A stretch of DNA of 64,000 nt from Candidatus Omnitrophota bacterium (GTDB taxonomy: Bacteria > Omnitrophota > Gorgyraeia > JAFGHF01), in contig JBHPFV010000005.1 in NCBI GenBank assembly GCA_042571705.1, forward strand, positions 4,628 through 68,627. Reading direction: 5' to 3'. Shown here piece by piece: positions 1 through 64,000 of this stretch (positions are counted from its first letter, which is position 1; each line of letters begins with the position of its first letter). Both the position numbers and the translations under genes were made by a program. The notes under the pieces were generated by a model, which saw only the letters and a list, made by a program, of their open reading frames with translations, made no database searches and was not told the DNA's origin.

Positions 1-2046
1 AGGCTCGTTCTTAATCTCACGATGGATAGCGACAAAGCCATCACCGCCAACTTTGATACATGGCAGCCTCCGATAGGTATCCCAGACCCCGGATGGGGGA
101 TTGATGACGATGTCAATAGTTACTATGGTGACGGAACCGGAGCCACCTACGACTACTCAGATGACGAAGTAGGAGCTGTAGCTTACAGACTGACTAGCAG
201 GAACGAGCCGTACACGCATTATATCGATCCTGACGATGGCAGTGCTACAGACACAGACAACCCTCATGGTACGGAGGCCGTACCACGTTTAACATATCCT
301 TCTAATATGAGAAACCTTCCTGCTGGCAGTGTGGTTGAGATTCACAGCGATCTTGGCTCTATGGATGGTTACACTGGTAAGATGGAAGGAGACGGAACCT
401 TAGCGGCACCAATCTTTATTCGAGGCACGGCCACCGATAAGCCGGTTTTAACCACTCTTGAAGACTATACTATGTGGCCTTCTGGTGATTACTATATTAT
501 TGAGAACATAGATTTTGACGGGGATCATGCAGCTTATCCTAAAAACCCCCAGTTTATATATCAAGATCAGAGAGGTTCTGGTGCAAAGACTCATTTGGCT
601 GTACGGGGTTGTGAGTTCCATAATACGATGGATGTACCATTGGTCGGCGGGTTTGTTATTAAAGTAGTAGGCACGCCGGGTGCTGAGACCCAAGTAGAGA
701 ATTTCGTCTTTTATAACAATAGCTTTCATCACCTTGGTGAAGGAAGAACGTTATCTCAAGATGAGGGTGGCAAAGATGTCAAGGGAATAGGGAGCTTCGG
801 AGGTGTAAAGCACGTATGGATTTTGAATAATGAGTTCTATGAGATGGCAGCCGCGGCTGCACAAACCATGTTTCAGGATGCAACATCAGATCATCCCGAG
901 TTTATCTATTTTGGCGATAATACCATTCATGATACCTTTGAGTCTGCTTTTTCCTGCAAGGATGGCAAGAATGTTATCATCTCGCAGAATGTAGCTTATA
1001 ATTATGGAACGGAGCATACAGGGGATTATGAGGATAATGCTCCCTTCACCTGTACTGGAGGAGGGGGTGAAACTGGGGAAGCGGCTGCAGGTAAACAAAA
1101 CATCTGGTATTTATTCAACACAGTTTATGATTGCACCACCGCTAAAGGTGCTTTTGCAAGTTATACGGCGGGGACAGCAGATTATCCTACCGAATTATAC
1201 TATATTGGCAACGTAATCTATGACGTTGTTAGTCCTGATGGAGATGCGGTAGGATTTTACGGTTACTGGCGTCGGGATATATATTGGATTGCCAATGTAT
1301 TATATAATGTTGACACGCCATTTTCATTCTCCCTCAGTGTACGTACTTACCACCCTTCAGATAGTATAGCGACATTTGTCAATAATATTATCGGAGACCT
1401 CCCAGCGACTAGCAAGCACGGTCAACATATGAGAATAAGTGGCAACGATGCTGCTCACGCCAGAGCAGTTTATAGCCACAATCTTTTTTATGAATCTAGT
1501 GGTGACGCCATAATTAACCGACGTCGCATGAATACAGATGGTACTCCCATATCTTTCACGGATTATACTATTGACGAGTGGGAGACCGCATTCTCTACTC
1601 AGGCTGTTGGGTTTATTGAAGCTGATCCTATGCATACTGATCCGGCCAATGGAGATTTCAGCTTACTGGCAGCTTCTGCAGCTATAGATGCCGGGACGTC
1701 ATCCGGCATCGTTCAGCAGGTGTTTGATAGATTTGAACAGCTTTACGGTATAGACATAAGGAAGGACATGGAAGGTATTTCACGGCCGCAAGGTGCTGGT
1801 TGGGATATTGGGGCTTATGAATATGGGGCCTCCGGATTTCTCTATGGCGATGTCTCTGAGAATGGCGCCATCTCAGCAACCGATGCGGCCATGGCTGCCC
1901 GCTATGCGGTCGGTTTAATTAGCTTAACTGCTGATCAAATTACCAAGGCCGATGTCTCAGGCAACGGCTCGATCTCAGCCGCGGATGCCGGCTGGATTGC
2001 CCGTAGGGCCGTGGATCCGAGTTTAGTGTTTCCGGTGGAGCCTTAG
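1..2046 (+). CDS. Secreted right-handed beta-helix (pectate-lyase fold) protein with C-terminal dockerin; 5' end cut by the window edge
   Basis: The frame is open from nt 1 (RLVLNLT precedes Met at 22). The '..TMDSDKAITANF' stretch resembles the end of an InlB-B-repeat-type module. Beta-helix repeat signatures are present (IIENIDFDG, VRGCEFHN, FYNNSFHH, ILNNEFYE). The last ~70 aa are two dockerin Ca-loops (DVSENGAISATDA, DVSGNGSISAADA). Confidence 0.75.
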   Translation, partial: RLVLNLTMDSDKAITANFDTWQPPIGIPDPGWGIDDDVNSYYGDGTGATYDYSDDEVGAVAYRLTSRNEPYTHYIDPDDGSATDTDNPHGTEAVPRLTYPSNMRNLPAGSVVEIHSDLGSMDGYTGKMEGDGTLAAPIFIRGTATDKPVLTTLEDYTMWPSGDYYIIENIDFDGDHAAYPKNPQFIYQDQRGSGAKTHLAVRGCEFHNTMDVPLVGGFVIKVVGTPGAETQVENFVFYNNSFHHLGEGRTLSQDEGGKDVKGIGSFGGVKHVWILNNEFYEMAAAAAQTMFQDATSDHPEFIYFGDNTIHDTFESAFSCKDGKNVIISQNVAYNYGTEHTGDYEDNAPFTCTGGGGETGEAAAGKQNIWYLFNTVYDCTTAKGAFASYTAGTADYPTELYYIGNVIYDVVSPDGDAVGFYGYWRRDIYWIANVLYNVDTPFSFSLSVRTYHPSDSIATFVNNIIGDLPATSKHGQHMRISGNDAAHARAVYSHNLFYESSGDAIINRRRMNTDGTPISFTDYTIDEWETAFSTQAVGFIEADPMHTDPANGDFSLLAASAAIDAGTSSGIVQQVFDRFEQLYGIDIRKDMEGISRPQGAGWDIGAYEYGASGFLYGDVSENGAISATDAAMAARYAVGLISLTADQITKADVSGNGSISAADAGWIARRAVDPSLVFPVEP

Positions 2047-2087
2047 GAGCGAAAAATGTAAAGCGAAAAGCGAAAAATGGGGCGAAA

Positions 2088-3983
2088 ATGAAAACCAAAA
2101 TCCAAGATACGAAACACATAGTCCTAACCATTCTCCTGATCATGGTCTGGTCCATTCTTGCCCAGGTTGCGGCTTGGGCAGCCACCTATTATGTGGATGC
2201 TACCAATGGTGATGACCGCAATGATGGACTTTCACCAGAAAATGCCTGGGAAACGATTAAAAAGGTTAATGACTTTAATTTTGCTGACGGAGATACCGTC
2301 CTTTTTAAAAGAGGAGAAACCTTCAGTGACGCAACCCTTACAGTAGATTATCTTCCAAATAATTTCACAATAGCTGATTACGGAGCCGGGGAGAAACCCT
2401 GGATTAATGGGAATGTCGTTAAACCGATTGATATTCGCCCTAGTGAAAAAAAGAATAATTTAATTATAAAGAATATTGATATCAGCGGGCAGGGGTGGGT
2501 GCCAACTATCACAGGAGGGTATAATACAGATTTTGGGGGCATTCATAATCTGTTGATTGACGGACTTTTTGGAGATGGCCATAAGGGATGGGTGACAGGA
2601 GACAGGATCAAACATCCTGTATGGCTACGGAGTAGTCTAACCGGAGTTATTGAAATTAAAAATTCTGAGTTATTTAACTGGGGACATAGAGAGATACGAA
2701 CTGCGGGGGATGAGACTGTTGTAATTAATCCAAGGATGATTCAGAATGCAGATAAAATTTTAATACATCACAATAAGATTTATAATATAGTTAGCGATGC
2801 TATACAGTCATTTTATGCTACCACCCCAACAGAAATTTATGAAAATGTGTTTTATAATTGCGGGGAAGAGGCAATTGATATTAAGGGAAGCGATAATTTC
2901 TATGTACACCATAATGAGTATTATAGGACACCTGATTTTACTGGTGATTGGGGATCTCCAGTTCATGATCAAACTCAGGCCTTTATGAATATCGGTAATA
3001 GTGCTGGAGAGAGCGGGTACCCAGATAGAATCTCAAAAAATGTAATTGTTGCGTATAATTATGTTCACAGTGGGGATATACGGGGAGTTAGGGCTCATGG
3101 GCATGAAAATGTGACTGTTTACGGAAACAGGTTTGAAAACATAAAAAGACCAGCCATCCATATACGGGGTCAAACTGATGTTAGCGTCTTTAATAATGTT
3201 ATAACTATAAATAATTTGATTCCTAGTACAGATGTTGATTCTGTTGGGGATCCTGTAATTCCAGAGTATGCAATGCATATTTATGGGCCAGGTAATGGTA
3301 AATATTTTAACAATGTAATACATGATGATTCTTCTCGTGTTGGTTATAGAGCAGCAGTTGTAATGAGGCGCGTAGACAATAATTTAGAGTTCAGGAATAA
3401 CATTGTCTATAACTTGAATGCAGAAGAGTATCCTTTGTTCTTTTTTGAAAATATTGGGGAGCCGGCAATTTCTAACAATATATTTTATAATGAAAACAGC
3501 GACAATAGGATATGGGCAAATGGAACTGTATATTCCTTGTCAGATCATGATTCCTGGGTTTCAGCAGGACATACAGGAGATATATTTTCTGCCCCAAGCT
3601 TTGTTAACGCTCCTGCTGATCTGCATTTGCAGGCAGGCAGCAGAGGAATTGATGAAGGAACTGATGTTGACTTAACAGAGGATTTTGAAGGAAAGCATAT
3701 TCCGCAAGATGGGGATAATAACGGAAGTGCAGAGCCTGATATTGGAGCTTATGAGTACAGTGCTGCTGCACAGCTTCTCTATGGCGATGTCTCGGAAAAC
3801 GGTGCCATCTCCGCTACCGATGCGGCGATGTGCGCCCGCTATGCCGTAGGCTTGATCACGCTGACGCCAGCGCAGATTACCGTCGCCGATGTCTCAGGCA
3901 ACGGCTCGATCTCAGCCGCGGATGCCGGCTGGATTGCCCGCAAGGCCGTGGATCCGAGCATCAGATTTCCAGTCGAGCCTTAG
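2088..3983 (+). CDS. Secreted right-handed parallel beta-helix repeat protein with C-terminal dockerin
   Basis: Signal peptide (LTILLIMVWSILAQVAAWA). N-cap YYVDATNGDDRNDG. Repeated beta-helix turns (IIKNIDISG, IHHNKIYN, VHHNEYY, VFNNVI, FRNNIVYN). The C-terminal dockerin is nearly identical to that of the upstream gene. Confidence 0.8.
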   Translation: MKTKIQDTKHIVLTILLIMVWSILAQVAAWAATYYVDATNGDDRNDGLSPENAWETIKKVNDFNFADGDTVLFKRGETFSDATLTVDYLPNNFTIADYGAGEKPWINGNVVKPIDIRPSEKKNNLIIKNIDISGQGWVPTITGGYNTDFGGIHNLLIDGLFGDGHKGWVTGDRIKHPVWLRSSLTGVIEIKNSELFNWGHREIRTAGDETVVINPRMIQNADKILIHHNKIYNIVSDAIQSFYATTPTEIYENVFYNCGEEAIDIKGSDNFYVHHNEYYRTPDFTGDWGSPVHDQTQAFMNIGNSAGESGYPDRISKNVIVAYNYVHSGDIRGVRAHGHENVTVYGNRFENIKRPAIHIRGQTDVSVFNNVITINNLIPSTDVDSVGDPVIPEYAMHIYGPGNGKYFNNVIHDDSSRVGYRAAVVMRRVDNNLEFRNNIVYNLNAEEYPLFFFENIGEPAISNNIFYNENSDNRIWANGTVYSLSDHDSWVSAGHTGDIFSAPSFVNAPADLHLQAGSRGIDEGTDVDLTEDFEGKHIPQDGDNNGSAEPDIGAYEYSAAAQLLYGDVSENGAISATDAAMCARYAVGLITLTPAQITVADVSGNGSISAADAGWIARKAVDPSIRFPVEP

Positions 3984-3992
3984 GAGCGAAAA

Positions 3993-6260
3993 ATGAGAAA
4001 CAATATAACCAGTCTTTCTATTCTGATTTTACTGTGGCTGATCCTGCCGCAAGGACCAGCCTGTGCAGAAGGTCCAACAGACTATGTCGCTTATTGGAAG
4101 CTGGATGAAACCAGCGGCAGTTTAGCTGCGGACGCCTCCGGCAATGGAATCAACGCGACCCTGCAAGGCAATGCGTCGTGGCTGCCTTCAGGCGGCAGGG
4201 TGGACGGGGCTTTGAGTCTGGACGGATCGGATGATTACGCACTCTCGAGCGACCACAGCATGCTGGACAGCGCGCATCTGACTGTGGCCGCGTGGATCTA
4301 CCACGACACAAACCAGGATGGCTGGCGCGTGATCGCTACCCGGCAGATGGGCACGGGCAACGCTGAGCACTACTTCCTTGGTCTTTGCAACAACGAATTG
4401 CGCTGGATGGTGCGGACCGAGAACGGTGTTTCGGGCCATACCACAGCCATGCCCACGATCTTCCCAGGCCAGTGGGTACACCTGGCCGGCACCTTTGACG
4501 GCCAGGCCGTGCGCGGCTACGTGAATGGTGTCGAGGTATTCAGCTACGCCCACAGTGGCAGCATCGCTGCGGACAGCAATGGCATTTGTATCGGTGCCGG
4601 CAACAACAGCGGCACTTGGGTTGAGTTTTTTGACGGCCGCATCGACGATCTGCGCATCTACAACTATGCCCTGACTGCCGCCGAGATTGCGGCTCTGACA
4701 CCCGTTGTTGTCAATGATCGAATACGTCCCTGGGCTGCAAATACCCGGTACTGGCAGTATAAGGGAGAGCCGGTACTGCTTTTAGGCGGAAGCAAGCAGG
4801 ACAATCTGTTCCAGATACCGGACCTGGAAGAGCACCTTGACCTGCTGGCAAGCGTCGGCGGCAACTACATCCGCAACACCATGAGCGACCGTGAGGAGGG
4901 CAATGTCTATCCTTACAGACAACTCCCAAGCGGACTATATGATCTCGATCAGTGGGAAGATGAGTACTGGGAGAGATTTGATACCATGCTTCGCCTTACC
5001 AATGAGCGAAACATCATAGTACAAATCGAGGTCTGGGATCGGTGGGATTTTGCCGATGGTCATTGGTTGGGGATCGAGAGCTGGGGGCCGCATCCGTACC
5101 GTCCCGCCAACAACGTCAATTATACGGAGGAAGAAACAGGGTTGGCGGAGAGCTATCCGAACATGAACTTACATCCCTTCTTTTTCACAGTCCCCGGCAT
5201 GGAGAACTACGAACCGCGATATGACCTCCTTCGTGGATACCAGGAGCGTTTCGTCGCAAAGATGCTCTCGTACAGCCTTCCCTACGGCAATGTTCTTTAT
5301 TGCATGAACAACGAGACCCCCGCTGAGGTAGCGTGGGGGCAGTACTGGATGGCATTTATCAAATCTCAGGCGGAACAGGCCGGCGTGGACGTCTGCGTGA
5401 CAGACATGTTCATTGACGTATACGATCCAGAAAACTCTGACAAGCTCAAGGTGATGCTGGACAACCCGCAGCTTTATGATTTTCTCGACGTCTCACAGGT
5501 CAATAACAGGAACTTCGGTGACACCCACTGGAATCGGTTGCATTGGATTGTCGAACAAGTTAATGTCCATCCGCGTCCCATCAATCACACCAAGATATAT
5601 TCTGATGGTGCACCCGATATATGGTGGGCAGGTACGCCGCAGGACGGAATCGAGCGATTCTGGCGAAATATCCTATGCGGATCGGCTTCGTCCAGGTTCC
5701 ATCGTCCGCCAGCTGCTGGAATCGGCCTTAACGAAACGGCGCAGGCCTGTATTCGGGCGGCAAGAAAGGCTGAAGGCCTGGTTCGTTTCTGGGATCTTAA
5801 GCCGCACATGGAATTGATCAGCGATCGTAGCGAAAACGAGGCTTACCTCGCCGCGAGCCCCGGAGAGGCATACGTTTTGTTTTTCTCTCTCGGGGGCAGC
5901 GTGCAATTGAATATGGCGGACGTTGCAGGGTCCATGACGCTGACATGGATCAATATAAGCTCCGGAGAATTTGGCGGAAGCAGTGACGTGGCCGGTGGCG
6001 GGGTCACGACGATTACCGCGCCAAGCGCATCGCCCTGGGTGGCCGTAATTATCAATTGCTACGGCGATGTTTCCGAAAACGGCTCGCTTTCAGCCTATGA
6101 CGCTTCCTTAGCTGCTCAATACGCGGTCGGCTTAATTACTTTAACTGCCAATCAAATTACTAAAGCCGATGTTACCGGAAACGGTTCAGTCTCGGCAACA
6201 GACGCCTCCTGGATTGCCCGCAAGGCGGTTGATGCCAGCGTGGTCTTTCCGGTCGAATAG
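3993..6260 (+). CDS. Secreted LamG-lectin domain + glycosidase-like (TIM-barrel-like) protein with C-terminal dockerin
   Basis: Signal peptide. LamG/concanavalin-like domain ending in FDGRIDDLRIYNYALTAAEIAAL. The central ~400 aa resemble a glycoside-hydrolase barrel, but this assignment is weak. C-terminal dockerin (DVSENGSLSAYDA, DVTGNGSVSATDA). Confidence 0.7.
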   Translation: MRNNITSLSILILLWLILPQGPACAEGPTDYVAYWKLDETSGSLAADASGNGINATLQGNASWLPSGGRVDGALSLDGSDDYALSSDHSMLDSAHLTVAAWIYHDTNQDGWRVIATRQMGTGNAEHYFLGLCNNELRWMVRTENGVSGHTTAMPTIFPGQWVHLAGTFDGQAVRGYVNGVEVFSYAHSGSIAADSNGICIGAGNNSGTWVEFFDGRIDDLRIYNYALTAAEIAALTPVVVNDRIRPWAANTRYWQYKGEPVLLLGGSKQDNLFQIPDLEEHLDLLASVGGNYIRNTMSDREEGNVYPYRQLPSGLYDLDQWEDEYWERFDTMLRLTNERNIIVQIEVWDRWDFADGHWLGIESWGPHPYRPANNVNYTEEETGLAESYPNMNLHPFFFTVPGMENYEPRYDLLRGYQERFVAKMLSYSLPYGNVLYCMNNETPAEVAWGQYWMAFIKSQAEQAGVDVCVTDMFIDVYDPENSDKLKVMLDNPQLYDFLDVSQVNNRNFGDTHWNRLHWIVEQVNVHPRPINHTKIYSDGAPDIWWAGTPQDGIERFWRNILCGSASSRFHRPPAAGIGLNETAQACIRAARKAEGLVRFWDLKPHMELISDRSENEAYLAASPGEAYVLFFSLGGSVQLNMADVAGSMTLTWINISSGEFGGSSDVAGGGVTTITAPSASPWVAVIINCYGDVSENGSLSAYDASLAAQYAVGLITLTANQITKADVTGNGSVSATDASWIARKAVDASVVFPVE

Positions 6261-6305
6261 TTTCTCTTGTCTTCCCCGCCAAATTATGCTAAAATTCCTA
6301 TTACT

Positions 6306-8768
6306 ATGACGGAGTCTGTCTATCCCTTTAAAAAAATTGAGGCTAAGTGGCAGAGGCATTGGCAGAAGATCGGCCTGTTTAAAATGGACCCTAAATCTGC
6401 TAAAGCTAAATACTACTGCCTGATGATGTTTCCTTACCCCTCGGCGGCCTTGCATGTCGGCCATGGCCGCAATTACATCATTGGTGATGTTGTGGCCCGG
6501 TTTATGATGATGAAGGGCTATAATGTGCTCACCCCCATGGGCTGGGATGCCTTTGGCCTGCCGGCAGAAAACGCCGCCATCAAAGACGGCGTCCATCCTA
6601 AGACCTCTACCCTTAAAAATATCGCCCAGATGAAGAAACAGCTCAATGCCTGGGGCACAGGTTACGATTGGGCTCGTGAAGTCACTTCCTGCCTTCCGGA
6701 TTATTATAAATGGACGCAGTGGATCTTCTTAAAGCTTTACCAGCAGGGCTTAGCATACAAGAAAAAGGCCGCGCTAAACTGGTGTCCTTCCTGCCAGACC
6801 ATTCTAGCAAATGAGCAGGTGATTGAAGGAAAATGCTGGCGATGCGAGAGCCAGGTAGGGGAGAAAGAGCTGGAACAATGGTTCTTTAAGATTACCGCCT
6901 ATGCCCAGCGGTTATTGGACGATTTGGCTAAGTTGAAAGAGTGGCCGGAGCGGGTGCGGATAATGCAGCAGAACTGGATTGGACGCAGCGAAGGCGTGAA
7001 AATAGATTTTCCTATTGTTGGTGAAGGCGGCCGCTCGTTAAGCTGTTTTACCACCCGCGTAGATACTATCTATGGGGCTACTTATATGGTCTTAGCCCCT
7101 GAGCATCCGGAGATCGAGGCATTAGTGGCCGATGCCCCTGACAAAGATGATATTGTTGCGTTTATTGAAAGGGCGCGGCAGCAAAATATTATGGCCCGGG
7201 CCGATGCCGAGATAGAAAAAGAAGGTATCTTTACCGGCAGACATGTGATTAACCCGGTCAATAACCGCCAGATCCCGCTTTGGATTGCCAATTATGTGTT
7301 GATGGAATATGGTTCCGGAGCGGTGATGGCTGTGCCGGCGCATGATCAGCGCGACTTTGAGTTTGCTAAAAAATATAATTTACCTGTCGAGGTAGTGATT
7401 GATAACCCTCAGCGGCCTTTAGATGCTCAAAGCATGCCCCAGGCCTATGTTGACGATGGCCTGATGGTCAATTCCCAGACCTTTAACGGCCTGGGCAACC
7501 GCGAAGCGATGGAAAAGATCGCCGATTTTATGGAACAAAAAAAGATCGGCCGGCGCACCATACATTATCGTCTGCGTGACTGGTTGATTTCGCGGCAGAG
7601 ATATTGGGGCGCGCCGATTCCGATTATCTATTGTGAAAAATGCGGCCAGGTCCCGGTTCCGGAAGATCAACTTCCGGTTTTACTGCCGGAGAAGGTCGAG
7701 TTTAAACCGCACGGGGAGTCGCCGCTGAAACAAGCCAAAAGTTTTGTCCGGACGAGCTGTCCCAAATGTAAAGCTGAGGCCACTCGTGAGACTGATACCA
7801 TGGATACATTTGTCGATTCCAGCTGGTATTATTTGCGCTACCTTTGCCCCCAAGACAAAACCCAGGCCTTTAATCGCGCACTGGTCAATAAATGGCTGCC
7901 TGTGGACCAATATATCGGCGGGGTGGAACACGCTATCTTACATCTTTTATATTCCCGCTTTATTACTAAGGTCTTTTTTGATTTGGGATTGATCGGTTTC
8001 GATGAGCCGTTCAAAAGGCTGTTCACCCAGGGAATGATTATCAAAAACGGGGCCAAGATGTCCAAATCTAAGGGTAACGTAGTTTCACCCGATCAGCTGA
8101 TTGCCAGATATGGGGCCGATACGCTCAGGTTGTATACTTTATTTATTGGTCCGCCGGAAAAAGATGCCGAATGGAATGATCGCGGCGTAGAAGGGTCCTG
8201 GCGGTTTCTGAATCGAGTCTGGAGGCTGGTAGAAAAAGTTAAAACGAAAAACGAAAAACTAAAAACTAAGGAAAGCCGGGCTCATGGCCAGTTAAACAGG
8301 AAGATACATTTAACAATTAAAAAGGTGACTGAAGATATTGAGCAGGAATTCCATTTTAATACCGCGATTTCCGCGGTGATGGAGCTGGTCAATGAGACCT
8401 ATAAGGCCCAGGAGCAAGGCCTAGATGTGGCGACCTTAAAACAGGCACAGGAAACAATAGTGATCTTGCTGACTCCTTTTGTGCCTCATCTGGCTGAAGA
8501 GCTGTGGCAGAGGCTAGGACACAAGCAGAGCCTGCATCAACTTTGCTGGCCTGATTATGACAAAGCCGCCCTGCAGGCCGCCGAGGCCCTGATTGTGGTT
8601 CAGGTCAATGGCCGGGTCCGGGCCAAAATTACTGTTGCCCACAATTTAGAACAAGAGAAATTAAAGCAGCTGATCCTGCAGGATCCAAAAGTTACCAAAT
8701 GGCTTAACGGTAAGCCGATCAAGAAGTTTTTAATTGTCCCTAATAAACTGGTCAGCCTGGTAATATGA
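6306..8768 (+). CDS. leuS: Leucyl-tRNA synthetase
   Basis: HIGH-type motif (HVGHGRNY), KMSKS (KMSKSKGN), CP1 editing region and Zn-type CxxC pairs. The ORF opens at 6267, but the conserved N-terminus (TESVYPFKKIEAKWQ) starts at Met 6306. Confidence 0.95.
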   Translation: MTESVYPFKKIEAKWQRHWQKIGLFKMDPKSAKAKYYCLMMFPYPSAALHVGHGRNYIIGDVVARFMMMKGYNVLTPMGWDAFGLPAENAAIKDGVHPKTSTLKNIAQMKKQLNAWGTGYDWAREVTSCLPDYYKWTQWIFLKLYQQGLAYKKKAALNWCPSCQTILANEQVIEGKCWRCESQVGEKELEQWFFKITAYAQRLLDDLAKLKEWPERVRIMQQNWIGRSEGVKIDFPIVGEGGRSLSCFTTRVDTIYGATYMVLAPEHPEIEALVADAPDKDDIVAFIERARQQNIMARADAEIEKEGIFTGRHVINPVNNRQIPLWIANYVLMEYGSGAVMAVPAHDQRDFEFAKKYNLPVEVVIDNPQRPLDAQSMPQAYVDDGLMVNSQTFNGLGNREAMEKIADFMEQKKIGRRTIHYRLRDWLISRQRYWGAPIPIIYCEKCGQVPVPEDQLPVLLPEKVEFKPHGESPLKQAKSFVRTSCPKCKAEATRETDTMDTFVDSSWYYLRYLCPQDKTQAFNRALVNKWLPVDQYIGGVEHAILHLLYSRFITKVFFDLGLIGFDEPFKRLFTQGMIIKNGAKMSKSKGNVVSPDQLIARYGADTLRLYTLFIGPPEKDAEWNDRGVEGSWRFLNRVWRLVEKVKTKNEKLKTKESRAHGQLNRKIHLTIKKVTEDIEQEFHFNTAISAVMELVNETYKAQEQGLDVATLKQAQETIVILLTPFVPHLAEELWQRLGHKQSLHQLCWPDYDKAALQAAEALIVVQVNGRVRAKITVAHNLEQEKLKQLILQDPKVTKWLNGKPIKKFLIVPNKLVSLVI

Positions 8769-9958
8769 AATCAATGCCGAAAAATTTATTTATTTTAGTA
8801 ATTACTATTTCGTTATGCTGGCCTGGGGCCTCGCAAGCGGATGAGGTGGGTTTGAGTAACGGCAATGTGCTTACGGGTATTGTGATTAAGGAAACAGAGG
8901 ACGCGGTGGGCCTGGAGGTATCTATAGGAGCGAGCATTACTTTCTCTAAGCAGGATGTAGCCTATATAAAAAGATGGGATCAGGAGCAAAATCAGGAGCT
9001 GACCGAGCTATGGCAGCGGGAAAGAGAAGAGCGTAGTCAGGCGGAGCTGGCGCGTCAGAAGTTTGAGGCCAGGCAAAAGGCCCGTGGCTTGGTTAAATAT
9101 CGCGGTAAGTGGATTGCCGAGACTGATAAGAAAAAAATGGAGACCAAAGAATATATCGATAGTGTGCTTAAGGCCAAGCTTGAGCGGGGTGAAATTGCCC
9201 AATCCACAGATAGCGGCCGCACTAAGGTGGCCCGGACTATTCTTACCAGAGGCAATTGGCATTATCGCACCACCGAACATTTTATTGTTTATTATGAGGA
9301 TTTAATGCAGTCTAAGATTGTCGCCGACCGCGCAGAGTATTATTATGAAAAGATTGCCTACGATTTAGATTATGACAAATCAATCTATTGGCCCCAGAAG
9401 TGCGAGGTATTTATTATTCCCAGCGAAGAGAAGTGGGAAGAGTATATGCGGGGGCTAGTGCGCAGGTTTGATCATATCGGCGGTTTTGTGCCCAGTACCG
9501 GAGAAAAAGAGATCTATCTGTGCACTTTAAGCCTACCGTATCTTTCGGTTACCTTTCCGCATGAACTGACGCACCTGATCTTTGCTGAGTTCGCCGGAGG
9601 CGCAGCCATCCCGCTTTGGTTGAATGAAGGCTTAGCGATTTATGAAAGCGGCTTAATCGGTTATGCCGATGAGATGCTGCGAGAAAAAGTCAAGCAGGCC
9701 GAGCACATGCCTTTGAAAGATATGCTGGAGAGCGAAGATTATCCTCAGAGCGAAGAAGGGATGAAGCTCTATTATGCCCAGGCTGAAAAAACAGTAGAGT
9801 TTCTAATTACCCAACATGGCCGCAAGAGGTTTTCCCGCCTTTGCCGATTGTTATTCGGCGGTCAGTCCTTTGCCAAGGCCTTGAATTTAGCTTACGGCGA
9901 CGTATATTACAACCAGGATGAATTTCAGCGGGCCTGGATCAAGTATATCTTGAAATAA
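8765..9958 (+). CDS. Secreted peptidase-MA-like (HExxH) domain protein
   Basis: Signal peptide. HELTH followed by WLNEGLAIYES, a gluzincin-like arrangement typical of peptidase MA-like domains. ATGA overlap with the leuS stop. Confidence 0.6.
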   Translation: MKSMPKNLFILVITISLCWPGASQADEVGLSNGNVLTGIVIKETEDAVGLEVSIGASITFSKQDVAYIKRWDQEQNQELTELWQREREERSQAELARQKFEARQKARGLVKYRGKWIAETDKKKMETKEYIDSVLKAKLERGEIAQSTDSGRTKVARTILTRGNWHYRTTEHFIVYYEDLMQSKIVADRAEYYYEKIAYDLDYDKSIYWPQKCEVFIIPSEEKWEEYMRGLVRRFDHIGGFVPSTGEKEIYLCTLSLPYLSVTFPHELTHLIFAEFAGGAAIPLWLNEGLAIYESGLIGYADEMLREKVKQAEHMPLKDMLESEDYPQSEEGMKLYYAQAEKTVEFLITQHGRKRFSRLCRLLFGGQSFAKALNLAYGDVYYNQDEFQRAWIKYILK

Positions 9959-9960
9959 AG

Positions 9961-10326
9961 ATGCTTAATTTAACTAAACAGGAAAAAATAATTCTCTTGT
10001 TTTTAACCGTCAGCTTTATTTGCGGGTCGGCCTTTAGCGCTTTCAAAAAAAGTCAAGCTAGCCCCAAACTTAGGATTCAGACCTACGAAATAGAAACGCT
10101 GGAAGACGCCGATAGATTCATCGAACAGCAGGCCCAGGTTAATATTAATAGTTTTGATATCAACGAACTTACCCGCTTGCCCGGCATCGGCAAGACCTTT
10201 GCCCAAAGGATTATCGACTACCATAAACTGAACGGCCCTTTCTATGGCAAAGAGGAATTAATGCGGGTTAAAGGCATCGGTGAGAAAAAGTTCGAAATAT
10301 TAAAAGATTCAGTTATCTTAGAATAA
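9961..10326 (+). CDS. comEA: ComEA-type helix-hairpin-helix DNA-binding competence protein
   Basis: N-terminal TM segment. Tandem HhH motifs (LTRLPGIGKTFAQRII, LMRVKGIGEKKFEIL). Confidence 0.85.
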   Translation: MLNLTKQEKIILLFLTVSFICGSAFSAFKKSQASPKLRIQTYEIETLEDADRFIEQQAQVNINSFDINELTRLPGIGKTFAQRIIDYHKLNGPFYGKEELMRVKGIGEKKFEILKDSVILE

Positions 10327-10338
10327 ATTTTTGAAAAA

Positions 10339-10680
10339 ATGCTCGGAATAGATATAATCAATATCGCGCGGATTAAAAGCATGTACCAGAAACACGGCCT
10401 GGCTTTCGTGGAGAAAATCCTGGATCAGCGGGAGATCAGCGATCTGCCTCTTAAGAAAAACAGCTATTTTTTTAAAAAGCTATGTTGTTATATTGCCTCT
10501 AAAGAGGCGATTTTTAAGGCCTGCTCAGAATATAAGCTAGAATGGAAGGAAATTTCCATCAGGGACATCTCCGCTGCCCCGAAAATTCAGATCAGCCGGC
10601 CAAATTTTAAAAAAAAGATCAAGCTGACATTTAGCGTTAGAAAGGACTTGGTCCTCTCGCAAGCCATAGTTACTGAATAA
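10339..10680 (+). CDS. acpS: Holo-ACP synthase (4'-phosphopantetheinyl transferase)
   Basis: GIDIINIARI N-terminus and the ASKEAIFKA motif. The size (~113 aa) is typical of AcpS. Confidence 0.85.
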   Translation: MLGIDIINIARIKSMYQKHGLAFVEKILDQREISDLPLKKNSYFFKKLCCYIASKEAIFKACSEYKLEWKEISIRDISAAPKIQISRPNFKKKIKLTFSVRKDLVLSQAIVTE

Positions 10681-11225
10681 TGAACATCGGACAAAAAATA
10701 AAAAATCTGCGGATTAGCCAGGACCTGACTCTCAAGGTGTTAGCCGGGAAGGCCGGGGTCACGATCAGCTTTCTCTCCCAATTAGAAAGAGGGTTGACCT
10801 CTCCTTCAATCAGTTCTTTGGAAAAGATTGCCCAGGCCCTGAATTTACAGGTAGTTAATTTCTTCCAGGATCAGGAAATCAAGGAGATAGTTTTCGTCAG
10901 AAAGGGCGCCGGGCGGAAAGTTAAATATAAAATGCGCCAGATTTTGGTTGAGGCCCTGGCTTCGGGGTTTTCCGACGTCAATATGCAGTCACAACTTTTT
11001 ACGCTGGGCGCGGGGGCCAACCTGACCAAAGATTTTATTCCCGCTTACGGAGAGAAGTTCGCCACGGTCATAAAAGGCAGCGCAAAATTATTTTTTGACG
11101 ATAAGGAGTTTGCCTTTAAGCAGGGTGACAGTATATATTACACCGCCACGCAGGCGCAGTGTAAGATAGTCAACATCGGAAGTGCTAAAGCCGAAATCCT
11201 TTTGATCTCTTTTGTGCGCGATTAG
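10680..11225 (+). CDS. XRE-family HTH + cupin domain transcriptional regulator
   Basis: N-terminal HTH_XRE (IKNLRISQDLTLKVLAGKAGVTISFLSQLERG). C-terminal cupin-like beta region. The start overlaps the acpS stop by 1 nt. Confidence 0.8.
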   Translation: MNIGQKIKNLRISQDLTLKVLAGKAGVTISFLSQLERGLTSPSISSLEKIAQALNLQVVNFFQDQEIKEIVFVRKGAGRKVKYKMRQILVEALASGFSDVNMQSQLFTLGAGANLTKDFIPAYGEKFATVIKGSAKLFFDDKEFAFKQGDSIYYTATQAQCKIVNIGSAKAEILLISFVRD

Positions 11226-11250
11226 CCAAAAAAGCCGGTTTGAACAAGGC

Positions 11251-11637
11251 ATGGGCATGGGCAAAAAAATATCGGAAAAGAGAAGGCAAAGCCGCCTGAA
11301 CGACAACGTTTTTCTTTCTTATCGGGTGCAGAAAAAACTGTTAGGAGAATTCAAGGCGGTGACGCGGAATATCAGCTCCGCTGGCTTGATGTTTGAGGCC
11401 GAAAAAGACTTTTATCCTGATCAGGACCTGACGCTGGAGATTTACCAGCCGGTTAATCGATTTAAGACATTAATTTATGTTATCCCGGCTACGGCCAGGG
11501 TAGTTTGGACAAATAAGATTAGACAGGGCTTTTTTGAATTAGGAGAAAATAGATACAGGATGGGGGTGGAATTTACTAAGATTAGCCCCCAGGATAAGGC
11601 AGTGATTATGCGTTATGTCCAAGAGCAAGGCGATTAA
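11251..11637 (+). CDS. PilZ domain protein (c-di-GMP receptor type)
   Basis: RxxxR (RRQSR) and N-x-S-x-x-G (NISSAG) PilZ motifs. The ORF opens at 11212, but Met 11251 lies past the upstream stop. Confidence 0.75.
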   Translation: MGMGKKISEKRRQSRLNDNVFLSYRVQKKLLGEFKAVTRNISSAGLMFEAEKDFYPDQDLTLEIYQPVNRFKTLIYVIPATARVVWTNKIRQGFFELGENRYRMGVEFTKISPQDKAVIMRYVQEQGD

Positions 11638-11677
11638 AGGATTTTTTTTGTTCGCTAATTTAAGCTACACTTAAATA

Positions 11678-11706
11678 TTTACAGTATAGCTTAAAAATGA
11701 TAGAAT
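11678..11706 (+). promoter_or_regulatory. Candidate sigma-70 promoter (TTTACA-17-TAGAAT) immediately upstream of the KS-like gene
   Basis: -35 tttaca at 11678-11683, 17-nt spacer, -10 tagaat at 11701-11706. The ATG lies only 6 nt downstream and has no Shine-Dalgarno. Confidence 0.4.
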
Positions 11707-11712
11707 ATAGAC

Positions 11713-12939
11713 ATGTGCGCTAAGGAAAATGTGATTTCAAGTATAGGCATTGTTGCCGCCAGCGGGGTCGGCAAAGAAGAGTTTTGGTCTGGCCTGGAAA
11801 GAGGCGAGGATTATCTGGCTGAGCTTAATTTAATCCCCGATGCAGATTTTCCGGTCAAAATGGCGGCCGAGGTCAAGGAGTTAGACGCCAAAGGCTTTTT
11901 AGGGCCCAAGGGGTTGCGTAATTTAGACCGCAGCGCGCTGTTTTTACTCATCGCCGCGCAGCAAGCCATTCAGGAGGCCGGATTGCAGATTGACCAGAAT
12001 AACTGCGAAAACATCGGGGTCTGCACAGGGACGACCTTTAGCCACTTATGGTCAATTTTCGCGTTTGATCAGGAGGTATCTGATCAGGGTGTAGAGCTAG
12101 CTAATCCGGCCCTTTTTCCTTCTAACGTAATGAATGCCGCCTCCTCTCATGTTTCTATACGCTACAATATACAGGGGTTCAATGCCACAATCAGCACCGG
12201 ATGCGCCTCAAGTATTGCCGCCCTGGACTATAGCGTTAATGCCTTAGAGACTAAAAGAGCCGAAGTTGCTTTGGCCGGCGCGGTAGAAACCTTAAATTTA
12301 CCCTTGCTATTGGGTTTTCATAAATTGGGATACATGGCCGGCCTAAAAGGCCAGCTGCTCAATTGCCCCTTTGATCGCCGCAGGAACGGTCCTGTTTTCG
12401 GGGAAGCGGCAGTGATGTTTTGCGTAGAGGACTCACGCCGGGCCCAGGAAAGAAATGTCCGGCCTTTGGCTAGAATACGCAGCGTAATTAATATTATGAA
12501 TCCTTTCGGTCAAGGCCTGGAGCAGGCGATTAAGCGCGCGCTGGATCAAGCCGGGGTGGGGCTGGATGATATCGACTATATTTCCAGCTGCGCTAATTCT
12601 TCGCAAGATTTAGATAAAACAGAGGTCGCGGCCTTAAAAGGTATCTTTGGCAACAAGCTAAAAAAAATACCTGTCAGTTCGATAAAATCAATGCTGGGGG
12701 AGACCTTATCCGCTTCGGCCGGTCTGCAAGTCGCTTCTTGCATCGGGGCGATGGAAAGGGGGATTATTCCTCCGACCATAAATTACCGGGAAGAGGATCC
12801 GGAATGTTTGATTGACTGCGTGCCGAATAAAGCCCAAAAAAAAGAAGTGGATTTAGCGTTAGTTATCGCTTCTGGGCTGGGAGGGTATAGCAGCGCCTGT
12901 ATTTTAGAAAAATACTCAGAGCAAAAAAAAGAGAGATGA
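11713..12939 (+). CDS. Beta-ketoacyl synthase-like protein with non-canonical catalytic residues (Cys present, both His replaced)
   Basis: KS fold with the active-site context TGCASSIAALDY. The position of the first catalytic His reads ISSCANSS. The second reads SIKSMLGETLSA (Glu). Confidence 0.8.
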   Translation: MCAKENVISSIGIVAASGVGKEEFWSGLERGEDYLAELNLIPDADFPVKMAAEVKELDAKGFLGPKGLRNLDRSALFLLIAAQQAIQEAGLQIDQNNCENIGVCTGTTFSHLWSIFAFDQEVSDQGVELANPALFPSNVMNAASSHVSIRYNIQGFNATISTGCASSIAALDYSVNALETKRAEVALAGAVETLNLPLLLGFHKLGYMAGLKGQLLNCPFDRRRNGPVFGEAAVMFCVEDSRRAQERNVRPLARIRSVINIMNPFGQGLEQAIKRALDQAGVGLDDIDYISSCANSSQDLDKTEVAALKGIFGNKLKKIPVSSIKSMLGETLSASAGLQVASCIGAMERGIIPPTINYREEDPECLIDCVPNKAQKKEVDLALVIASGLGGYSSACILEKYSEQKKER

Positions 12940-13691
12940 GCGAAACCGCAGAGTTTAAACAGCAGACTGTAATCATTACCGGAGGCTCATCCGGTATCGG
13001 CCGGGCCTTGTGCCTGGCCTTTGCCAAGCTGGGGGCCAATATAGTTTTTACATTTAACAAGAGCAAGGACAAGGCGCGGGAATTAAAACAAATAATCGCG
13101 GATCTTGGTGTCCCTTGTCTGGTTGTGCCCACGGAGATTAAAGACTATGGACAATGCCGCGAAGTCATCGAACAGGCGATAGCTCAATTTTCCAAAATCG
13201 ATATTTTAATCAATAACGCCGGGATAGTCAGGGACCGGGCCTTAATGATGATGCTGCAGGAAGACTGGCAAGAGGTGATCGATACAAATTTAGGCGGCGT
13301 ATTTAACATGAGCCGGGCGGCCATTACCACCTTTTTAAAGCAGCGCCAGGGATGTATTATCAATATCAGCTCAGTCAGCGGATTAATCGGCCTGCCTCGC
13401 CAGACCAATTACAGCGCGGCTAAGGCCGGGATCATTGGTTTTTCTAAAGCGCTGGCTAAGGAAGTCGCGGCTTATAATATCCGGGTCAATGTAGTCTGTC
13501 CGGGATATATCAAAACAAATATGGTTAGTTCGCTAAAAAAAGAATTACTCGATTCTCTGATTAATGCCATTCCTTTTAAACGTCTGGGAGATCCTGAGGA
13601 AGTGGCTGAGTTGTGCGTATATTTAAGCTCAACTCGAGCACGTTATATTACCGGGGAGGTGGTCAAGATAGATGGCGGATTAGCAATTTAA
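12936..13691 (+). CDS. 3-oxoacyl-ACP reductase (SDR, FabG-like)
   Basis: TGGSSGIGRA cofactor motif, NNAG, and the YSAAK catalytic motif. ATGA overlap with the upstream gene. Confidence 0.9.
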   Translation: MSETAEFKQQTVIITGGSSGIGRALCLAFAKLGANIVFTFNKSKDKARELKQIIADLGVPCLVVPTEIKDYGQCREVIEQAIAQFSKIDILINNAGIVRDRALMMMLQEDWQEVIDTNLGGVFNMSRAAITTFLKQRQGCIINISSVSGLIGLPRQTNYSAAKAGIIGFSKALAKEVAAYNIRVNVVCPGYIKTNMVSSLKKELLDSLINAIPFKRLGDPEEVAELCVYLSSTRARYITGEVVKIDGGLAI

Positions 13692-13712
13692 CTAAAGGTA
13701 AAGGAGGTCAAG

Positions 13713-13967
13713 ATGCCCAAACAATGCTTTGAGGAGATGGAGCAGGAAGTAAGAAAGATACTGGCCCAGGTTGCTGAGACTTCCGAGGAGGAAATTAGCG
13801 ATGACGCCGACCTGGCAAATGATTTAGGCGTCGACAGCATGATGGCGCTGGAGATTGTGGTGATGCTGGAAAAAAAATATAAGATTAAGATTCCGGAACA
13901 GCGAATACCGACCATTCGCTCGTTTCGTAATGTGCTGGAATTGCTGGAAGAACTACTGGAGCAATAA
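13713..13967 (+). CDS. Acyl carrier protein
   Basis: 84 aa, acidic, with the phosphopantetheine attachment context LGVDSMMALE. Preceded by an AGGAGG RBS. Confidence 0.85.
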   Translation: MPKQCFEEMEQEVRKILAQVAETSEEEISDDADLANDLGVDSMMALEIVVMLEKKYKIKIPEQRIPTIRSFRNVLELLEELLEQ

Positions 13968-13971
13968 TTAA

Positions 13972-14421
13972 ATGCAAAGTTTTGTAGATATGAATTGGCT
14001 AAGAGAAGTCTTGCCGCAAAAGTATCCCTTTTTCTTTATTGACCGGATATTAAGCGCCGACATCAAAGCCGGCCGCGTTGTTTGTTTGAAGAATATGACT
14101 ATCGATGAGTATTTTTTTAGAGGGCATTTTCCTGACCATCCGGTTGTGCCGGGGGCATTTATTATCGAGACCTTAGCCCAGGCCAGCATTGTATTATACG
14201 CGCTCTGCAAACCAAATTTGGCCCGGAAAAAGCCGGATTACTATTTAGGCAAAGTGGAAACTAAATTTCTCAGGCCGGTAAAACCGGGAGACCAGTTGAT
14301 TCTGGAGGTACGCAGCTTAAGGCTTTTGGATACAGCCGGGCTGGTCAGCGCCAAGGCCTTAGTAGATAATCAGCTTGCGGCCAGCGCCAAAATATCCTTT
14401 GGAGTTAAGCTAAAACAGTGA
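13972..14421 (+). CDS. 3-hydroxyacyl-ACP dehydratase (FabZ-like hot-dog fold)
   Basis: HFPDHPVVPGAFIIETLAQ catalytic His motif typical of FabZ. Confidence 0.85.
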   Translation: MQSFVDMNWLREVLPQKYPFFFIDRILSADIKAGRVVCLKNMTIDEYFFRGHFPDHPVVPGAFIIETLAQASIVLYALCKPNLARKKPDYYLGKVETKFLRPVKPGDQLILEVRSLRLLDTAGLVSAKALVDNQLAASAKISFGVKLKQ

Positions 14422-15614
14422 AAAATACTGTAGCGGTGATAGGTTTAGGAGTAGTTTCGGCGTTGGGTATCGGAATAGATAATTTTTGGCGCAACTTAAT
14501 TGCCGGCGAATCAGGCATCAGCAAAATTGATGCCTTTGACACCAGTAAGTATAGCCGGGAGTATGCCGGCGAAATAAAAAGATTCGACCCTGATCAGTTC
14601 ATGCCCGCGAAAACAAGCCGATTGTTAGGCCGGGCCGCGCAATTCGCGATCGCGGCCACAAAATTAGCGCTTGAGGATGCCTGTATCAGAACAGCAGAAT
14701 TAAAGAGCAGGAAAGTAGCCGTTATATTAGGAACAACTCTTCCGGAAGGTAATGCCCTGGATCACGTGTCCCGGCTATTGGTCCAGAAAGAAATAAGCAA
14801 GTTGTCCCCTAGAGACTTGCTCAGTATTTTCCCGCCGTCTATCCCGATGAATGTCAGCGCTCATTTAGGCATTGAATCGACCAACTTTTTAATCCCTTGC
14901 GCTTGCGCGGCGGGAAATTACGCTATTGGCTATGGGTTTGATTTATTACAGAGCGGGGCTGTTGATTTAGCGATAGTCGGGGGAGCCGAGGCCATTTCCC
15001 GGCTTACTTTCCAGGGATTTCATCGCTTAGCGGCCATGGCTCCGGAGAAATGTGCCCCTTTTGACCGGCATAGAAAGGGGATGCTGGTCGGAGAAGGAGC
15101 GGGCATATTAATCCTGGAACGCTCAGCTACCAAAAACTCATCGGCCTATGCCCAAATTTTAGGCTATGGACTTTCCTGCGACGCGCACCATATAGCCATT
15201 CCTAAGAAAGAAGGCCTGAAGAAGGCAATCACCAAGGCCTTGGGCAATGCCAAGATAACCGCAGGAGATCTAGATTATATTAATGCCCACGGTACCGGAA
15301 CGCTGGCGAACGATAAAACAGAATCCGCCGTCATAAAAGAACTATTTTCCGCCAGGCCTAAAAAGATACCGGTCAGTTCAATAAAATCAATGCTCGGACA
15401 TTGTATGGGCGCGGCCTCGAGCATCGAGGCGATTGCCTGCTGTATGGCGCTTAAAGAGCAGCTCATCCCGCCGACGATAAATTTTACCACTGCCGATCCA
15501 GAATGCGACATTGACTGCGTGCCCAACAAGGCGCGGCGGATCAAGCTAAAGACTGTTTTAAATAATAGCTTTGCCTTTGGAGGTAATAACTGTTGTGTTG
15601 TCTTCGCTAACTAG
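14418..15614 (+). CDS. Beta-ketoacyl-ACP synthase II-like (canonical Cys-His-His)
   Basis: Active-site Cys (PCACAAGNYA), INAHGTGT and SIKSMLGHCMGAAS motifs. The GTG start overlaps the upstream stop (GTGA). Confidence 0.9.
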   Translation: MKNTVAVIGLGVVSALGIGIDNFWRNLIAGESGISKIDAFDTSKYSREYAGEIKRFDPDQFMPAKTSRLLGRAAQFAIAATKLALEDACIRTAELKSRKVAVILGTTLPEGNALDHVSRLLVQKEISKLSPRDLLSIFPPSIPMNVSAHLGIESTNFLIPCACAAGNYAIGYGFDLLQSGAVDLAIVGGAEAISRLTFQGFHRLAAMAPEKCAPFDRHRKGMLVGEGAGILILERSATKNSSAYAQILGYGLSCDAHHIAIPKKEGLKKAITKALGNAKITAGDLDYINAHGTGTLANDKTESAVIKELFSARPKKIPVSSIKSMLGHCMGAASSIEAIACCMALKEQLIPPTINFTTADPECDIDCVPNKARRIKLKTVLNNSFAFGGNNCCVVFAN

Positions 15615-16698
15615 ATGTAAACGCTGCGGTTTACCAGAGACTTATCCGGGAATAAAATTTAACCGGGAGGGCAATTGCAATTATTGCGTTTATCATGATC
15701 TGTCCAAGGAACGCGAGCGGATAATTAAGTCAGAGCTAAAGGGTCAATTCAGGAAACTGATCAAAAAAATAAAACGCCAAAATCACAAATATGATTGTAT
15801 CGTGGCCTATAGCGGCGGAAAAGACAGCACCTTTCTTTTGCAGTTCCTGAAAAATGAGTTTGGCTTAAAGATCCTGGCCCACACCTTAGATAATGGATTT
15901 ATTTCCCGGGCTGCGTTAAAAAATATCAAGAGCATCACCAGCGTGTTGAACATCGATTATAAAATAACCAGGCCGCAATGGGGCGTATTAAAAAAGGTTT
16001 TCACTCAGGCCTTACTGAATAAATTTCCTTACCCAAAAGAAATTCTGGCCTTAGCCAGTCCGGTCTGCGCGGTATGTATCGGCATGGTGTTTGGCTCAAC
16101 GATAAATTTGGCCATGGAGTCAAAGATACCGCTGATGTTTATCGGCTTTACCCCGGGCCAGTACCCGACGATTAGCTTAGAGAACTTTCTCAAAGTGCAA
16201 TCCTGCATGTTCCTTTCCGATAAAGTCTATCGAGACGATCCGCTGGATATATTAAAAGTCCTGGCCGATCCGGTCAAAGAGCAATTTGGGCATCAGGTAG
16301 AGAAATATTACTTTAGCAGCCAGTATTTCTCAACAGGCCTGCCGGTGCCAAAAGTCCTTTTTCCTTTCCATGTTATTGTTGATTATGACGAAAAACAGAT
16401 CCTGCGGGAGATCGCGAAAATCGGCTGGGTCAAGCCCAAAGATACGGATAGTTGTTCCACGAATTGCTTGCTGAATACCGCCGGTAACTATGCCTGCGTC
16501 AAGCAACTGCGCTATCATCCGTATATTGGGGAATTAGCTCATTCAGTCCGGGAAGGTAAGATCAGCCGCCGCCAGGCCCTGGAAACGGCCAGGACCAAAA
16601 CAGATTCCTACGCGCTGAAGCGCTCATTGCGGGCGTTAGGGCTAAGTAAAAATGAGATTATTAGGCAAAATGAAAAATATCCCAAAAGAAAAAAATAA
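15571..16698 (+). CDS. PP-loop ATP pyrophosphatase, N-acetyl-sugar-amidotransferase-like
   Basis: N-terminal Zn-ribbon-like CKRCGLPETYPGIKFNREGNCNYC, then the PP-loop AYSGGKDS. The true start is probably GTG/TTG near 15595. Confidence 0.65.
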   Translation: MPLEVITVVLSSLTRCKRCGLPETYPGIKFNREGNCNYCVYHDLSKERERIIKSELKGQFRKLIKKIKRQNHKYDCIVAYSGGKDSTFLLQFLKNEFGLKILAHTLDNGFISRAALKNIKSITSVLNIDYKITRPQWGVLKKVFTQALLNKFPYPKEILALASPVCAVCIGMVFGSTINLAMESKIPLMFIGFTPGQYPTISLENFLKVQSCMFLSDKVYRDDPLDILKVLADPVKEQFGHQVEKYYFSSQYFSTGLPVPKVLFPFHVIVDYDEKQILREIAKIGWVKPKDTDSCSTNCLLNTAGNYACVKQLRYHPYIGELAHSVREGKISRRQALETARTKTDSYALKRSLRALGLSKNEIIRQNEKYPKRKK

Positions 16699-18286
16699 TG
16701 CCCCGGGAGCGGACTTAAATAGTTTTGAGCTCACCGTGCGAATCAGCGGGACTTTATTGGGTCAGCTCAACACCAGGCAGATTTTTCTCTCGCCTTATTC
16801 TCTGATCGCGCCGATGGCCCAAATTCTCGGCTTAAATACACCGGCGATGGGCAGCGGCAATTCACCGTATTCGATTACCTCCTTTATTTTTGACTGGCAG
16901 GATCAGGCCGAGTTGCTCAGGCAGGCCTTTAACATACCATTAAGCGAAAAAAGAAAGATTATCGACGAATTCTATGAAATGATCGCCCCGGTTTTATTGA
17001 GTCAGGAGCAGGAATACATCGAGCTCTTAGTCAACACCAAATATAAACGGGCATTAAGCGGTTCGGCAAAACAGACTCGGAGAATCAAGCAAATACTGAG
17101 GAAAAAATTTTCCATTTTTTCAGCTTTGATCAATCGGTATAGCTACAAAAAAGGGGATTATGGTTACATCGTCCATTACGGCTACCCCGAAGATTTATAT
17201 AGAGAACATGATTTTTTGCAAAAGTTGCCCCGGGCCCGGGCCCAACAATGGCGCGCTGGTTCATTTCCCATAGTCAACGAGATGGTGTTTAATAATTTTC
17301 CCGGTTCGGGCTTAAAGTCGAAGACTAAGGTCCAGGGCTGGGTAATCTTTATCGCTAACTATACAAAAGAGTTGTTGGAGGATAGCAGTTTAAGGAAAAA
17401 CAAGATTTTGCAGGCCGCCCGATTGGCCGAAAAATTAGGCGCCAAAATCGTCGGGATGGGCGGGTTAGTGGCCTCATTTGCCCAAGGCGGCCAGTGGCTA
17501 TCCAGGCAGTTAAAAGACGTTGGTTTTAGCACTGGCCACGCCTATACAATAGGGAATATTCTGGAAATGATCGACAACACTGTTGAAAAGGTGGGCCTTG
17601 AAATAAATGAGGCGACTATTGCCGTGCTTGGGGCCGCAGGTTCTATTGGCTCAGGATGCGTCAAGTTATTAGCCCCCAGGAAGCCAAAAAGCGTGATTTT
17701 GATCGATTTAAACAGTTTTAACGCCCAGCAAAACTTAGAGCTGCTCAATCGGACAATTAAACAAAAAAGTCCGGATACACGGGTGAAATTCTCCGCTAAA
17801 CTCAGCGATATGCGTACTGCGGATATAGTGATTGTGGCCACAAATTCACCAACTTCGCTGATCGCCGCGGAACACTTAAAGCCCGGGGCGATCTTGATTG
17901 ACGACTCCTTTCCGAAAAATGCTTCTCAAGAACTGCTGAGCCAACGCGATGATATCATTCTATTAGAAGGCGGGATCATGCAGCTACCGAAAGGGCTGGA
18001 TATCTTTTTTGCCAGAAATATGCCTGATTTAATGGATGCCCCCTTAACCCGGGTCATTAGCTGTAAACAGACCTACGGTTGTTTCGCGGAAATTCTAGTC
18101 TTGGCCTTGTTTGGTCATCGCGGCAACTATGGCTTAGGCTATTCCGACCCTGAATTAGCGGAAAAAATAATATCAAGATCCAGGGAAGCCGGTTTTTCGC
18201 TGGCGCCGGCGCAGTGCTTTGATCGGGCGGTTGAGGAAAAAAGATTCAGGCGGATCAGCCGGATAGTCAAACAAAGGCAACGCTGA
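16652..18286 (+). CDS. Long-chain acyl-ACP reductase (cyanobacterial AAR / COG5322-type) homologue with ~200-aa N-terminal extension
   Basis: The C-terminal ~340 aa are colinear with AAR as I recall it: GMGGLVAS, ATIAVLGAAGSIGSG (Rossmann), AILIDDSFPKN, and TYGCFAEILVLALFG (position of the catalytic Cys). The start is uncertain (16652 or 16670). Confidence 0.65.
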   Translation: MRLLGKMKNIPKEKNNAPGADLNSFELTVRISGTLLGQLNTRQIFLSPYSLIAPMAQILGLNTPAMGSGNSPYSITSFIFDWQDQAELLRQAFNIPLSEKRKIIDEFYEMIAPVLLSQEQEYIELLVNTKYKRALSGSAKQTRRIKQILRKKFSIFSALINRYSYKKGDYGYIVHYGYPEDLYREHDFLQKLPRARAQQWRAGSFPIVNEMVFNNFPGSGLKSKTKVQGWVIFIANYTKELLEDSSLRKNKILQAARLAEKLGAKIVGMGGLVASFAQGGQWLSRQLKDVGFSTGHAYTIGNILEMIDNTVEKVGLEINEATIAVLGAAGSIGSGCVKLLAPRKPKSVILIDLNSFNAQQNLELLNRTIKQKSPDTRVKFSAKLSDMRTADIVIVATNSPTSLIAAEHLKPGAILIDDSFPKNASQELLSQRDDIILLEGGIMQLPKGLDIFFARNMPDLMDAPLTRVISCKQTYGCFAEILVLALFGHRGNYGLGYSDPELAEKIISRSREAGFSLAPAQCFDRAVEEKRFRRISRIVKQRQR

Positions 18287-18882
18287 TGATGGATGTCTTA
18301 GAACTAATCAAATCCAGGCGGACTATACGCAGATATCAGGATAAACCGGTTCCCCAGGTAATGGTCAAAAAAATTATTGAAGCCGGGATTTGGGGCCCGT
18401 CTTTGTTGGCCCCGGGTTTCCAGCCCTGGGTATTCATTCCGCTGGTGGATCAGGCGTTGATCAAAAGAATTAGCGGTATTATGCTGGAGCGGTCAAAAAG
18501 CGCCGGGGTCCTGGGCAGAAGGATTTTGACTTTGAGCGCGGAGACAATAGCCAACGCCAAAACAGTAATCGCGGTTTACAATTGTTCCTGCCTGGCTAAA
18601 TTTACGGAAAAAATTACAAAACCGTATGTAAAATACGCTAAGGCCGCTGAACTATCCGCGATATCCGCCGCTATTCAAAATATGGTGCTGACCGCGGAAA
18701 GTTTCGGAATAGGCTCCAGCTGGCACGACACACCGCTGTTTTGCGAAAAAGGCATTAACCAATTACTTAATACAGACAATAAGTTAGTCGCGGTTTTAAC
18801 TTTTGGCTATCCTGCCGAAACCGGCCAGCGCGCTCGCCGTAAACCGCTGGCTGAAGCAGTGCATTATCAGAAATTTGCCTAA
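18286..18882 (+). CDS. Nitroreductase-family (FMN) oxidoreductase
   Basis: RRTIRRYQDKPV N-terminal signature with typical size and topology. The ATG overlaps the upstream TGA by 1 nt. Confidence 0.75.
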   Translation: MMDVLELIKSRRTIRRYQDKPVPQVMVKKIIEAGIWGPSLLAPGFQPWVFIPLVDQALIKRISGIMLERSKSAGVLGRRILTLSAETIANAKTVIAVYNCSCLAKFTEKITKPYVKYAKAAELSAISAAIQNMVLTAESFGIGSSWHDTPLFCEKGINQLLNTDNKLVAVLTFGYPAETGQRARRKPLAEAVHYQKFA

Positions 18883-18883
18883 G

Positions 18884-20314
18884 ATGAAAAAATATGACGC
18901 GATAATTATTGGTTCCGGAATCGGGGGCTTAAGCTGCGGTTGTTATTTAACCAAGTATGGCGCCAAGGTCTTGATCGTTGAGCAACACTCTCAGGCCGGG
19001 GGCTACTGTTCCTCATTTTCCAGGGCCGGTTATCGATTTGATGTCGGAGTGCATTATTTGGGCGGTCTGAAGAGGACTTTCCTGAAAAATATCTTTGATG
19101 AATTAGAGCTGACCGGGACGATTCAGTTTAAACAGTTCGATCCCACGGATAAAATTACTCTGCCTGACCGCAGCACTTACATCAGGGCCAAGCTCTCAGA
19201 AACTAAATCTGAGTTTAAAAACAGTTTTCCCAAAGAAGCAGCTAACATTGAACGGTTCTTTAGTTTTATTACCCGCAAAGACCTGTTTCAGATCTATAAG
19301 AAAATCAAGCGCTTAAATTTCCAACAGATTCTAGATGAGTTTTTCACGGACTATAAATTAAAAGCGGCGTTAGAGATAATGCTCTGTAATTTCGGGCTTG
19401 CGGCCAGCCAGGCTGCCGCCTTGACCGGTGTAATTTTGTATCGGGACTATATCTTGGATGGAGGGTATTATCCTGAAGGCGGTATGCAAGGACTTAGCCA
19501 GGCCTTCGTGAATAGATTCAAGAGCCATGGAGGCGAGCTGGTCTTAAATAAAAAGGTCGAGCGGATATTAGTCCAAAATAAAAAGGCCAGGGGGGTAATG
19601 CTCAATGACGGTGAGCTGCTCAAGGCCGATGCGGTAATATCTAATGCCGACGCCACCCAGACCATTAAGCAGTTGTTAGCGGATGATGATTGCAAAGAAG
19701 CCAAAATTGTCGATCGCTTGCGGGTTTCGCCCTCGCTTTTTGTCCTCTATATTGGCACTGACCAAGACTTAGGCCGGTTTACAAATGAAACCTGCAATAT
19801 TTGGAGCGCCGATACTTATCGCTTCGGCCGGTTTATCGCTCAGTTAGATAAGTGTCTCAACAGGCCCAGTCCGCCTTTTTTGATGATTAGTTTTCCTTCC
19901 GCGCATAGGCATGGCTCCAACCTCAAGCGTAAAAACACAATTCAGTGTTTTTCAATAGTGCCGTTTAAATCGTCGCAGTTCTGGAATGATTACCGCGCTG
20001 AATTAACCGAAAGGTTAATTTCTCGAACGGCGAAGCTCCTGCCGGATTTAGAGAATCATATAAAAGTAAAAGTAACCGCGACCCCGCTTACTTTTCACAG
20101 GTATTCTCTTAATCGTGAAGGGGCCGGTTTCGGCTGGGCCTCAACTCCGGAGCAGGTGCGCTCTACGCTTTTTCCGCCAAAAAGTTCGATTGCCCGATTG
20201 TTTTTTACCGGTCATTGGTGTACAATAGGTAGTGGCCAGGGCGGAGTGCCCAAAGCGATTTTTTCGGGGAGAAAAACCGCGCGAATAGTTTTAAGCACGT
20301 TAGGGCAAATGTAA
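18884..20314 (+). CDS. FAD-dependent oxidoreductase of the phytoene desaturase (CrtI/RetSat-like) family
   Basis: KYDAIIIGSGIGGLSCG dinucleotide-binding motif followed by EQHSQAGGYC. The length is ~476 aa. The ORF opens at 18803, but Met 18884 follows the upstream stop. Confidence 0.8.
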   Translation: MKKYDAIIIGSGIGGLSCGCYLTKYGAKVLIVEQHSQAGGYCSSFSRAGYRFDVGVHYLGGLKRTFLKNIFDELELTGTIQFKQFDPTDKITLPDRSTYIRAKLSETKSEFKNSFPKEAANIERFFSFITRKDLFQIYKKIKRLNFQQILDEFFTDYKLKAALEIMLCNFGLAASQAAALTGVILYRDYILDGGYYPEGGMQGLSQAFVNRFKSHGGELVLNKKVERILVQNKKARGVMLNDGELLKADAVISNADATQTIKQLLADDDCKEAKIVDRLRVSPSLFVLYIGTDQDLGRFTNETCNIWSADTYRFGRFIAQLDKCLNRPSPPFLMISFPSAHRHGSNLKRKNTIQCFSIVPFKSSQFWNDYRAELTERLISRTAKLLPDLENHIKVKVTATPLTFHRYSLNREGAGFGWASTPEQVRSTLFPPKSSIARLFFTGHWCTIGSGQGGVPKAIFSGRKTARIVLSTLGQM

Positions 20315-20330
20315 AAATTATGAGGAAAAG

Positions 20331-22493
20331 ATGAATGTATTCGCTGTTTCCAGCGCTATCGTTTTCTGCACCAATATTGTCATCGCGCTATTTGTATTCT
20401 TTAAGAGAAAAGGGCAGAGGGCCAGTAAGGTCTTGGGCTGCTTCTGTTTCGTAGTTACCTTATGGGGCCTGGGCGGCTATATCTTCTCCACCGCGGCCAC
20501 CAAAGCGCAGGCCTATCTTGGTTGGCAAATCGGCTATATTTGCTGTATCCTCTCCAGTCCGATGTATTTTCACTTTGTCTATTTATTCCTTGATTTAAAG
20601 GAGAAATTTTACAAACATATTTTAACAATCGCGTATATCATGTCGGCGATTTTTCTGGCGCTGACACTTTGCTCCAAAGAATTATTTTTGGGCGATTTAA
20701 AATTTGTATTTAATCAATTCTATTGGACCAGCTGGGGGCCGGTCTGGCTAATCTATCACATCAGTTTTAATTGGATATTGTTGTCCTATGCTTTTTTCTT
20801 ATTGGTCAAGGCTTATCTTCCCTCTACGGGCATTGTGCGTAATCAATTAAAGTATTTCCTGTTGGGTTCGATTATGGGCTGGATCGGCGCCCACGGTGAC
20901 TACCAGGTCGCTTTTAATAAATACGTTTATCCATATTTCAATTTCTTGATTGCCTTTTACCCCGGATTGTGGGCTTACGCTATTATCAAATACCGTTTAA
21001 TGGATGTTCGCGTGGCGGTGACCCGGGCCGGATTGGTTATCGCTCTGTATACAGTTGTCTTAGGCGTTCCGTTTTACATCGGCTACCGCAGCCAAGACTG
21101 GTTTTTATCTACCGTCTTAGGCCTGTTTTTGGCTACCAGCGGTCCGCTGGCTTACCGTTTTTTGCAGAAAAGGGCTGAGGATTTATTGCTCCTCAAGCAG
21201 CGCCGCTATCAAAGGATTCTGGTTAAGGCCTCAAGATTAGTAGTCAAAGAATACCAGCTGGAGAAGCTGTTAAGATGGATTGTCCACGTGGTCAAGAAGA
21301 CCGTGGGGAGTACTTACGCGGCGGTATTTCTTTATGAAAGACAAAATAACATCTTTTGCCTGCGGACCAAAAGAGGAAACGGCCAAATCCCTGACGAATT
21401 AGCTTTCTCCTGCGACCACCCGTTTATTGATTATATGGCCCAGCAAAAAGAGCCCTTTTTCTATGAGGAATTGCCGCTATCGATCAGGATGTCTTTAAAT
21501 ATTCCGTTCGAGATAAATATCATTATTCCTTCTTTTATTGAAGACCAGCAATTGGGATTTCTTATTTTAGGTGAGAAAATAAATCAGCAATTTTATTCAT
21601 CAGACGATATAAATATTTTCAAGATGTTTGCCCGTCAGGCCGGGTTGGCAATTGAAAATGCCCAGTTTTACAGCCAATTACAGGCCGAAACGGATGTATT
21701 AAAACAGACAATTCAGCGCTTGCGTGATACTCAAGATGAACTGATTCAAACAGAAAAGCTGAACGCTGTGGGCCAATTGGCCAGCGGCGTGGCCCATGAG
21801 GTCAGAAATCCGCTGGGGATCATCATCCAGGGAGTTGACTTGCTGGAAGCGGAAATAGCCGAGCCTAAAAAACAAAATAAAGCGGAAATGACTAAAACTC
21901 TGCAGATGTTAAAAGATAGCGTACGCCGGGCTAATAGAATCGTCAGCTCACTGATTGATTTTTCTAAAGCTAGGAAATTGGAGTTAGGTCCGGAAGACAT
22001 CAATGCTGTCTTAGATAGCGCTTTAACTTTGGTAAAGTTTAAATTTAAGAACATCGAGCTGGTTAAAAAGTTTAAAAAGGATATCCCTAAAGTCCTGATT
22101 GACAAGCATAAAATTGAACAGGTATTTGTCAATGCCTTCTTAAACGCGGTCCAGGCCATGCCTGAAGGCGGAAAACTCACGATTCGCGTCAACGCTTATG
22201 ATAAAATGTTGGCAAGTATTGGTAAGGGCGTAGGCAGAAGAGGCAGCGATTATTTTAAATGCGGCGAACAAGCTGTGGTAGTGGAAATTGAGGATAGCGG
22301 CAGCGGCATTTCTGAGGAAAATTTAAAAATGATCTATGATCCGTTTTTTACCACTAAAGGCCCCAGCGGGGGCACAGGTTTAGGATTATACGTCAGCCAG
22401 AATATAATTAATATGCACAAGGGCCTGATCAATCTGGAAAGTCGGCTCGGCAAAGGCACAAAAGTAAGCGTTACCTTAAAAGTAGCGCAGTAG
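20331..22493 (+). CDS. Membrane sensor histidine kinase (multi-TM N-terminus, GAF-like, HisKA, HATPase)
   Basis: About 7 TM segments. H-box GVAHEVRNPL. N/G boxes (NAVQAM, DSGSGI, GTGLGL). Confidence 0.9.
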   Translation: MNVFAVSSAIVFCTNIVIALFVFFKRKGQRASKVLGCFCFVVTLWGLGGYIFSTAATKAQAYLGWQIGYICCILSSPMYFHFVYLFLDLKEKFYKHILTIAYIMSAIFLALTLCSKELFLGDLKFVFNQFYWTSWGPVWLIYHISFNWILLSYAFFLLVKAYLPSTGIVRNQLKYFLLGSIMGWIGAHGDYQVAFNKYVYPYFNFLIAFYPGLWAYAIIKYRLMDVRVAVTRAGLVIALYTVVLGVPFYIGYRSQDWFLSTVLGLFLATSGPLAYRFLQKRAEDLLLLKQRRYQRILVKASRLVVKEYQLEKLLRWIVHVVKKTVGSTYAAVFLYERQNNIFCLRTKRGNGQIPDELAFSCDHPFIDYMAQQKEPFFYEELPLSIRMSLNIPFEINIIIPSFIEDQQLGFLILGEKINQQFYSSDDINIFKMFARQAGLAIENAQFYSQLQAETDVLKQTIQRLRDTQDELIQTEKLNAVGQLASGVAHEVRNPLGIIIQGVDLLEAEIAEPKKQNKAEMTKTLQMLKDSVRRANRIVSSLIDFSKARKLELGPEDINAVLDSALTLVKFKFKNIELVKKFKKDIPKVLIDKHKIEQVFVNAFLNAVQAMPEGGKLTIRVNAYDKMLASIGKGVGRRGSDYFKCGEQAVVVEIEDSGSGISEENLKMIYDPFFTTKGPSGGTGLGLYVSQNIINMHKGLINLESRLGKGTKVSVTLKVAQ

Positions 22494-22501
22494 CCCAAGA
22501 A

Positions 22502-22930
22502 ATGGTGGCTCAGATGAAGAAAAAGAAGGTCATGATTGTCGACGATGAGCAGGATTTTCTGTATCTGACTAAGCTCAATTTAGAAAGAACCGGGCAATAC
22601 AGTGTTTTGACCTTATTAAGCGCGCAAGATATTGTCGCGCAGGTGCATTCCTTTAAACCTGATATTATATTACTGGATATCCTGATGCCCAGAATTGGCG
22701 GGATGGAGGTCTGTAAGATATTAAATAATGACCCCGTTGGCCAGAAGGTGCCGATCGTTATCCTTTCTGCCTTAGACAAAGACATCGATAAGCTTCAGGC
22801 CTATCAGGCCGGGGTGATAGATTTTCTGGTCAAACCCATAGAAAAGGCCGAGCTGATTGCCAGGGTAGAAAAAGCCCTAAGCTTAAATGAAATGGAGTCC
22901 GCAGATGAAGAAGAAAATATTGATTATTGA
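22502..22930 (+). CDS. Response regulator, receiver domain only
   Basis: MIVDDE, phospho-acceptor context ILLDILMP, and LVKP. No output domain. Confidence 0.85.
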   Translation: MVAQMKKKKVMIVDDEQDFLYLTKLNLERTGQYSVLTLLSAQDIVAQVHSFKPDIILLDILMPRIGGMEVCKILNNDPVGQKVPIVILSALDKDIDKLQAYQAGVIDFLVKPIEKAELIARVEKALSLNEMESADEEENIDY

Positions 22931-23279
22931 TGACGAAGAAGCTTTTACAAAATTAGTCAAATTAAATCTTGAACGCACTGAAAAATATCAAGTCAAAACG
23001 GAAAAACAAGGCTCGCGGGGCTTAGCTGCCGTGAAGAGATTTAAGCCAGACTTGATATTACTGGATGTATTGATGCCGGAGGTTGGAGGCGGTACAGTGT
23101 TTGCGCAAATAAAGGAAGACGAAAGCCTCAAAGATATTCCAGTGGTATTTTTGACTGCGGCTGCAAGAAAAGAAGAAGTAAGTTCTAGAGGCGGCGCCAT
23201 AGGCGGTCACCCGTTTATCGCCAAGCCTGTAAGTAAAAAAAAACTTATTGCTTGCATTGAACAGAACATCCGTAGCTGA
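22905..23279 (+). CDS. Response regulator, receiver domain only
   Basis: KILIIDDEE, LILLDVLMP, IAKP. The ORF opens at 22887; Met 22905 gives the canonical N-terminus. Confidence 0.85.
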   Translation: MKKKILIIDDEEAFTKLVKLNLERTEKYQVKTEKQGSRGLAAVKRFKPDLILLDVLMPEVGGGTVFAQIKEDESLKDIPVVFLTAAARKEEVSSRGGAIGGHPFIAKPVSKKKLIACIEQNIRS

Positions 23280-23299
23280 TACTTATCATTTGACTAAAG

Positions 23300-23413
23300 T
23301 TGAAAAATAACCCCCTGGGCCTGATTTGCCTTTTATTTTGTTTAGGGATATGGGCAGCTAAATATGTTCATCTCCCTTTATTTTTTGTAGTTTGGGGTGC
23401 AGGATTAAGTTAG
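23300..23413 (+). pseudogene. Orphan duplicate of the comEC 5' end (37 codons, then stop)
   Basis: It translates to LKNNPLGLICLLFCLGIWAAKYVHLPLFFVVWGAGLS*, against the ComEC N-terminus MKNNPLATICFLFCLGIWAAKLAHIPLFFVIVSCGL. A 30-nt core is identical (ttattttgtttagggatatgggcagctaaa). Confidence 0.75.
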
Positions 23414-23461
23414 GTAAAGATTTGTGTTTGTTTATTCAGGATCTTGTTATATAATAAAACC

Positions 23462-24016
23462 ATGGATTTTTTATTGGTTTTTAAATTTTTAATAACCACT
23501 CTTAAACAGCACAAAATAGATTTCGCCATTATCGGTGGATTTGCCCTCCAGGCCGCAGGCATCACCAGGGCAACACGGGATATAGATTTAGCTGTCTTGA
23601 GTAAAGATGTCCCGGATATAAAAGCTATTATGCTTAAGCACGGCTATGAGCTTATTCATGAGAGTGAAGATATATTGAATTTTGTAGGAAAGAAATTTGA
23701 ATTAGGCAGAGTAGACTTCTTACTCGCCCATAGGAAGTATGCGTTGTCGATGCTTCAGAGAGCTAAGGAAGAGTTGGTTCTTGGTGGAAAATTTAAAATT
23801 AAAGTAGTCAGAATAGAAGATTTGATAGGTCTTAAACTACAGGCAAGTGCCAATGACCCTAAGCGCCTACGTCAAGACATGGCCGATATAGTGCAGCTTA
23901 TTGACGAGAATCGTTCTAAACTTGATATGAACCTGGTGAGGGAATATTTTCAGATTTTCGATAGGACGCAAGACTTAAATGATATTATTAAGGAGATCAA
24001 TGATGTTAAGCAATAA
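23462..24016 (+). CDS. Minimal nucleotidyltransferase-fold protein (AbiEii/MNT-like family)
   Basis: IDFAIIGGFALQAAGITRATRDIDLAV is the G-x-motif plus DxD of small NTases. IEDLIGLKLQA...DMADIVQL forms the C-terminal helix. The family name is recalled from memory. Confidence 0.55.
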   Translation: MDFLLVFKFLITTLKQHKIDFAIIGGFALQAAGITRATRDIDLAVLSKDVPDIKAIMLKHGYELIHESEDILNFVGKKFELGRVDFLLAHRKYALSMLQRAKEELVLGGKFKIKVVRIEDLIGLKLQASANDPKRLRQDMADIVQLIDENRSKLDMNLVREYFQIFDRTQDLNDIIKEINDVKQ

Positions 24017-24206
24017 AGAAAAAAAAGAAATGCTTGAAGATGCAAACAACACAGAGAGAAGAGCGCAATTCAGGTTTGGGAAGAGCAAGAACCGAGGCTT
24101 AGATTCAATCGATGAGTATCTCCTATTTTTAAATAGTGTCCAAAGAGTCTTTGCCCCGATTAAAATCTTTAAGCAGCCGGCGCCTACAGAAAAGAATAGG
24201 CTTTGA
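24000..24206 (+). CDS. Small hypothetical protein overlapping the NTase gene 3' end
   Basis: A 68-codon ORF (MMLSNKEKKEMLEDANN...) overlaps the upstream gene by 17 nt. No recognisable motif. Confidence 0.35.
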   Translation: MMLSNKEKKEMLEDANNTERRAQFRFGKSKNRGLDSIDEYLLFLNSVQRVFAPIKIFKQPAPTEKNRL

Positions 24207-24226
24207 TAAGTTTTATTAGATAAGTT

Positions 24227-26614
24227 TTGAAGAATAACCCCTTAGCTACAATCTGCTTTTTATTTTGTTTAGGGATATGGGCAGCTAAACTTGCCCATAT
24301 CCCTTTGTTTTTTGTAATTGTGAGTTGTGGTTTATTTTTAGTCGCTGCCTTAGCGAGTTTACAGAAAAAGGTTTTGTTCTCAATTTCTCTGAGTCTAGCC
24401 GTATTGCTTGCCGGATCCCTGCATCTTAGCAATAGCCAAATCTATCCTGCCAACCATATCTCTAATTTTGTCTCAAACAAAGGACAAGAGGTTTCTCTCA
24501 TAGGCCGGGTAGCCAGCAATCCTGAAACTTCCCAAACCTTTTATCATTCCCAAAAGAGCAGCTTTACCTTGCGGGTTAATGCCTTGAAGGTTGAGGATAA
24601 GTGGCAACCAATAGCGGGTCTGGTAAAGGCAACTTTATATGGGCAAAGAAGAGTTGCCTATGGGGATCAGTTGCTTTTGGAAGGCTCTTTGGCCAGGCCC
24701 CCGGGATTGCGTAATCCCGGTGGATTTAATTATCGTGAATATCTAGCCAACCACAACATCTTTGGCCTGCTTAAGGTGAAAGAGAAAGATACCTTTCAGG
24801 TAATTTCTTCTAAAAAAGACTCATCAGTTGTTAGGCATATTTTTAAATTTAAACAGAAATTACACAGCATTATCTATCGGCACCTTGAGCCTGAGCAAGC
24901 TGCGCTATTGTCCGCTATTCTATTAGGAGAGCGCTCGGAACTTTCCCAAGATATAAAAGACTTATTCATTTCAACGGGCACTATTCATATCTTAGCCATC
25001 AGTGGTTTGCACGTCGGCCTAATCGCGTTTATTATAATCATGCTTTTGCGAGCCCTACGCCTGAAGCTGAGCGTGGCCTATCTTTTGACTATTTTCTGCT
25101 TAGTTATTTACGCCGGCTTAAGCGGCATGCGCCCTGCGGTGACCAGGGCCACGATTATGGTCAGCGTGGTTTTATGCGGTTTGTTGATCAATAGGGAAAC
25201 AAAGATATATAATTCTTTGGGCCTGGCCGCCCTGATAATTTTAGTCGCCAATCCGCGGATGCTTTTTGACGTCGGGTTTCAACTCTCCTTTTTAAGTGTG
25301 ATCTCAATTGCCTATTTTAGCCCGCGGATAGTAAAGTTCTTTCCGGAACAGCAAGGCTGGCGGCGCTATCTGGCGCAGGCATTTTCAGTATCTTTAGCGG
25401 CCTGGCTAGGCCTGGCGCCGCTAATTGCTTATTATTTTAATATCGTCACGCCGGTAGCTATCCTGGCCAATCTGATTATTATTCCTTTGCTTTTACTGGT
25501 GGTAGCCACAGGCTTTACTCTTTTGGTCTCAGCCCAGATCAGCGGTTTTTTGGCAGGAATTTTTGCGAATAGTTGCTGGCTTAGTTTAACCGGGTTGACT
25601 AAAGCGGCCTTTCTTTTTTCTCGGATGCCGTTAAGTTCCTTTTATTTGCCTAAACCGGGGGCGCTATTTGGTTTAAGCTATTATACGCTGTTATTATTGA
25701 TTTTTAATTATCAGCGGCTCAACCTTTCTAAAGGTAAGCTGGCGATTGTGTTAGCTGTAACAGCAAACTTTTTAGTTTGGCCGCCGTTATTTAAACCGGC
25801 TTCGGATAATTTAAGCGTCACCTTCCTGGATGTCGGCCATGGGGACGCTATTTTTATCGAGCTCCCCGGTACCGGCGGTAATATTTTAGTTGATGGCGGG
25901 CCGGGTCAAGAAAATGATGCCGGCCGCCGGGTAATCTTGCCATTTTTGAGGAATAGAGGGATCAATCAGATCGATGTCGTTATACTGACGCATCCGGATG
26001 ACGACCATCTCGGTGGGCTGGCGAGCGTATTAAAAAATATAAACGTAAGTCATGCCTTTGATAACGGGATGACCAAGCGCTCCAGCGTTTTTAAGGCTTA
26101 TCAAGCCGCAGTCAAGCAACGGGCGGTGAATTACCAGATCCTCAAACAGGGTGATCAGATTAGCGGATTTAGCAAAGTTGGGTTGTTTGTACTGCATCCG
26201 CCTGAGCCGCTTTTAAGCGGCACGGACAAGGATATTAATAATAATTCTTTGGTCTTAAAGCTTGTCTATAAAGATATCAGTTTGCTTCTTTGTGGAGATA
26301 TCCAGTGCCAAGCCATCCCGTATCTTTTGGCCTTAAGCCCGATGTTGCCGGCAGCGATAATAAAAATACCGCATCACGGCAGCGATGAAGGGCAAATTGA
26401 ACGTAGTTTCCTTGATCAGGTAGCGGCGCGATTTGCGGTAATCAGCGCCGATAGGAACGCGCGTTTCGGCTTTCCCAGGCCGCGGATAGTGGAGCAATTG
26501 GTCAATACAGGGGCGCAAGTATTCAATACCGGGGAACACGGTGCGGTGACTGTGGTTACGGATGGGCGGGATATTTGGATCGAGACCATGACTGATGCCG
26601 AAGCGGGAATTTGA
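24227..26614 (+). CDS. comEC: DNA internalisation competence protein ComEC/Rec2
   Basis: N-terminal TM/OB region, a polytopic competence domain, and a C-terminal metallo-beta-lactamase domain (FLDVGHGDAIFI, HPDDDHLGG, PHHGS). TTG start. Confidence 0.9.
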   Translation: MKNNPLATICFLFCLGIWAAKLAHIPLFFVIVSCGLFLVAALASLQKKVLFSISLSLAVLLAGSLHLSNSQIYPANHISNFVSNKGQEVSLIGRVASNPETSQTFYHSQKSSFTLRVNALKVEDKWQPIAGLVKATLYGQRRVAYGDQLLLEGSLARPPGLRNPGGFNYREYLANHNIFGLLKVKEKDTFQVISSKKDSSVVRHIFKFKQKLHSIIYRHLEPEQAALLSAILLGERSELSQDIKDLFISTGTIHILAISGLHVGLIAFIIIMLLRALRLKLSVAYLLTIFCLVIYAGLSGMRPAVTRATIMVSVVLCGLLINRETKIYNSLGLAALIILVANPRMLFDVGFQLSFLSVISIAYFSPRIVKFFPEQQGWRRYLAQAFSVSLAAWLGLAPLIAYYFNIVTPVAILANLIIIPLLLLVVATGFTLLVSAQISGFLAGIFANSCWLSLTGLTKAAFLFSRMPLSSFYLPKPGALFGLSYYTLLLLIFNYQRLNLSKGKLAIVLAVTANFLVWPPLFKPASDNLSVTFLDVGHGDAIFIELPGTGGNILVDGGPGQENDAGRRVILPFLRNRGINQIDVVILTHPDDDHLGGLASVLKNINVSHAFDNGMTKRSSVFKAYQAAVKQRAVNYQILKQGDQISGFSKVGLFVLHPPEPLLSGTDKDINNNSLVLKLVYKDISLLLCGDIQCQAIPYLLALSPMLPAAIIKIPHHGSDEGQIERSFLDQVAARFAVISADRNARFGFPRPRIVEQLVNTGAQVFNTGEHGAVTVVTDGRDIWIETMTDAEAGI

Positions 26615-26748
26615 TGCAGTAGAAATGTGTTGCAGCAGGTTTTTATTTAAGGTAAAATATCGCTATTCGTCAAGGATAAGATTTCGTTAAAGAGACGAAA
26701 AATATGCAATTGTCAGCAGCAAAAAAACAAAATTTCTGGGTACAATAG

Positions 26749-28440
26749 ATGAAATCCCTTTGTAGGCAACTGCATTGGATAGCAAACTTCACTTTGCTGA
26801 TTGTAGCTTTAGTTGTTTATATCACACCTGGCTATTGCTATGATCAAAGTAGGCCTTTTTCTAGGTTTATTCAAGAGACGAAACAGAAAAAAAATCATTA
26901 TCTCAATGTGCTCAACCTTGGCGACGACGCGTTATTAGCGCGGATCCACCTTATTCGCTATGCGCAAAAATCAATTAATATTCAGACTTTTCACTGGGAT
27001 ATTGATGAAACCAGCAGATACTTTATCTACGAGCTTATCGAAGCCGCTAAACGAGGCGTTCAGGTTAAGATTATCGTTGATTGCAATACCTTGCCGAAGG
27101 CGCCTAAACTATATGCCTTCATAGCAGCTGCCCATCCGAACTTTAGGATAAAAGTATACAATCCGTTAACAGAGAAAATTCGAAATCCAAAAGCGATTTT
27201 GGCGATAGAGGCCTTGATGGATTTTCGCAGCGTCAATCAAAGGATGCACAACAAATTGTTTATTATCGATGGTGAGATTGGCATTACCGGTGGACGTAAT
27301 TATGCAAATGACTACTATGACCGTGGAAAGCAGCGCAATTTTAGAGACTGTGATCTGCTGATCATTGGACCGGTAGTAAATCAAATGACAAATTCTTTTT
27401 TAGAATACTGGGAGCATCCATTGGTTGTTGATAGCCGAGACATGCTTGATGTGCGCAAGCTCATTGACAATAAGGATTATCCCGAATATAAGGATAGAGA
27501 CAGTTTTCAGCTTAGGAATTCTTTTGATGATATTGATCGCTGCGCTCTGGATGAAGAATGCATTAAGTCCAAATTCATCGACCATCATTATATGGTTAAG
27601 CAAATAGATTTTTTTGCGGATCAACCAGGAAAGATTGAAAAATTAGGGAAAGATAAAGTCTCGCGAACAACATATGAGCTATCTAAACTCATCCAATCAG
27701 CAAAAAAATCAATTGTAATGCAGACGCCGTATCTTGTTATCGGTAGGGAAAATAATAAGTTTTATAAGAATTTAAGAAAGGATAATCCAGATATCGAAAT
27801 CCTCGTCTCAAGCAATTCTTTGGCCGCGGCCGATCATACGCACGCTTACGCGTTTTCTTACAAAAATAAAAAGAAATATATTAAAAATTTCCGATGGCAA
27901 ATATTTGAGTTAAAACCTAGCCCTAAGGACGCCGACAAAATGATTTCTCCGGTTACTGGAGATTCCAGATCTGAAGATTATCATGTCTGTATTCACGCAA
28001 AAAGCTATGTTGTGGACCAGGAAAAAGTCTGGGTTGGTTCATTTAACCTTGATCCTCGCTCAGCTAATTTAAATACAGAAGTTGGAGTTATTATTTATGA
28101 TGCCCAAGTGGCGCAGGTTATTGAACAAGATATTCGCCGCGATATGGCCAATCACAATAGCTGGACAATAGCAAAAAGACGAAACGTGCCGATCGGCTCT
28201 TTTGTCGGCGAGGCCCTGGGAACCGTTGTCGACTCTGTACCGATTGTTAAAGTCTGGCCTTTTACGTATTCAGGCAGTTACGAATTAAGGGAAGGAAAAG
28301 AAGCTGTTTCAATTTTCCACGACGATTTTTATAATCATTATAAATACGTTGGTCCCTTTCCCGGAGTTCAAGGAACAGGAAAAGAAATCGAAGCCCGCCT
28401 GTTGAAGGCTTTTTTCGGGCCGATCGAACCGCTTATTTGA
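26749..28440 (+). CDS. Phospholipase D / cardiolipin-synthase-like protein (two HKD motifs)
   Basis: HNKLFIIDGEIGITGGRN and HAKSYVVDQEKVWVGSFNLDPRS. N-terminal anchor. Confidence 0.85.
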   Translation: MKSLCRQLHWIANFTLLIVALVVYITPGYCYDQSRPFSRFIQETKQKKNHYLNVLNLGDDALLARIHLIRYAQKSINIQTFHWDIDETSRYFIYELIEAAKRGVQVKIIVDCNTLPKAPKLYAFIAAAHPNFRIKVYNPLTEKIRNPKAILAIEALMDFRSVNQRMHNKLFIIDGEIGITGGRNYANDYYDRGKQRNFRDCDLLIIGPVVNQMTNSFLEYWEHPLVVDSRDMLDVRKLIDNKDYPEYKDRDSFQLRNSFDDIDRCALDEECIKSKFIDHHYMVKQIDFFADQPGKIEKLGKDKVSRTTYELSKLIQSAKKSIVMQTPYLVIGRENNKFYKNLRKDNPDIEILVSSNSLAAADHTHAYAFSYKNKKKYIKNFRWQIFELKPSPKDADKMISPVTGDSRSEDYHVCIHAKSYVVDQEKVWVGSFNLDPRSANLNTEVGVIIYDAQVAQVIEQDIRRDMANHNSWTIAKRRNVPIGSFVGEALGTVVDSVPIVKVWPFTYSGSYELREGKEAVSIFHDDFYNHYKYVGPFPGVQGTGKEIEARLLKAFFGPIEPLI

Positions 28441-28529
28441 TAGAGGTAGGATAGGCTCTGGGGGCACCCTTACGATTTGATTTTGGCGAAGAATAGTTTA
28501 AACTGAAAACGGAGAAAGGGGAAGCAATA

Positions 28530-29321
28530 ATGGTCAAGCAAATATTTATTTGTTTGTCGGTTTTGTTTGTAGTTGTGTTATGCGTTAATCCGCCATGCTA
28601 CGCCAGATATTATAGTGATCAATGGGAGGTGGAGAGCACCGATGATTTTTCAGGTTTGATTTTAGGCATGGGCGCTCTTTATAGCACCAGTCCCTATGAA
28701 GGCGTTGATGATCAGGTCTGGCCGGTACCGATTATCTTAGGCCGCTACCAACGATTCTATGCTGATGGCGCCTCAGTCGGATATGTTTTTCATGAAATGA
28801 ATCAGCCGAAAGTGGACTTCTCAGCAGTGCTGGCACCGCGATTAATGGGTTATGATTCTGAAGACAGCGATACCTTAGCCGGGATGGAGGATCGCGATTG
28901 GAGCTTAGACGGAGGCTTAAGGGCCAGATACACCAATGAATATTTCCGTTTAACCGCAACCGGTCTGATTGACTTAGCCGGCAACCACGAAGGCTTTGAA
29001 TTTAGTACCTATATTTCCAAGACCTTCTTCGATGGTTTCTTAACCCCGAGATTTGGCATTAAGGTGCAAAGCGAGGACCTGGTTGATTATTATTACGGAG
29101 TTCCGGCCAGCGAAGCCACAGCCACGCGCCTCGAATATATCGGTGATACTACGGTTAATATCGTCGCCGGAGTTGTCTTGGCCGCTCCGCTGCCATGGGA
29201 AAATTGGGTTGCCGTGGCAACTTTTCAATATGAACATTTAGGTTCTGAAATCGAAGACAGCCCGATTGTTGATGAAGACGGCATCTTTACTTACACTGGT
29301 GGTGTAGCCTACAAATTTTAA
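28530..29321 (+). CDS. Outer-membrane beta-barrel protein, MipA/OmpV-like
   Basis: Signal peptide, amphipathic beta-strand periodicity, and a C-terminal YKF. The SPYEGVDDQVWPVPII region resembles MipA family proteins (from memory). Confidence 0.55.
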   Translation: MVKQIFICLSVLFVVVLCVNPPCYARYYSDQWEVESTDDFSGLILGMGALYSTSPYEGVDDQVWPVPIILGRYQRFYADGASVGYVFHEMNQPKVDFSAVLAPRLMGYDSEDSDTLAGMEDRDWSLDGGLRARYTNEYFRLTATGLIDLAGNHEGFEFSTYISKTFFDGFLTPRFGIKVQSEDLVDYYYGVPASEATATRLEYIGDTTVNIVAGVVLAAPLPWENWVAVATFQYEHLGSEIEDSPIVDEDGIFTYTGGVAYKF

Positions 29322-29343
29322 TACAATAAATAAGCTATTTCTA

Positions 29344-29997
29344 TTGAAATTTTTTTATATTTCTATAATATTACTCATCTGTTTCACTGATCTGCGTTTT
29401 GCCTTTGGCGAAGACGATTTCCAATATTGGAATACAGAAAACGCGTCTTGGCAACTAGCTGATAATTGGAAAATACAATTGGAAGCGGAATTCCGCTTTG
29501 GCGATGACGCTTGTGATTTCTATTATCAACATTCAGACTCAGGAGCAACATTTTCCGGCCTGGCGGAATGGTTAGATATTGGATTCAATTACCGCCAGAT
29601 ATTTGAGGAAAAAAACAGCGATTGGAAATATGAAAACAGGCCGCACCTGAATGCTACAGTTAAATTTAATTTAGGAGGGTTAAAACTTAGCAATCGAGGT
29701 AGATTGGCATATAGAAACAGAGAAGATGCCGATAACTTTTGGCAATACAGAAACAAGCTGACCCTTAAATTTCCTAATAAACTCAGCAAATTGGATATTC
29801 AGCCCTATCTCGCTGATGAGATCTTTGTTAGCTTTGATGATCAAGAGCTCAACCGAAACCGGCTTTATGTAGGGTTCTATTTAAAATTATTAAAGAGTTT
29901 AAAAGGGGAAATATTTTATCTCTGGCAGCGCAGCAAAAGCAGCGGAAAATGGACCAATGCTAACATACTGGGTACAAAACTAAAATTCTCTTTTTAA
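29344..29997 (+). CDS. Outer-membrane beta-barrel protein (DUF2490-like)
   Basis: Signal peptide, an FQYWNTE start to the mature part, alternating strands, and a terminal F. TTG start. The family is recalled from memory. Confidence 0.5.
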   Translation: MKFFYISIILLICFTDLRFAFGEDDFQYWNTENASWQLADNWKIQLEAEFRFGDDACDFYYQHSDSGATFSGLAEWLDIGFNYRQIFEEKNSDWKYENRPHLNATVKFNLGGLKLSNRGRLAYRNREDADNFWQYRNKLTLKFPNKLSKLDIQPYLADEIFVSFDDQELNRNRLYVGFYLKLLKSLKGEIFYLWQRSKSSGKWTNANILGTKLKFSF

Positions 29998-30007
29998 ATA
30001 TTAGCAA

Positions 30008-30072
30008 TAAATAAGCCGTTGTAACTAGCATCATTACAACGGCTTTTTTATTTTGGTGCCGAAGCGGGGATT
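30008..30072. repeat. Copy 1 of the terminator hairpin + 19-nt tRNA-Leu 3'-end repeat (distal island boundary)
   Basis: aagccgttgtaa..ttacaacggctt hairpin, then tggtgccgaagcggggatt (30054-30072). This is identical to nt 46984-47002 of the intact tRNA gene. Confidence 0.85.
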
Positions 30073-30132
30073 AATCAGTTAATCGTCCTAATTTTGCAAA
30101 GAAGAAATAATGTAAGATTTTAAAACAAGTGC

Positions 30133-30161
30133 TTGACATGTTTCGTTACATATGATATACT
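30133..30161 (+). promoter_or_regulatory. Sigma-70 promoter TTGACA-17-TATACT for the TA operon
   Basis: ttgaca at 30133-30138, 17-nt spacer, tatact at 30156-30161. Confidence 0.6.
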
Positions 30162-30193
30162 TGTAATAGTCTAAGAAGTGGGGGAGGAGTAAA

Positions 30194-30991
30194 ATGGCAG
30201 ATACATTTTATAAAAAATTAGGTATGCGGATTAAAGCCTTAAGAGAGCAAGCTGGATACTCACAGGAGAAATTAGCTGATTTGCTTAAAATAAGCAGGGT
30301 TTCTCTATCGCAGATTGAAACTGGAGATAGAAGGTTAAGCGCCGAGGAAGTAGCGGAGCTATCAAAAGTATTCAACGTTACTTCAGATATTTTACTCGAC
30401 TTAAAAAAGGATATAAAAGTGGTTTTAGAAAAAACAAAGAAACCTACAAAAGTAAGGCCAGAGGTTCGGATTAACGTGCCGCAAAAGAACTTAGATAAGT
30501 TTAAAGAAGTTTTACTCTATATTCTTAATCAAGTGGGCTCAAAGCCAAATATTGGTGAGTCTGTGCTATATAAGCTACTTTATTTTATCGATTTTAATTA
30601 TTACGAGAAATATGAAGAACAGCTTATCGGCGCCACCTACATAAAAAATAATTATGGCCCCACTCCTAAAGAATTTATAAAGATAATTGATGAAATGGAA
30701 GCCCAAAAGGAAATAATTAAAGTGGAGGATAAGTATTTTCAGTATCCCCAGCGAAAGTATCTTCCTTTAGAGACGCCTGATTTATCTAAATTGAAAGCTA
30801 GCGAATTAAAAATGATTGATGATGTATTGGAAAAGCTTTCTGATATGAATGCTGCGCGGATAAGTGAATACTCGCATAACGACGTTCCTTGGCTTACCAC
30901 AGAAGACGGTGAAATAATAGATTACGAATCTGTTTTTTACCGCACCCCGGAATACTCCTTGAGGTCTTACAGTGAAAAAGATATTCAATGA
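30194..30991 (+). CDS. XRE-HTH + DUF4065 (Panacea/SocA-like) antitoxin-type protein
   Basis: N-terminal HTH_XRE (IKALREQAGYSQEKLADLLKISRVSLSQIETG). The C-terminal part (VLYKLLYFIDFNYYEKYEEQLIGATYIKNNYGPTP) is typical of DUF4065. Confidence 0.75.
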   Translation: MADTFYKKLGMRIKALREQAGYSQEKLADLLKISRVSLSQIETGDRRLSAEEVAELSKVFNVTSDILLDLKKDIKVVLEKTKKPTKVRPEVRINVPQKNLDKFKEVLLYILNQVGSKPNIGESVLYKLLYFIDFNYYEKYEEQLIGATYIKNNYGPTPKEFIKIIDEMEAQKEIIKVEDKYFQYPQRKYLPLETPDLSKLKASELKMIDDVLEKLSDMNAARISEYSHNDVPWLTTEDGEIIDYESVFYRTPEYSLRSYSEKDIQ

Positions 30992-31346
30992 AATCAAGGC
31001 CCTCCCGGAATTCGACAAGGATTTAAAAAAACTTAAAAAGTTTAAAACGCTTAAAGAAGATTTAGATATATTTACCGAGAAACAACTTCAGCTTTTTCAT
31101 AAATTAGGCATAGATAATAAGGGAATAGTCCAAATATCAAATCTTGGTATTGAATGTCCAAATATTTATAAAGCAAGAAAGTTTGCTTGTAGATCTTTGA
31201 AAGGCAGAGGATCCGCAAGTGGCATTAGGGTAATTTACGCCTATTTTGAAGATAAAGATCGCGTAGAATTTATTGAGATATACTATAAAGGCGATAAGGA
31301 GAGCGAAGATAGAGGAAGAATTTTAAGGCATTACGGCAAAAAATAG
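30972..31346 (+). CDS. RelE/ParE-superfamily toxin-like protein
   Basis: 124 aa. The GTG start overlaps the upstream gene by 20 nt. GIRVIYAYFEDKDRVEFIEIYYKGDKE matches the conserved RelE/HigB-type beta-sheet core. Confidence 0.6.
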   Translation: MKKIFNEIKALPEFDKDLKKLKKFKTLKEDLDIFTEKQLQLFHKLGIDNKGIVQISNLGIECPNIYKARKFACRSLKGRGSASGIRVIYAYFEDKDRVEFIEIYYKGDKESEDRGRILRHYGKK

Positions 31347-31387
31347 TTTTAAGATATAAGGCGATTGAGATAGTATATCCGTAGGAA

Positions 31388-31450
31388 AAATAGCCGTTGT
31401 AAGTATCATCACTACAACGGCTTGTTATTTCTGGTGCCGAAGCGGGGATT
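31388..31450. repeat. Copy 2 of the hairpin + 19-nt tRNA-Leu 3'-end repeat
   Basis: agccgttgtaagtatcatcactacaacggct, then tggtgccgaagcggggatt (31432-31450). Confidence 0.85.
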
Positions 31451-31506
31451 TGATTGTGGGTGAGTTTTGTTTGGTTGTGTGAAGCTGTGGCTGGGTGTGG
31501 ATATTT

Positions 31507-31537
31507 GCGTAACTTTATAATTTATATAAGGTTACGC
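31507..31537. repeat. Island-arm inverted repeat (gcgtaac..gttacgc)
   Basis: The hairpin sits 75 nt after the tRNA-fragment start. The same element with the same spacing is at 41244-41274. Confidence 0.6.
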
Positions 31538-31591
31538 CTTTTTGTTTGCCTTTATCTGTTTGGAAAGCTTTAGCCTATTTAGGCATGAATG

Positions 31592-31612
31592 TGGCACAAA
31601 TCTGGCACAGAC
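31592..31612. repeat. 21-nt direct repeat TGGCACAAATCTGGCACAGAC (copy 1 of 4)
   Basis: Exact or near-exact copies at 41101, 41329 and 46915, all in the same orientation. Confidence 0.8.
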
Positions 31613-31655
31613 CCTTTCCCATCACAAGGTTTCAACGTAAAAAAGCAAAAAATCC

Positions 31656-31684
31656 TTGACATAGCTTTTATTAAGTGCTATTAT
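31656..31684 (+). promoter_or_regulatory. Sigma-70 promoter TTGACA-17-TATTAT upstream of nikR
   Basis: ttgaca at 31656-31661, tattat at 31679-31684. Preceded by an A-tract. Confidence 0.55.
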
Positions 31685-31713
31685 TTTAAGAAACGTAATA
31701 CCAAGGATAATAT

Positions 31714-32130
31714 ATGTCAGAGTTATTTAGATTTGGAATTTCATTAGAAAAAGAGCTACTAGAAAAATTTGATCATCTTATTAGAGAAGAGAATTATACT
31801 AACCGCTCTGAGGCTTTTCGAGATTTAATCCGTCAGGAGCTAGTAAAGAAGCAGTGGCAGGAAGGTAAAGAGATTGCCGGAGCCATTACTATTATTTACA
31901 ATCACCACAAAAGAGAACTTCTTAACAAAATTATTGATCTCCAACACGACTTTCAAAAAGCGATCATATCCACACAACATATCCATTTGGATCATAATAA
32001 TTGCTTGGAGATAATCGCGATCAAGGGTAACCCAAAAGAAACACAAAAGTTATTCAATACCTTAAAATCTATCAAAGGCATAAAACACGCTGCTCTATCT
32101 ATGACAACGACCGGCAGTAAAATACCTTAA
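31714..32130 (+). CDS. nikR: Nickel-responsive regulator NikR (ribbon-helix-helix + metal-binding ACT-like domain)
   Basis: RFGISLEKELLEKFD...NRSEAFRDLIR RHH domain. C-terminal IIYNHH...HIHLDHNNCLE His/Cys metal-site motifs. Confidence 0.85.
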   Translation: MSELFRFGISLEKELLEKFDHLIREENYTNRSEAFRDLIRQELVKKQWQEGKEIAGAITIIYNHHKRELLNKIIDLQHDFQKAIISTQHIHLDHNNCLEIIAIKGNPKETQKLFNTLKSIKGIKHAALSMTTTGSKIP

Positions 32131-32224
32131 TCTATGGGGTATTATTTTTTTTCTTTGCAAGTAGCACGATTTCGATAATAGTAATATTAACATATTTACA
32201 GCTTCGCAAAGAAGGAAATGAATC

Positions 32225-32980
32225 GTGGGGAAAATTTTAAATTTAATCTTATTTTTGATAATTGCTTTTCCAATAATTGTACCTTCTATTGCCTATGCAG
32301 CAAGGCCTTTATCTACTGATGATGCAGGTACAGTAGAAGAAAGACACATTGAAATTGAAAGTGGCTTTGAATATGTTAATCAAACAGACGAAGAGAATAG
32401 TTTGAATTTAGTGTTAAAATACGGCATTATCAAAAATTTGGATTTGGGCACAGAGCTACCCTATAAATTTATCAATCTTAGTGGAAGCGCTGATGTTGAC
32501 GGCATAGGAGATATAAAAGTTACTACTAAATATCGTTTTTTAGAAGAGACAAAAAAAATTCCTGCTTTGGCTTTTAGTTTTAGCGTTAAAACCAAAACAG
32601 GCAGCGAAGCCAAGGGCATCGGTTCTGGGGAGGTGGATTATATTTTAAACGGGATAATTACTAAAACAATAGATAAGTTCATTAACCATTTAAATTTAGG
32701 TTATACGTTTGTCGGTGAACCTGAGGAGGGAAACCCTGACGATATTTTTTCTTATAGTTTAGCCTTAGAATATCCCATGTATGAGAGGTTAAGTATAGTA
32801 GGAGAGATTGCTGGTGAGACTACCTTTGAGGGAGATTTTGATGACAATCCCTGCAGTGGATTACTGGGGCTAAATTATGCCCTCAACGAAATGACTTCCT
32901 TCGATTTTGGAATGGGATTTAAGATATCAGACGCTAGCCCTGATTACAAAATTATTACAGGTTTGACATTTGGCTTTTAA
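32225..32980 (+). CDS. Outer-membrane beta-barrel transporter-like protein (MetA-pathway/'transporter' OMP family-like)
   Basis: Signal peptide (AYAARPLSTDDAGT..), alternating strands, and a terminal F. GTG start. The family is recalled from memory. Confidence 0.5.
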   Translation: MGKILNLILFLIIAFPIIVPSIAYAARPLSTDDAGTVEERHIEIESGFEYVNQTDEENSLNLVLKYGIIKNLDLGTELPYKFINLSGSADVDGIGDIKVTTKYRFLEETKKIPALAFSFSVKTKTGSEAKGIGSGEVDYILNGIITKTIDKFINHLNLGYTFVGEPEEGNPDDIFSYSLALEYPMYERLSIVGEIAGETTFEGDFDDNPCSGLLGLNYALNEMTSFDFGMGFKISDASPDYKIITGLTFGF

Positions 32981-33005
32981 ATAAAAGGAGAGGAGGGAAG
33001 GTAAA

Positions 33006-33302
33006 ATGTGTTATACTGCACCATTAATAGGAGCTATAGTTACAACTGTGGCTTGGAAAAAGACAAAAGATGTAAAAGTCTGGTGGCTAAACTTAATGTT
33101 CTACGGAGGTGCATTATTTGGAGTAATAGACCATTTTTGGAATGGCGAGTTATTCCTTATTTCCGAAAACATAATTAGCGATTTGCTATTGGGTGTAACT
33201 ATTACAGCTATTATCCTCGTATCATGGGGAGCAGCAGTTATATGGAGCAAGGTAAACCCTACTTTAGCTAATTATGTGAACCTTAAGAGCCAATCCATCT
33301 AA
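33006..33302 (+). CDS. Small integral membrane protein, unknown function
   Basis: 98 aa with three hydrophobic segments. Preceded by GGAGAGGAGGGAAGG. Confidence 0.5.
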   Translation: MCYTAPLIGAIVTTVAWKKTKDVKVWWLNLMFYGGALFGVIDHFWNGELFLISENIISDLLLGVTITAIILVSWGAAVIWSKVNPTLANYVNLKSQSI

Positions 33303-33325
33303 CCCTTTTTGTTTGAAAAAAAGAC

Positions 33326-33354
33326 TTGACAGGGGCTAAGCTATGGAGTATACT
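33326..33354 (+). promoter_or_regulatory. Sigma-70 promoter TTGACA-17-TATACT upstream of the Fur-family gene
   Basis: ttgaca at 33326-33331, tatact at 33349-33354. Preceded by an A-tract. Confidence 0.6.
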
Positions 33355-33389
33355 TGATAATGGAAACCAGTATCAATAGGAGATGAGTG

Positions 33390-33863
33390 ATGCCTCAACG
33401 AGATGGAACAGGACCACCTTGGTGGCACGGAAGGTTTAGGGGATGCGGCTATAGAATGACTGTGCCTAGGCAGGCCATATTAGATGTATTAAGCAAAACA
33501 TCTAAGCATCTGAGTGCTGAGGATGCATATATGGTTGTCCATAAGAACTATCCCAATGTAGGGCTTACGACCGTCTATCGTACTTTAGAATTATTAGTTC
33601 AGGTAGGCCTGGTTTTTAAGTTCGATTTCGGTGATGGGAGAGCACGATATGAGCTGTCAGAAGGGCCAAAAGGAGTTAGGCATCACCACCATTTAGTCTG
33701 TACAGATTGTGGCAGGGTTATTGATTATACAGATTTTATAGATGAAGAAGTAGAATTACTTAATCAAACGGAAAAAGGGCTTTCTAAAAAGTTTAATTTC
33801 AAAATCACTAATCATCTTATCCAATTTTATGGATTATGTGATAAATGCAAAAGTGAGAAATGA
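33390..33863 (+). CDS. fur: Fur-family metalloregulator with an N-terminal MPxxDGTGP (DUF5320-like) extension
   Basis: Winged-helix region (RQAILDVL...TVYRTLELL), HHHHLVCTDCG and CDKC Zn/metal sites. The N-terminus is MPQRDGTGPPWWHGRFRGCG. An AGGAGA RBS lies 8 nt before ATG 33390. Confidence 0.8.
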   Translation: MPQRDGTGPPWWHGRFRGCGYRMTVPRQAILDVLSKTSKHLSAEDAYMVVHKNYPNVGLTTVYRTLELLVQVGLVFKFDFGDGRARYELSEGPKGVRHHHHLVCTDCGRVIDYTDFIDEEVELLNQTEKGLSKKFNFKITNHLIQFYGLCDKCKSEK

Positions 33864-33889
33864 GATTTATATTTTTTTTCACTGTAAAT

Positions 33890-33908
33890 GAAAATGATTA
33901 TCATTAAC
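33890..33908. promoter_or_regulatory. Fur box upstream of the DUF5320 gene
   Basis: gaaaatgattatcattaac matches the classical GATAATGATAATCATTATC consensus at 16 of 19 positions. The core palindrome is aatgat-t-atcatt. Confidence 0.65.
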
Positions 33909-33930
33909 AAACAGGAAGGAGGTGTTTAAG

Positions 33931-34233
33931 ATGCCAGGTTTTGACGGAACCGGTCCCATGGGAATGGGTCCTATAACAGGCGGAGGAAGAGGTTTTTGTG
34001 CCGTGCCTATGAAAGATTGGCGGAGGCCCTTTGGTGGTAGATTCTTTGGTAGAGGCAGAGGCCGAGGCTGGAGACGTGGTTGGTTTGGTTATGGAAGCCC
34101 TAATGCTTCAGAGTTTACGCCGCAACAAGAAGCGGAGATGCTCAAAAAAGAAGCTAAGGCTATGCAGGATGAGATAAACTCCATACACATACGTATAAGT
34201 GAATTGGAATCCGCAGAGAAAAAGACTAAATAA
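33931..34233 (+). CDS. DUF5320-like protein (Gly-rich N-terminus, coiled-coil C-terminus)
   Basis: MPGFDGTGPMGMGPITGGGRGFC, RG-rich middle, C-terminal coiled coil (EAEMLKKEAKAMQDEINSIHIRISELE). A GGAGG RBS precedes ATG 33931. Confidence 0.7.
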   Translation: MPGFDGTGPMGMGPITGGGRGFCAVPMKDWRRPFGGRFFGRGRGRGWRRGWFGYGSPNASEFTPQQEAEMLKKEAKAMQDEINSIHIRISELESAEKKTK

Positions 34234-34262
34234 AAAGCACTTAATAACAAAGGAGTCTATTT

Positions 34263-34661
34263 ATGAGAGTGGCGATATCCACGGATGGGGATTTTGTATC
34301 TGCTCATTTTGGCAGATGTCCGTCATTTACTATTGTCGATATTGAGAATGATAAAGTTACGAAGAGAGAAGTCATAGACAATCCTGGGCATCAACCAGGA
34401 TTTATACCGCAATTCTTGCATGAAAGAGATGTCAATTGTATTGTTGCCGGTGGCATGGGAATGAGGGCAACAGGACTTTTCAACGAACTTAGGATTCAGG
34501 CAGTTGTAGGAGTAAGCGGAAATATTGATGAAGTAATAGAGAAACTTCAAAAAGGAACTTTAGAAGGTGGCGAGAGTCTATGTAAACCTGGTGCAGGAAA
34601 AGGATATGGTTTAGATAAGACTGAATGCGATCATCCTAAACAGGATAAATGTGATCATTGA
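34263..34661 (+). CDS. NifX/NifB-C-terminal-like (dinitrogenase FeMo-cofactor-binding fold) protein
   Basis: MRVAISTDG..VSAHFGRCPSFTIVDIE...VNCIVAGGMG is the typical motif series of this family. Confidence 0.8.
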   Translation: MRVAISTDGDFVSAHFGRCPSFTIVDIENDKVTKREVIDNPGHQPGFIPQFLHERDVNCIVAGGMGMRATGLFNELRIQAVVGVSGNIDEVIEKLQKGTLEGGESLCKPGAGKGYGLDKTECDHPKQDKCDH

Positions 34662-34679
34662 TTGAGAGGTGGTGAGAAC

Positions 34680-35054
34680 ATGAAGATTTGCATAACTTCA
34701 CAAGGAGACAATTTGGATTCACAGGTTGACCCACGCTTTGGAAGATGCCAGTATTTTATCATTACAGATACCCAGACTTCTGGATTAGAGGTAATTCAAA
34801 ATCCGAATATTGATTCCATGGGGGGCGCAGGTATTCAATCAGGGCAACTTGTGGCAACTAAAGGAGCCAAAGTAGTTTTAACTGGCAACGTAGGTCCAAA
34901 CGCCTTTCAGACTTTACAAGCAGCAGGGATCGATGTAATTACCGGAGTATCCGGTATCGTTAAAGATGTAACAAAGAAGTACAAAAAAGGCGAATTTAAG
35001 CCAACCCAAGGCCCAAGTGTCAATTCTAAATTTGGTATGCCAACGAAGAAATAG
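34680..35054 (+). CDS. NifX/NifB-C-terminal-like protein (second copy)
   Basis: MKICITSQGDNLDSQVDPRFGRCQYFIITD...VVLTGNVGPNAFQ. A GAGGTGGTGAG RBS precedes ATG 34680. Confidence 0.8.
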   Translation: MKICITSQGDNLDSQVDPRFGRCQYFIITDTQTSGLEVIQNPNIDSMGGAGIQSGQLVATKGAKVVLTGNVGPNAFQTLQAAGIDVITGVSGIVKDVTKKYKKGEFKPTQGPSVNSKFGMPTKK

Positions 35055-35066
35055 GGAGAACTTAAA

Positions 35067-35240
35067 ATGGCAGTTAGGGTGAATAAAATTAAATGCGATG
35101 GTTGTGGGGCATGCGCTGATGTTTGTCCTGCAAATGCTATTGAAATTAAACAAAGCAAGGTTGTTGTAAGTGATGAGTGCGTGGAATGTGGTGCATGTGT
35201 AGATGAATGTCCAAACGAAGCGATATCGCTTCCAAAATAG
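35067..35240 (+). CDS. 2x[4Fe-4S] ferredoxin (57 aa; absent from the supplied ORF track)
   Basis: It translates to MAVRVNKIKCDGCGACADVCPANAIEIKQSKVVVSDECVECGACVDECPNEAISLPK*, with two CxxCxxCxxxCP motifs. Preceded by a GGGAGAA RBS. Confidence 0.85.
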   Translation: MAVRVNKIKCDGCGACADVCPANAIEIKQSKVVVSDECVECGACVDECPNEAISLPK

Positions 35241-35252
35241 AAGGTGAGTGAA

Positions 35253-35468
35253 ATGCCGAGAGGAGATGGAACAGGACAAGGCCCGGGGACAGGTAAAGGT
35301 ATGGGAAGAGGTGGCGGTAGAGGCAGAATGGGTGGAAAGCGTCCAGGGTCAGGTCCTGGCGGAAGTTGCATCTGTCCAAGTTGTGGTTCGAAGATTCCTC
35401 ATCAGGCTGGGGCGCCGTGTGCTTCTTCAAGTTGCCCCAAATGCGGAAATCAGATGGTGCGGGAGTAA
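35253..35468 (+). CDS. DUF5320-like Gly/Arg-rich protein with C-terminal zinc ribbon
   Basis: MPRGDGTGQGPGTGKGMGRGGGRGR N-terminus. CICPSCG...CPKCG C-terminus. Confidence 0.65.
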   Translation: MPRGDGTGQGPGTGKGMGRGGGRGRMGGKRPGSGPGGSCICPSCGSKIPHQAGAPCASSSCPKCGNQMVRE

Positions 35469-35471
35469 TTA

Positions 35472-36083
35472 TTGAAAGAGAAACTATTAGAAAATCATAA
35501 AAGATATTTAGATAGAATAAATTTCTACAAGAAGTTTAGCTATGATGTTGAAGAAGAGAGAAAATTCATCTTAGAAAAGTCATACCCTCTCTATGGAGAC
35601 ATAGTAGAAGTAGGAACGGGCAAGGGGTATTTCACTGTTGAACTTGCTAAAGAAGGATATAACTTTACCAGTATAGACATTTCAGATGATGAACAGGAAT
35701 TCGCCAGATTTAATATAAAATATTTCGGCTTTGAAAAGCTTGTAGATTTTAGAATAGAGAACGCAGAGCACCTAAGTTTTGACAATTCCAGCTTCGATAT
35801 AATATTTTCTATCAACACAATTCACCATCTTACCAATCCGGTTAAAGTAATAGAGGAGCTGATAAGGATAGCTACCCTTGAAGGAAAGATAATTTTAAGT
35901 GATTTTACTGAAGACGGCTTAAAAATTATAGATAAAGTTCATGCAGCCGAAGGAAGAGTACACAAAGCGGGGCGGACAAACTTATCAGAGGTAGGTAATT
36001 ATTTAGAACGGAGAGGATTTAGTATCCAAAAGCACAAAAGCAGATTTCAAAAAATTCTTATCGCTTATCGCCAAATTATATAA
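35472..36083 (+). CDS. Class I SAM-dependent methyltransferase
   Basis: Motif I IVEVGTGKGYFTVELA, acidic loop SIDISD, and FDIIFSINTIHH. TTG start. Confidence 0.75.
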   Translation: MKEKLLENHKRYLDRINFYKKFSYDVEEERKFILEKSYPLYGDIVEVGTGKGYFTVELAKEGYNFTSIDISDDEQEFARFNIKYFGFEKLVDFRIENAEHLSFDNSSFDIIFSINTIHHLTNPVKVIEELIRIATLEGKIILSDFTEDGLKIIDKVHAAEGRVHKAGRTNLSEVGNYLERRGFSIQKHKSRFQKILIAYRQII

Positions 36084-36088
36084 TAGTT

Positions 36089-36934
36089 ATGATTATTTCA
36101 ATTGCCAGTGGAAAAGGTGGAACAGGAAAGACTACAATAGCCACCAGTCTTGCTCTCTCCATAAATAGTGGTGTTCAATTTTTAGACTGTGATGTTGAAG
36201 AACCCAACGCCCATATTTTCTTAAGACCAAAGATTCAGCAAAGTAAGGCGGTATCTGTTCCCGTACCTAAAATAGATGAATCTAAGTGCACTTTCTGCGG
36301 CAGGTGTGCGGAAGTTTGCGCCTATAATGCCCTTGCCGTGCTCAAGAATAAGGTGCTAACTTTTCCACATTTGTGCCACGGCTGTGGAGGTTGCAATCTT
36401 CTTTGTCCCCAAAAAGCAATCACGGAAGTTAATAAGGAAATAGGTGTTGTAGAAATTGGCAATTCAGCTAACTTGCAATTCATACATGGAAGATTAAATA
36501 TTGGCGAAGTAATGTCACCGCCTTTAATCAGAGCAGTTAAAGAGTACATTAATCCAACCCGGAGCGTAATTGTTGATGCTCCTCCGGGCACTTCTTGTCC
36601 TGTTATAGAGACAGTTAAAGGCAGTGATTTTTGTATGCTGGTTACCGAACCAACTCCTTTTGGTTTAAACGATTTGATATTAGCGGTTGAAGTTTTGAGA
36701 AAATTGAATATTTCCTTTGGAGTTATAGTAAATAGGTCTGGTATCGGAGACAATAGCCTGGGTCATTACTGCAAGAAAGAGAATATTCCTGTACTAATGC
36801 GGATCCCTTTTAGAAAAGAAATAGCTTTTGCCTATTCAAAAGGAATTCCTATTGTGAGTGAATTCCCAAAGTATAAGCAGGAATTTGTAAAGTTATATAA
36901 AGAAATCACGGAAAGAATAAGATGGAGCAAATAG
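36089..36934 (+). CDS. MinD/ParA-type P-loop ATPase with inserted 2x[4Fe-4S] ferredoxin domain
   Basis: Deviant Walker A SGKGGTGKTT. CTFCGRCAEVCAY and CHGCGGCNLLCP clusters. Confidence 0.85.
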   Translation: MIISIASGKGGTGKTTIATSLALSINSGVQFLDCDVEEPNAHIFLRPKIQQSKAVSVPVPKIDESKCTFCGRCAEVCAYNALAVLKNKVLTFPHLCHGCGGCNLLCPQKAITEVNKEIGVVEIGNSANLQFIHGRLNIGEVMSPPLIRAVKEYINPTRSVIVDAPPGTSCPVIETVKGSDFCMLVTEPTPFGLNDLILAVEVLRKLNISFGVIVNRSGIGDNSLGHYCKKENIPVLMRIPFRKEIAFAYSKGIPIVSEFPKYKQEFVKLYKEITERIRWSK

Positions 36935-37764
36935 TAGTAATCAGCGGAAAGGGTGGTACAGGTAAGACAGTGCTGACTGCATCATTTGCCGTCTTAGCGA
37001 AAAATGCAGTCTTTGCGGACTGTGACGTAGATGCAGCTGACCTGCACTTATTATTAAAGCCAGAAATAAAGGAAAAACATGAATTCAGGAGTGGGAGGAC
37101 TGCGAAGATTGATAAAAAGCTTTGCCAAGAATGCGGTAAATGCATAGCTGCCTGCCGTTTTGATGCGGTAAATAAAGATTTCACAGTAGATTCTATCTCC
37201 TGTGAAGGTTGTGGTGTCTGCAATCTTGTTTGTCCAGCGGAAGCTATCAGGATGGAAGAAAACTTATCCGGAGAGTGGTATATATCAGAAACAAAGTACG
37301 GCCCTATGGTACATGCAAAGCTCGGTATTGCCGAAGAAAATTCCGGCAAACTTGTAACGCTAGTACGACAAAATGCAAAGAAAATCGCAGAAAGAGGGAA
37401 TAAGGACTATGTTATTGTTGATGGGCCTCCCGGAATCGGCTGTCCAGTGATTGCTTCATTAGCAAATGTAGATTTAGCCTTGATAGTTACCGAACCCACG
37501 CTTTCCGGTATTCATGATATGAAAAGGGTTGCCGATGTTACTAAGCACTTTGGTGTTAATGCAAAGGTGGTCATAAATAAGTACGATATTAACTTGAAGA
37601 ACACACAGGATATTAGAAAAATTTGCCAGAATAGAAATGTAGAGATTTTGGCCGAACTACCTTTTTCAGAAGATGTTATCAAGTCGTTAGTAGACGAGGT
37701 TCCTGTTGTTACGTATAATAATGCAATAACCAATGAGATTATTGAGTTATGGCAGAAGATTTGA
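36922..37764 (+). CDS. MinD/ParA-type P-loop ATPase with inserted 2x[4Fe-4S] ferredoxin domain (paralogue)
   Basis: SGKGGTGKTV. CQECGKCIAACRF and CEGCGVCNLVCP. Overlaps the upstream gene by 13 nt. Confidence 0.85.
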   Translation: MEQIVVISGKGGTGKTVLTASFAVLAKNAVFADCDVDAADLHLLLKPEIKEKHEFRSGRTAKIDKKLCQECGKCIAACRFDAVNKDFTVDSISCEGCGVCNLVCPAEAIRMEENLSGEWYISETKYGPMVHAKLGIAEENSGKLVTLVRQNAKKIAERGNKDYVIVDGPPGIGCPVIASLANVDLALIVTEPTLSGIHDMKRVADVTKHFGVNAKVVINKYDINLKNTQDIRKICQNRNVEILAELPFSEDVIKSLVDEVPVVTYNNAITNEIIELWQKI

Positions 37765-38129
37765 CTTATTACCCAAAGCAAATCGTAACACTTGCTAAGA
37801 GCCCAAAACATTTTGGAAGAATGAACGACCCCACTAGTAGCGCATGTATTAAGGGTCCCTGTGGGGATGAAATGGAGTTTTATCTTACTATCAAGGACAA
37901 ATTCATCGAAGATGCAACATTCTACACTAAAGGTTGCATTGCAACAATAGTATGTGGTTCTATGACCGCACAGTTAGCAGCAGGAAAGTCTGTTAATCAG
38001 GCTCTAGGGCTTTCTCCAAGAAAGGTAATTGAAGCCTTGAATGGTTTGCCGGAAGATAATTGCCACTGTTCCATTTTAGCTGTCAGCGCTCTTTATAGAG
38101 CTATTGCAGACTATTTGCTTAAGAAATAA
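37749..38129 (+). CDS. IscU/NifU-N-terminal-like Fe-S cluster scaffold protein
   Basis: The three conserved Cys contexts are present: GPCGDEMEF, KGCIATIVCGS, NCHCSILAVSAL. Confidence 0.75.
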   Translation: MAEDLTYYPKQIVTLAKSPKHFGRMNDPTSSACIKGPCGDEMEFYLTIKDKFIEDATFYTKGCIATIVCGSMTAQLAAGKSVNQALGLSPRKVIEALNGLPEDNCHCSILAVSALYRAIADYLLKK

Positions 38130-38142
38130 AAGGTTATGAAGG

Positions 38143-38853
38143 ATGCAAATAAGAGTACTTTTTGATAGCGTTGCTATGGATAACAGGTTTTTAACGGGAT
38201 GGGGTGTTTCATATTTAATTGATGGAAAAGTTCTATTTGATACAGGTGAGAAATCAAGTTCATTGTTTAGGAATATGCAAACTATGGGCGTGAGGATTTC
38301 TGATATAAAAGTGGTTGTTATTTCTCATGACCATTGGGATCACAGAGGTGGTTTATGGGGGATTTTGAAAGAAAATCCCAAGCTAAAAGTTTGTGCTTGC
38401 CCTAATTTTAGCAGAAGATTTAAGAATAGGGTTAAATCTTCTGGTGGTCAACTAATCGAAGCCGATCAATTTACTCAAGTTTACAAAGATATTTATAGCA
38501 CTGGAGAGGTAGAAGGAAGATATGTCGGTAAATACATGCCAGAACAAGCCCTAGTTTTAAGAACAAAAAAAGGTATATCGGTCCTTACAGGTTGTGCTCA
38601 TCCCGGAATAATAAGGATTATTGAAAATGTAAAACGAAGTATATCTGGCAATATTTATCTTGTTATGGGCGGTTTTCATCTGATGGGTAAACATAAAAAG
38701 ACAATCACACCTATTGTGGATAAATTTCGGCAGTTGAAAATAAAGAAAGTTGCGCCCAGACATTGCACCGGCAAAAATGCTGCAGAGTTATTTAAAGAAA
38801 AATATGGTGGCGATTTTATTGAGGTAAAAGTCGGACAAACAATAGAAATATGA
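38143..38853 (+). CDS. Metallo-beta-lactamase-fold protein
   Basis: ISHDHWDHRGG (HxHxDH), a later GCAHPG, and a final HCTG. Confidence 0.75.
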   Translation: MQIRVLFDSVAMDNRFLTGWGVSYLIDGKVLFDTGEKSSSLFRNMQTMGVRISDIKVVVISHDHWDHRGGLWGILKENPKLKVCACPNFSRRFKNRVKSSGGQLIEADQFTQVYKDIYSTGEVEGRYVGKYMPEQALVLRTKKGISVLTGCAHPGIIRIIENVKRSISGNIYLVMGGFHLMGKHKKTITPIVDKFRQLKIKKVAPRHCTGKNAAELFKEKYGGDFIEVKVGQTIEI

Positions 38854-38913
38854 TTTGGCACCTTCTTAAGAGCTGGTACAACTGATGGGGGCCGGTCACT
38901 AGAAAGGAGAAAA

Positions 38914-40071
38914 ATGGATAACAGGTCTTGGTTCTCGCAAATCGCTTTTAAACAACGGATTTGGCTGTTTTCAACCTTAGCAGGAATGCTTGCGATTATA
39001 GCTTTTGGGATTTTGTTAAGCCCACCGAGCAAGTCAAAGGAATCAATCGATTTCAACATTAATATGTCTATTCAGGATATTGCTCCCAAACTTGGAGTTA
39101 CAGGTAAAGGCCTTGCCAGGGAACTTGAACTGCCACTCGACGCTTCTAAGAAAAAACCAGTCCGGACGTTAGGTGTGACATACGAAGAACTTGATCATGC
39201 CATTGAACACATTCTATCCCATCATGATTCTGTGCTTAAATATTATGTTTATGCAGCACTGGTTCTCTTGGGACTTGTATTTCTTGTGAGACTAGGGCGT
39301 CCAGATAATTCTGATAGTAAGAACCGCCGTGTCTGGTACCCAAAAACCCCATATATTGTTGCTCTCTTGTTTTCTGTAATAGTAGCTGGATTCATTCTTG
39401 GCAAGTCACCTAATCCCATGGAAGGGACGGTCAAAATATTTAAATCCATGGTGGGGCTTTATCCTGATCCAATGGTCAAAGTAATCGCCTTTGTCTTCTT
39501 CATTATATTGGCCATTGTTGGAAATAAAATTATTTGTGGCTGGGCGTGTCCTTTTGGTGCTTTGCAGGAACTTATCTACAGCATACCAATTTTACGAAAA
39601 ATCAAAAAAATGAAACTCCCATTTGTATTCACAAACGCAATCCGCGCATGTCTTTTTTTTGCCATGCTTCTTTTTCTGTTTGGAATCATTGGAGGGCGCA
39701 AGGGATTTGTGATTTATCACTACGTTAACCCTTTTAACCTATTTAATCTTGATTTCGAGACATTCAGTATTCTGCTGACAGTAACCGTTGCCTTGTTGAT
39801 ATCATTTATTATCTACCGTCCATTTTGTCAATTTATTTGCCCTTTTGGCCTTGTTTCTTGGATAACTGAGCGATTCAGCATTTTTCGTATTCGAATTAAC
39901 AAGGAGAAGTGCACCCAATGCGGTGCCTGTATGAAGGCATGTCCCCTAGAAGCTGCAAAAGGCCGGGTTAACAGAAAAAGATTACCAGCAGATTGTTTTA
40001 GCTGTGCGCGTTGTTTGAATGTTTGTCCAGTTGATGCCATTCAATATGCACCTTCCTTAAAAAAGGCATAA
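38914..40071 (+). CDS. Integral-membrane polyferredoxin (NapH/MauN/NosR-like 4Fe-4S binding protein)
   Basis: Multiple TM segments with the membrane Cys motifs CGWACPFGALQE and CQFICPFG. C-terminal CTQCGACMKACP and CFSCARCLNVCP. Confidence 0.8.
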   Translation: MDNRSWFSQIAFKQRIWLFSTLAGMLAIIAFGILLSPPSKSKESIDFNINMSIQDIAPKLGVTGKGLARELELPLDASKKKPVRTLGVTYEELDHAIEHILSHHDSVLKYYVYAALVLLGLVFLVRLGRPDNSDSKNRRVWYPKTPYIVALLFSVIVAGFILGKSPNPMEGTVKIFKSMVGLYPDPMVKVIAFVFFIILAIVGNKIICGWACPFGALQELIYSIPILRKIKKMKLPFVFTNAIRACLFFAMLLFLFGIIGGRKGFVIYHYVNPFNLFNLDFETFSILLTVTVALLISFIIYRPFCQFICPFGLVSWITERFSIFRIRINKEKCTQCGACMKACPLEAAKGRVNRKRLPADCFSCARCLNVCPVDAIQYAPSLKKA

Positions 40072-40192
40072 CAAAGCGTTGTAATTGGACTTATTTGTTC
40101 TTATCTATGGGATTTACCTTCCAGCTCAACAATCTTAGGATTATATAGCCCGTTTTTATATTACCAACAGGAATAAAGACTATATTAACAAA

Positions 40193-40942
40193 ATGGTGAA
40201 AAAGTTTATTTATTCAGGAATAATTGTAGGCCTGGCAATCATTTTGAGCTCTTGCGCTAGAGCGCCAATTAGACCTATAGCATATCCACCCAAAGAGGCA
40301 CCTATTTTAAGGAAAGATGTCATTCATACAGTAGCCCCAGGAGAGACGGTTTGGCGTATAGCTAAGATGTATGATATTGAAACCAAAGATATCATGCGGG
40401 CGAACACTCTAAAAAAGGCAAAAGAGCTAAAAATGGGCCAACGTCTTTTTATACCAGATGCTGCGCCACTCAAAGCAGTCATTTCCCTTTACCGCTCTAA
40501 GAAATGGAAATACATCATTATTCACCACAGCGCAACCGATGAAGGATGTGCGTTGCATTTCCATTTTGCGCATCATTCAAGGGGATTTAAAAAAGGATTG
40601 GGTTACCACTTTGTTATTGATAATGGAACGCGGGGAAAAGAGGATGGACATATTGAAGTTTCACCTCGTTGGTTAAAACAACTGGATGGCGCGCACTGCA
40701 AGGCTTCAGGAATGAATAACAAGGGAATAGGCATTTGTCTTGTGGGCAATTTCAATAAAGAACAAGTTCCTAAAAAACAGATGGATTCATTACTATATTT
40801 GGTGAATTGCCTGAGAAAACACTATAGAGTTCCTCTAAAAAACATAATGGGACATGACCAGGTTTTCGGGGCAAAAACAGAATGTCCGGGTAAGAATTTC
40901 CCTTTAGATAAATTTAAAGAACAACTTGGAGCATCAAATTGA
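40193..40942 (+). CDS. Lipoprotein: LysM + N-acetylmuramoyl-L-alanine amidase (Amidase_2/PGRP type)
   Basis: Lipobox ILSSC. LysM (HTVAPGETVWRIAKMYDIETKDIMRANTL). Amidase_2 motifs (IIIHHSAT, GYHFVIDNG, GHDQV..ECPG). Confidence 0.8.
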   Translation: MVKKFIYSGIIVGLAIILSSCARAPIRPIAYPPKEAPILRKDVIHTVAPGETVWRIAKMYDIETKDIMRANTLKKAKELKMGQRLFIPDAAPLKAVISLYRSKKWKYIIIHHSATDEGCALHFHFAHHSRGFKKGLGYHFVIDNGTRGKEDGHIEVSPRWLKQLDGAHCKASGMNNKGIGICLVGNFNKEQVPKKQMDSLLYLVNCLRKHYRVPLKNIMGHDQVFGAKTECPGKNFPLDKFKEQLGASN

Positions 40943-40980
40943 GGGAATACAAATGGGTAAAAAAATAATACCCTAACAGA

Positions 40981-41066
40981 TTAAGGTATTTTACTGCCTG
41001 TCGTTGTCATAGATAGAGCAGCGTGTTTTATGCCTTTGATGGATTTTAAGATATTCAATAGCTTTT
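40981..41066 (-). pseudogene. Inverted 3' fragment of a nikR gene
   Basis: The reverse complement of 40958-41066 is near-identical to nikR 32045-32152. It encodes ..LLNILKSIKGIKHAALSMTTTGSKIP*, including the stop and downstream hairpin. Confidence 0.8.
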
Positions 41067-41100
41067 TTGAAAAGTGCCGTTGAAAAATTAGATTTTTAAC

Positions 41101-41186
41101 TGGCACAAATCCGGCACAGACAAAAAAGAGTCGTTGTAACCCCAATAGTTACAACGACACATATTTTCTGGTGCCGAAGCGGGGAT
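41101..41186. repeat. 21-nt DR (copy 2) + terminator-like hairpin + 18-nt tRNA-Leu 3'-end copy (boundary between islets B and A)
   Basis: tggcacaaatccggcacagac, then gtcgttgtaac..gttacaacgac, then tggtgccgaagcggggat (41169-41186). Confidence 0.85.
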
Positions 41187-41243
41187 CTGATTAAAGGGGA
41201 GTTTCAGTTGTTTGTATTGACTTACTTAAAATTGCATATGGTT

Positions 41244-41274
41244 GTGTAACTGCATTATAAATATAAAGTTACGC
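41244..41274. repeat. Island-arm inverted repeat (gtgtaac..gttacgc), second copy
   Basis: Lies 75 nt after the tRNA-fragment start, as in islet B. Confidence 0.6.
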
Positions 41275-41328
41275 CCTTTCATCTGGTTTTGTCTAGCCCT
41301 ATTAAATCAGGCTATTTTAACATAGATA

Positions 41329-41349
41329 TGGCACAAATTTGACACAAGA
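41329..41349. repeat. 21-nt direct repeat, degenerate copy 3 (tggcacaaatttgacacaaga)
   Basis: Lies 160 nt after the tRNA-fragment start. Copy 1 sits exactly as far from its own tRNA fragment. Confidence 0.65.
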
Positions 41350-41594
41350 AGGGCAGACATTTCCCAATTTGTAACATATTTAATTACAAATAGTTACATA
41401 ATTTGTTAATAGTTACAAAAGTTGCATTTTAGGCCTTGCTTTTTTCCATTTATATGGCATACTTGTACTAAGATAGACGCGAAAAAAGGCAAATGCCGGG
41501 TAACCGGCAGACTCCGCCACAAGGAAGGCGGATTATCTTGTATTGGATTAGACCCTGCGCCTAGAGGAATTGCGCAGGTCTATTCTTCTGAATT

Positions 41595-41639
41595 AGAGGC
41601 GGCCAGGATAAGCAAAGCTACAGGCGCCTCTTTTTTATT
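41595..41639 (+). terminator. Intrinsic-terminator-like hairpin + T-run inside the leader of the giant ORF (possible attenuator)
   Basis: agaggcggcc..aggcgcctc followed by ttttttatt, 44 nt before ATG 41683. Preceded by several stable hairpins. Confidence 0.4.
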
Positions 41640-41682
41640 GCGCAGCTGAGCTACCGATGTCTTATAACCGGTAGCCATTTTT

Positions 41683-44600
41683 ATGCGCAAGAGAAGTCCC
41701 AAAAGAAGACAAGATGCCTCCTGGATCTGGCTATGCAGCCTGCTAGCCATATTCTTTATCTTTATTATAGTCAGCTATGGCAGGGGTAGCCTAAGAGCAA
41801 ACGGTTCTTACCAAAAGACTGTCTCTCAAGTAGCCGAAAGCATTAAACTCACCCCCTACACTCCACCTACCCTAAAAAGCCTAATCGTCCATCCTGAATC
41901 CACTGATAACTACTTTGACTTTATCCTGGACACCCAGGAAGAACCTGTTGAAGATGAGGATAGCTTAGAGCCTATAGCCAAGGAACTAATCGACTACTTC
42001 TTCTTAGGTATCACCCTGCCAAGTGATGATCTCTGGGTTAACCTTAACTCAGTCCGGCAAAATGCCATCACCAGCCCCAGACTTGCCTTAACAGACATAG
42101 GAAAGGTACTTTTAGAGGCAGATTTAACCCTGAAGAAGGACTGCTGTAGGTTTACTGATCCTAGAACCAAGACCGGTAAAGAATACTGGGGTAAACTACA
42201 AGCCAGGCTTAATGAAGCAAACCTAAGTACCTCTCAACTACCCATAGGCAATAGGTTCTGGATCATACCAGAGGAAGCTGTTGTAGAGGAAAACTCTGAT
42301 AATCATACAGTCACCATAGTCAAATCCAAGCTAAAAGTTTGCCTACAACAAGAATACCTTGAACTACAAAACAACCAAGTAACCCTCTTATCTGACCAAA
42401 ATCAACACCCCCAAGCAAGATTAGCCCAGGATATTGCCGACTTTACCATGAAAGAGGTAATACTACCAGCTATTCAAGAAGAGGTAAACTATGGCAAAGC
42501 TTATGCCAAATTAAGACAAGTTTATAACTCCCTGATCTTAGCTGAATACTACAAGCAGAAATACCACCATGGCCAGGGACTATACCCCAAACTCATCAAC
42601 AGAGCCCATATCCAAGGCTTAGAGTCAAATGAACCTTGGAACACCCAAGACTTCTATCAGGCCTATGTCAAATCCGCTCAAGAAGGCGAATATAAGCTTA
42701 CTCAACAAGAATATGACCCCTACCTTGCTTCAATGGTCCAGAAATACTACTTCTATGGGGGTGTGTTGATTAGCAAACTAAGGGATGTTTTGCAGAGAAG
42801 GGTAAAAGATTCAAGTTCTGCAATGCAAAAACAAGCTGAGGCCTTAAGGATAGAAATTGATAAAGATGCGGAAGGACGCTACTGGTATGTTCGAAACTAC
42901 ACCCAACCGCAAAGCCCATGGAAGACCATTATAAAGATTTTCAGAGGAAAGAAGCCAAAAGATCAGGTAGAATTTGCAGGCAGGCCTATCGAGTCCTCCG
43001 AAAAGTATAGGCTAAAGCAAATATTAGAAAAATTTGAAAGTGAGTCAAATGTTGTACCATCTTATGATGAATCGAGTTATGTCTCTATTTTGTCGGATGA
43101 GCTATGTCATAATGTAGGCTGGGATAGTTTTATCGCTTCTCATTTAGATAATAATTTTTTAATACGTGAATCCGCTTTCAAGAACGATAACCTGTTAACA
43201 ATCACCTTATTATTGCCTAATCAATTTAGGTGGGAACATTCTCTAGATTCATTACGTGCACTTAATGAAAAACTTATGACATTTGGGCTTTATGTTGATA
43301 GTAAGGGAACCCTATATGAGATAGAAGATAAGGGGTTGGTGGATACGGATCAGGGAGCAGTAGAAGTCCTTTATGTACATCTTATTGATAAATATCCCGA
43401 TGGGGAAAAGAGAAGCGGAGGATTTAGCTCCCACAGTGATAATCGAATAGTTATATGTAGAGATGCAATAAAAAGACAGGTTACAGAGATCAAGCAGGTT
43501 TTAAATAGCATGACCTCCGTAGATATAAGTAAAGGTGCAAAATTAGTAGGTATCGCACTATTGAAAAAGGGACTCGGATCTTCTGATTTCAAAGAATGCT
43601 GCAGATTGGTTGAACAAGGCATACTTCTTCATGAGGTTAAGCATGAAGTTTGCAGGCGCATGTTAGGAGGGCAGGCAAAAGTTAAATGGCCAGTTTTGGA
43701 CGAAGAATTTGCAGAACTGTACACAATTAGAAATGCAGAAGAACCTTTTCATATTCTTGCCAACCTTGTTGGCAAAATTGCAGTACAGCAAGAACTTACG
43801 GAAGAAGAAGCTAGAGAACGACAAGCAGCAGTTAATGTTTTGATCCGGCTGTCAAAGCTTCGAAATATGGATGTTTTTCCTTGGCTATCTTTTATGGTAG
43901 AAAGAGGGACTAAAGAAGACTTAAATGATGCAGCTAGAGTAGCCTATGTAGACTCGGAAGAAGTATGGATAGAACAATATGCCAAACTTGGCCATCAATT
44001 CGGCGGGCCCAGTGGAGGGCTCCACGCTGGGGAAGTAGAGCCGGCGATTCGAAGAATTCTAAAAGCAGATCCAGGATTAGCTGATAAATCTGCGGAAGAA
44101 CTCCTTGAGCATCTTAAACAACACCATGAAGGAATATTTGATGCTGTGGATAAAGCAAAGAGGATAGAGCAAGTTCAAAACATATTAGATATAAAGAGAA
44201 ATTCGTTGCGGCAATTTCAATATTTGACAGAGAAAGACGAAAATTGGCCGTTAATATTGACATTTTTTCAAGATCTTGGTGTGCAGCAAAATTATAACAT
44301 TGCCCATGTCGGTGTACATGCTCAAAGTAATATGGCAATTGCTGCTGCCTATTTAGAAGCACATTATACAGGATATGAGTTAGATCTCGAGAACTTTAGT
44401 AGGAACCAAGAGTATATAAGCCAATTGCTCAATACTCCTCAGGTAGCTAAAGAATTGCCTGGGACGATCAAGTATCTTCAGGGAGAGTTCTCTTCAGGGG
44501 AAAAGTCTCAATCTAAATCTTTTGGCCAGCGAAGCCAGGATGTTGTTTTAATAATAAGTGGCGCTTTAAGTGATCCTTATTATCCTGTATCTGACCCGGA

Positions 44601-46821
44601 GGAAGTTTTTATTGAGTCATTGCGTGTAATTAAGTCTGGCGGAAGGCTTGCTGTAGGAACTTATGGATGGTTATCAGAATTAAAGACCGCAGAGGAAGTG
44701 ATGCGTAGGGTATTGGCCAGGCCTGAATGGAAAGGTGTCCAATTAACGGAAGAATGGGCAGTAGATTATAAAGAAAGTTTACATTTCAGAGCAAGAATAT
44801 ATAAAGTTATCTTCCCGGAAGACACCTTTTTAAGACAGAAGAACCCAGCCGGTGTTGACTTTAGAGGAATAGAATCAAAAGGAGAAAGCAAGGCGGACTT
44901 CGGCCAGGATAGGTCTGCCGGTATAGGTGGGCGCTCCGAACCAAGTGAAGTAAAATCTAAACAAGCAATAACTGCTGTTATCAAGACCGATCAGGGAGAA
45001 ATAGATGTTACTCGAGCAGCTATGGAGGGTATTCAAAATTTTGCTCGAGCGCAATTTATAACTTTGGCCAGGGATATTACTTCTCTGTGTAAAATTACAA
45101 AGAAAGAGCATGAAGATGGAAAAACATTATATGCAATCGTGATTTCACATCCCCTAGATGTAAGCATATACACAGAACTTATTATTGATGATTCAGATTA
45201 CAGATTTTTTAAAGGTCGCAGGATTATGCGCGGAGCAGAGTACCCTATACCCAGAGAAGAAATAGAAGAGGAAGCAGTAGATCATAATACAAGAAAAATA
45301 AACATAGTTGCCCCAGGAGTGCTGGAAGCTATACAGACAGAAATCACATTCTCCGTTGCCGAAGGTGTTCCTGTATTGCTGGTTACAGAACAGAAAAGAA
45401 GGATAAACAGGGAACTCCACGGCGCAGCAATTATAAAAAAGGATATCGATAGCGGCAGAAATAGATTAGAAAAAATTACCCCCAAAACACAGGGGCAAAT
45501 CTTTAGCGTCAGCGCGTTTGCAAAGGAAGGTCAATCTCCCGAAGAGGCAAAAGAAAAAAGCGATAACTTTCTTAAGTCATTCATGATGGTGTTATCTGAA
45601 AAACATATACTTTCCAAAGCTTATTTATCATTAGAAGATGGAGAGGTACAACTTGTTGTACAAACAAGTCTGCCTAAAATATTTAAACTTTCACACTTCT
45701 CAGTTTATCATAAATTGTCGGAACTGCTAACAGACGAGGCAGTTGTTGATTTGTTCGGTCGTCAATATTTAAATAAGCGAGAGGAGATCACGGATGACAA
45801 TATAACAGGGAAGCTTAAACAGGTGCAAATAATTGATATAAAACGTGTTGGCTATTGGGGCACTTTTGCGACCCCATATTACACTGGGTATTCTAGAGAA
45901 TCGATATTTAGGGAAGACAGTAGAGCGTATACAAAAGATGACCAAGATTTTGTGGCTTTTCTGCATATGCATCCAAAAGGTTCCGGGCCTGAATATTTTT
46001 ATAAACTACGACCCTTATGGAATGATGAGGTCATTGGAGATTTTATCAAAAATAATTATGCTGATATTTCATCTATCCCCTCGTCTGGTGACCTCAGGGG
46101 ATGGTATGAGGAAATCGATGAGCAAATGATGGCTACTCCTACAGGCGGATTATTCTTCCCAATGAGGGGGATTGTTTACCATAGATTAGTCGTGCATGGT
46201 AGCGGAGATGATTTGGACGCTGACGCTGAAGATAAAGCATCCTTTATGTTTTATCAGATTCCAGAAACAACCAAGAAACGGGAGGAATGGTTAACACTCA
46301 TAAAAAGATATGACCAATTACTAGGCCGCAAAGATGATATAGGTAGTTACAGACAGACTATTCAAAGAGTTATTGAATTGTGCAGGAAATATCAAGTAAA
46401 ACCTGAAGTTCTGAAACAGGATAAATTGCTCGATAATCAATTCGAAGGCGATATAGACGAGATATCTCCTGAAGTATTTGCTAGGGTATGGGACCAAGGG
46501 ATAGGAATCAATATTAAGGAAATCCTACAAAAATGCGATATCCGTTGGCCAGCAGGAGAAAGATTATCTGCAGGACAAGAAGGTCTTAGTGAAGTAGTTA
46601 TGGATGCAGATGAGAGTGGCGGATATATAATTTGCAATGGCAGAAGGTCACATTTTGAGAAAGTGCCTGGCCAGTCTTATTATGTTATTTCTGGCGCAGG
46701 CTCGATTTCAGAAATACAGCTTTTGGAAAGTCTTGAAAAATTTAAACAAGATAATGAGACAGATAATACTGATTTCGGAGGTGTCGACTTTAGAAAAATA
46801 GAGATTAAAAAGGAAGAATGA
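41683..46821 (+). CDS. Giant (1712 aa) N-terminally membrane-anchored multidomain protein of unknown function
   Basis: Uninterrupted 5.1-kb ORF. TM anchor (WIWLCSLLAIFFIFIIVSY). HEVKH at aa 650-654. Methyltransferase-fold-like segment at aa ~870-1000. HMH...SSGD segment at aa 1428-1470. No family that I can name. Confidence 0.85.
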   Translation: MRKRSPKRRQDASWIWLCSLLAIFFIFIIVSYGRGSLRANGSYQKTVSQVAESIKLTPYTPPTLKSLIVHPESTDNYFDFILDTQEEPVEDEDSLEPIAKELIDYFFLGITLPSDDLWVNLNSVRQNAITSPRLALTDIGKVLLEADLTLKKDCCRFTDPRTKTGKEYWGKLQARLNEANLSTSQLPIGNRFWIIPEEAVVEENSDNHTVTIVKSKLKVCLQQEYLELQNNQVTLLSDQNQHPQARLAQDIADFTMKEVILPAIQEEVNYGKAYAKLRQVYNSLILAEYYKQKYHHGQGLYPKLINRAHIQGLESNEPWNTQDFYQAYVKSAQEGEYKLTQQEYDPYLASMVQKYYFYGGVLISKLRDVLQRRVKDSSSAMQKQAEALRIEIDKDAEGRYWYVRNYTQPQSPWKTIIKIFRGKKPKDQVEFAGRPIESSEKYRLKQILEKFESESNVVPSYDESSYVSILSDELCHNVGWDSFIASHLDNNFLIRESAFKNDNLLTITLLLPNQFRWEHSLDSLRALNEKLMTFGLYVDSKGTLYEIEDKGLVDTDQGAVEVLYVHLIDKYPDGEKRSGGFSSHSDNRIVICRDAIKRQVTEIKQVLNSMTSVDISKGAKLVGIALLKKGLGSSDFKECCRLVEQGILLHEVKHEVCRRMLGGQAKVKWPVLDEEFAELYTIRNAEEPFHILANLVGKIAVQQELTEEEARERQAAVNVLIRLSKLRNMDVFPWLSFMVERGTKEDLNDAARVAYVDSEEVWIEQYAKLGHQFGGPSGGLHAGEVEPAIRRILKADPGLADKSAEELLEHLKQHHEGIFDAVDKAKRIEQVQNILDIKRNSLRQFQYLTEKDENWPLILTFFQDLGVQQNYNIAHVGVHAQSNMAIAAAYLEAHYTGYELDLENFSRNQEYISQLLNTPQVAKELPGTIKYLQGEFSSGEKSQSKSFGQRSQDVVLIISGALSDPYYPVSDPEEVFIESLRVIKSGGRLAVGTYGWLSELKTAEEVMRRVLARPEWKGVQLTEEWAVDYKESLHFRARIYKVIFPEDTFLRQKNPAGVDFRGIESKGESKADFGQDRSAGIGGRSEPSEVKSKQAITAVIKTDQGEIDVTRAAMEGIQNFARAQFITLARDITSLCKITKKEHEDGKTLYAIVISHPLDVSIYTELIIDDSDYRFFKGRRIMRGAEYPIPREEIEEEAVDHNTRKINIVAPGVLEAIQTEITFSVAEGVPVLLVTEQKRRINRELHGAAIIKKDIDSGRNRLEKITPKTQGQIFSVSAFAKEGQSPEEAKEKSDNFLKSFMMVLSEKHILSKAYLSLEDGEVQLVVQTSLPKIFKLSHFSVYHKLSELLTDEAVVDLFGRQYLNKREEITDDNITGKLKQVQIIDIKRVGYWGTFATPYYTGYSRESIFREDSRAYTKDDQDFVAFLHMHPKGSGPEYFYKLRPLWNDEVIGDFIKNNYADISSIPSSGDLRGWYEEIDEQMMATPTGGLFFPMRGIVYHRLVVHGSGDDLDADAEDKASFMFYQIPETTKKREEWLTLIKRYDQLLGRKDDIGSYRQTIQRVIELCRKYQVKPEVLKQDKLLDNQFEGDIDEISPEVFARVWDQGIGINIKEILQKCDIRWPAGERLSAGQEGLSEVVMDADESGGYIICNGRRSHFEKVPGQSYYVISGAGSISEIQLLESLEKFKQDNETDNTDFGGVDFRKIEIKKEE

Positions 46822-46914
46822 GGCGGGCCCAAACGCCCAAGGCCCTGATTGCCTTCAGAGGCCTCGCGTCTATCTTGATGGGTCCGCTTCGTCTCCTTTT
46901 AGTTGTTTTCTAAC

Positions 46915-46935
46915 TGGCACAAATCTGGCACAGAC
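46915..46935. repeat. 21-nt direct repeat TGGCACAAATCTGGCACAGAC (copy 4)
   Basis: Identical to copy 1. Lies 69 nt from the tRNA 3' end. Confidence 0.8.
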
Positions 46936-46943
46936 ATAAAATA

Positions 46944-46974
46944 AGCCGTTGTAAGTATCATCATTACAACGGCT
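46944..46974 (-). terminator. Rho-independent terminator of tRNA-Leu
   Basis: On the minus strand: aagccgttgtaa-loop-ttacaacggctt followed by a T-rich run, directly after the tRNA CCA end. Confidence 0.7.
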
Positions 46975-46983
46975 TTGTTATTT

Positions 46984-47070
46984 TGGTGCCGAAGCGGGGA
47001 TTCGAACCCCGACGAGATTGCTCTCACAACGCCCTGAACGTTGCGTGTCTGCCAGTTTCACCACTTCGGC
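46984..47070 (-). tRNA. tRNA-Leu(CAG), type II (long variable arm), CCA encoded
   Basis: The minus strand reads GCCGAAGTGGTGAAACTGGCAGACACGCAACGTTCAGGGCGTTGTGAGAGCAATCTCGTCGGGGTTCGAATCCCCGCTTCGGCACCA. Acceptor GCCGAAG/CTTCGGC. Anticodon stem CAACG/CGTTG with loop TTCAGGG. T-arm CGGGG-TTCGAAT-CCCCG. Confidence 0.9.
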
Positions 47071-47694
47071 CTAATTTAGAAATTGTTCAATTAATTTACG
47101 TTTACGCTGAAGACAGGGAATATTTTTGTTGTAGTAGATTGCATTTAATAGAGTTATTGATGCTGTTTTAGCATATCTGAGTTCATAAGCCCCAGAAACT
47201 TTTCCTATGAATCCGTCAACTCGAAATAAGCTTTTAATGCGCGATTTTAACCATTTAAGATGTTTTAGGCTGCCTGAGAAAAAACGCGTGTATAGTCGTT
47301 GACTATTAGGATATACTGCATCTTGAAAAACAGAGAGGCTTCCGTCTCCATCAATATACCCTCGTAAGTAATCACTCAAGTATTCGTCTGGTATAGATAA
47401 CTTAGATATAGTCTTGCTCTTCTTTGGGGTCAATCCTATCTGCTGAAGCCACCTATATAAATTTACATTCCCAAATTGGACAAAATAGTACTTTTTGGTT
47501 TTTGTGTATCCACTTGCCTTTAAACTTATCCTATTGTTTATTCCTAGGCAACGCTTGAAGGTATTAATTTGTTCTATGTCTTTAGATACCAATACCATAT
47601 GTCTACCGTCAGATGATAGATTACCATCTGTTGCCAATAGCCCGACCGCATAAGCTAGGTCATGTCTCCAAATTATTTCTGTTTTATTCCTCAT
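47071..47694 (-). CDS. Free-standing double-motif LAGLIDADG homing-endonuclease-family protein
   Basis: Motif 1 LAYAVGLLATDGNL and motif 2 YLRGYIDGDGSL, about 100 aa apart. The stop codon (47071-47073) directly abuts the tRNA 5' end (47070). Confidence 0.85.
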   Translation of the reverse strand: MRNKTEIIWRHDLAYAVGLLATDGNLSSDGRHMVLVSKDIEQINTFKRCLGINNRISLKASGYTKTKKYYFVQFGNVNLYRWLQQIGLTPKKSKTISKLSIPDEYLSDYLRGYIDGDGSLSVFQDAVYPNSQRLYTRFFSGSLKHLKWLKSRIKSLFRVDGFIGKVSGAYELRYAKTASITLLNAIYYNKNIPCLQRKRKLIEQFLN

Positions 47695-47704
47695 GGGTAT
47701 AATT

Positions 47705-47733
47705 AGTATATAGGAAAATTGCTAGAGTGTCAA
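47705..47733 (-). promoter_or_regulatory. Sigma-70 promoter TTGACA-17-TATACT for the LAGLIDADG gene
   Basis: On the minus strand: ttgaca (47733-47728), 17-nt spacer, tatact (47710-47705). Confidence 0.6.
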
Positions 47734-47794
47734 CAGTTTACGGTCCTAATCCTTGATTTTTCCTCTTCGCTGTGCTATATTAAGAGTCTGTGAA

Positions 47795-48250
47795 ATGGAC
47801 GAAAAGATACTGGCCCAAAATAAGGCTGCCCAGCGGGATTACCACATTCTCGAGATCTATGAGGCAGGGATTGAGCTCAAAGGCACAGAGGTTAAGTCGC
47901 TCAGAGCCGCTCAGGCTAATCTGAAAGATAGCTTTGCCAGGATTAGGGACTCGGAGGTCTTTTTGTTCAATATGCATATTAGCCCCTATGAATTTGGCAA
48001 TCTCGCTAATGTTGAGCCCAAGCGAGAACGCCGGCTTTTGTTACATAAAGCTCAGATTAGGAGATTACTAGGCCAGACTACTGTTAAGGGGTATGCGCTG
48101 GTCCCCTTGAAGGCTTACCTGAAGAAGGGCAGGGTCAAGATCGAATTGGCCCTGGTTAAAGGCAAGCGCTTATATGATAAGCGCCAGGATATTAAAAGAC
48201 GCGAAGATGCTCGTGAGGTACAACGGGCTTTACGTTTTAAAAACCGTTAA
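47795..48250 (+). CDS. smpB: SsrA-binding protein SmpB
   Basis: AQNKAAQRDYHILEIYEAGIELKGTEVKSLR and RERRLLLHK motifs. The ORF opens at 47753; Met 47795 gives the canonical N-terminus. Confidence 0.9.
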   Translation: MDEKILAQNKAAQRDYHILEIYEAGIELKGTEVKSLRAAQANLKDSFARIRDSEVFLFNMHISPYEFGNLANVEPKRERRLLLHKAQIRRLLGQTTVKGYALVPLKAYLKKGRVKIELALVKGKRLYDKRQDIKRREDAREVQRALRFKNR

Positions 48251-48267
48251 CCAGATAGCTAAAAAAC

Positions 48268-48651
48268 GGGGGTGACAGGCTTCGATCTGGATTGATCGAG
48301 GTGAGAGTGGCATGTGGAGGTTGTCAGGTGGCCTCCTTAAAAACCTGGCACGTTACAAACGCAAACTCAAACAGAGTTGCACGCGCCAGCCTTCCTGCTG
48401 GCGTGCTAGTTCCAGTCCTCAGCTAAAAAGCTGAGGCCTCCATTAGTCTTGCCTACGGGGCTAAATGGAGCATAAGTAGGATAGCCGGGTAGCTTTAGCT
48501 TTTGGGGTACTTGGCGAATTTTAAAAAGCTTTTCTTTTCCTGATCCCGCTTACCGGAGCTGGGAAAGAGAACTTAAAAAGGTAAGCTAAACATGTAGAGG
48601 CTCCTGCTGCGATGTCCAGGGACGCGAGTTCGATTCTCGCCACCTCCACCA
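48268..48651 (+). ncRNA. ssrA: tmRNA (SsrA)
   Basis: The 5' GGGGGTGAC pairs with the 3' ..CACCTCCACCA, giving a G3:U pair. tRNA-like T-arm GCGAGTTCGATTCTCGC. Located immediately after smpB. The candidate tag ORF is 48361-48426 (ANSNRVARASLPAGVLVPVLS*) with its stop in a hairpin loop, but the frame is not certain. Confidence 0.9.
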
Positions 48652-48681
48652 TCTTGACCAATTCGCACTTTTTCTCTTCAC

Positions 48682-48718
48682 CATTGCGAGAAGCTAGCAA
48701 AGCGAGCGACGAAGTATC
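48682..48718. repeat. Short palindromic dispersed repeat (cattgcgag..gcgagcgacgaag type)
   Basis: cattgcgagaagctagcaaagcgagcgacgaagtatc. Related copies in the opposite orientation lie at 61268-61311 and 61447-61484. Confidence 0.6.
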
Positions 48719-48866
48719 TGTAATTTAGAGATCTAAATCCTTTGGCCACTATATACAATAGTGGTCCTTTTTTTGTCTTTTGGGCAAGTTAAAATTGGCT
48801 TATAATGTACGTAACATATTGAAATACAATGAGATGAGGTTAATTGTTAAAATTTTAAAAAAATAC

Positions 48867-48895
48867 TTGACAAGTTAATAGTTGAGTGGTAAACT
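48867..48895 (+). promoter_or_regulatory. Sigma-70 promoter TTGACA-17-TAAACT upstream of the MarR gene
   Basis: ttgaca at 48867-48872, taaact at 48890-48895. Preceded by an A-tract. Confidence 0.55.
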
Positions 48896-48919
48896 ATATT
48901 GTAGGGAGGTAAGGTGACG

Positions 48920-49402
48920 ATGAGCATATTTAGAGAATTAGGTATTCGCTCCGGTAAAGACAGGTTAAACGAGGAAGTAGTATATAATATTGCACGTTCT
49001 TATGTATACGTTGAACAGGCTATTTCTAATTTCCTTACTAAATATAATTTAAGTTCTGCTAAGTTTAATATCCTTCTTATGGCCAAACATAGAGGGGAGG
49101 ATAAAGGTTTACCACAGCGTGAAATTTCAAGATTGCTTTTAGTGACTACTTCTAACATAACTCGTATGGTTGATAAGCTTGAAAAAGAGAGCTATGTTGA
49201 GCGTTTAGCTAAAGAAGGTGACAGAAGAGTTAATTTAATTAAGATTACGGAAAAAGGCGCAACTCTATTGGACGAAATCTGGCCGCATTATAAAGTAATG
49301 GTTGATAAGCTTGTTGCTTCTCCATTATCTGCTCAGGATAAGCTGACAATAATTAGCTTATTAGAGAAGTTCAAATGTGAGAACACGGAGAATAAATCGT
49401 GA
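48920..49402 (+). CDS. MarR-family transcriptional regulator
   Basis: Winged HTH (LPQREISRLLLVTTSNITRMVDKLEKESYVERLAKEGDRRVNLIKITEKG). A GGGAGG RBS lies 10 nt before ATG 48920; the ORF opens at GTG 48914. Confidence 0.85.
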   Translation: MSIFRELGIRSGKDRLNEEVVYNIARSYVYVEQAISNFLTKYNLSSAKFNILLMAKHRGEDKGLPQREISRLLLVTTSNITRMVDKLEKESYVERLAKEGDRRVNLIKITEKGATLLDEIWPHYKVMVDKLVASPLSAQDKLTIISLLEKFKCENTENKS

Positions 49403-52400
49403 GAAGATCACTTAGCCAAAGAGGCTTTAAGGCACTTTTGGCAACACAGTTTTTAGGCGCTTTTAATGATAACGCGTTTAAATTAATAGTTTCTCTTTTT
49501 GCAGTCAATTTGTTTGTTCAACAACGCGGAGGCACAGAGTATCTTTCACTTCCGGCAGCTATTTTTATACTCCCATTTTTGCTCTTTTCAACCTATGCGG
49601 GATTTGTTGCAGATAGAGTGTCCAAGCATAAGATTATTATTTGGACAAAAGTCCTTGAATTAATAGTTATGGTGCTTGGGTTTGCAGCATTAAGCGTAGG
49701 AAATATATGGGCAATACTCGTTGTTCTCTTTTTAATGGGGCTGCAGAGTACTTTTTTTGGTCCTGCTAAATACGGAATTCTTCCTGAAATGCTCGATGAT
49801 GAAGACTTATCCGAGGGTAATGGCGCTATCCAATTATGGACTTATGTGGCCATTATATCTGGTATGGCCTTTGGAGGATATATTTTTTACGTAACAAAAA
49901 ACAATCTTGGCCGTGCCGCATTATTCTTTATTGCAATCTCAATTTTAGGGATCATCACTAGCTTTTTTGTGACCAGAGTGCGTTCGTCTGGTTCGCGAAG
50001 GCGATTTGAATGGAATTTCCCTGCAGAGATTCTAAAGAATATTAAGAGAATCGCTTTGGTTAAAGCAATCTGGCTTTCAATAGTTGGGCTTGTGTATTTT
50101 GGTTTACTTGCTTCTATTTTTCAATTGAATATCCTGATTTATGCACAGAAAATCATGCGGGTCAATGAGCTTTATACAGGGTTTCTTTTAACTTTATTGG
50201 CGTTGGGCGTTGGTGTTGGCAGTATTGTTGCCGGTAAAATCTCAGCGAAAAAGGTGGAATTTGGATTTGTACCTTTAGGTTCGCTTGGTTTGAGTTTATT
50301 CTCAATATTACTGGGCTTTACTTATTCTTCCTATGCTATTACAGCAATTTGCCTTTTTATTTTTGGCGTTAGCGCAGGGTTCTATATCGTCCCATTAAAT
50401 ACATATATCCAACAGCAAAGTCCACAGGACAGGCGCGGGCAAGTATTGGCAACATTAAATTTTCTTTCTTTCCTGGCCGTTCTTATGGGTACTGGGATCA
50501 TTTTTGTGCTTCGAGAATGGATAGAACTAAATGCGGCTAGGATATTTTTTGTTTCGGGGATTTGCTCTATTTTGGTTACAGCGTATATCTTTCGTGTCCA
50601 GCCTATTGCTTTTATACGTTTATTGAATTGGTTTTTTACTCATTCGTTTTATAAGATGAAAGTTGTTGGTACAGAAAACGTACCCAGAGAAGGCGGGGCG
50701 TTATTGGTATGTAATCACGTATCATTTATTGACCCTTTGCTTATTCAGGGCTCTCTGCAGCGTCCTATTCGTTTTCTGATCTGGAGAGCAGTATTTAAGT
50801 TGCGCGCATTTAATTCTATTTGCAGAATCATGAAAGTAATCCCGATCTCTTTCACGGACCAGGCAAAGACAATAGCAGAGTCTTTAGAAGAGGCGCGCAG
50901 GGCAATTAAACAAGGGGAATTAGTATGTATCTTTGCAGAAGGCCACCTTACCCGCACCGGGAATATGCTCAGTTTTAATCGAGGATTTGAGCATATTATG
51001 AAGGGAATAGAAGCGCCAATAATACCTATGTATATCGATCGTATGTGGGGAAGTATTTTTAGTTTTAAAGACGGAAGGCCTTTCTGGAAAATGCCAAAAA
51101 CGATACCCTATCCATTAACGTTGTGTTTTGGTAAGCCAATGGCTTCTGATTCAGAAGTACATCAGGTCAGGACATCTGTCCTGGAGTTGTCATCCGAAGC
51201 CTTTAAGCTAAGAGGTAGAGATCAGGAAAAATTGCATATTGCATTCGTTAATGAAGCAAAGAAACATCCTTTTAAATTCTGCATAGCTGATTCGACTAAA
51301 ATGAATTTGAATTACTTGCAGGCACTTGCGAGTGTTATGGTTATATCCAAAAAATTATTTCCATCAAGTAGCAAGTACCAGATAGGCGAAATGATTGGAA
51401 TTTTACTGCCGGCTTCATGTATTGCATCATTGACTAATGGGGCAACCTTATTTGCGGGTAAAATACCAGTTAATCTTAATTTTACTGCTTCAAAAGAGAG
51501 TATTGATTCCTCCATTAAACAATGCCAGATAAAGACAATTATTACATCTAGAAAGTTCCTTGAGAGATTAAAATGGGATATACAAGATAACATGGTTTTC
51601 GTAGAAGACCTGAAAACTAATATTTCTTCTTTTGATAAGATTACATCATTTCTGGCCGCACTACTGCTACCTAGGTGGGCAATACGAGCCTTATATATCA
51701 GAGGAGACAAACACAATATTAATGATGTGGCAACAGTAATTTTCTCAAGTGGGAGTACAGGAGAACCTAAAGGAATAATGCTTTCGCATGGGAATATTTT
51801 TTCAAATATAGAAGGATTCTATCAAGTTATGCATTTGGAGCCCGACGATATTATAGTTGGGGTGTTACCGTTCTTTCATTCATTTGGTTTTACAGCAACA
51901 TTATGTCTGCCCCCGGGATGCGGAATAGGAGCAGTCTATCATAATAATCCCTTAGATGCGGCAACAATCGGGAAGATAATACAGAAGTTTAAGGCTACTA
52001 TTTTGCTAGGCACGCCTACATTCTTTTCAGCGTATATTAAGAAATGCAGCGCAGAGCAATTTAAAAGTGTCCGCTATGCGCTTGCCGGAGCCGAAAAACT
52101 AAAACAAAATATTGCCGATGCCTTTAGCAAAAAATTTGGCATTATTCCCTTTGAAGGATATGGCGCTACTGAACTATCTCCAATTGTTTCTTTAGGGATT
52201 TCTGATCAAATCAATGAAGATGAGCGTTTAACTCAACCCGGATACAAACCTGGAAAAGTCGGTCAGCCTATTCCTGGGGTGGCGGCAAAGATAGTTGATC
52301 CCGATACTTTTAAGCTGCTACCTTATAATGAAGAGGGATTGTTGCTGATAAAGGGACCGAATGTTATGCTTGGATATTTGAATCAGCCAGAAAAGACAAA

Positions 52401-52833
52401 GGAAGTGATTAAGGATGGCTGGTATATAACAGGAGATATTGCCACAATGGATGAAGACGGCTTTATTCAAATTACAGATAGGCTCAGCAGATTTAGTAAG
52501 ATTGGCGGAGAAATGGTGCCACATATCAAGATTGAGGAAGAGATTACTAATATTTTAGGCGCAGTGGAAACCTTGTGCGCTGTGACATCAGTTCCGGATG
52601 AAAAGAAGGGAGAACGGCTTGTTGTTCTTTATAAAGGAGATATAGATATTGAAAAATTGTGGGAGCAGTTGAATGCAAGTCAGATCCCTAAATTATGGAT
52701 TCCCAAGAAAGATAGTTTTTATAAAATTGAGAATATTCCTCTTTTAGGAAGCGGCAAACTAGATCTCAAGAGAGTTAAACGGATGGCTCAAAATTTAGCA
52801 AAAGATGTTAGTGAATCAGGAAAGCGAGAGTAA
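49399..52833 (+). CDS. Triple fusion: MFS lysophospholipid transporter (LplT-like) + PlsC-type acyltransferase + acyl-ACP synthetase (Aas-like AMP-ligase)
   Basis: 12-TM MFS N-terminus (FLGAFNDNAFKL). HxxxxD acyltransferase motif (NHVSFID). AMP-binding motifs (FSSGSTGEPKG, GYGATE, GDIATMDEDG). The GTG start overlaps the MarR stop (GTGA). Confidence 0.85.
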   Translation: MRRSLSQRGFKALLATQFLGAFNDNAFKLIVSLFAVNLFVQQRGGTEYLSLPAAIFILPFLLFSTYAGFVADRVSKHKIIIWTKVLELIVMVLGFAALSVGNIWAILVVLFLMGLQSTFFGPAKYGILPEMLDDEDLSEGNGAIQLWTYVAIISGMAFGGYIFYVTKNNLGRAALFFIAISILGIITSFFVTRVRSSGSRRRFEWNFPAEILKNIKRIALVKAIWLSIVGLVYFGLLASIFQLNILIYAQKIMRVNELYTGFLLTLLALGVGVGSIVAGKISAKKVEFGFVPLGSLGLSLFSILLGFTYSSYAITAICLFIFGVSAGFYIVPLNTYIQQQSPQDRRGQVLATLNFLSFLAVLMGTGIIFVLREWIELNAARIFFVSGICSILVTAYIFRVQPIAFIRLLNWFFTHSFYKMKVVGTENVPREGGALLVCNHVSFIDPLLIQGSLQRPIRFLIWRAVFKLRAFNSICRIMKVIPISFTDQAKTIAESLEEARRAIKQGELVCIFAEGHLTRTGNMLSFNRGFEHIMKGIEAPIIPMYIDRMWGSIFSFKDGRPFWKMPKTIPYPLTLCFGKPMASDSEVHQVRTSVLELSSEAFKLRGRDQEKLHIAFVNEAKKHPFKFCIADSTKMNLNYLQALASVMVISKKLFPSSSKYQIGEMIGILLPASCIASLTNGATLFAGKIPVNLNFTASKESIDSSIKQCQIKTIITSRKFLERLKWDIQDNMVFVEDLKTNISSFDKITSFLAALLLPRWAIRALYIRGDKHNINDVATVIFSSGSTGEPKGIMLSHGNIFSNIEGFYQVMHLEPDDIIVGVLPFFHSFGFTATLCLPPGCGIGAVYHNNPLDAATIGKIIQKFKATILLGTPTFFSAYIKKCSAEQFKSVRYALAGAEKLKQNIADAFSKKFGIIPFEGYGATELSPIVSLGISDQINEDERLTQPGYKPGKVGQPIPGVAAKIVDPDTFKLLPYNEEGLLLIKGPNVMLGYLNQPEKTKEVIKDGWYITGDIATMDEDGFIQITDRLSRFSKIGGEMVPHIKIEEEITNILGAVETLCAVTSVPDEKKGERLVVLYKGDIDIEKLWEQLNASQIPKLWIPKKDSFYKIENIPLLGSGKLDLKRVKRMAQNLAKDVSESGKRE

Positions 52834-52842
52834 GGAGAAACA

Positions 52843-53595
52843 ATGCAGCAAATAGCTTCAAGTAGATTGTACACAAAAGACAAGGTTACGCTTGCCTATG
52901 AACATGCGCAGCATGGACATCGGTCTATAATCATTGTCTGCCCGGGATTCTTTAATAGCAAAAAGAATAGATGGATGCGCAAAAGTAGAGAATTGCTTTC
53001 TAGAGAGCATGACACAATGATTTTTGATTTTCGTGGACATGGCGAAAGCGGCGGAAAATTCTCCTGGTCGGCAAAGGAGCATCGCGATGTCGAGGCAATC
53101 CTTGATTATCTCAAGCCCTATAATTATCGCTCCACAGGTATTCTTGCCTATTCTTTAGGTGCAGCAGCGTCAATTAACGCAGTAGCCAGGAGAAAAAGTG
53201 TCCAGAGTATGATTTTAGTTAGTTGTCCATATAGTTTCTGGAAGATAAATTATCACTTTTGGGAACCGGAAATGCTTTCCGACCTTAAAGATAATTTTGA
53301 GTGCGATTGGGAAGGTAAGGGGGCCCGAGCGGGCAGTTTATTAAACCCTAAAAGAAAGCCGATTAATGAAATCAAAAAAATAAAGGATATTCCTGTTTTC
53401 TTTATACATGGTAAGCGGGACTGGATTATCAAGGATTATCATTCACAGAGGTTATATGAAGCTGCCCAGGGCGTTAAAAAGATTGAATTAATAGAAGATG
53501 GTCTGCATGCCGAACGACTGATTCAACAACATCCAGAAAAGATGAAGACTTTAATTCTTGATTGGTTTAAAAGTACCTTAAAAAAGGAGGTCTGA
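52843..53595 (+). CDS. Alpha/beta-hydrolase fold protein
   Basis: DFRGHGESGG, nucleophile elbow AYSLGAA, and late D/H (GKRDW, GLHAE). Confidence 0.75.
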   Translation: MQQIASSRLYTKDKVTLAYEHAQHGHRSIIIVCPGFFNSKKNRWMRKSRELLSREHDTMIFDFRGHGESGGKFSWSAKEHRDVEAILDYLKPYNYRSTGILAYSLGAAASINAVARRKSVQSMILVSCPYSFWKINYHFWEPEMLSDLKDNFECDWEGKGARAGSLLNPKRKPINEIKKIKDIPVFFIHGKRDWIIKDYHSQRLYEAAQGVKKIELIEDGLHAERLIQQHPEKMKTLILDWFKSTLKKEV

Positions 53596-53596
53596 C

Positions 53597-54328
53597 ATGA
53601 GGTGGCTACTAATATCTGCGATTCAATTATTGTTTACTCTTTTTCTATATGCTGTTGGTATTATCATTATTGGTCTGGCTGTTTTTCCTGGCGTATTACT
53701 AGTGTTTAATGTCTGGAAGACTGCCGCAGTTTATCAGCCAGCGATAAGGATTTTGTTTCTATGTTTATCCATGACAGCGGCGTATTTTGTTTATGGAATT
53801 AGTCTAATTCTTCTTGTTGGTATCGTCAGGATTGTTTTTAGGCTATCTCTTCGGGAGGGAGAATACCCCTTACATTCACTCGGCGCCTTTAGATGGGCCT
53901 TAATTAATTCACTTGTATTAGTTGTTTCTAATACGTTTATGGATTTTATTTTACTCACCCCATTTATTAATATTTTTTATCGCTTAATGGGGGCTAAGCT
54001 TGGCAAGAATGTGCAGATAAACACTAAATTTTGTGCGGATCTTTCGCTGCTTGAAATTGGCGATGGTGCTGTTATCGGAGGACATGCTACAGTGATTGGG
54101 CATTCGTTTGAGCGCAGCAGAATAATCTTGAAAAAGGTAAAAATTGGCAAAAGCTCTATTATTGGCCTGAATTCAGTTATTTTACCCGGAGCAGACATAG
54201 GAGATGGTGCGCTTATTGCCGCAGGTGCTGTATTGGCCAAAAATACGGTAGTTGAGCCACGCAACGTTTATTTTGGGGTTCCGGCCACATCGCTTAAAGA
54301 AAGACATAAGCATAAGCGTGAAGAGTAA
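53597..54328 (+). CDS. Membrane-anchored left-handed beta-helix (hexapeptide repeat) acyltransferase-like protein
   Basis: Four TM segments, then hexapeptide repeats (IGDGAVIGGHATVIG, IGKSSIIGLNSVILPGADIGDGALIAAGAVL). Confidence 0.7.
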   Translation: MRWLLISAIQLLFTLFLYAVGIIIIGLAVFPGVLLVFNVWKTAAVYQPAIRILFLCLSMTAAYFVYGISLILLVGIVRIVFRLSLREGEYPLHSLGAFRWALINSLVLVVSNTFMDFILLTPFINIFYRLMGAKLGKNVQINTKFCADLSLLEIGDGAVIGGHATVIGHSFERSRIILKKVKIGKSSIIGLNSVILPGADIGDGALIAAGAVLAKNTVVEPRNVYFGVPATSLKERHKHKREE

Positions 54329-54344
54329 TAAAGAGAAAGTTGCG

Positions 54345-56066
54345 ATGAAAAAACTTACAGTTACCCTGACGACAATAAAAGAGCGCGATTCTATTTATCG
54401 ATTACGGCACGACGTTTATGCAAATGAACTTAATCAACATTCTCCAAATGTAGACGGCAGATTAAGCGATAAGCTGGATGAGGCCAATGTTTATTTCACG
54501 GCGAAAGCGGATGGCAAGGTAGCTGGGTTTATCAGCATTACACCGCCAGCGAGTCGAAGTTATTCTATAGATAAATATTTCTCAAGAGACACCTTGCCTT
54601 TTGACTTTAACAATGGATTGTATGAAGTTAGGCTTTTGACTGTGGTTAATCCTTTCAGAGGCAGTATAACTGCAGGTCTTTTGATGTATGCTGCATTCCG
54701 ATGGATAGAAGAAAACGGAGGCACTAGAATAGTCGCGATCGGGCGGCGAGAAGTCTTGGACCTATATTTAAAAGTAGGGCTAAAATCTCTTGGTCAACAG
54801 GTTAAAGCCGGCGCTGTTACTTATGAGCTTTTGAGTGAGACAACAGATAATATTATAAGGAAGTATTTAAGCAAATATAAGAACCAATTAGAGAAACTGA
54901 GGGAAAAAGTCAATTGGCAGCTTGAGATCCCATTTTATGGTCAAGACTCCTGTTATCACGGCGGTACCTTCTTTAAGGCTGTTGGTGAAGAGTTTGACAA
55001 TCTTGATAGGAGGAATAATATTATCAATGCTGATGTGCTTGACGCTTGGTATCCCCCTTCTCCAAAAGTAATTAGGGCTTTACAGCAACATCTCCCGTGG
55101 CTTTTGTATACATCTCCTCCAACAAATTGCGAAGGGATGCTGAGGACAATTGCGCGTGTGCGTAATATTGACCCTGGATGTATTTTGCCAGGAGCAGGCT
55201 CTTCCGACTTGATTTTTTTGGCCTTGCGGCAATGGCTTAATCTTTATTCAAAGGTTCTCATCCTGGACCCAACCTATGGAGAATATGCGCACATACTTGA
55301 AAAGATCATAGGTTGTGAAGTTGATCGCTTTGCCCTTTCGCGTAATAAGGGATATGTACTCGATTCTATGCAGCTAAAGGAAAAACTTAATGCTAATTGT
55401 TACGATATGGTTATAATTGTTAATCCAAATAGTCCTACTGGACATTATGTCCCTAGGGAAGAGCTGGAAAGTGTTTTTAGACATGTTTCTCCAAAGACGC
55501 TTGTTTGGGTAGATGAAACATATGTTGAATATGTTGGACCTGGTAATTCTCTTGAATATTTTGCTTCTCAAAGAGATAATGTAATTGTTTGTAAATCGAT
55601 GTCTAAGGTTTACGCACTTAGCGGGTTACGTGCCGCTTATATCTGTACTTCAGCTAAATTAATTAGAGCCTTAAAGAGAATCACTCCGCCTTGGGCTGTT
55701 AGCCTTCCAGCCCAAATAGCGGCAGTTAAAGCCCTGCAGGACCCTGGATATTATATGGGGAGGTATAAAGATACACATCTCCTGAGAAATGAATTAGCTG
55801 TGCAACTCAAGAGTTTAGATGGTTTGGATATTGTTCCTGGCGTGGCGAATTTTCTCCTTTGTCATTTACCTGAAGATGGGCCAGATGCCGCAACAATTCT
55901 AAATAGATGTCAAAAATATGGCCTATACCTGCGTGATGTGACTGCAATGGGAACATCGATTGGTAGACATGCCTTTCGTATCGCCGTTAAAGACAAAGAC
56001 ACAAACAGGCGAATGATAGGAATTCTAGGGAAAGTTTTACAAAAAGAGGCAATGATAGAAAATTAG
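54345..56066 (+). CDS. Fusion: GNAT-like N-acyltransferase (N-acyl amino acid synthase/OlsB-like) + class I/II PLP aminotransferase (HisC/CobD-like)
   Basis: The N-terminal ~190 aa contain YRLRHDVYANELNQH and FRWIEENGGTRIVAIG. The C-terminal part contains NPNSPTG and SMSKVYALSGLRAAY (PLP lysine context). The ORF opens at 54252; Met 54345 follows the upstream stop. Confidence 0.7.
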   Translation: MKKLTVTLTTIKERDSIYRLRHDVYANELNQHSPNVDGRLSDKLDEANVYFTAKADGKVAGFISITPPASRSYSIDKYFSRDTLPFDFNNGLYEVRLLTVVNPFRGSITAGLLMYAAFRWIEENGGTRIVAIGRREVLDLYLKVGLKSLGQQVKAGAVTYELLSETTDNIIRKYLSKYKNQLEKLREKVNWQLEIPFYGQDSCYHGGTFFKAVGEEFDNLDRRNNIINADVLDAWYPPSPKVIRALQQHLPWLLYTSPPTNCEGMLRTIARVRNIDPGCILPGAGSSDLIFLALRQWLNLYSKVLILDPTYGEYAHILEKIIGCEVDRFALSRNKGYVLDSMQLKEKLNANCYDMVIIVNPNSPTGHYVPREELESVFRHVSPKTLVWVDETYVEYVGPGNSLEYFASQRDNVIVCKSMSKVYALSGLRAAYICTSAKLIRALKRITPPWAVSLPAQIAAVKALQDPGYYMGRYKDTHLLRNELAVQLKSLDGLDIVPGVANFLLCHLPEDGPDAATILNRCQKYGLYLRDVTAMGTSIGRHAFRIAVKDKDTNRRMIGILGKVLQKEAMIEN

Positions 56067-56076
56067 GAACTAAAAG

Positions 56077-57348
56077 ATGATAACAAGACTCGTAAGGAAT
56101 ATGCTTTCCGACCAAAGGGATGATTATGTTTTTTACGCATCCGATGATAAAGCCTTGTTTGTTGATCCCAAAAAGGAGTTCGGGTTATACATTCACATCC
56201 CTTTCTGCAAAAGCATGTGTCCTTATTGTCCATACAACAAGGTTTTTTACAAAAAGGAATTGGCTACTCAATTCAAAGACGCCATTGTAAATGAGATTAA
56301 AAGATATAACGCGAAATTAGGACAAAGGCAATTCTATTCACTATATGTTGGGGGAGGAACACCGACATTACTTATCGATGAATTAAAAGATATTGTTAAT
56401 GAATTAAAGAGGTTATTTATATTAGATGGGCCGCTCGCAGTTGAAACAGTACCAAGTGATATTACAGATAACAAGGTTAGGAAACTAAAGGAAATAGGTT
56501 TTGATTATATAAGTCTTGGTGTTCAAAGTTTCAATGATAAATATCTTTCTCTTATTGGGCGTAATCATAATGCTGACGAAACAAAGAAAGCCATCGAGCT
56601 TATTAGTCAGCATAGGTTTAAGTTGTTCAACATTGATCTGATTTTCGCATTTCCAGAACAAAATTTGAAAGAGCTACAATCAGACCTAATAGAATGTTTA
56701 TCCTTCAATCCAGACCAGATTACTTGTTATCCTTTATTTACCTTTCCTTATACGGCTGTCGGAAAATATCTCAAAATAAAAAAATTAAAAATGCCTCCTA
56801 TAAAACAACGAAAAGCGATGTATTATCTAATAAGTGATTTCTTTAAGAAAAATTCATATTATCAATCGTCAGTCTGGGGATTTAATAGGATAAAAAAGGA
56901 ATCGTATTCTTCTGTCACAAGAGACTACTATATTGGATTGGGAGCAGGGGCCGCCTCATATACAGGTGAATACTTTTATTTTAATACTTTCTCTTTGAAA
57001 GAATACATGAAAACCTTAAACCAGAAGTTACCTATTGCCTTAAAAATGAATGTGAGTGATAGAATGAGTCGGCTTTTTTGGTTATATTGGCGATTTTATG
57101 AAACGCGTATTCCGTTTGATAAATATAAACAAGAATTTCAGAGCGATATAAAAAAAGATTTCGGTTTCATTTTCAAGTTAATTGAACGCATGAATTGGGC
57201 AGATAAAAATGGCCCGAGCGAATTAAAACTCAACAAGATAGGTTGCCATTGGATACATTTAATACAGAATCAGTATGCATTAAACTATGTAAATAAAATA
57301 TGGCCTATTTGCCAGAAAATACCATGGCCCCAAAAGATTCCACTATGA
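56077..57348 (+). CDS. HemN-like radical SAM enzyme (HemW / class C methyltransferase-type)
   Basis: HIPFCKSMCPYCPY (CxxxCxxC), YVGGGTP, GVQSF. Confidence 0.8.
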   Translation: MITRLVRNMLSDQRDDYVFYASDDKALFVDPKKEFGLYIHIPFCKSMCPYCPYNKVFYKKELATQFKDAIVNEIKRYNAKLGQRQFYSLYVGGGTPTLLIDELKDIVNELKRLFILDGPLAVETVPSDITDNKVRKLKEIGFDYISLGVQSFNDKYLSLIGRNHNADETKKAIELISQHRFKLFNIDLIFAFPEQNLKELQSDLIECLSFNPDQITCYPLFTFPYTAVGKYLKIKKLKMPPIKQRKAMYYLISDFFKKNSYYQSSVWGFNRIKKESYSSVTRDYYIGLGAGAASYTGEYFYFNTFSLKEYMKTLNQKLPIALKMNVSDRMSRLFWLYWRFYETRIPFDKYKQEFQSDIKKDFGFIFKLIERMNWADKNGPSELKLNKIGCHWIHLIQNQYALNYVNKIWPICQKIPWPQKIPL

Positions 57349-58253
57349 GTAAAAATTTATTACATAAGACATGTTATTATTTATGGTGGACTTATCAATG
57401 TAAGTTTCACAAGAGGAAAATCCCTCTAACAAGCTCCTTAATACTTACTGATAAATGTAACTTGAAATGTCAACATTGTACAGTTGCTAATCTGGGGTAC
57501 GCAGAGTCAAGCTACAAAGACGTCATAAAAGATATTAGGACATTATACAATATGGGATCTCGTATGCTTGTAATAACGGGCGGAGAGCCGTTCTTATGGG
57601 AGGATGGAGAATATAGGCTTAATAATGTGGTTAGAGAGGCAAAACGATTAGGTTTCTTTCGAATAGTCGTGTGTACTAACGGAACGTTTGAATTGAAGTC
57701 AGACGCAGATTATCTTTGGGTTAGCCTTGATGGATTTCCCAAAGAACACAATACGATTAGAGGCGATGTATATGGGGATGTAATACATAATATATCCCAA
57801 AGCAACCACGAAGGCATTTATATAAACTTTACAATAAGCAAGGTTAACCTTATGGATTTAGAAGATTCTGCGGATGTTGTTTTGAATTGTAGGGATATTC
57901 GAGGAGTGTTGTTTCACCTGTGTACGCCATATATTGGCTCTGATGAGACCATAATGCTGGATGAGGAGGAAAGGAATATAGCAATTAACAAACTACAACG
58001 AATCAAAAAAAGACATCCAACGAAAGTATCTAATACATTTGATGGCATTAACCTACTAAAGAGTAATAGATGGGAAAGGCCAATATGGGCAAGTATTGTT
58101 ATCAATCAAGGAAAGATAAGCCCTTGCTGTTGTAGAAAAGGTATATATGATAGCGATGTGTGTTTGAAATGCGGTTGTTCGCCTGCAGTTGAAACATTAG
58201 TATTGCAAAGGCTGAAACCTTTAGCAATAATTGAGAATTTGAGATTTTTGTAG
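57345..58253 (+). CDS. Radical SAM enzyme with Cys-rich C-terminal auxiliary-cluster-like region
   Basis: LTDKCNLKCQHCTV (CxxxCxxC), ITGGEPF, and a C-terminal PCCCRKG...CLKCGC. ATGA overlap with the upstream gene. Confidence 0.8.
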   Translation: MSKNLLHKTCYYLWWTYQCKFHKRKIPLTSSLILTDKCNLKCQHCTVANLGYAESSYKDVIKDIRTLYNMGSRMLVITGGEPFLWEDGEYRLNNVVREAKRLGFFRIVVCTNGTFELKSDADYLWVSLDGFPKEHNTIRGDVYGDVIHNISQSNHEGIYINFTISKVNLMDLEDSADVVLNCRDIRGVLFHLCTPYIGSDETIMLDEEERNIAINKLQRIKKRHPTKVSNTFDGINLLKSNRWERPIWASIVINQGKISPCCCRKGIYDSDVCLKCGCSPAVETLVLQRLKPLAIIENLRFL

Positions 58254-58293
58254 ATACTCTTATCTTTTGGGATGCCGGGGAAAGGGGATACTT

Positions 58294-58467
58294 CTATTTT
58301 TTGCGCACTGCCTTAGCAACGGTTTTGTGGTCAATTCCTAAGATCTTGCCTATCTTGGTATAGGATAAGCCCAAAAGGTGTAATTTGATTGCTTTTTGGG
58401 CTAATTTTTGGTATAAATAAGGGTACTTTACTGGAAGGATCTTAATGTGAGCCTGGATCTCAGCCAT
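58294..58467 (-). CDS. Small HTH protein or recombinase/transposase-type HTH remnant
   Basis: MAEIQAHIKILPVKYPYLYQKLAQKAIKLHLLGLSYTKIGKILGIDHKTVAKAVRKK*. Most of it lies in a 128-nt repeat that recurs at 61495-61621. Confidence 0.4.
   Translation of the reverse strand: MAEIQAHIKILPVKYPYLYQKLAQKAIKLHLLGLSYTKIGKILGIDHKTVAKAVRKK
58303..58430. repeat. Direct repeat A (~128 nt) encoding the HTH segment on the minus strand
   Basis: Aligns with 61495-61621. The last ~50 nt are almost identical (aaaaggtgtaatt..ttgctttttgggctaattt.tggtataaataagggtacttta). Confidence 0.8.
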
Positions 58468-58864
58468 AGTTCGAATTGGTTGTGACCGGGTCCACCAAAA
58501 TTTTGCGACAAAGCAAAAATTTGGTGGAGGTCTGAACGAGCGTTGCGAGCCGACAAGGCGAGCAGCGAGTGAAGACACCACATCCTTAACAATTAGAGAA
58601 GAACAATGGATGCCCCTGCTAAAAGTATGTTGGGCACCACCACCTTATCAAACGTTGAAAAAGGGGACACTTCTTTTTTTGCCGACATTTTCACTTTGCA
58701 AAAATAGGGACTGTCCTTTTTTTGAACAGTAGCAAAAAAAGACGGTTCTATTTTAAAGTAATTAAGGGTTGTGTCCCTAGAATCCAAAATTTGCACGGAA
58801 CTACGTATCATATTGTTATCAACATCGGCCAGCCCGGGGAGGGTAGATTCAATTGTTCCAGAAT

Positions 58865-61057
58865 ATGTTTTCTAACAAGTCAGACAAGAATAATTTAAAT
58901 CGAAAAATGATGTTGCGTCTTTTCGCAATAAGTTTTGGGTCTCTTTTTTGGGAGATTCTGCTAATTAGATGGATTCCCTCAGAACTTCCTTTTCTCGCTT
59001 TTTTCCGTTCGCTTGTTCTCCTGGCCTGTTTCTTAGGTTTAGGCATAGGTTGTATTGCCTATAAGCGCATTAAACTTGGAAATGGATCACCTGTGATATT
59101 ATTTCTTACGGGTATATTTATTATTAGCCTTATTATCTCAGCCGGAGGATCTAATCTTAGATCAAGAGGTTTTGGTAATAAGGTAGGAATATTTCAGCAA
59201 GAGGCAAAAAATGTAGCAGCCCAAAGAGACAAACCTAATCTAGTTGATTTTACAATTGAATTTGAAGGAGATAAAAGTGGTGGTAAATTAGTCATTATAT
59301 GCACTTTTATTTTGGTAAGCCTGACTTTTATTCCTATGGGGATTATGTTAGCCCGTTGTTTTAGTAATTTAAGTCCTATACCAGCTTATCTAATCAATGT
59401 TTTGGGAGCGCTTATTGGAACTTTAACTTTTATAGGAGCATCAGTCACGATGCTCTCACCTCCTTATTGGTTTTTAGTTGGTTTAGCCGCATGCTGGTTT
59501 ATTCTTCCCCGTACCCATAAATGGCAAGCTATTTTTTTTACGCTGTCAATTTTACTTCTTGGGGTTATTTTCTATCAGAACCGTCATCCCAATGTTATTT
59601 GGTCTCCTTACCAACGAGTAGAATACCGTCTTAAATATACTAATTTAGAAAAATTCCCATCTATTTCCCGCAAAAAAGCACTTGTTGAAGGCCCGATATA
59701 TGTTAATTATGATTTTCATCAGTGCATGGTGGATTACGGTTTTACGAACAACAGAGAAATACTGATAGAGGTATTAAAATCTTTTCATAAAAATATTGAT
59801 CGTTCATTTTCTTTGCCAGGTGATTTATATATAACTTACCATCTGCCATACTTTTTTTGTAAACCCCAAAATGTGTTAATTATTGCTTCAGGAGCTGGCA
59901 ATGAAGCTGCTGCTGCATTACGAGAAGACGTTGAACAAATAGATGCCGTTGAAATTGACCCTGCTATTATAGAAATAGGACGGAAATTTCACCCGGAACA
60001 ACCATATAGAGATTCACGTGTAAATATTATTTGTGATGATGCCCGCGCCTTTCTTAATCGCACAGATAAGAAGTATGACTTAATAGTTATGAATCAAGTT
60101 GATTCACATTCCCAGTTCGCATCCAGTGCTAATTTGCGACTTGACAGTTATATCTATACAGTTGAATTCTTTGAACAGGTGCGCCGCCACCTTAGTCCGA
60201 ATGGTATTTTTGCTATGGAATTTAGCGGGTTTCACTGGCATAATTTGCAATGGTCGCGTGAACGAATGAAGGAAATCCTCTGGCGGGTATTTGGTTATAC
60301 ATGTACACAGCAAGTATTTCGTGGCGGTGGAGGACCAATGTTCCTAATTACCCCTGCGGCTCGACCAGGCCCGGTTTCATATAATAACAATATTTATGTT
60401 AGCACAGACAACTGGCCCCAGTTTTACTTGCGCGGGCCAATAATTCCAAAAGCATATGTGCGTCTAATTGCATATGTATTGCTGATAACGGTAATAGGTG
60501 TTTTTATCGGCAATCCCAAAAGTCTCGCGCGGATTGATACTCATTTTATGTTTTTAGGGGCAGCATTTATGATGTTTGAGATTAAAAGCATATCAGAACT
60601 TTCGCTATTGTTTGGTTCGACATGGTTGATTAATTCTCTGGTGATTATAACAATCCTGCTTGCAATTGCCGCAGCCAACCTTGTTATATTAAAATTTAAA
60701 AAAATACCTTACTCAATATGTTACGTTGTAATATTCATTTCACTTATCCTGGAAATAATATTTCCTGCCAATAGGTTTTTAAGCTTTAGCTTTATCTATC
60801 GATTAATGGTGTCTTTTCTTTATGTTGCGGTTCCTATTTTTGGTGCCGGTTTAGTATTTGCTACATCCTTTCGCCGAGCAATTCAGCCTCCTCTAGCTCT
60901 TGGATGGAATATTCTTGGGGCAATAATAGGAGGATTAGGTGAATATCTTAGTCTTATAACAGGTATTAGAGTTCTTGGTTTTTACATACTTGGGCTGTAT
61001 GTTTTATCCCTTATTACCTTATCACGGTCTCACCTCAAAATCAACAATCTTACTTGA
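58865..61057 (+). CDS. Polytopic membrane protein with spermidine-synthase-like (aminopropyl/methyltransferase fold) domain
   Basis: N- and C-terminal multi-TM regions flank VLIIASGAGNEAAAAL..IDAVEIDPAIIEIGRKF..YDLIVMNQVDS. The ORF opens at TTG 58853. Confidence 0.75.
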   Translation: MFSNKSDKNNLNRKMMLRLFAISFGSLFWEILLIRWIPSELPFLAFFRSLVLLACFLGLGIGCIAYKRIKLGNGSPVILFLTGIFIISLIISAGGSNLRSRGFGNKVGIFQQEAKNVAAQRDKPNLVDFTIEFEGDKSGGKLVIICTFILVSLTFIPMGIMLARCFSNLSPIPAYLINVLGALIGTLTFIGASVTMLSPPYWFLVGLAACWFILPRTHKWQAIFFTLSILLLGVIFYQNRHPNVIWSPYQRVEYRLKYTNLEKFPSISRKKALVEGPIYVNYDFHQCMVDYGFTNNREILIEVLKSFHKNIDRSFSLPGDLYITYHLPYFFCKPQNVLIIASGAGNEAAAALREDVEQIDAVEIDPAIIEIGRKFHPEQPYRDSRVNIICDDARAFLNRTDKKYDLIVMNQVDSHSQFASSANLRLDSYIYTVEFFEQVRRHLSPNGIFAMEFSGFHWHNLQWSRERMKEILWRVFGYTCTQQVFRGGGGPMFLITPAARPGPVSYNNNIYVSTDNWPQFYLRGPIIPKAYVRLIAYVLLITVIGVFIGNPKSLARIDTHFMFLGAAFMMFEIKSISELSLLFGSTWLINSLVIITILLAIAAANLVILKFKKIPYSICYVVIFISLILEIIFPANRFLSFSFIYRLMVSFLYVAVPIFGAGLVFATSFRRAIQPPLALGWNILGAIIGGLGEYLSLITGIRVLGFYILGLYVLSLITLSRSHLKINNLT

Positions 61058-61161
61058 TCTTTTATCCAGAAAGCAGCTCAATATTCAATTAAATAATTCA
61101 TTAGTTTCTTCCGCGTAAAGCCAGTTGCGAAACTCGTCCAGTTGGGGGGCACAATAGTTAA

Positions 61162-61422
61162 TTATCCAATAGTGCTTTCTTTAACATAAACCTCAAAAAC
61201 ATCCTTCTTGAGCCTTATCCCAGATATCTGTGACTTAGGGTTCCATGTCTTAATATTATCATTTTGAGATTGCTTCGCACAGGCACCTTCGGTGGCTAGG
61301 CTCGCAATGACGTGAGGGGCGGTTACGAGTATGGCCTTTTTTGTTTCGTGCAGGATGCGGACTTGGGTCCAGATAATGCGTTCTTTAGGATATAATAGTG
61401 AGCAATAATTGAATGGCCACAT
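61162..61422 (-). CDS. Hypothetical small protein with an in-frame short-repeat insertion (doubtful)
   Basis: 86-codon ORF. The central ..HVIASLATEGACAKQSQ.. is encoded by the dispersed palindromic repeat at 61268-61311. Confidence 0.3.
   Translation of the reverse strand: MWPFNYCSLLYPKERIIWTQVRILHETKKAILVTAPHVIASLATEGACAKQSQNDNIKTWNPKSQISGIRLKKDVFEVYVKESTIG
61268..61311. repeat. Short palindromic dispersed repeat copy
   Basis: gattgcttcgcacaggcaccttcggtggctaggctcgcaatgac, with ends gattgcttcg / ctcgcaatg. Confidence 0.55.
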
Positions 61423-61446
61423 AGTTAGTTCCTCCTTTCGTGTTTA

Positions 61447-61484
61447 GATTGCTTCGTCGCTCGCTTTGCTCGCTCCTCGCAATG
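61447..61484. repeat. Short palindromic dispersed repeat copy
   Basis: gattgcttcgtcgctcgctttgctcgctcctcgcaatg. This is the reverse-complement relative of 48682-48718. Confidence 0.6.
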
Positions 61485-61494
61485 ACGGAGGCGG

Positions 61495-61621
61495 CGAACT
61501 GCTTTGGCGGCGGTTTTGTGTTCGATTCCTAGGATTTTACCGATCTTGATATACGAGAGGCCTAAAAGGTGTAATTCGGTTGCTTTTTGGGCTAATTTCT
61601 GGTATAAATAAGGGTACTTTA
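61495..61621. repeat. Direct repeat B (~127 nt), 5'-truncated HTH remnant; also supplies a possible outward promoter
   Basis: Aligns with 58303-58430. On the + strand, ttgctt-17-tataaa (-10 at 61603-61608) sits 30 nt before the amidase ATG. Confidence 0.75.
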
Positions 61622-61637
61622 GAGGAATTTTAATAAA

Positions 61638-62735
61638 ATGAAAAGGACAGTTTTCCTACATACTATATGCTACATACTAACTGCTGCCTTTTTAGCTGGG
61701 TGCGCGACTACAACTACCTCGGCTGGCGCCGGGCTAAAGAAGACGGTGACGATTGAAGGCAAAAGATATGCCTTTGCCGAAGAGCTGGCTGAGCTTTACA
61801 ATGTGGATTATTATTGGGATCCGATTGCTAAAAAGGTAGTATTTAGCCAAAACGGAAAGCAAGCCAAGATGATGGTTGGCTCAAGAACAGTGCTCCTTGG
61901 CCAGAAGGTAGTCACGATAGATAAAGAGGTTGAATTTTACCAGGGTTCACCCGTAATCCCGCAATCTTTTGCCCAAAGGGCCCTGGCTGCGTTCTTGAAA
62001 GAACAGGGCCGGCGACCTACTCTGAGCGCAGGTTCGGTTTTAGGCGCGCCGATTAGAAGGGTAATTATTGATCCCGGCCATGGCGGTAAAGACCCCGGGG
62101 CTGTGGGCCGCGGCGGTCAATACGAAAAGGATATTGTTTTAAGCATAGCTAAAAAGCTTAAACGGCGGTTAAGCAGCATGGGCATTGCGGCTACTTTAAC
62201 CAGGAGTGACGATAGATTCCTCACGCTGGGCCAGCGCAGCCGCATCGCCAACAAGGAAAATGCCGATTTCTTTATCAGCGTTCATGCCAATGCTTCGCGC
62301 TCCCGCTGGGTCTCCGGTGTTGAGGTCTATTATCTTTCCGAAGCCATTGATGATGACTTGCGCTCTACGCAAGCCGCGAAAAAATATAATTTAAATTTGA
62401 AAGAAGACTACAGCGGCAAATACACCGAGGCCATTCTCTGGGATTTGACCTACCAACAGAACAGGAACAATTCAATTGATTTGGCCGGCCTGGTCTGTCG
62501 TTCATTAAGCCGGAATTTATCTCAGCGCAACAGGGGCAATAAGCCGGCCCGGTTTTATGTCTTAAAAGGGACCAATATCCCGGCCATCCTGATTGAGGTT
62601 GGTTTTATTAGTAATGCCCGCGAAGAAAAAAAATTAAAGGGTGCCGCCTACCAGGATAAAATTGCTCAAGCTATTGCCGGCGGGATCAGCCAGTACAACA
62701 GCAAATTTTCCCAGAAGCGTTACACTCGTTATTAA
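61638..62735 (+). CDS. Lipoprotein N-acetylmuramoyl-L-alanine amidase (Amidase_3, AmiC-like) with N-terminal stalk domain
   Basis: Lipobox FLAGC. IIDPGHGGKDPGAVG, FISVHAN, and ILIEVGFISN motifs. Confidence 0.85.
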   Translation: MKRTVFLHTICYILTAAFLAGCATTTTSAGAGLKKTVTIEGKRYAFAEELAELYNVDYYWDPIAKKVVFSQNGKQAKMMVGSRTVLLGQKVVTIDKEVEFYQGSPVIPQSFAQRALAAFLKEQGRRPTLSAGSVLGAPIRRVIIDPGHGGKDPGAVGRGGQYEKDIVLSIAKKLKRRLSSMGIAATLTRSDDRFLTLGQRSRIANKENADFFISVHANASRSRWVSGVEVYYLSEAIDDDLRSTQAAKKYNLNLKEDYSGKYTEAILWDLTYQQNRNNSIDLAGLVCRSLSRNLSQRNRGNKPARFYVLKGTNIPAILIEVGFISNAREEKKLKGAAYQDKIAQAIAGGISQYNSKFSQKRYTRY

Positions 62736-62740
62736 AAACC

Positions 62741-63541
62741 ATGAAAAAGGCGCAAAGACCAATAGGCATTTTTGATTCAGGGATCGGCGGCTTAACCGTA
62801 GTCCGTGAGGTAATCAAGGCCTTGCCGGATGAGGACATTATTTATTTTGGCGATACCGCGCGCTTACCTTACGGAAATAAGTCTCCCGAAACTGTAATCA
62901 AGTTTTCCCTGGAAAACACCAAGTTTTTACTTAAGTTTGGCGTTAAATTCATTATCGTCGCCTGTAATACATCTTCCAGCACCGCCTTGGCTACCTTAAG
63001 AAGGAGATTCCAGATCCCTTTTTTGGGCGTGATTGGCCCGGCAGTAAAGACGGCCGGTAAAATTTCCCAAAATGGTCGGATTGGCATTATCGGTACCAGG
63101 GCTACGGTCTCCAGTAATTGTTATCCCAACGCGATTAAACGCGCTAACCCAGCTTACCGCTCTTTTTTGCAGGCTTGTCCTTTATTTGTGCCTTTGGCCG
63201 AAGAGGGCTGGTTGAATGGCTCAGTAACCAGCCAGGTAGCCAGGCAGTATTTACAGCCCTTGCAGAAAAAAAATATCGATACATTAATTTTAGGTTGCAC
63301 GCACTATCCTTTATTGAAAAAAGTGATTAGTAAAGTGATTGGCCGGCAGGTAAAATTTGTCGATTCGGCAACTGAGACCGCCTTGGAGGCAAAAAGGATT
63401 TTAGGCAAAAACGGGCTGTTGCGCAATCAAGGCCACTTAAAAGGCGAATGTAAATTCTTTGTCTCTGATGAACCGGCGGTATTTAAAAAGGTCGGAAAAA
63501 GGTTTTTAGGCAAAACTATCAAAACCGTGAAGAAGGTTTAG
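62741..63541 (+). CDS. murI: Glutamate racemase
   Basis: IGIFDSGIGGLTV, VACNTSS, and LGCTHYP catalytic Cys motifs. Confidence 0.9.
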   Translation: MKKAQRPIGIFDSGIGGLTVVREVIKALPDEDIIYFGDTARLPYGNKSPETVIKFSLENTKFLLKFGVKFIIVACNTSSSTALATLRRRFQIPFLGVIGPAVKTAGKISQNGRIGIIGTRATVSSNCYPNAIKRANPAYRSFLQACPLFVPLAEEGWLNGSVTSQVARQYLQPLQKKNIDTLILGCTHYPLLKKVISKVIGRQVKFVDSATETALEAKRILGKNGLLRNQGHLKGECKFFVSDEPAVFKKVGKRFLGKTIKTVKKV

Positions 63542-63543
63542 CT

Positions 63544-63924
63544 ATGTACGAAATCAAGGTCCTGGCCTATTTCAACGCGGCGCATAATCTGCGCGGCTAT
63601 CAAGGCCGCTGCGAAAAGCTCCACGGCCATAATTGGCAGGTGGAGGCGCTGATTGGTGCAAATGAGCTAAATCACCTGGGCATGGTTTGCGATTTTAAAG
63701 AAATAAAGAAAAAGTTAACCTGGGTGTTAAAGGACTTAGATCACGGTTATTTGAATAAGCTCGATTTTTTTAAAAAGAAAAATCCTACTTCCGAAAGAAT
63801 TGCCGAGTTCATTTATTTTCGTCTGAAAAAACAAATAAAAGACCGCAGCCTTTGCTTAAACAAAGTCTCGGTTTGGGAAACTAAAGATTCTTGCGCCAGC
63901 TTTACCTTGGACGAAGATGCCTAA
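63544..63924 (+). CDS. queD: 6-carboxy-5,6,7,8-tetrahydropterin synthase
   Basis: AAHNLRGYQGRCEKLHGHNWQVE motif. About 125 aa. Confidence 0.85.
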   Translation: MYEIKVLAYFNAAHNLRGYQGRCEKLHGHNWQVEALIGANELNHLGMVCDFKEIKKKLTWVLKDLDHGYLNKLDFFKKKNPTSERIAEFIYFRLKKQIKDRSLCLNKVSVWETKDSCASFTLDEDA

Positions 63925-64000
63925 GCGAGCGATTGTGCTTCTATCCGGGGGAATTGATTCGGCGACCTGTCTGTATCTAGCTAAAAAGCAGGGCGCCAGG
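63917..64000 (+). CDS. queC: 7-cyano-7-deazaguanine synthase, 5' part only (runs off the window)
   Basis: MPKRAIVLLSGGIDSATCLYLAKKQGAR has the PP-loop SGGxDS. Overlaps the queD end by 8 nt. Confidence 0.8.
   Translation, partial: MPKRAIVLLSGGIDSATCLYLAKKQGAR

Follow-up and report, generated by a model that had tools for sequence, protein, structure and literature searches.

A probable seven-gene operon in an Omnitrophota genome combines a GNAT-PLP fusion enzyme of putative lipid function with a separately distributed radical SAM pair

N-Acyl serinol synthase of human-microbiome bacteria, reportedly described by Cohen et al. in 2017, is said to unite an N-acyl synthase and an aminotransferase domain in one protein. 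In Escherichia coli, a single N-acyl serinol synthase gene (nas of Gemella haemolysans; MIBiG BGC0001683 of Bacillus sp. 2_A_57_CT2) leads to N-oleoyl or N-palmitoyl serinol (10.1101/2025.04.11.648385; PMC12795557), with N-oleoyl serinol formed by the single Gemella gene (10.1101/2025.04.11.648385). [quoted passage not shown] In the OlsB/OlsA ornithine-lipid pathway, and with GlsB and OlsF, an acyl-ACP N-acyltransferase of the FeeM/OlsB clan is followed by an O-acyltransferase of the PlsC family (PMC11631085). The words "aminotransferase" and "fusion" are absent from the text of the 2024 aminolipid review.

The locus compared here with these systems lies in a window—the whole stretch of DNA analysed, 64,000 nucleotides from a Candidatus Omnitrophota bacterium—in which seven co-directional plus-strand genes occupy 48.9–58.25 kb, downstream of ssrA. 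The features are as follows.

48268..48651, plus strand: tmRNA (ssrA), the upstream boundary of the block (ARAGORN; Rfam RF00023, 162 bits)
48744..48766, plus strand: terminator-like hairpin with a T-run, 3′ of ssrA
48867..48895, plus strand: sigma-70-like promoter TTGACA-17-TAAACT with extended TG, the best site within 48–62 kb
48920..49402, plus strand: MarR-family regulator, 160 aa (PF01047, 44 bits)
49399..52833, plus strand: LplT(MFS)-PlsC-Aas triple fusion, 1144 aa (NF006386, 1359.5 bits; cut-off 1221)
52843..53595, plus strand: alpha/beta hydrolase, Hydrolase_4 (lysophospholipase/monoacylglycerol-lipase type), 250 aa (PF12146, 60 bits)
53597..54328, plus strand: membrane-anchored left-handed beta-helix (LbH) acyl/acetyltransferase, 243 aa (Hexapep)
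54345..56066, plus strand: GNAT-PLP bifunctional enzyme, 573 aa (start at ATG 54345, not TTG 54252)
56077..57348, plus strand: HemN-like radical SAM protein, rSAM1, 423 aa, with CKSMCPYC and GGGTP motifs (PF04055)
57345..58253, plus strand: small radical SAM protein, rSAM2, 302 aa, with a CNLxCxHC motif (start at ATG 57345)
58303..58436, minus strand: first copy of a 134-nt repeat encoding an HTH peptide remnant, the downstream boundary

As originally predicted, the genes are tightly packed after ssrA—every open reading frame, size, and domain was found—and both overlaps, GTGA at 49399 and ATGA at 57345 (4 bp each), are present in the sequence; the remaining intergenic gaps in the block measure 9, 1, 16, and 10 bp. 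The hairpin sets ssrA, whose tmRNA tag is ANSNRVARASLPAGVLVPVLS, apart from the operon, and the promoter-like site is a consensus match, with the total number of such sites not above the shuffled expectation. Given operon-like packing and a single promoter-like site upstream, the seven genes are probably one operon in this genome, co-transcription being deduced from their spacing. The mechanical open reading frame of the MarR gene begins at GTG 48914; ATG 48920 is the more likely start, because GGAGG lies upstream and the resulting N-terminus, MSIFRELGI, matches the MNIFRELGI of homologues.

Across genomes, the block is a one-off join of at least three separately distributed modules. The seven-gene order was found at none of 84 distinct GNAT-PLP loci and none of 33 rSAM2 loci, and neither an rSAM1 homologue (within 10 kb) nor the LbH gene occurs at any of the 84. 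A single weak rSAM2-like match (29% identity) lies near GNAT-PLP at one locus, L034; at another, L086, the rSAM1/rSAM2 comparison left out a radical SAM gene situated ~2 kb downstream. No radical SAM gene lies near GNAT-PLP in its closest relatives (73% and 69% identity). Thus, the gene order did not hold as a unit, whereas the linkage of GNAT-PLP with MarR or with Aas/LplT/PlsC genes did, and most of the interest of the block lies in the GNAT-PLP fusion.

This protein consists of an N-terminal FeeM/LuxI-like N-acyl synthase domain (~54345–54914) and a C-terminal PLP domain of the HisC/CobD group (~54942–56066). The GNAT domain alone belongs to PF21926 (FeeM; 29.1 bits, cut-off 27), a family matched by eight of ten GNAT-PLP family members; in the context of the whole protein it scores 25.9, slightly below the cut-off, and Acetyltransf_5 is also narrowly missed (21.1 versus 22.4). 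In a structural model (pLDDT 80), the predicted fold is nearer to acyl-homoserine-lactone and N-acyl synthases (query-normalised TM-score 0.78–0.80 for BjaI, 0.73 for RpaI, 0.71 for TofI, and 0.69 for LasI) than to ordinary acetyltransferases of the GNAT type (~0.55–0.64).

The C-terminal domain is a fold-type I PLP enzyme by its PF00155 (Aminotran_1_2) score of 131 bits and its conserved residues, namely the PLP lysine K421, D390 at the position of the Asp that binds the pyridine nitrogen, N362, and the C-terminal arginines R530 and R545, all five being invariant across 16 sequences; HGG stands at 205–207 and DETY at 390–393. HisC, CobD, and the Ser-P decarboxylase SMUL_1544, which work on phosphorylated substrates, lie at equal distances from it, and its identity to solved members of the group is ~20–25%. 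The public annotation "histidinol-phosphate transaminase" is an over-call, because the HisC cut-off is missed (TIGR01141, 181.2 versus 276.55 bits). CobD was likewise rejected (TIGR01140, 177.5 versus 290.55 bits), the domain having Tyr in place of the decarboxylase Phe. It forms a subfamily of its own with the signature HGG...DE[TA]Y...SK[VA]YALSG, whose members are both stand-alone and fused.

GNAT-PLP is a widespread, unstudied two-domain enzyme. At 53–61% identity it spans at least eight phyla. The 80 species genomes concerned carry the labels Verrucomicrobiota, Planctomycetota, Acidobacteriota, Gemmatimonadota, Chloroflexota, Nitrospirae, Bacteroidota, Proteobacteria, and others; their loci have the highest scores among at least 507 and lean towards Verrucomicrobiota. 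Homologues in Streptomyces are 44–46% identical. MarR is joined to GNAT-PLP as a two-gene unit at four related Omnitrophota loci, in two of which (L088 and L089) the directly preceding MarR is 60% identical to that of the block; L086 and L087 have a MarR gene in the same position. Of the 80 genome loci, 15 (from Planctomycetota, Nitrospirae, and Verrucomicrobiota) have PlsC or Aas-type genes no more than 10 kb from GNAT-PLP. Orthologues of the triple fusion (43–49% identity) adjoin it in one Planctomycetota and one Nitrospirae locus (L004 and L006), and alpha/beta hydrolases stand beside it, too, in two of the Aas/LplT/PlsC-linked loci. The hydrolases of the L004 and L064 clusters are analogous, at 22–24% identity to that of the block, and comparison of these hydrolases between clusters gave no orthology. 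In ~80% of loci GNAT-PLP stands alone, and Aas/PlsC is therefore not an obligatory partner. Furthermore, GNAT-PLP lies inside an ACP/KS/FabD/FabG/FabA/PlsC cluster in five Verrucomicrobiae loci, its gene is translationally coupled to a CdsA-family gene through a 4-bp overlap on four Streptomyces plasmids, at least eight representatives carry a PAP2_C domain of the sphingomyelin-synthase type fused to GNAT-PLP, and one relative is a methyltransferase-PLP-cytidylyltransferase fusion. These neighbours and fusions point to a lipid phosphate. The original prediction of an aminolipid-type module, combining N-acyltransferase, O-acyltransferase, and acyl activation, is thus upheld by the recurrence of the GNAT-PLP/Aas/LplT/PlsC association and by the FeeM/LuxI-like GNAT domain, but its ornithine-lipid-type head group is wrong; a PLP domain fused to the acyltransferase implies in situ synthesis of the amine.

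In the explanation we regard as best, and to which we give an even chance, the operon is composite, with a lipid core that would make an N-acyl amino-alcohol phosphate lipid and a radical SAM pair that is separate. From the observed gene content, families, and neighbourhood and fusion patterns, we infer the substrates, products, and order of steps as follows. The functional core would comprise MarR, LplT-PlsC-Aas, the alpha/beta hydrolase, and GNAT-PLP. The PLP domain would form a small phosphorylated amino alcohol, most likely by transaminating dihydroxyacetone phosphate to give serinol phosphate, and the LuxI/FeeM-like GNAT domain would N-acylate it from acyl-ACP. By analogy, on which the choice of serinol rests, the GNAT-PLP product would most likely be N-acyl serinol phosphate, an amide-linked single-chain lyso lipid and a putative analogue of lysophosphatidic acid or a minimal ceramide phosphate. 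The Aas domain may load scavenged fatty acids onto ACP, with the hydrolase as a possible source of the free fatty acids; the PlsC domain may attach a second chain via an ester; LplT may flip lyso forms across the membrane; and MarR may gate expression. The triple fusion aligns to NF006386 over residues 2–1134 of 1144, above the equivalog cut-off, and is thereby a member of that family. Its Pfam domains run MFS_1 (~49462–50490), Acyltransferase (PlsC, ~50656–51036), and AMP-binding (the AMP-ligase, ~51253–52380).

The membrane LbH transferase would constitute a second module, which may acylate or acetylate a leftover hydroxyl or amine of the head group. It resembles one of the TM+LbH units that recur in the C-termini of Pls/PosA. 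As a Pls/PosA NRPS terminal domain it was rejected, scoring 85.8 bits against a TIGR02353 cut-off of 423.1 and matching a single unit (positions 68–217 of 695); the YvoF-like family NF058585 gave 57.9 versus 300. Members of its family are 60–75% identical and named mostly from Omnitrophota, and the gene occurs at none of the other loci examined, in GNAT-PLP or rSAM2 neighbourhoods. The third module would be the HemN-like/small radical SAM pair, a self-contained two-enzyme unit placed at the operon end by chance.

A first alternative retains the lipid core and changes its chemistry: the PLP domain would be a decarboxylase of the CobD/SMUL_1544 type, converting Ser-P (or Thr-P) to ethanolamine-P (or aminopropanol-P), and the GNAT domain would then yield N-acyl ethanolamine phosphate, from which N-acylethanolamine-type lipids could be made. 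We consider this rather unlikely, although the best fit of the PLP model is to CobD (TM 0.84, rmsd 2.7 Å, slightly better than an rmsd of 3.4 Å), SMUL_1544 ranks second in the profile search, and the N-terminal HGG motif is CobD-like. The methyltransferase-PLP-cytidylyltransferase relative, in addition, reads as a route from phosphoethanolamine via phosphocholine to CDP-choline, and Cj1436 of the same group is a Ser-P decarboxylase (PMC11800397). However, the Tyr of DE[TA]Y is present in every GNAT-PLP family member showing the motif, as in the HisC transaminases, whereas both solved decarboxylases, CobD (1lc5) and SMUL_1544, have Phe at this position. N-Acyl ethanolamine phosphate, moreover, would offer no free hydroxyl to PlsC-type O-acyltransferases unless its acyl chain were 3-hydroxylated, and the sole product reported for such a bacterial N-acyl synthase is N-acyl serinol (10.1101/2025.04.11.648385).

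A second alternative concerns the radical SAM pair, which in a single seven-gene pathway would methylate, cyclopropanate, or cross-link the lipid chains. Both proteins score below the thresholds of all curated families, HemW, ChuW/HutW, Tes, and MoaA included, and none of the class C methylase models is reached. For rSAM1, HemW (TIGR00539, 185.4 versus a cut-off of 205.4), HemN (TIGR00538, 131.4 versus 325), ChuW-HutW (TIGR04107, 162.3 versus 400), STM4012 (NF006067, 214.9 versus 380), and PRK08629 (219 versus 355) were all rejected, and Pfam detected no HemN_C domain; the partner protein in Psychrilyobacter shows the same sub-cut-off pattern. For rSAM2, which has an invariant CCCRxGI..C..CG at its C-terminus and ends in CCCRKGIYDSDVCLKCGC, the best-scoring curated family is AhbC (47 versus 650); Tes (NF045702) gave 35.5 bits versus 450, with residues 34–149 aligned to 78–204 of 486, MoaA (TIGR02666) gave 35.6 versus 284, and the SPASM/twitch peptide maturase cut-offs were also missed. 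The original prediction had named placement of these enzymes in HemW/MoaA-type housekeeping clades as a ground for abandoning it, and on that point it stands, both proteins scoring below those cut-offs.

Homologues of rSAM2, 50–76% identical, occur in Omnitrophota, Spirochaetota, WOR-3, Psychrilyobacter, Geobacter, and Actinomycetota, and rSAM1 and rSAM2 homologues lie side by side at 24 of the 26 assessable loci, which come from many anaerobes. A single pathway would agree with the 10-bp gap and 4-bp overlap that join the pair to GNAT-PLP with no terminator-like site between, with an unrelated locus (L094) at which the pair stands last in a tightly packed operon with genes for CDP-alcohol phosphatidyltransferase, CdsA, and Methyltransf_20, and with class I methyltransferases, some weakly similar to CMAS, near the pair in L090, L103, and L106. 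Yet it seems distinctly improbable: GNAT-PLP, Aas, LbH, and MarR are absent from all 26 assessable loci, and the lipid genes of the block are missing wherever else rSAM2 has a match (33 loci); the closest copy of the pair (76–79% identity, L090) lies elsewhere in its genome; rSAM1 is found near GNAT-PLP at none of the 84 loci, with the L034 match as the one rSAM2-like exception; the Tes and class C methylase models are not reached; and the GC content of the pair is 4–7 points below that of GNAT-PLP. The claim that all seven genes are one co-conserved tailoring cluster is thus not supported, since the radical SAM pair and the LbH gene are not co-conserved with GNAT-PLP.

In a third alternative there would be no shared pathway: a MarR-controlled GNAT-PLP would make a diffusible N-acyl amide signal, as LuxI and gut N-acyl synthases do, and the Aas, hydrolase, LbH, and radical SAM genes would be housekeeping neighbours brought in by rearrangement. 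That MarR and GNAT-PLP are complete as a two-gene unit in four related loci, that GNAT-PLP is solitary in most genomes, that its GNAT domain is structurally nearest to AHL synthases, and that HTH/transposase-like repeat remnants mark the end of the block would all fit. We nevertheless hold this to be improbable, as the Aas/LplT/PlsC association recurs in at least three other phyla with differing gene orders, and the PAP2_C fusions and CdsA coupling suggest a product that is processed further as a lipid and not merely released.

The block does lie directly 3′ of the tmRNA and is AT-richer than 1–29 kb and, as originally noted by eye, than 6–26 kb (GC 0.382 versus 0.455), but its GC equals that of its own flanks (0.393 at 29.0–48.9 kb, the 20 kb upstream of ssrA, and 0.380 at 58.3–61.1 kb), so that this real composition contrast fails to mark it as a separate unit. 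A genomic island integrated at ssrA, also suggested originally, is already largely refuted and has only the slightest probability, as none of the marks of a tmRNA-targeted island—an integrase or recombinase ORF, an att duplication of the ssrA 3′ end (no direct repeat within 46.5–62 kb), or a distinct composition—was found, and the tmRNA-adjacent position is syntenic, because in the relative L085 the tmRNA is also directly followed by GNAT-PLP.

Comparison with known systems places the composite operon as follows. rSAM1 shares the HemN-type core, CxxxCxxC, and GGGTP with the HemN family (HemN, HemW, ChuW/HutW, and class C methyltransferases), unlike which it misses all equivalog cut-offs, with no HemN_C detected; like STM4012 it is partnered with a second radical SAM enzyme, but STM4011 is not among the best-matching families of rSAM2. 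With Tes/MSS tetraether and membrane-spanning lipid synthases, rSAM2 (302 aa versus a 486-position Tes model) has the radical SAM core only in common, the core alone being aligned. The PLP domain has the same fold and both C-terminal arginines as HisC, CobD, and SMUL_1544, the comparison being with these three and not with Cj1437, Cj1436, or RtxA; it falls below both the HisC and CobD equivalog cut-offs as a separate subfamily. In contrast to the OlsB/OlsA, GlsB, and OlsF systems, the amine here apparently comes from the fused PLP enzyme and not from a free proteinogenic amino acid or ornithine. The triple fusion resembles the E. coli LplT/Aas re-acylation system (the bacterial Lands cycle) in belonging to NF006386; it differs in sharing an operon with an N-acyl synthase, and its lyso-lipid substrate may be an amide lipid rather than 2-acyl-GPE. 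Finally, GNAT-PLP (54345–56066) would share its architecture with the Gemella N-acyl serinol synthase as reportedly described. Its family differs in being environmental and spread over many phyla, and in its linkage to Aas/LplT/PlsC, CdsA, and PAP2_C, which implies a phosphorylated intermediate and membrane-type lipids rather than a released signal.

Among the seven plus-strand genes that follow ssrA in this Candidatus Omnitrophota genome, the fusion of a GNAT domain with a PLP-dependent domain (GNAT-PLP) is the piece worth attention, and its value lies in its family and in its lipid-phosphate partners, not in its juxtaposition with two radical SAM genes. The block and its 5′ boundary comprise the following features; the true starts of the MarR, GNAT-PLP, and rSAM2 genes are likely the ATG codons at 48920, 54345, and 57345, respectively.

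47753-48250, smpB, upstream of the tmRNA gene
48268-48651, tmRNA (ssrA), 5′ neighbor of the block
48744-48766, terminator-like hairpin 3′ of the tmRNA gene
48867-48895, promoter-like site TTGACA-17-TAAACT, the best of the region, followed by the seven plus-strand ORFs
from 48920, plus strand, MarR-type regulator
49399-52833, plus strand, 1144-aa LplT(MFS)-PlsC-Aas triple fusion, the Aas part being an AMP-ligase
after the triple fusion, plus strand, alpha/beta hydrolase (Hydrolase_4)
53597-54328, plus strand, LbH, a membrane-anchored hexapeptide-repeat transferase
54345-56066, plus strand, GNAT-PLP, 573 aa, a FeeM-like GNAT domain fused to an Aminotran_1_2 domain
56077-57348, plus strand, rSAM1, a HemN-like radical SAM protein
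57345-58253, plus strand, rSAM2, a radical SAM protein of 302 aa whose tail is Cys-rich

The ORF and domain calls on all seven agree with the original prediction of co-directional, tightly packed genes after ssrA: both 4-bp overlaps were confirmed, the remaining gaps are 1–16 bp, and the triple fusion passes the NCBIfam equivalog NF006386 (1359.5 vs. a cut-off of 1221).

Tight packing in one genome does not count as evidence of a common pathway. With GNAT-PLP as the anchor, an alignment-based scan at one genome per species gave at least 507 confirmed loci, of which 80 were kept with 10-kb flanks, and all window proteins were compared by tblastn and blastp with these 80 loci and nine further contexts. 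Within this set, no homologue of rSAM1 or LbH was detected beside GNAT-PLP, rSAM2 gave a single weak match (29% identity, locus L034), and the hydrolase gave just two, both weak and generic; orthology of the alpha/beta hydrolases between clusters was rejected at 22–24% identity. Of the 80 genome loci, 15 contain Aas-type or PlsC-type genes. Among the closest relatives, the GNAT-PLP copy of 73% identity (L124) has an XRE-type regulator and a DUF2157 protein as its neighbors, that of 69% identity (L085) stands alone directly after tmRNA, and a two-gene MarR/GNAT-PLP unit occurs in four other loci (59–62% identity), at least two of them in Omnitrophota; the MarR of two such loci, L088 and L089, is 60% identical to that of the window. 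Separate from this comparison, a radical SAM gene lies approximately 2 kb downstream of GNAT-PLP in L086, an Omnitrophota locus. The seven genes had been proposed to form one conserved tailoring cluster, and the gene-order check was negative, with the radical SAM pair and LbH each distributed separately. In a related genome (L088, 7217-9052; L089, 1905-3740), the MarR/GNAT-PLP pair is directly preceded by genes for a resolvase, an excisionase-like HTH protein, and a tyrosine integrase, along with a run of small phage-like ORFs.

LbH, the third separately distributed gene, belongs to a family of 60–75% identity whose taxon-named matches are mostly from Omnitrophota. Its sequence is similar to a single TM+LbH unit of the Pls/PosA terminal domain and, to a lesser degree, to the lipid O-acetyltransferase YvoF, with scores far under both cut-offs. 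A Streptomyces LbH protein near GNAT-PLP was rejected as kin (E = 0.31).

Relatives of GNAT-PLP number in the thousands, with 53–61% identity in genomes labeled Verrucomicrobiota, Planctomycetota, Acidobacteriota, Gemmatimonadota, Chloroflexota, Nitrospirae, Bacteroidota, Proteobacteria, Hydrogenedentota, and Armatimonadota, and 44–46% on Streptomyces plasmids. The usual annotation, in at least hundreds of genomes, is histidinol-phosphate transaminase; GNAT-PLP falls below the cut-offs of both HisC (181 vs. 277) and CobD (178 vs. 291). The GNAT domain alone passes PF21926 FeeM (29.1 vs. 27) and gave nothing significant in a PDB profile search; in a Foldseek search with its AlphaFold model (pLDDT 80), the closest structures by TM-score were the LuxI-type synthases BjaI, RpaI, TofI, and LasI. 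The full-length model matched through its PLP domain only. This domain has the complete fold-type I catalytic residue set (K421, D390, N362, R530, and R545) and is about equidistant from HisC, CobD, and the serine-phosphate decarboxylase SMUL_1544, all of which act on small phosphorylated substrates.

The main rival to a transaminase is a decarboxylase route, in which the product of GNAT-PLP would be N-acyl ethanolamine phosphate. Because the HisC and CobD HMM scores (181 vs. 177 bits) fail to separate the two activities, a single Tyr/Phe position was used. An exhaustive library-wide search gave 503 representative clusters at E <= 1e-30, and the best 150 of these comprise approximately 53 stand-alone PLP proteins (~365 aa), approximately 50 GNAT-PLP fusions, 11 longer proteins, and 36 unclassified or fragmentary ones. 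The motif DE[TA]Y is present in all 121 motif-showing sequences, with HGG approximately 184 residues upstream in 110 of them, and this HGG...DE[TA]Y signature is common to the fusions and the stand-alone subfamily. Among solved structures, the HisC enzymes share this Tyr and the decarboxylases CobD and SMUL_1544 carry Phe in its place, a distinction based on only a few structures. The Tyr, as in HisC, is thus modest evidence for a transaminase.

The partners of GNAT-PLP bear on its product. PAP2_C, a sphingomyelin-synthase-type domain, moves phospho-head groups to the primary hydroxyl of ceramide or diacylglycerol. It is fused to GNAT-PLP in at least eight representative proteins (P0415, P0417, P0430, P0443, P0458, P0468, P0469, and P0488), and one PAP2_C-GNAT-PLP protein also has a weak AtPDCT match. 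One relative, P0422, has the architecture methyltransferase-PLP-cytidylyltransferase. On four Streptomyces plasmids (L125, 9989-12552; L126, 9995-12576; L127, 5989-8567; and L129), which are mostly large linear molecules, GNAT-PLP overlaps by 4 bp a CdsA-family paralogue annotated as phosphatidate cytidylyltransferase. Together, these three independent types of linkage suggest that the product is a lipid phosphomonoester derived from an amino-alcohol phosphate. Acylation genes recur as well: GNAT-PLP is followed by an M28 peptidase, the triple fusion, a second FeeM-like GNAT, and a Hydrolase_4 protein in a Planctomycetota locus (L004), and by the triple fusion 2.3 kb downstream in a Nitrospirae locus (L006); it lies between an Lnt-like gene and Aas plus an alpha/beta hydrolase in Limisphaerales (L064), and after LysR, LplT, and Aas in Rariglobus of the Opitutales (L048). 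The aminolipid-like acylation core of the original prediction is thereby borne out, by recurrent Aas/LplT/PlsC partners in several phyla and by the FeeM-like GNAT; this is the part of its overall interpretation that stands, unlike the seven-gene tailoring cluster, the analogy with Tes and class C enzymes, and the island. In five Verrucomicrobiae loci (L013, L024, L030, L031, and L045; about 6–19 kb), GNAT-PLP lies within a type II FAS/PKS-like cluster with ACP, GCV_T-like, 4HBT thioesterase, FabG, FabD, FabA/ApeI-like dehydratase, PlsC, AAT-family acyltransferase, polysaccharide deacetylase, and fused KS genes, a setting reminiscent of aryl-polyene-type clusters.

A lipid role for the radical SAM pair is a minority case. 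The rSAM2 family (~300 aa) is sharply conserved, with CNLxCxHC, GGEP, and an invariant C-terminal CCCRxGI...C..CG, and is found in Omnitrophota, Spirochaetota, WOR-3, Fusobacteria (Psychrilyobacter atlanticus), Geobacter, Desulfuromonadales, and Actinomycetota. An rSAM1 homologue, upstream (41–79% identity) or downstream (30–37%), adjoins rSAM2 or lies within approximately 3 kb of it in 24 of the 26 loci with sufficient flank, mostly directly adjacent. No homologue of MarR, Aas, the hydrolase, LbH, or GNAT-PLP was detected in any pair locus examined, nor was a third conserved partner found across them; the nearest copy of the pair (L090, 76–79% identity) is preceded by genes for a methyltransferase and an unrelated hydrolase. 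On the other side, class I methyltransferases recur loosely near the pair (L090, L094, L103, and L106), and a tight operon in L094 (296-5222) joins a CDP-alcohol phosphatidyltransferase, CdsA, Methyltransf_20, rSAM1, and rSAM2, the only locus besides the window in which the pair is joined to lipid head-group genes; these two observations support a lipid substrate as a minority view. Both proteins score below the cut-off of every curated family (HemW, 185 vs. 205; ChuW, 162 vs. 400; STM4012, 215 vs. 380; PRK08629, 219 vs. 355; Tes, 35.5 vs. 450; MoaA, 36 vs. 284), which places them outside the HemW and MoaA families and likewise gives no support to the proposed analogy with Tes and class C enzymes. 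The pair is best treated as a two-enzyme system unrelated to the lipid genes. A conserved two-gene radical SAM module is now defined, and the cultivable anaerobes that carry it, Psychrilyobacter and Geobacter, allow its study.

The block is AT-richer than the 1–29 kb region (GC 0.382 vs. 0.457), as predicted with respect to the 6–26 kb core. A genomic island at ssrA is nevertheless rejected, since GC equals that of the flanks (0.393 over 20 kb upstream of ssrA, 0.380 over 2.8 kb downstream), neither an integrase nor a tmRNA-end repeat was found, and the tmRNA–GNAT-PLP order is kept in L085, a layout that makes the position after ssrA syntenic rather than an insertion. GC steps occur at ~29000 and ~61100, from about 0.46 (1–29 and 61–64 kb) to about 0.35–0.41 (29–61 kb), and this low-GC zone far exceeds the block and takes in ssrA and smpB. 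The tmRNA tag, ANSNRVARASLPAGVLVPVLS, is unusually long and without the usual LAA end, and that of L085 is a conventional ANNNLALAA. Farther upstream, a free-standing homing-endonuclease-like (LAGLIDADG-like) ORF of 207 aa (47071-47694, minus strand; PF14528, 28 bits) adjoins tRNA-Leu(CAG) (46984-47070, minus strand) with zero gap, and a 1712-aa ORF (41683-46821) has no Pfam match at E <= 0.01. Downstream, a direct repeat abuts the radical SAM pair.

58303-58436, first copy of the 134-nt direct repeat (84% identity)
58853-61057, gene for a polytopic membrane protein of 734 aa, immediately 3′ of the block and bracketed by the repeat copies
61494-61627, second copy of the repeat

Both copies encode on the minus strand one HTH peptide, KYPYLYQKLAQKA..LHLLGLSY.KIGKILGI.HKT.AKAVR, with weak similarity to the Sleeping Beauty transposase HTH, and are probably remnants of a mobile-element gene. 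The GC of the radical SAM pair is 4–7 points under that of GNAT-PLP, which, together with the abutting remnant, is consistent with rearrangement. The 734-aa protein contains, in its middle part, a spermidine-synthase/class I methyltransferase domain (PF01564, 60 bits) and scores just below the cut-off of the fused MFS/spermidine synthase subfamily (33.9 vs. 40).

The most likely route follows the transaminase reading of GNAT-PLP. The PLP domain would convert DHAP and glutamate to serinol phosphate, which the GNAT domain would acylate from acyl-ACP to N-acyl serinol phosphate; the PlsC domain would then O-acylate this product with acyl-ACP, for which the Aas domain would use fatty acids possibly freed by the hydrolase. 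LplT would carry lyso forms across the membrane, LbH would possibly cap a leftover hydroxyl, and the operon would be under MarR control. A wider and unlikely reading is that GNAT-PLP founds an unrecognized, widespread class of bacterial membrane lipids, in which an N-acylated amino-alcohol phosphate with a serinol backbone replaces glycerol phosphate or a sphingoid base. Addition of an ester chain by PlsC/Aas would give an amide analogue of phosphatidic acid, to be activated with CMP by CdsA-like enzymes, and sphingomyelin-synthase-like PAP2_C domains would install head groups, so that mini-ceramide phospholipids result. Lipids of this class would be present in Verrucomicrobiota, Planctomycetota, Acidobacteriota, Omnitrophota, and Streptomyces, and in the window operon and in L094 the radical SAM pair would bring about a further, anaerobic modification of them. 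If GNAT-PLP does act as inferred, a systematic mis-annotation would be corrected, the enzyme annotated as histidinol-phosphate transaminase being a one-polypeptide N-acyl amino-alcohol lipid synthase. Lipid geochemists and membrane biologists would gain a gene marker of amide-linked, glycerol-free lipids in Verrucomicrobiota, Planctomycetota, Acidobacteriota, and candidate phyla, and gut-microbiome N-acyl serinol signals would be linked to a far broader environmental lipid metabolism.

The Gemella N-acyl serinol enzyme from the 2017 work of Cohen and colleagues is reportedly a NAS-aminotransferase fusion. A single Gemella nas gene in Escherichia coli gives N-oleoyl serinol (10.1101/2025.04.11.648385), and a Bacillus N-acyl serinol cluster is recorded in MIBiG (PMC12795557). 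[quoted passage not shown] O-acylation of N-acyl serinols into phospholipid-like species has been raised as speculation in a 2025 review (PMC12594153).
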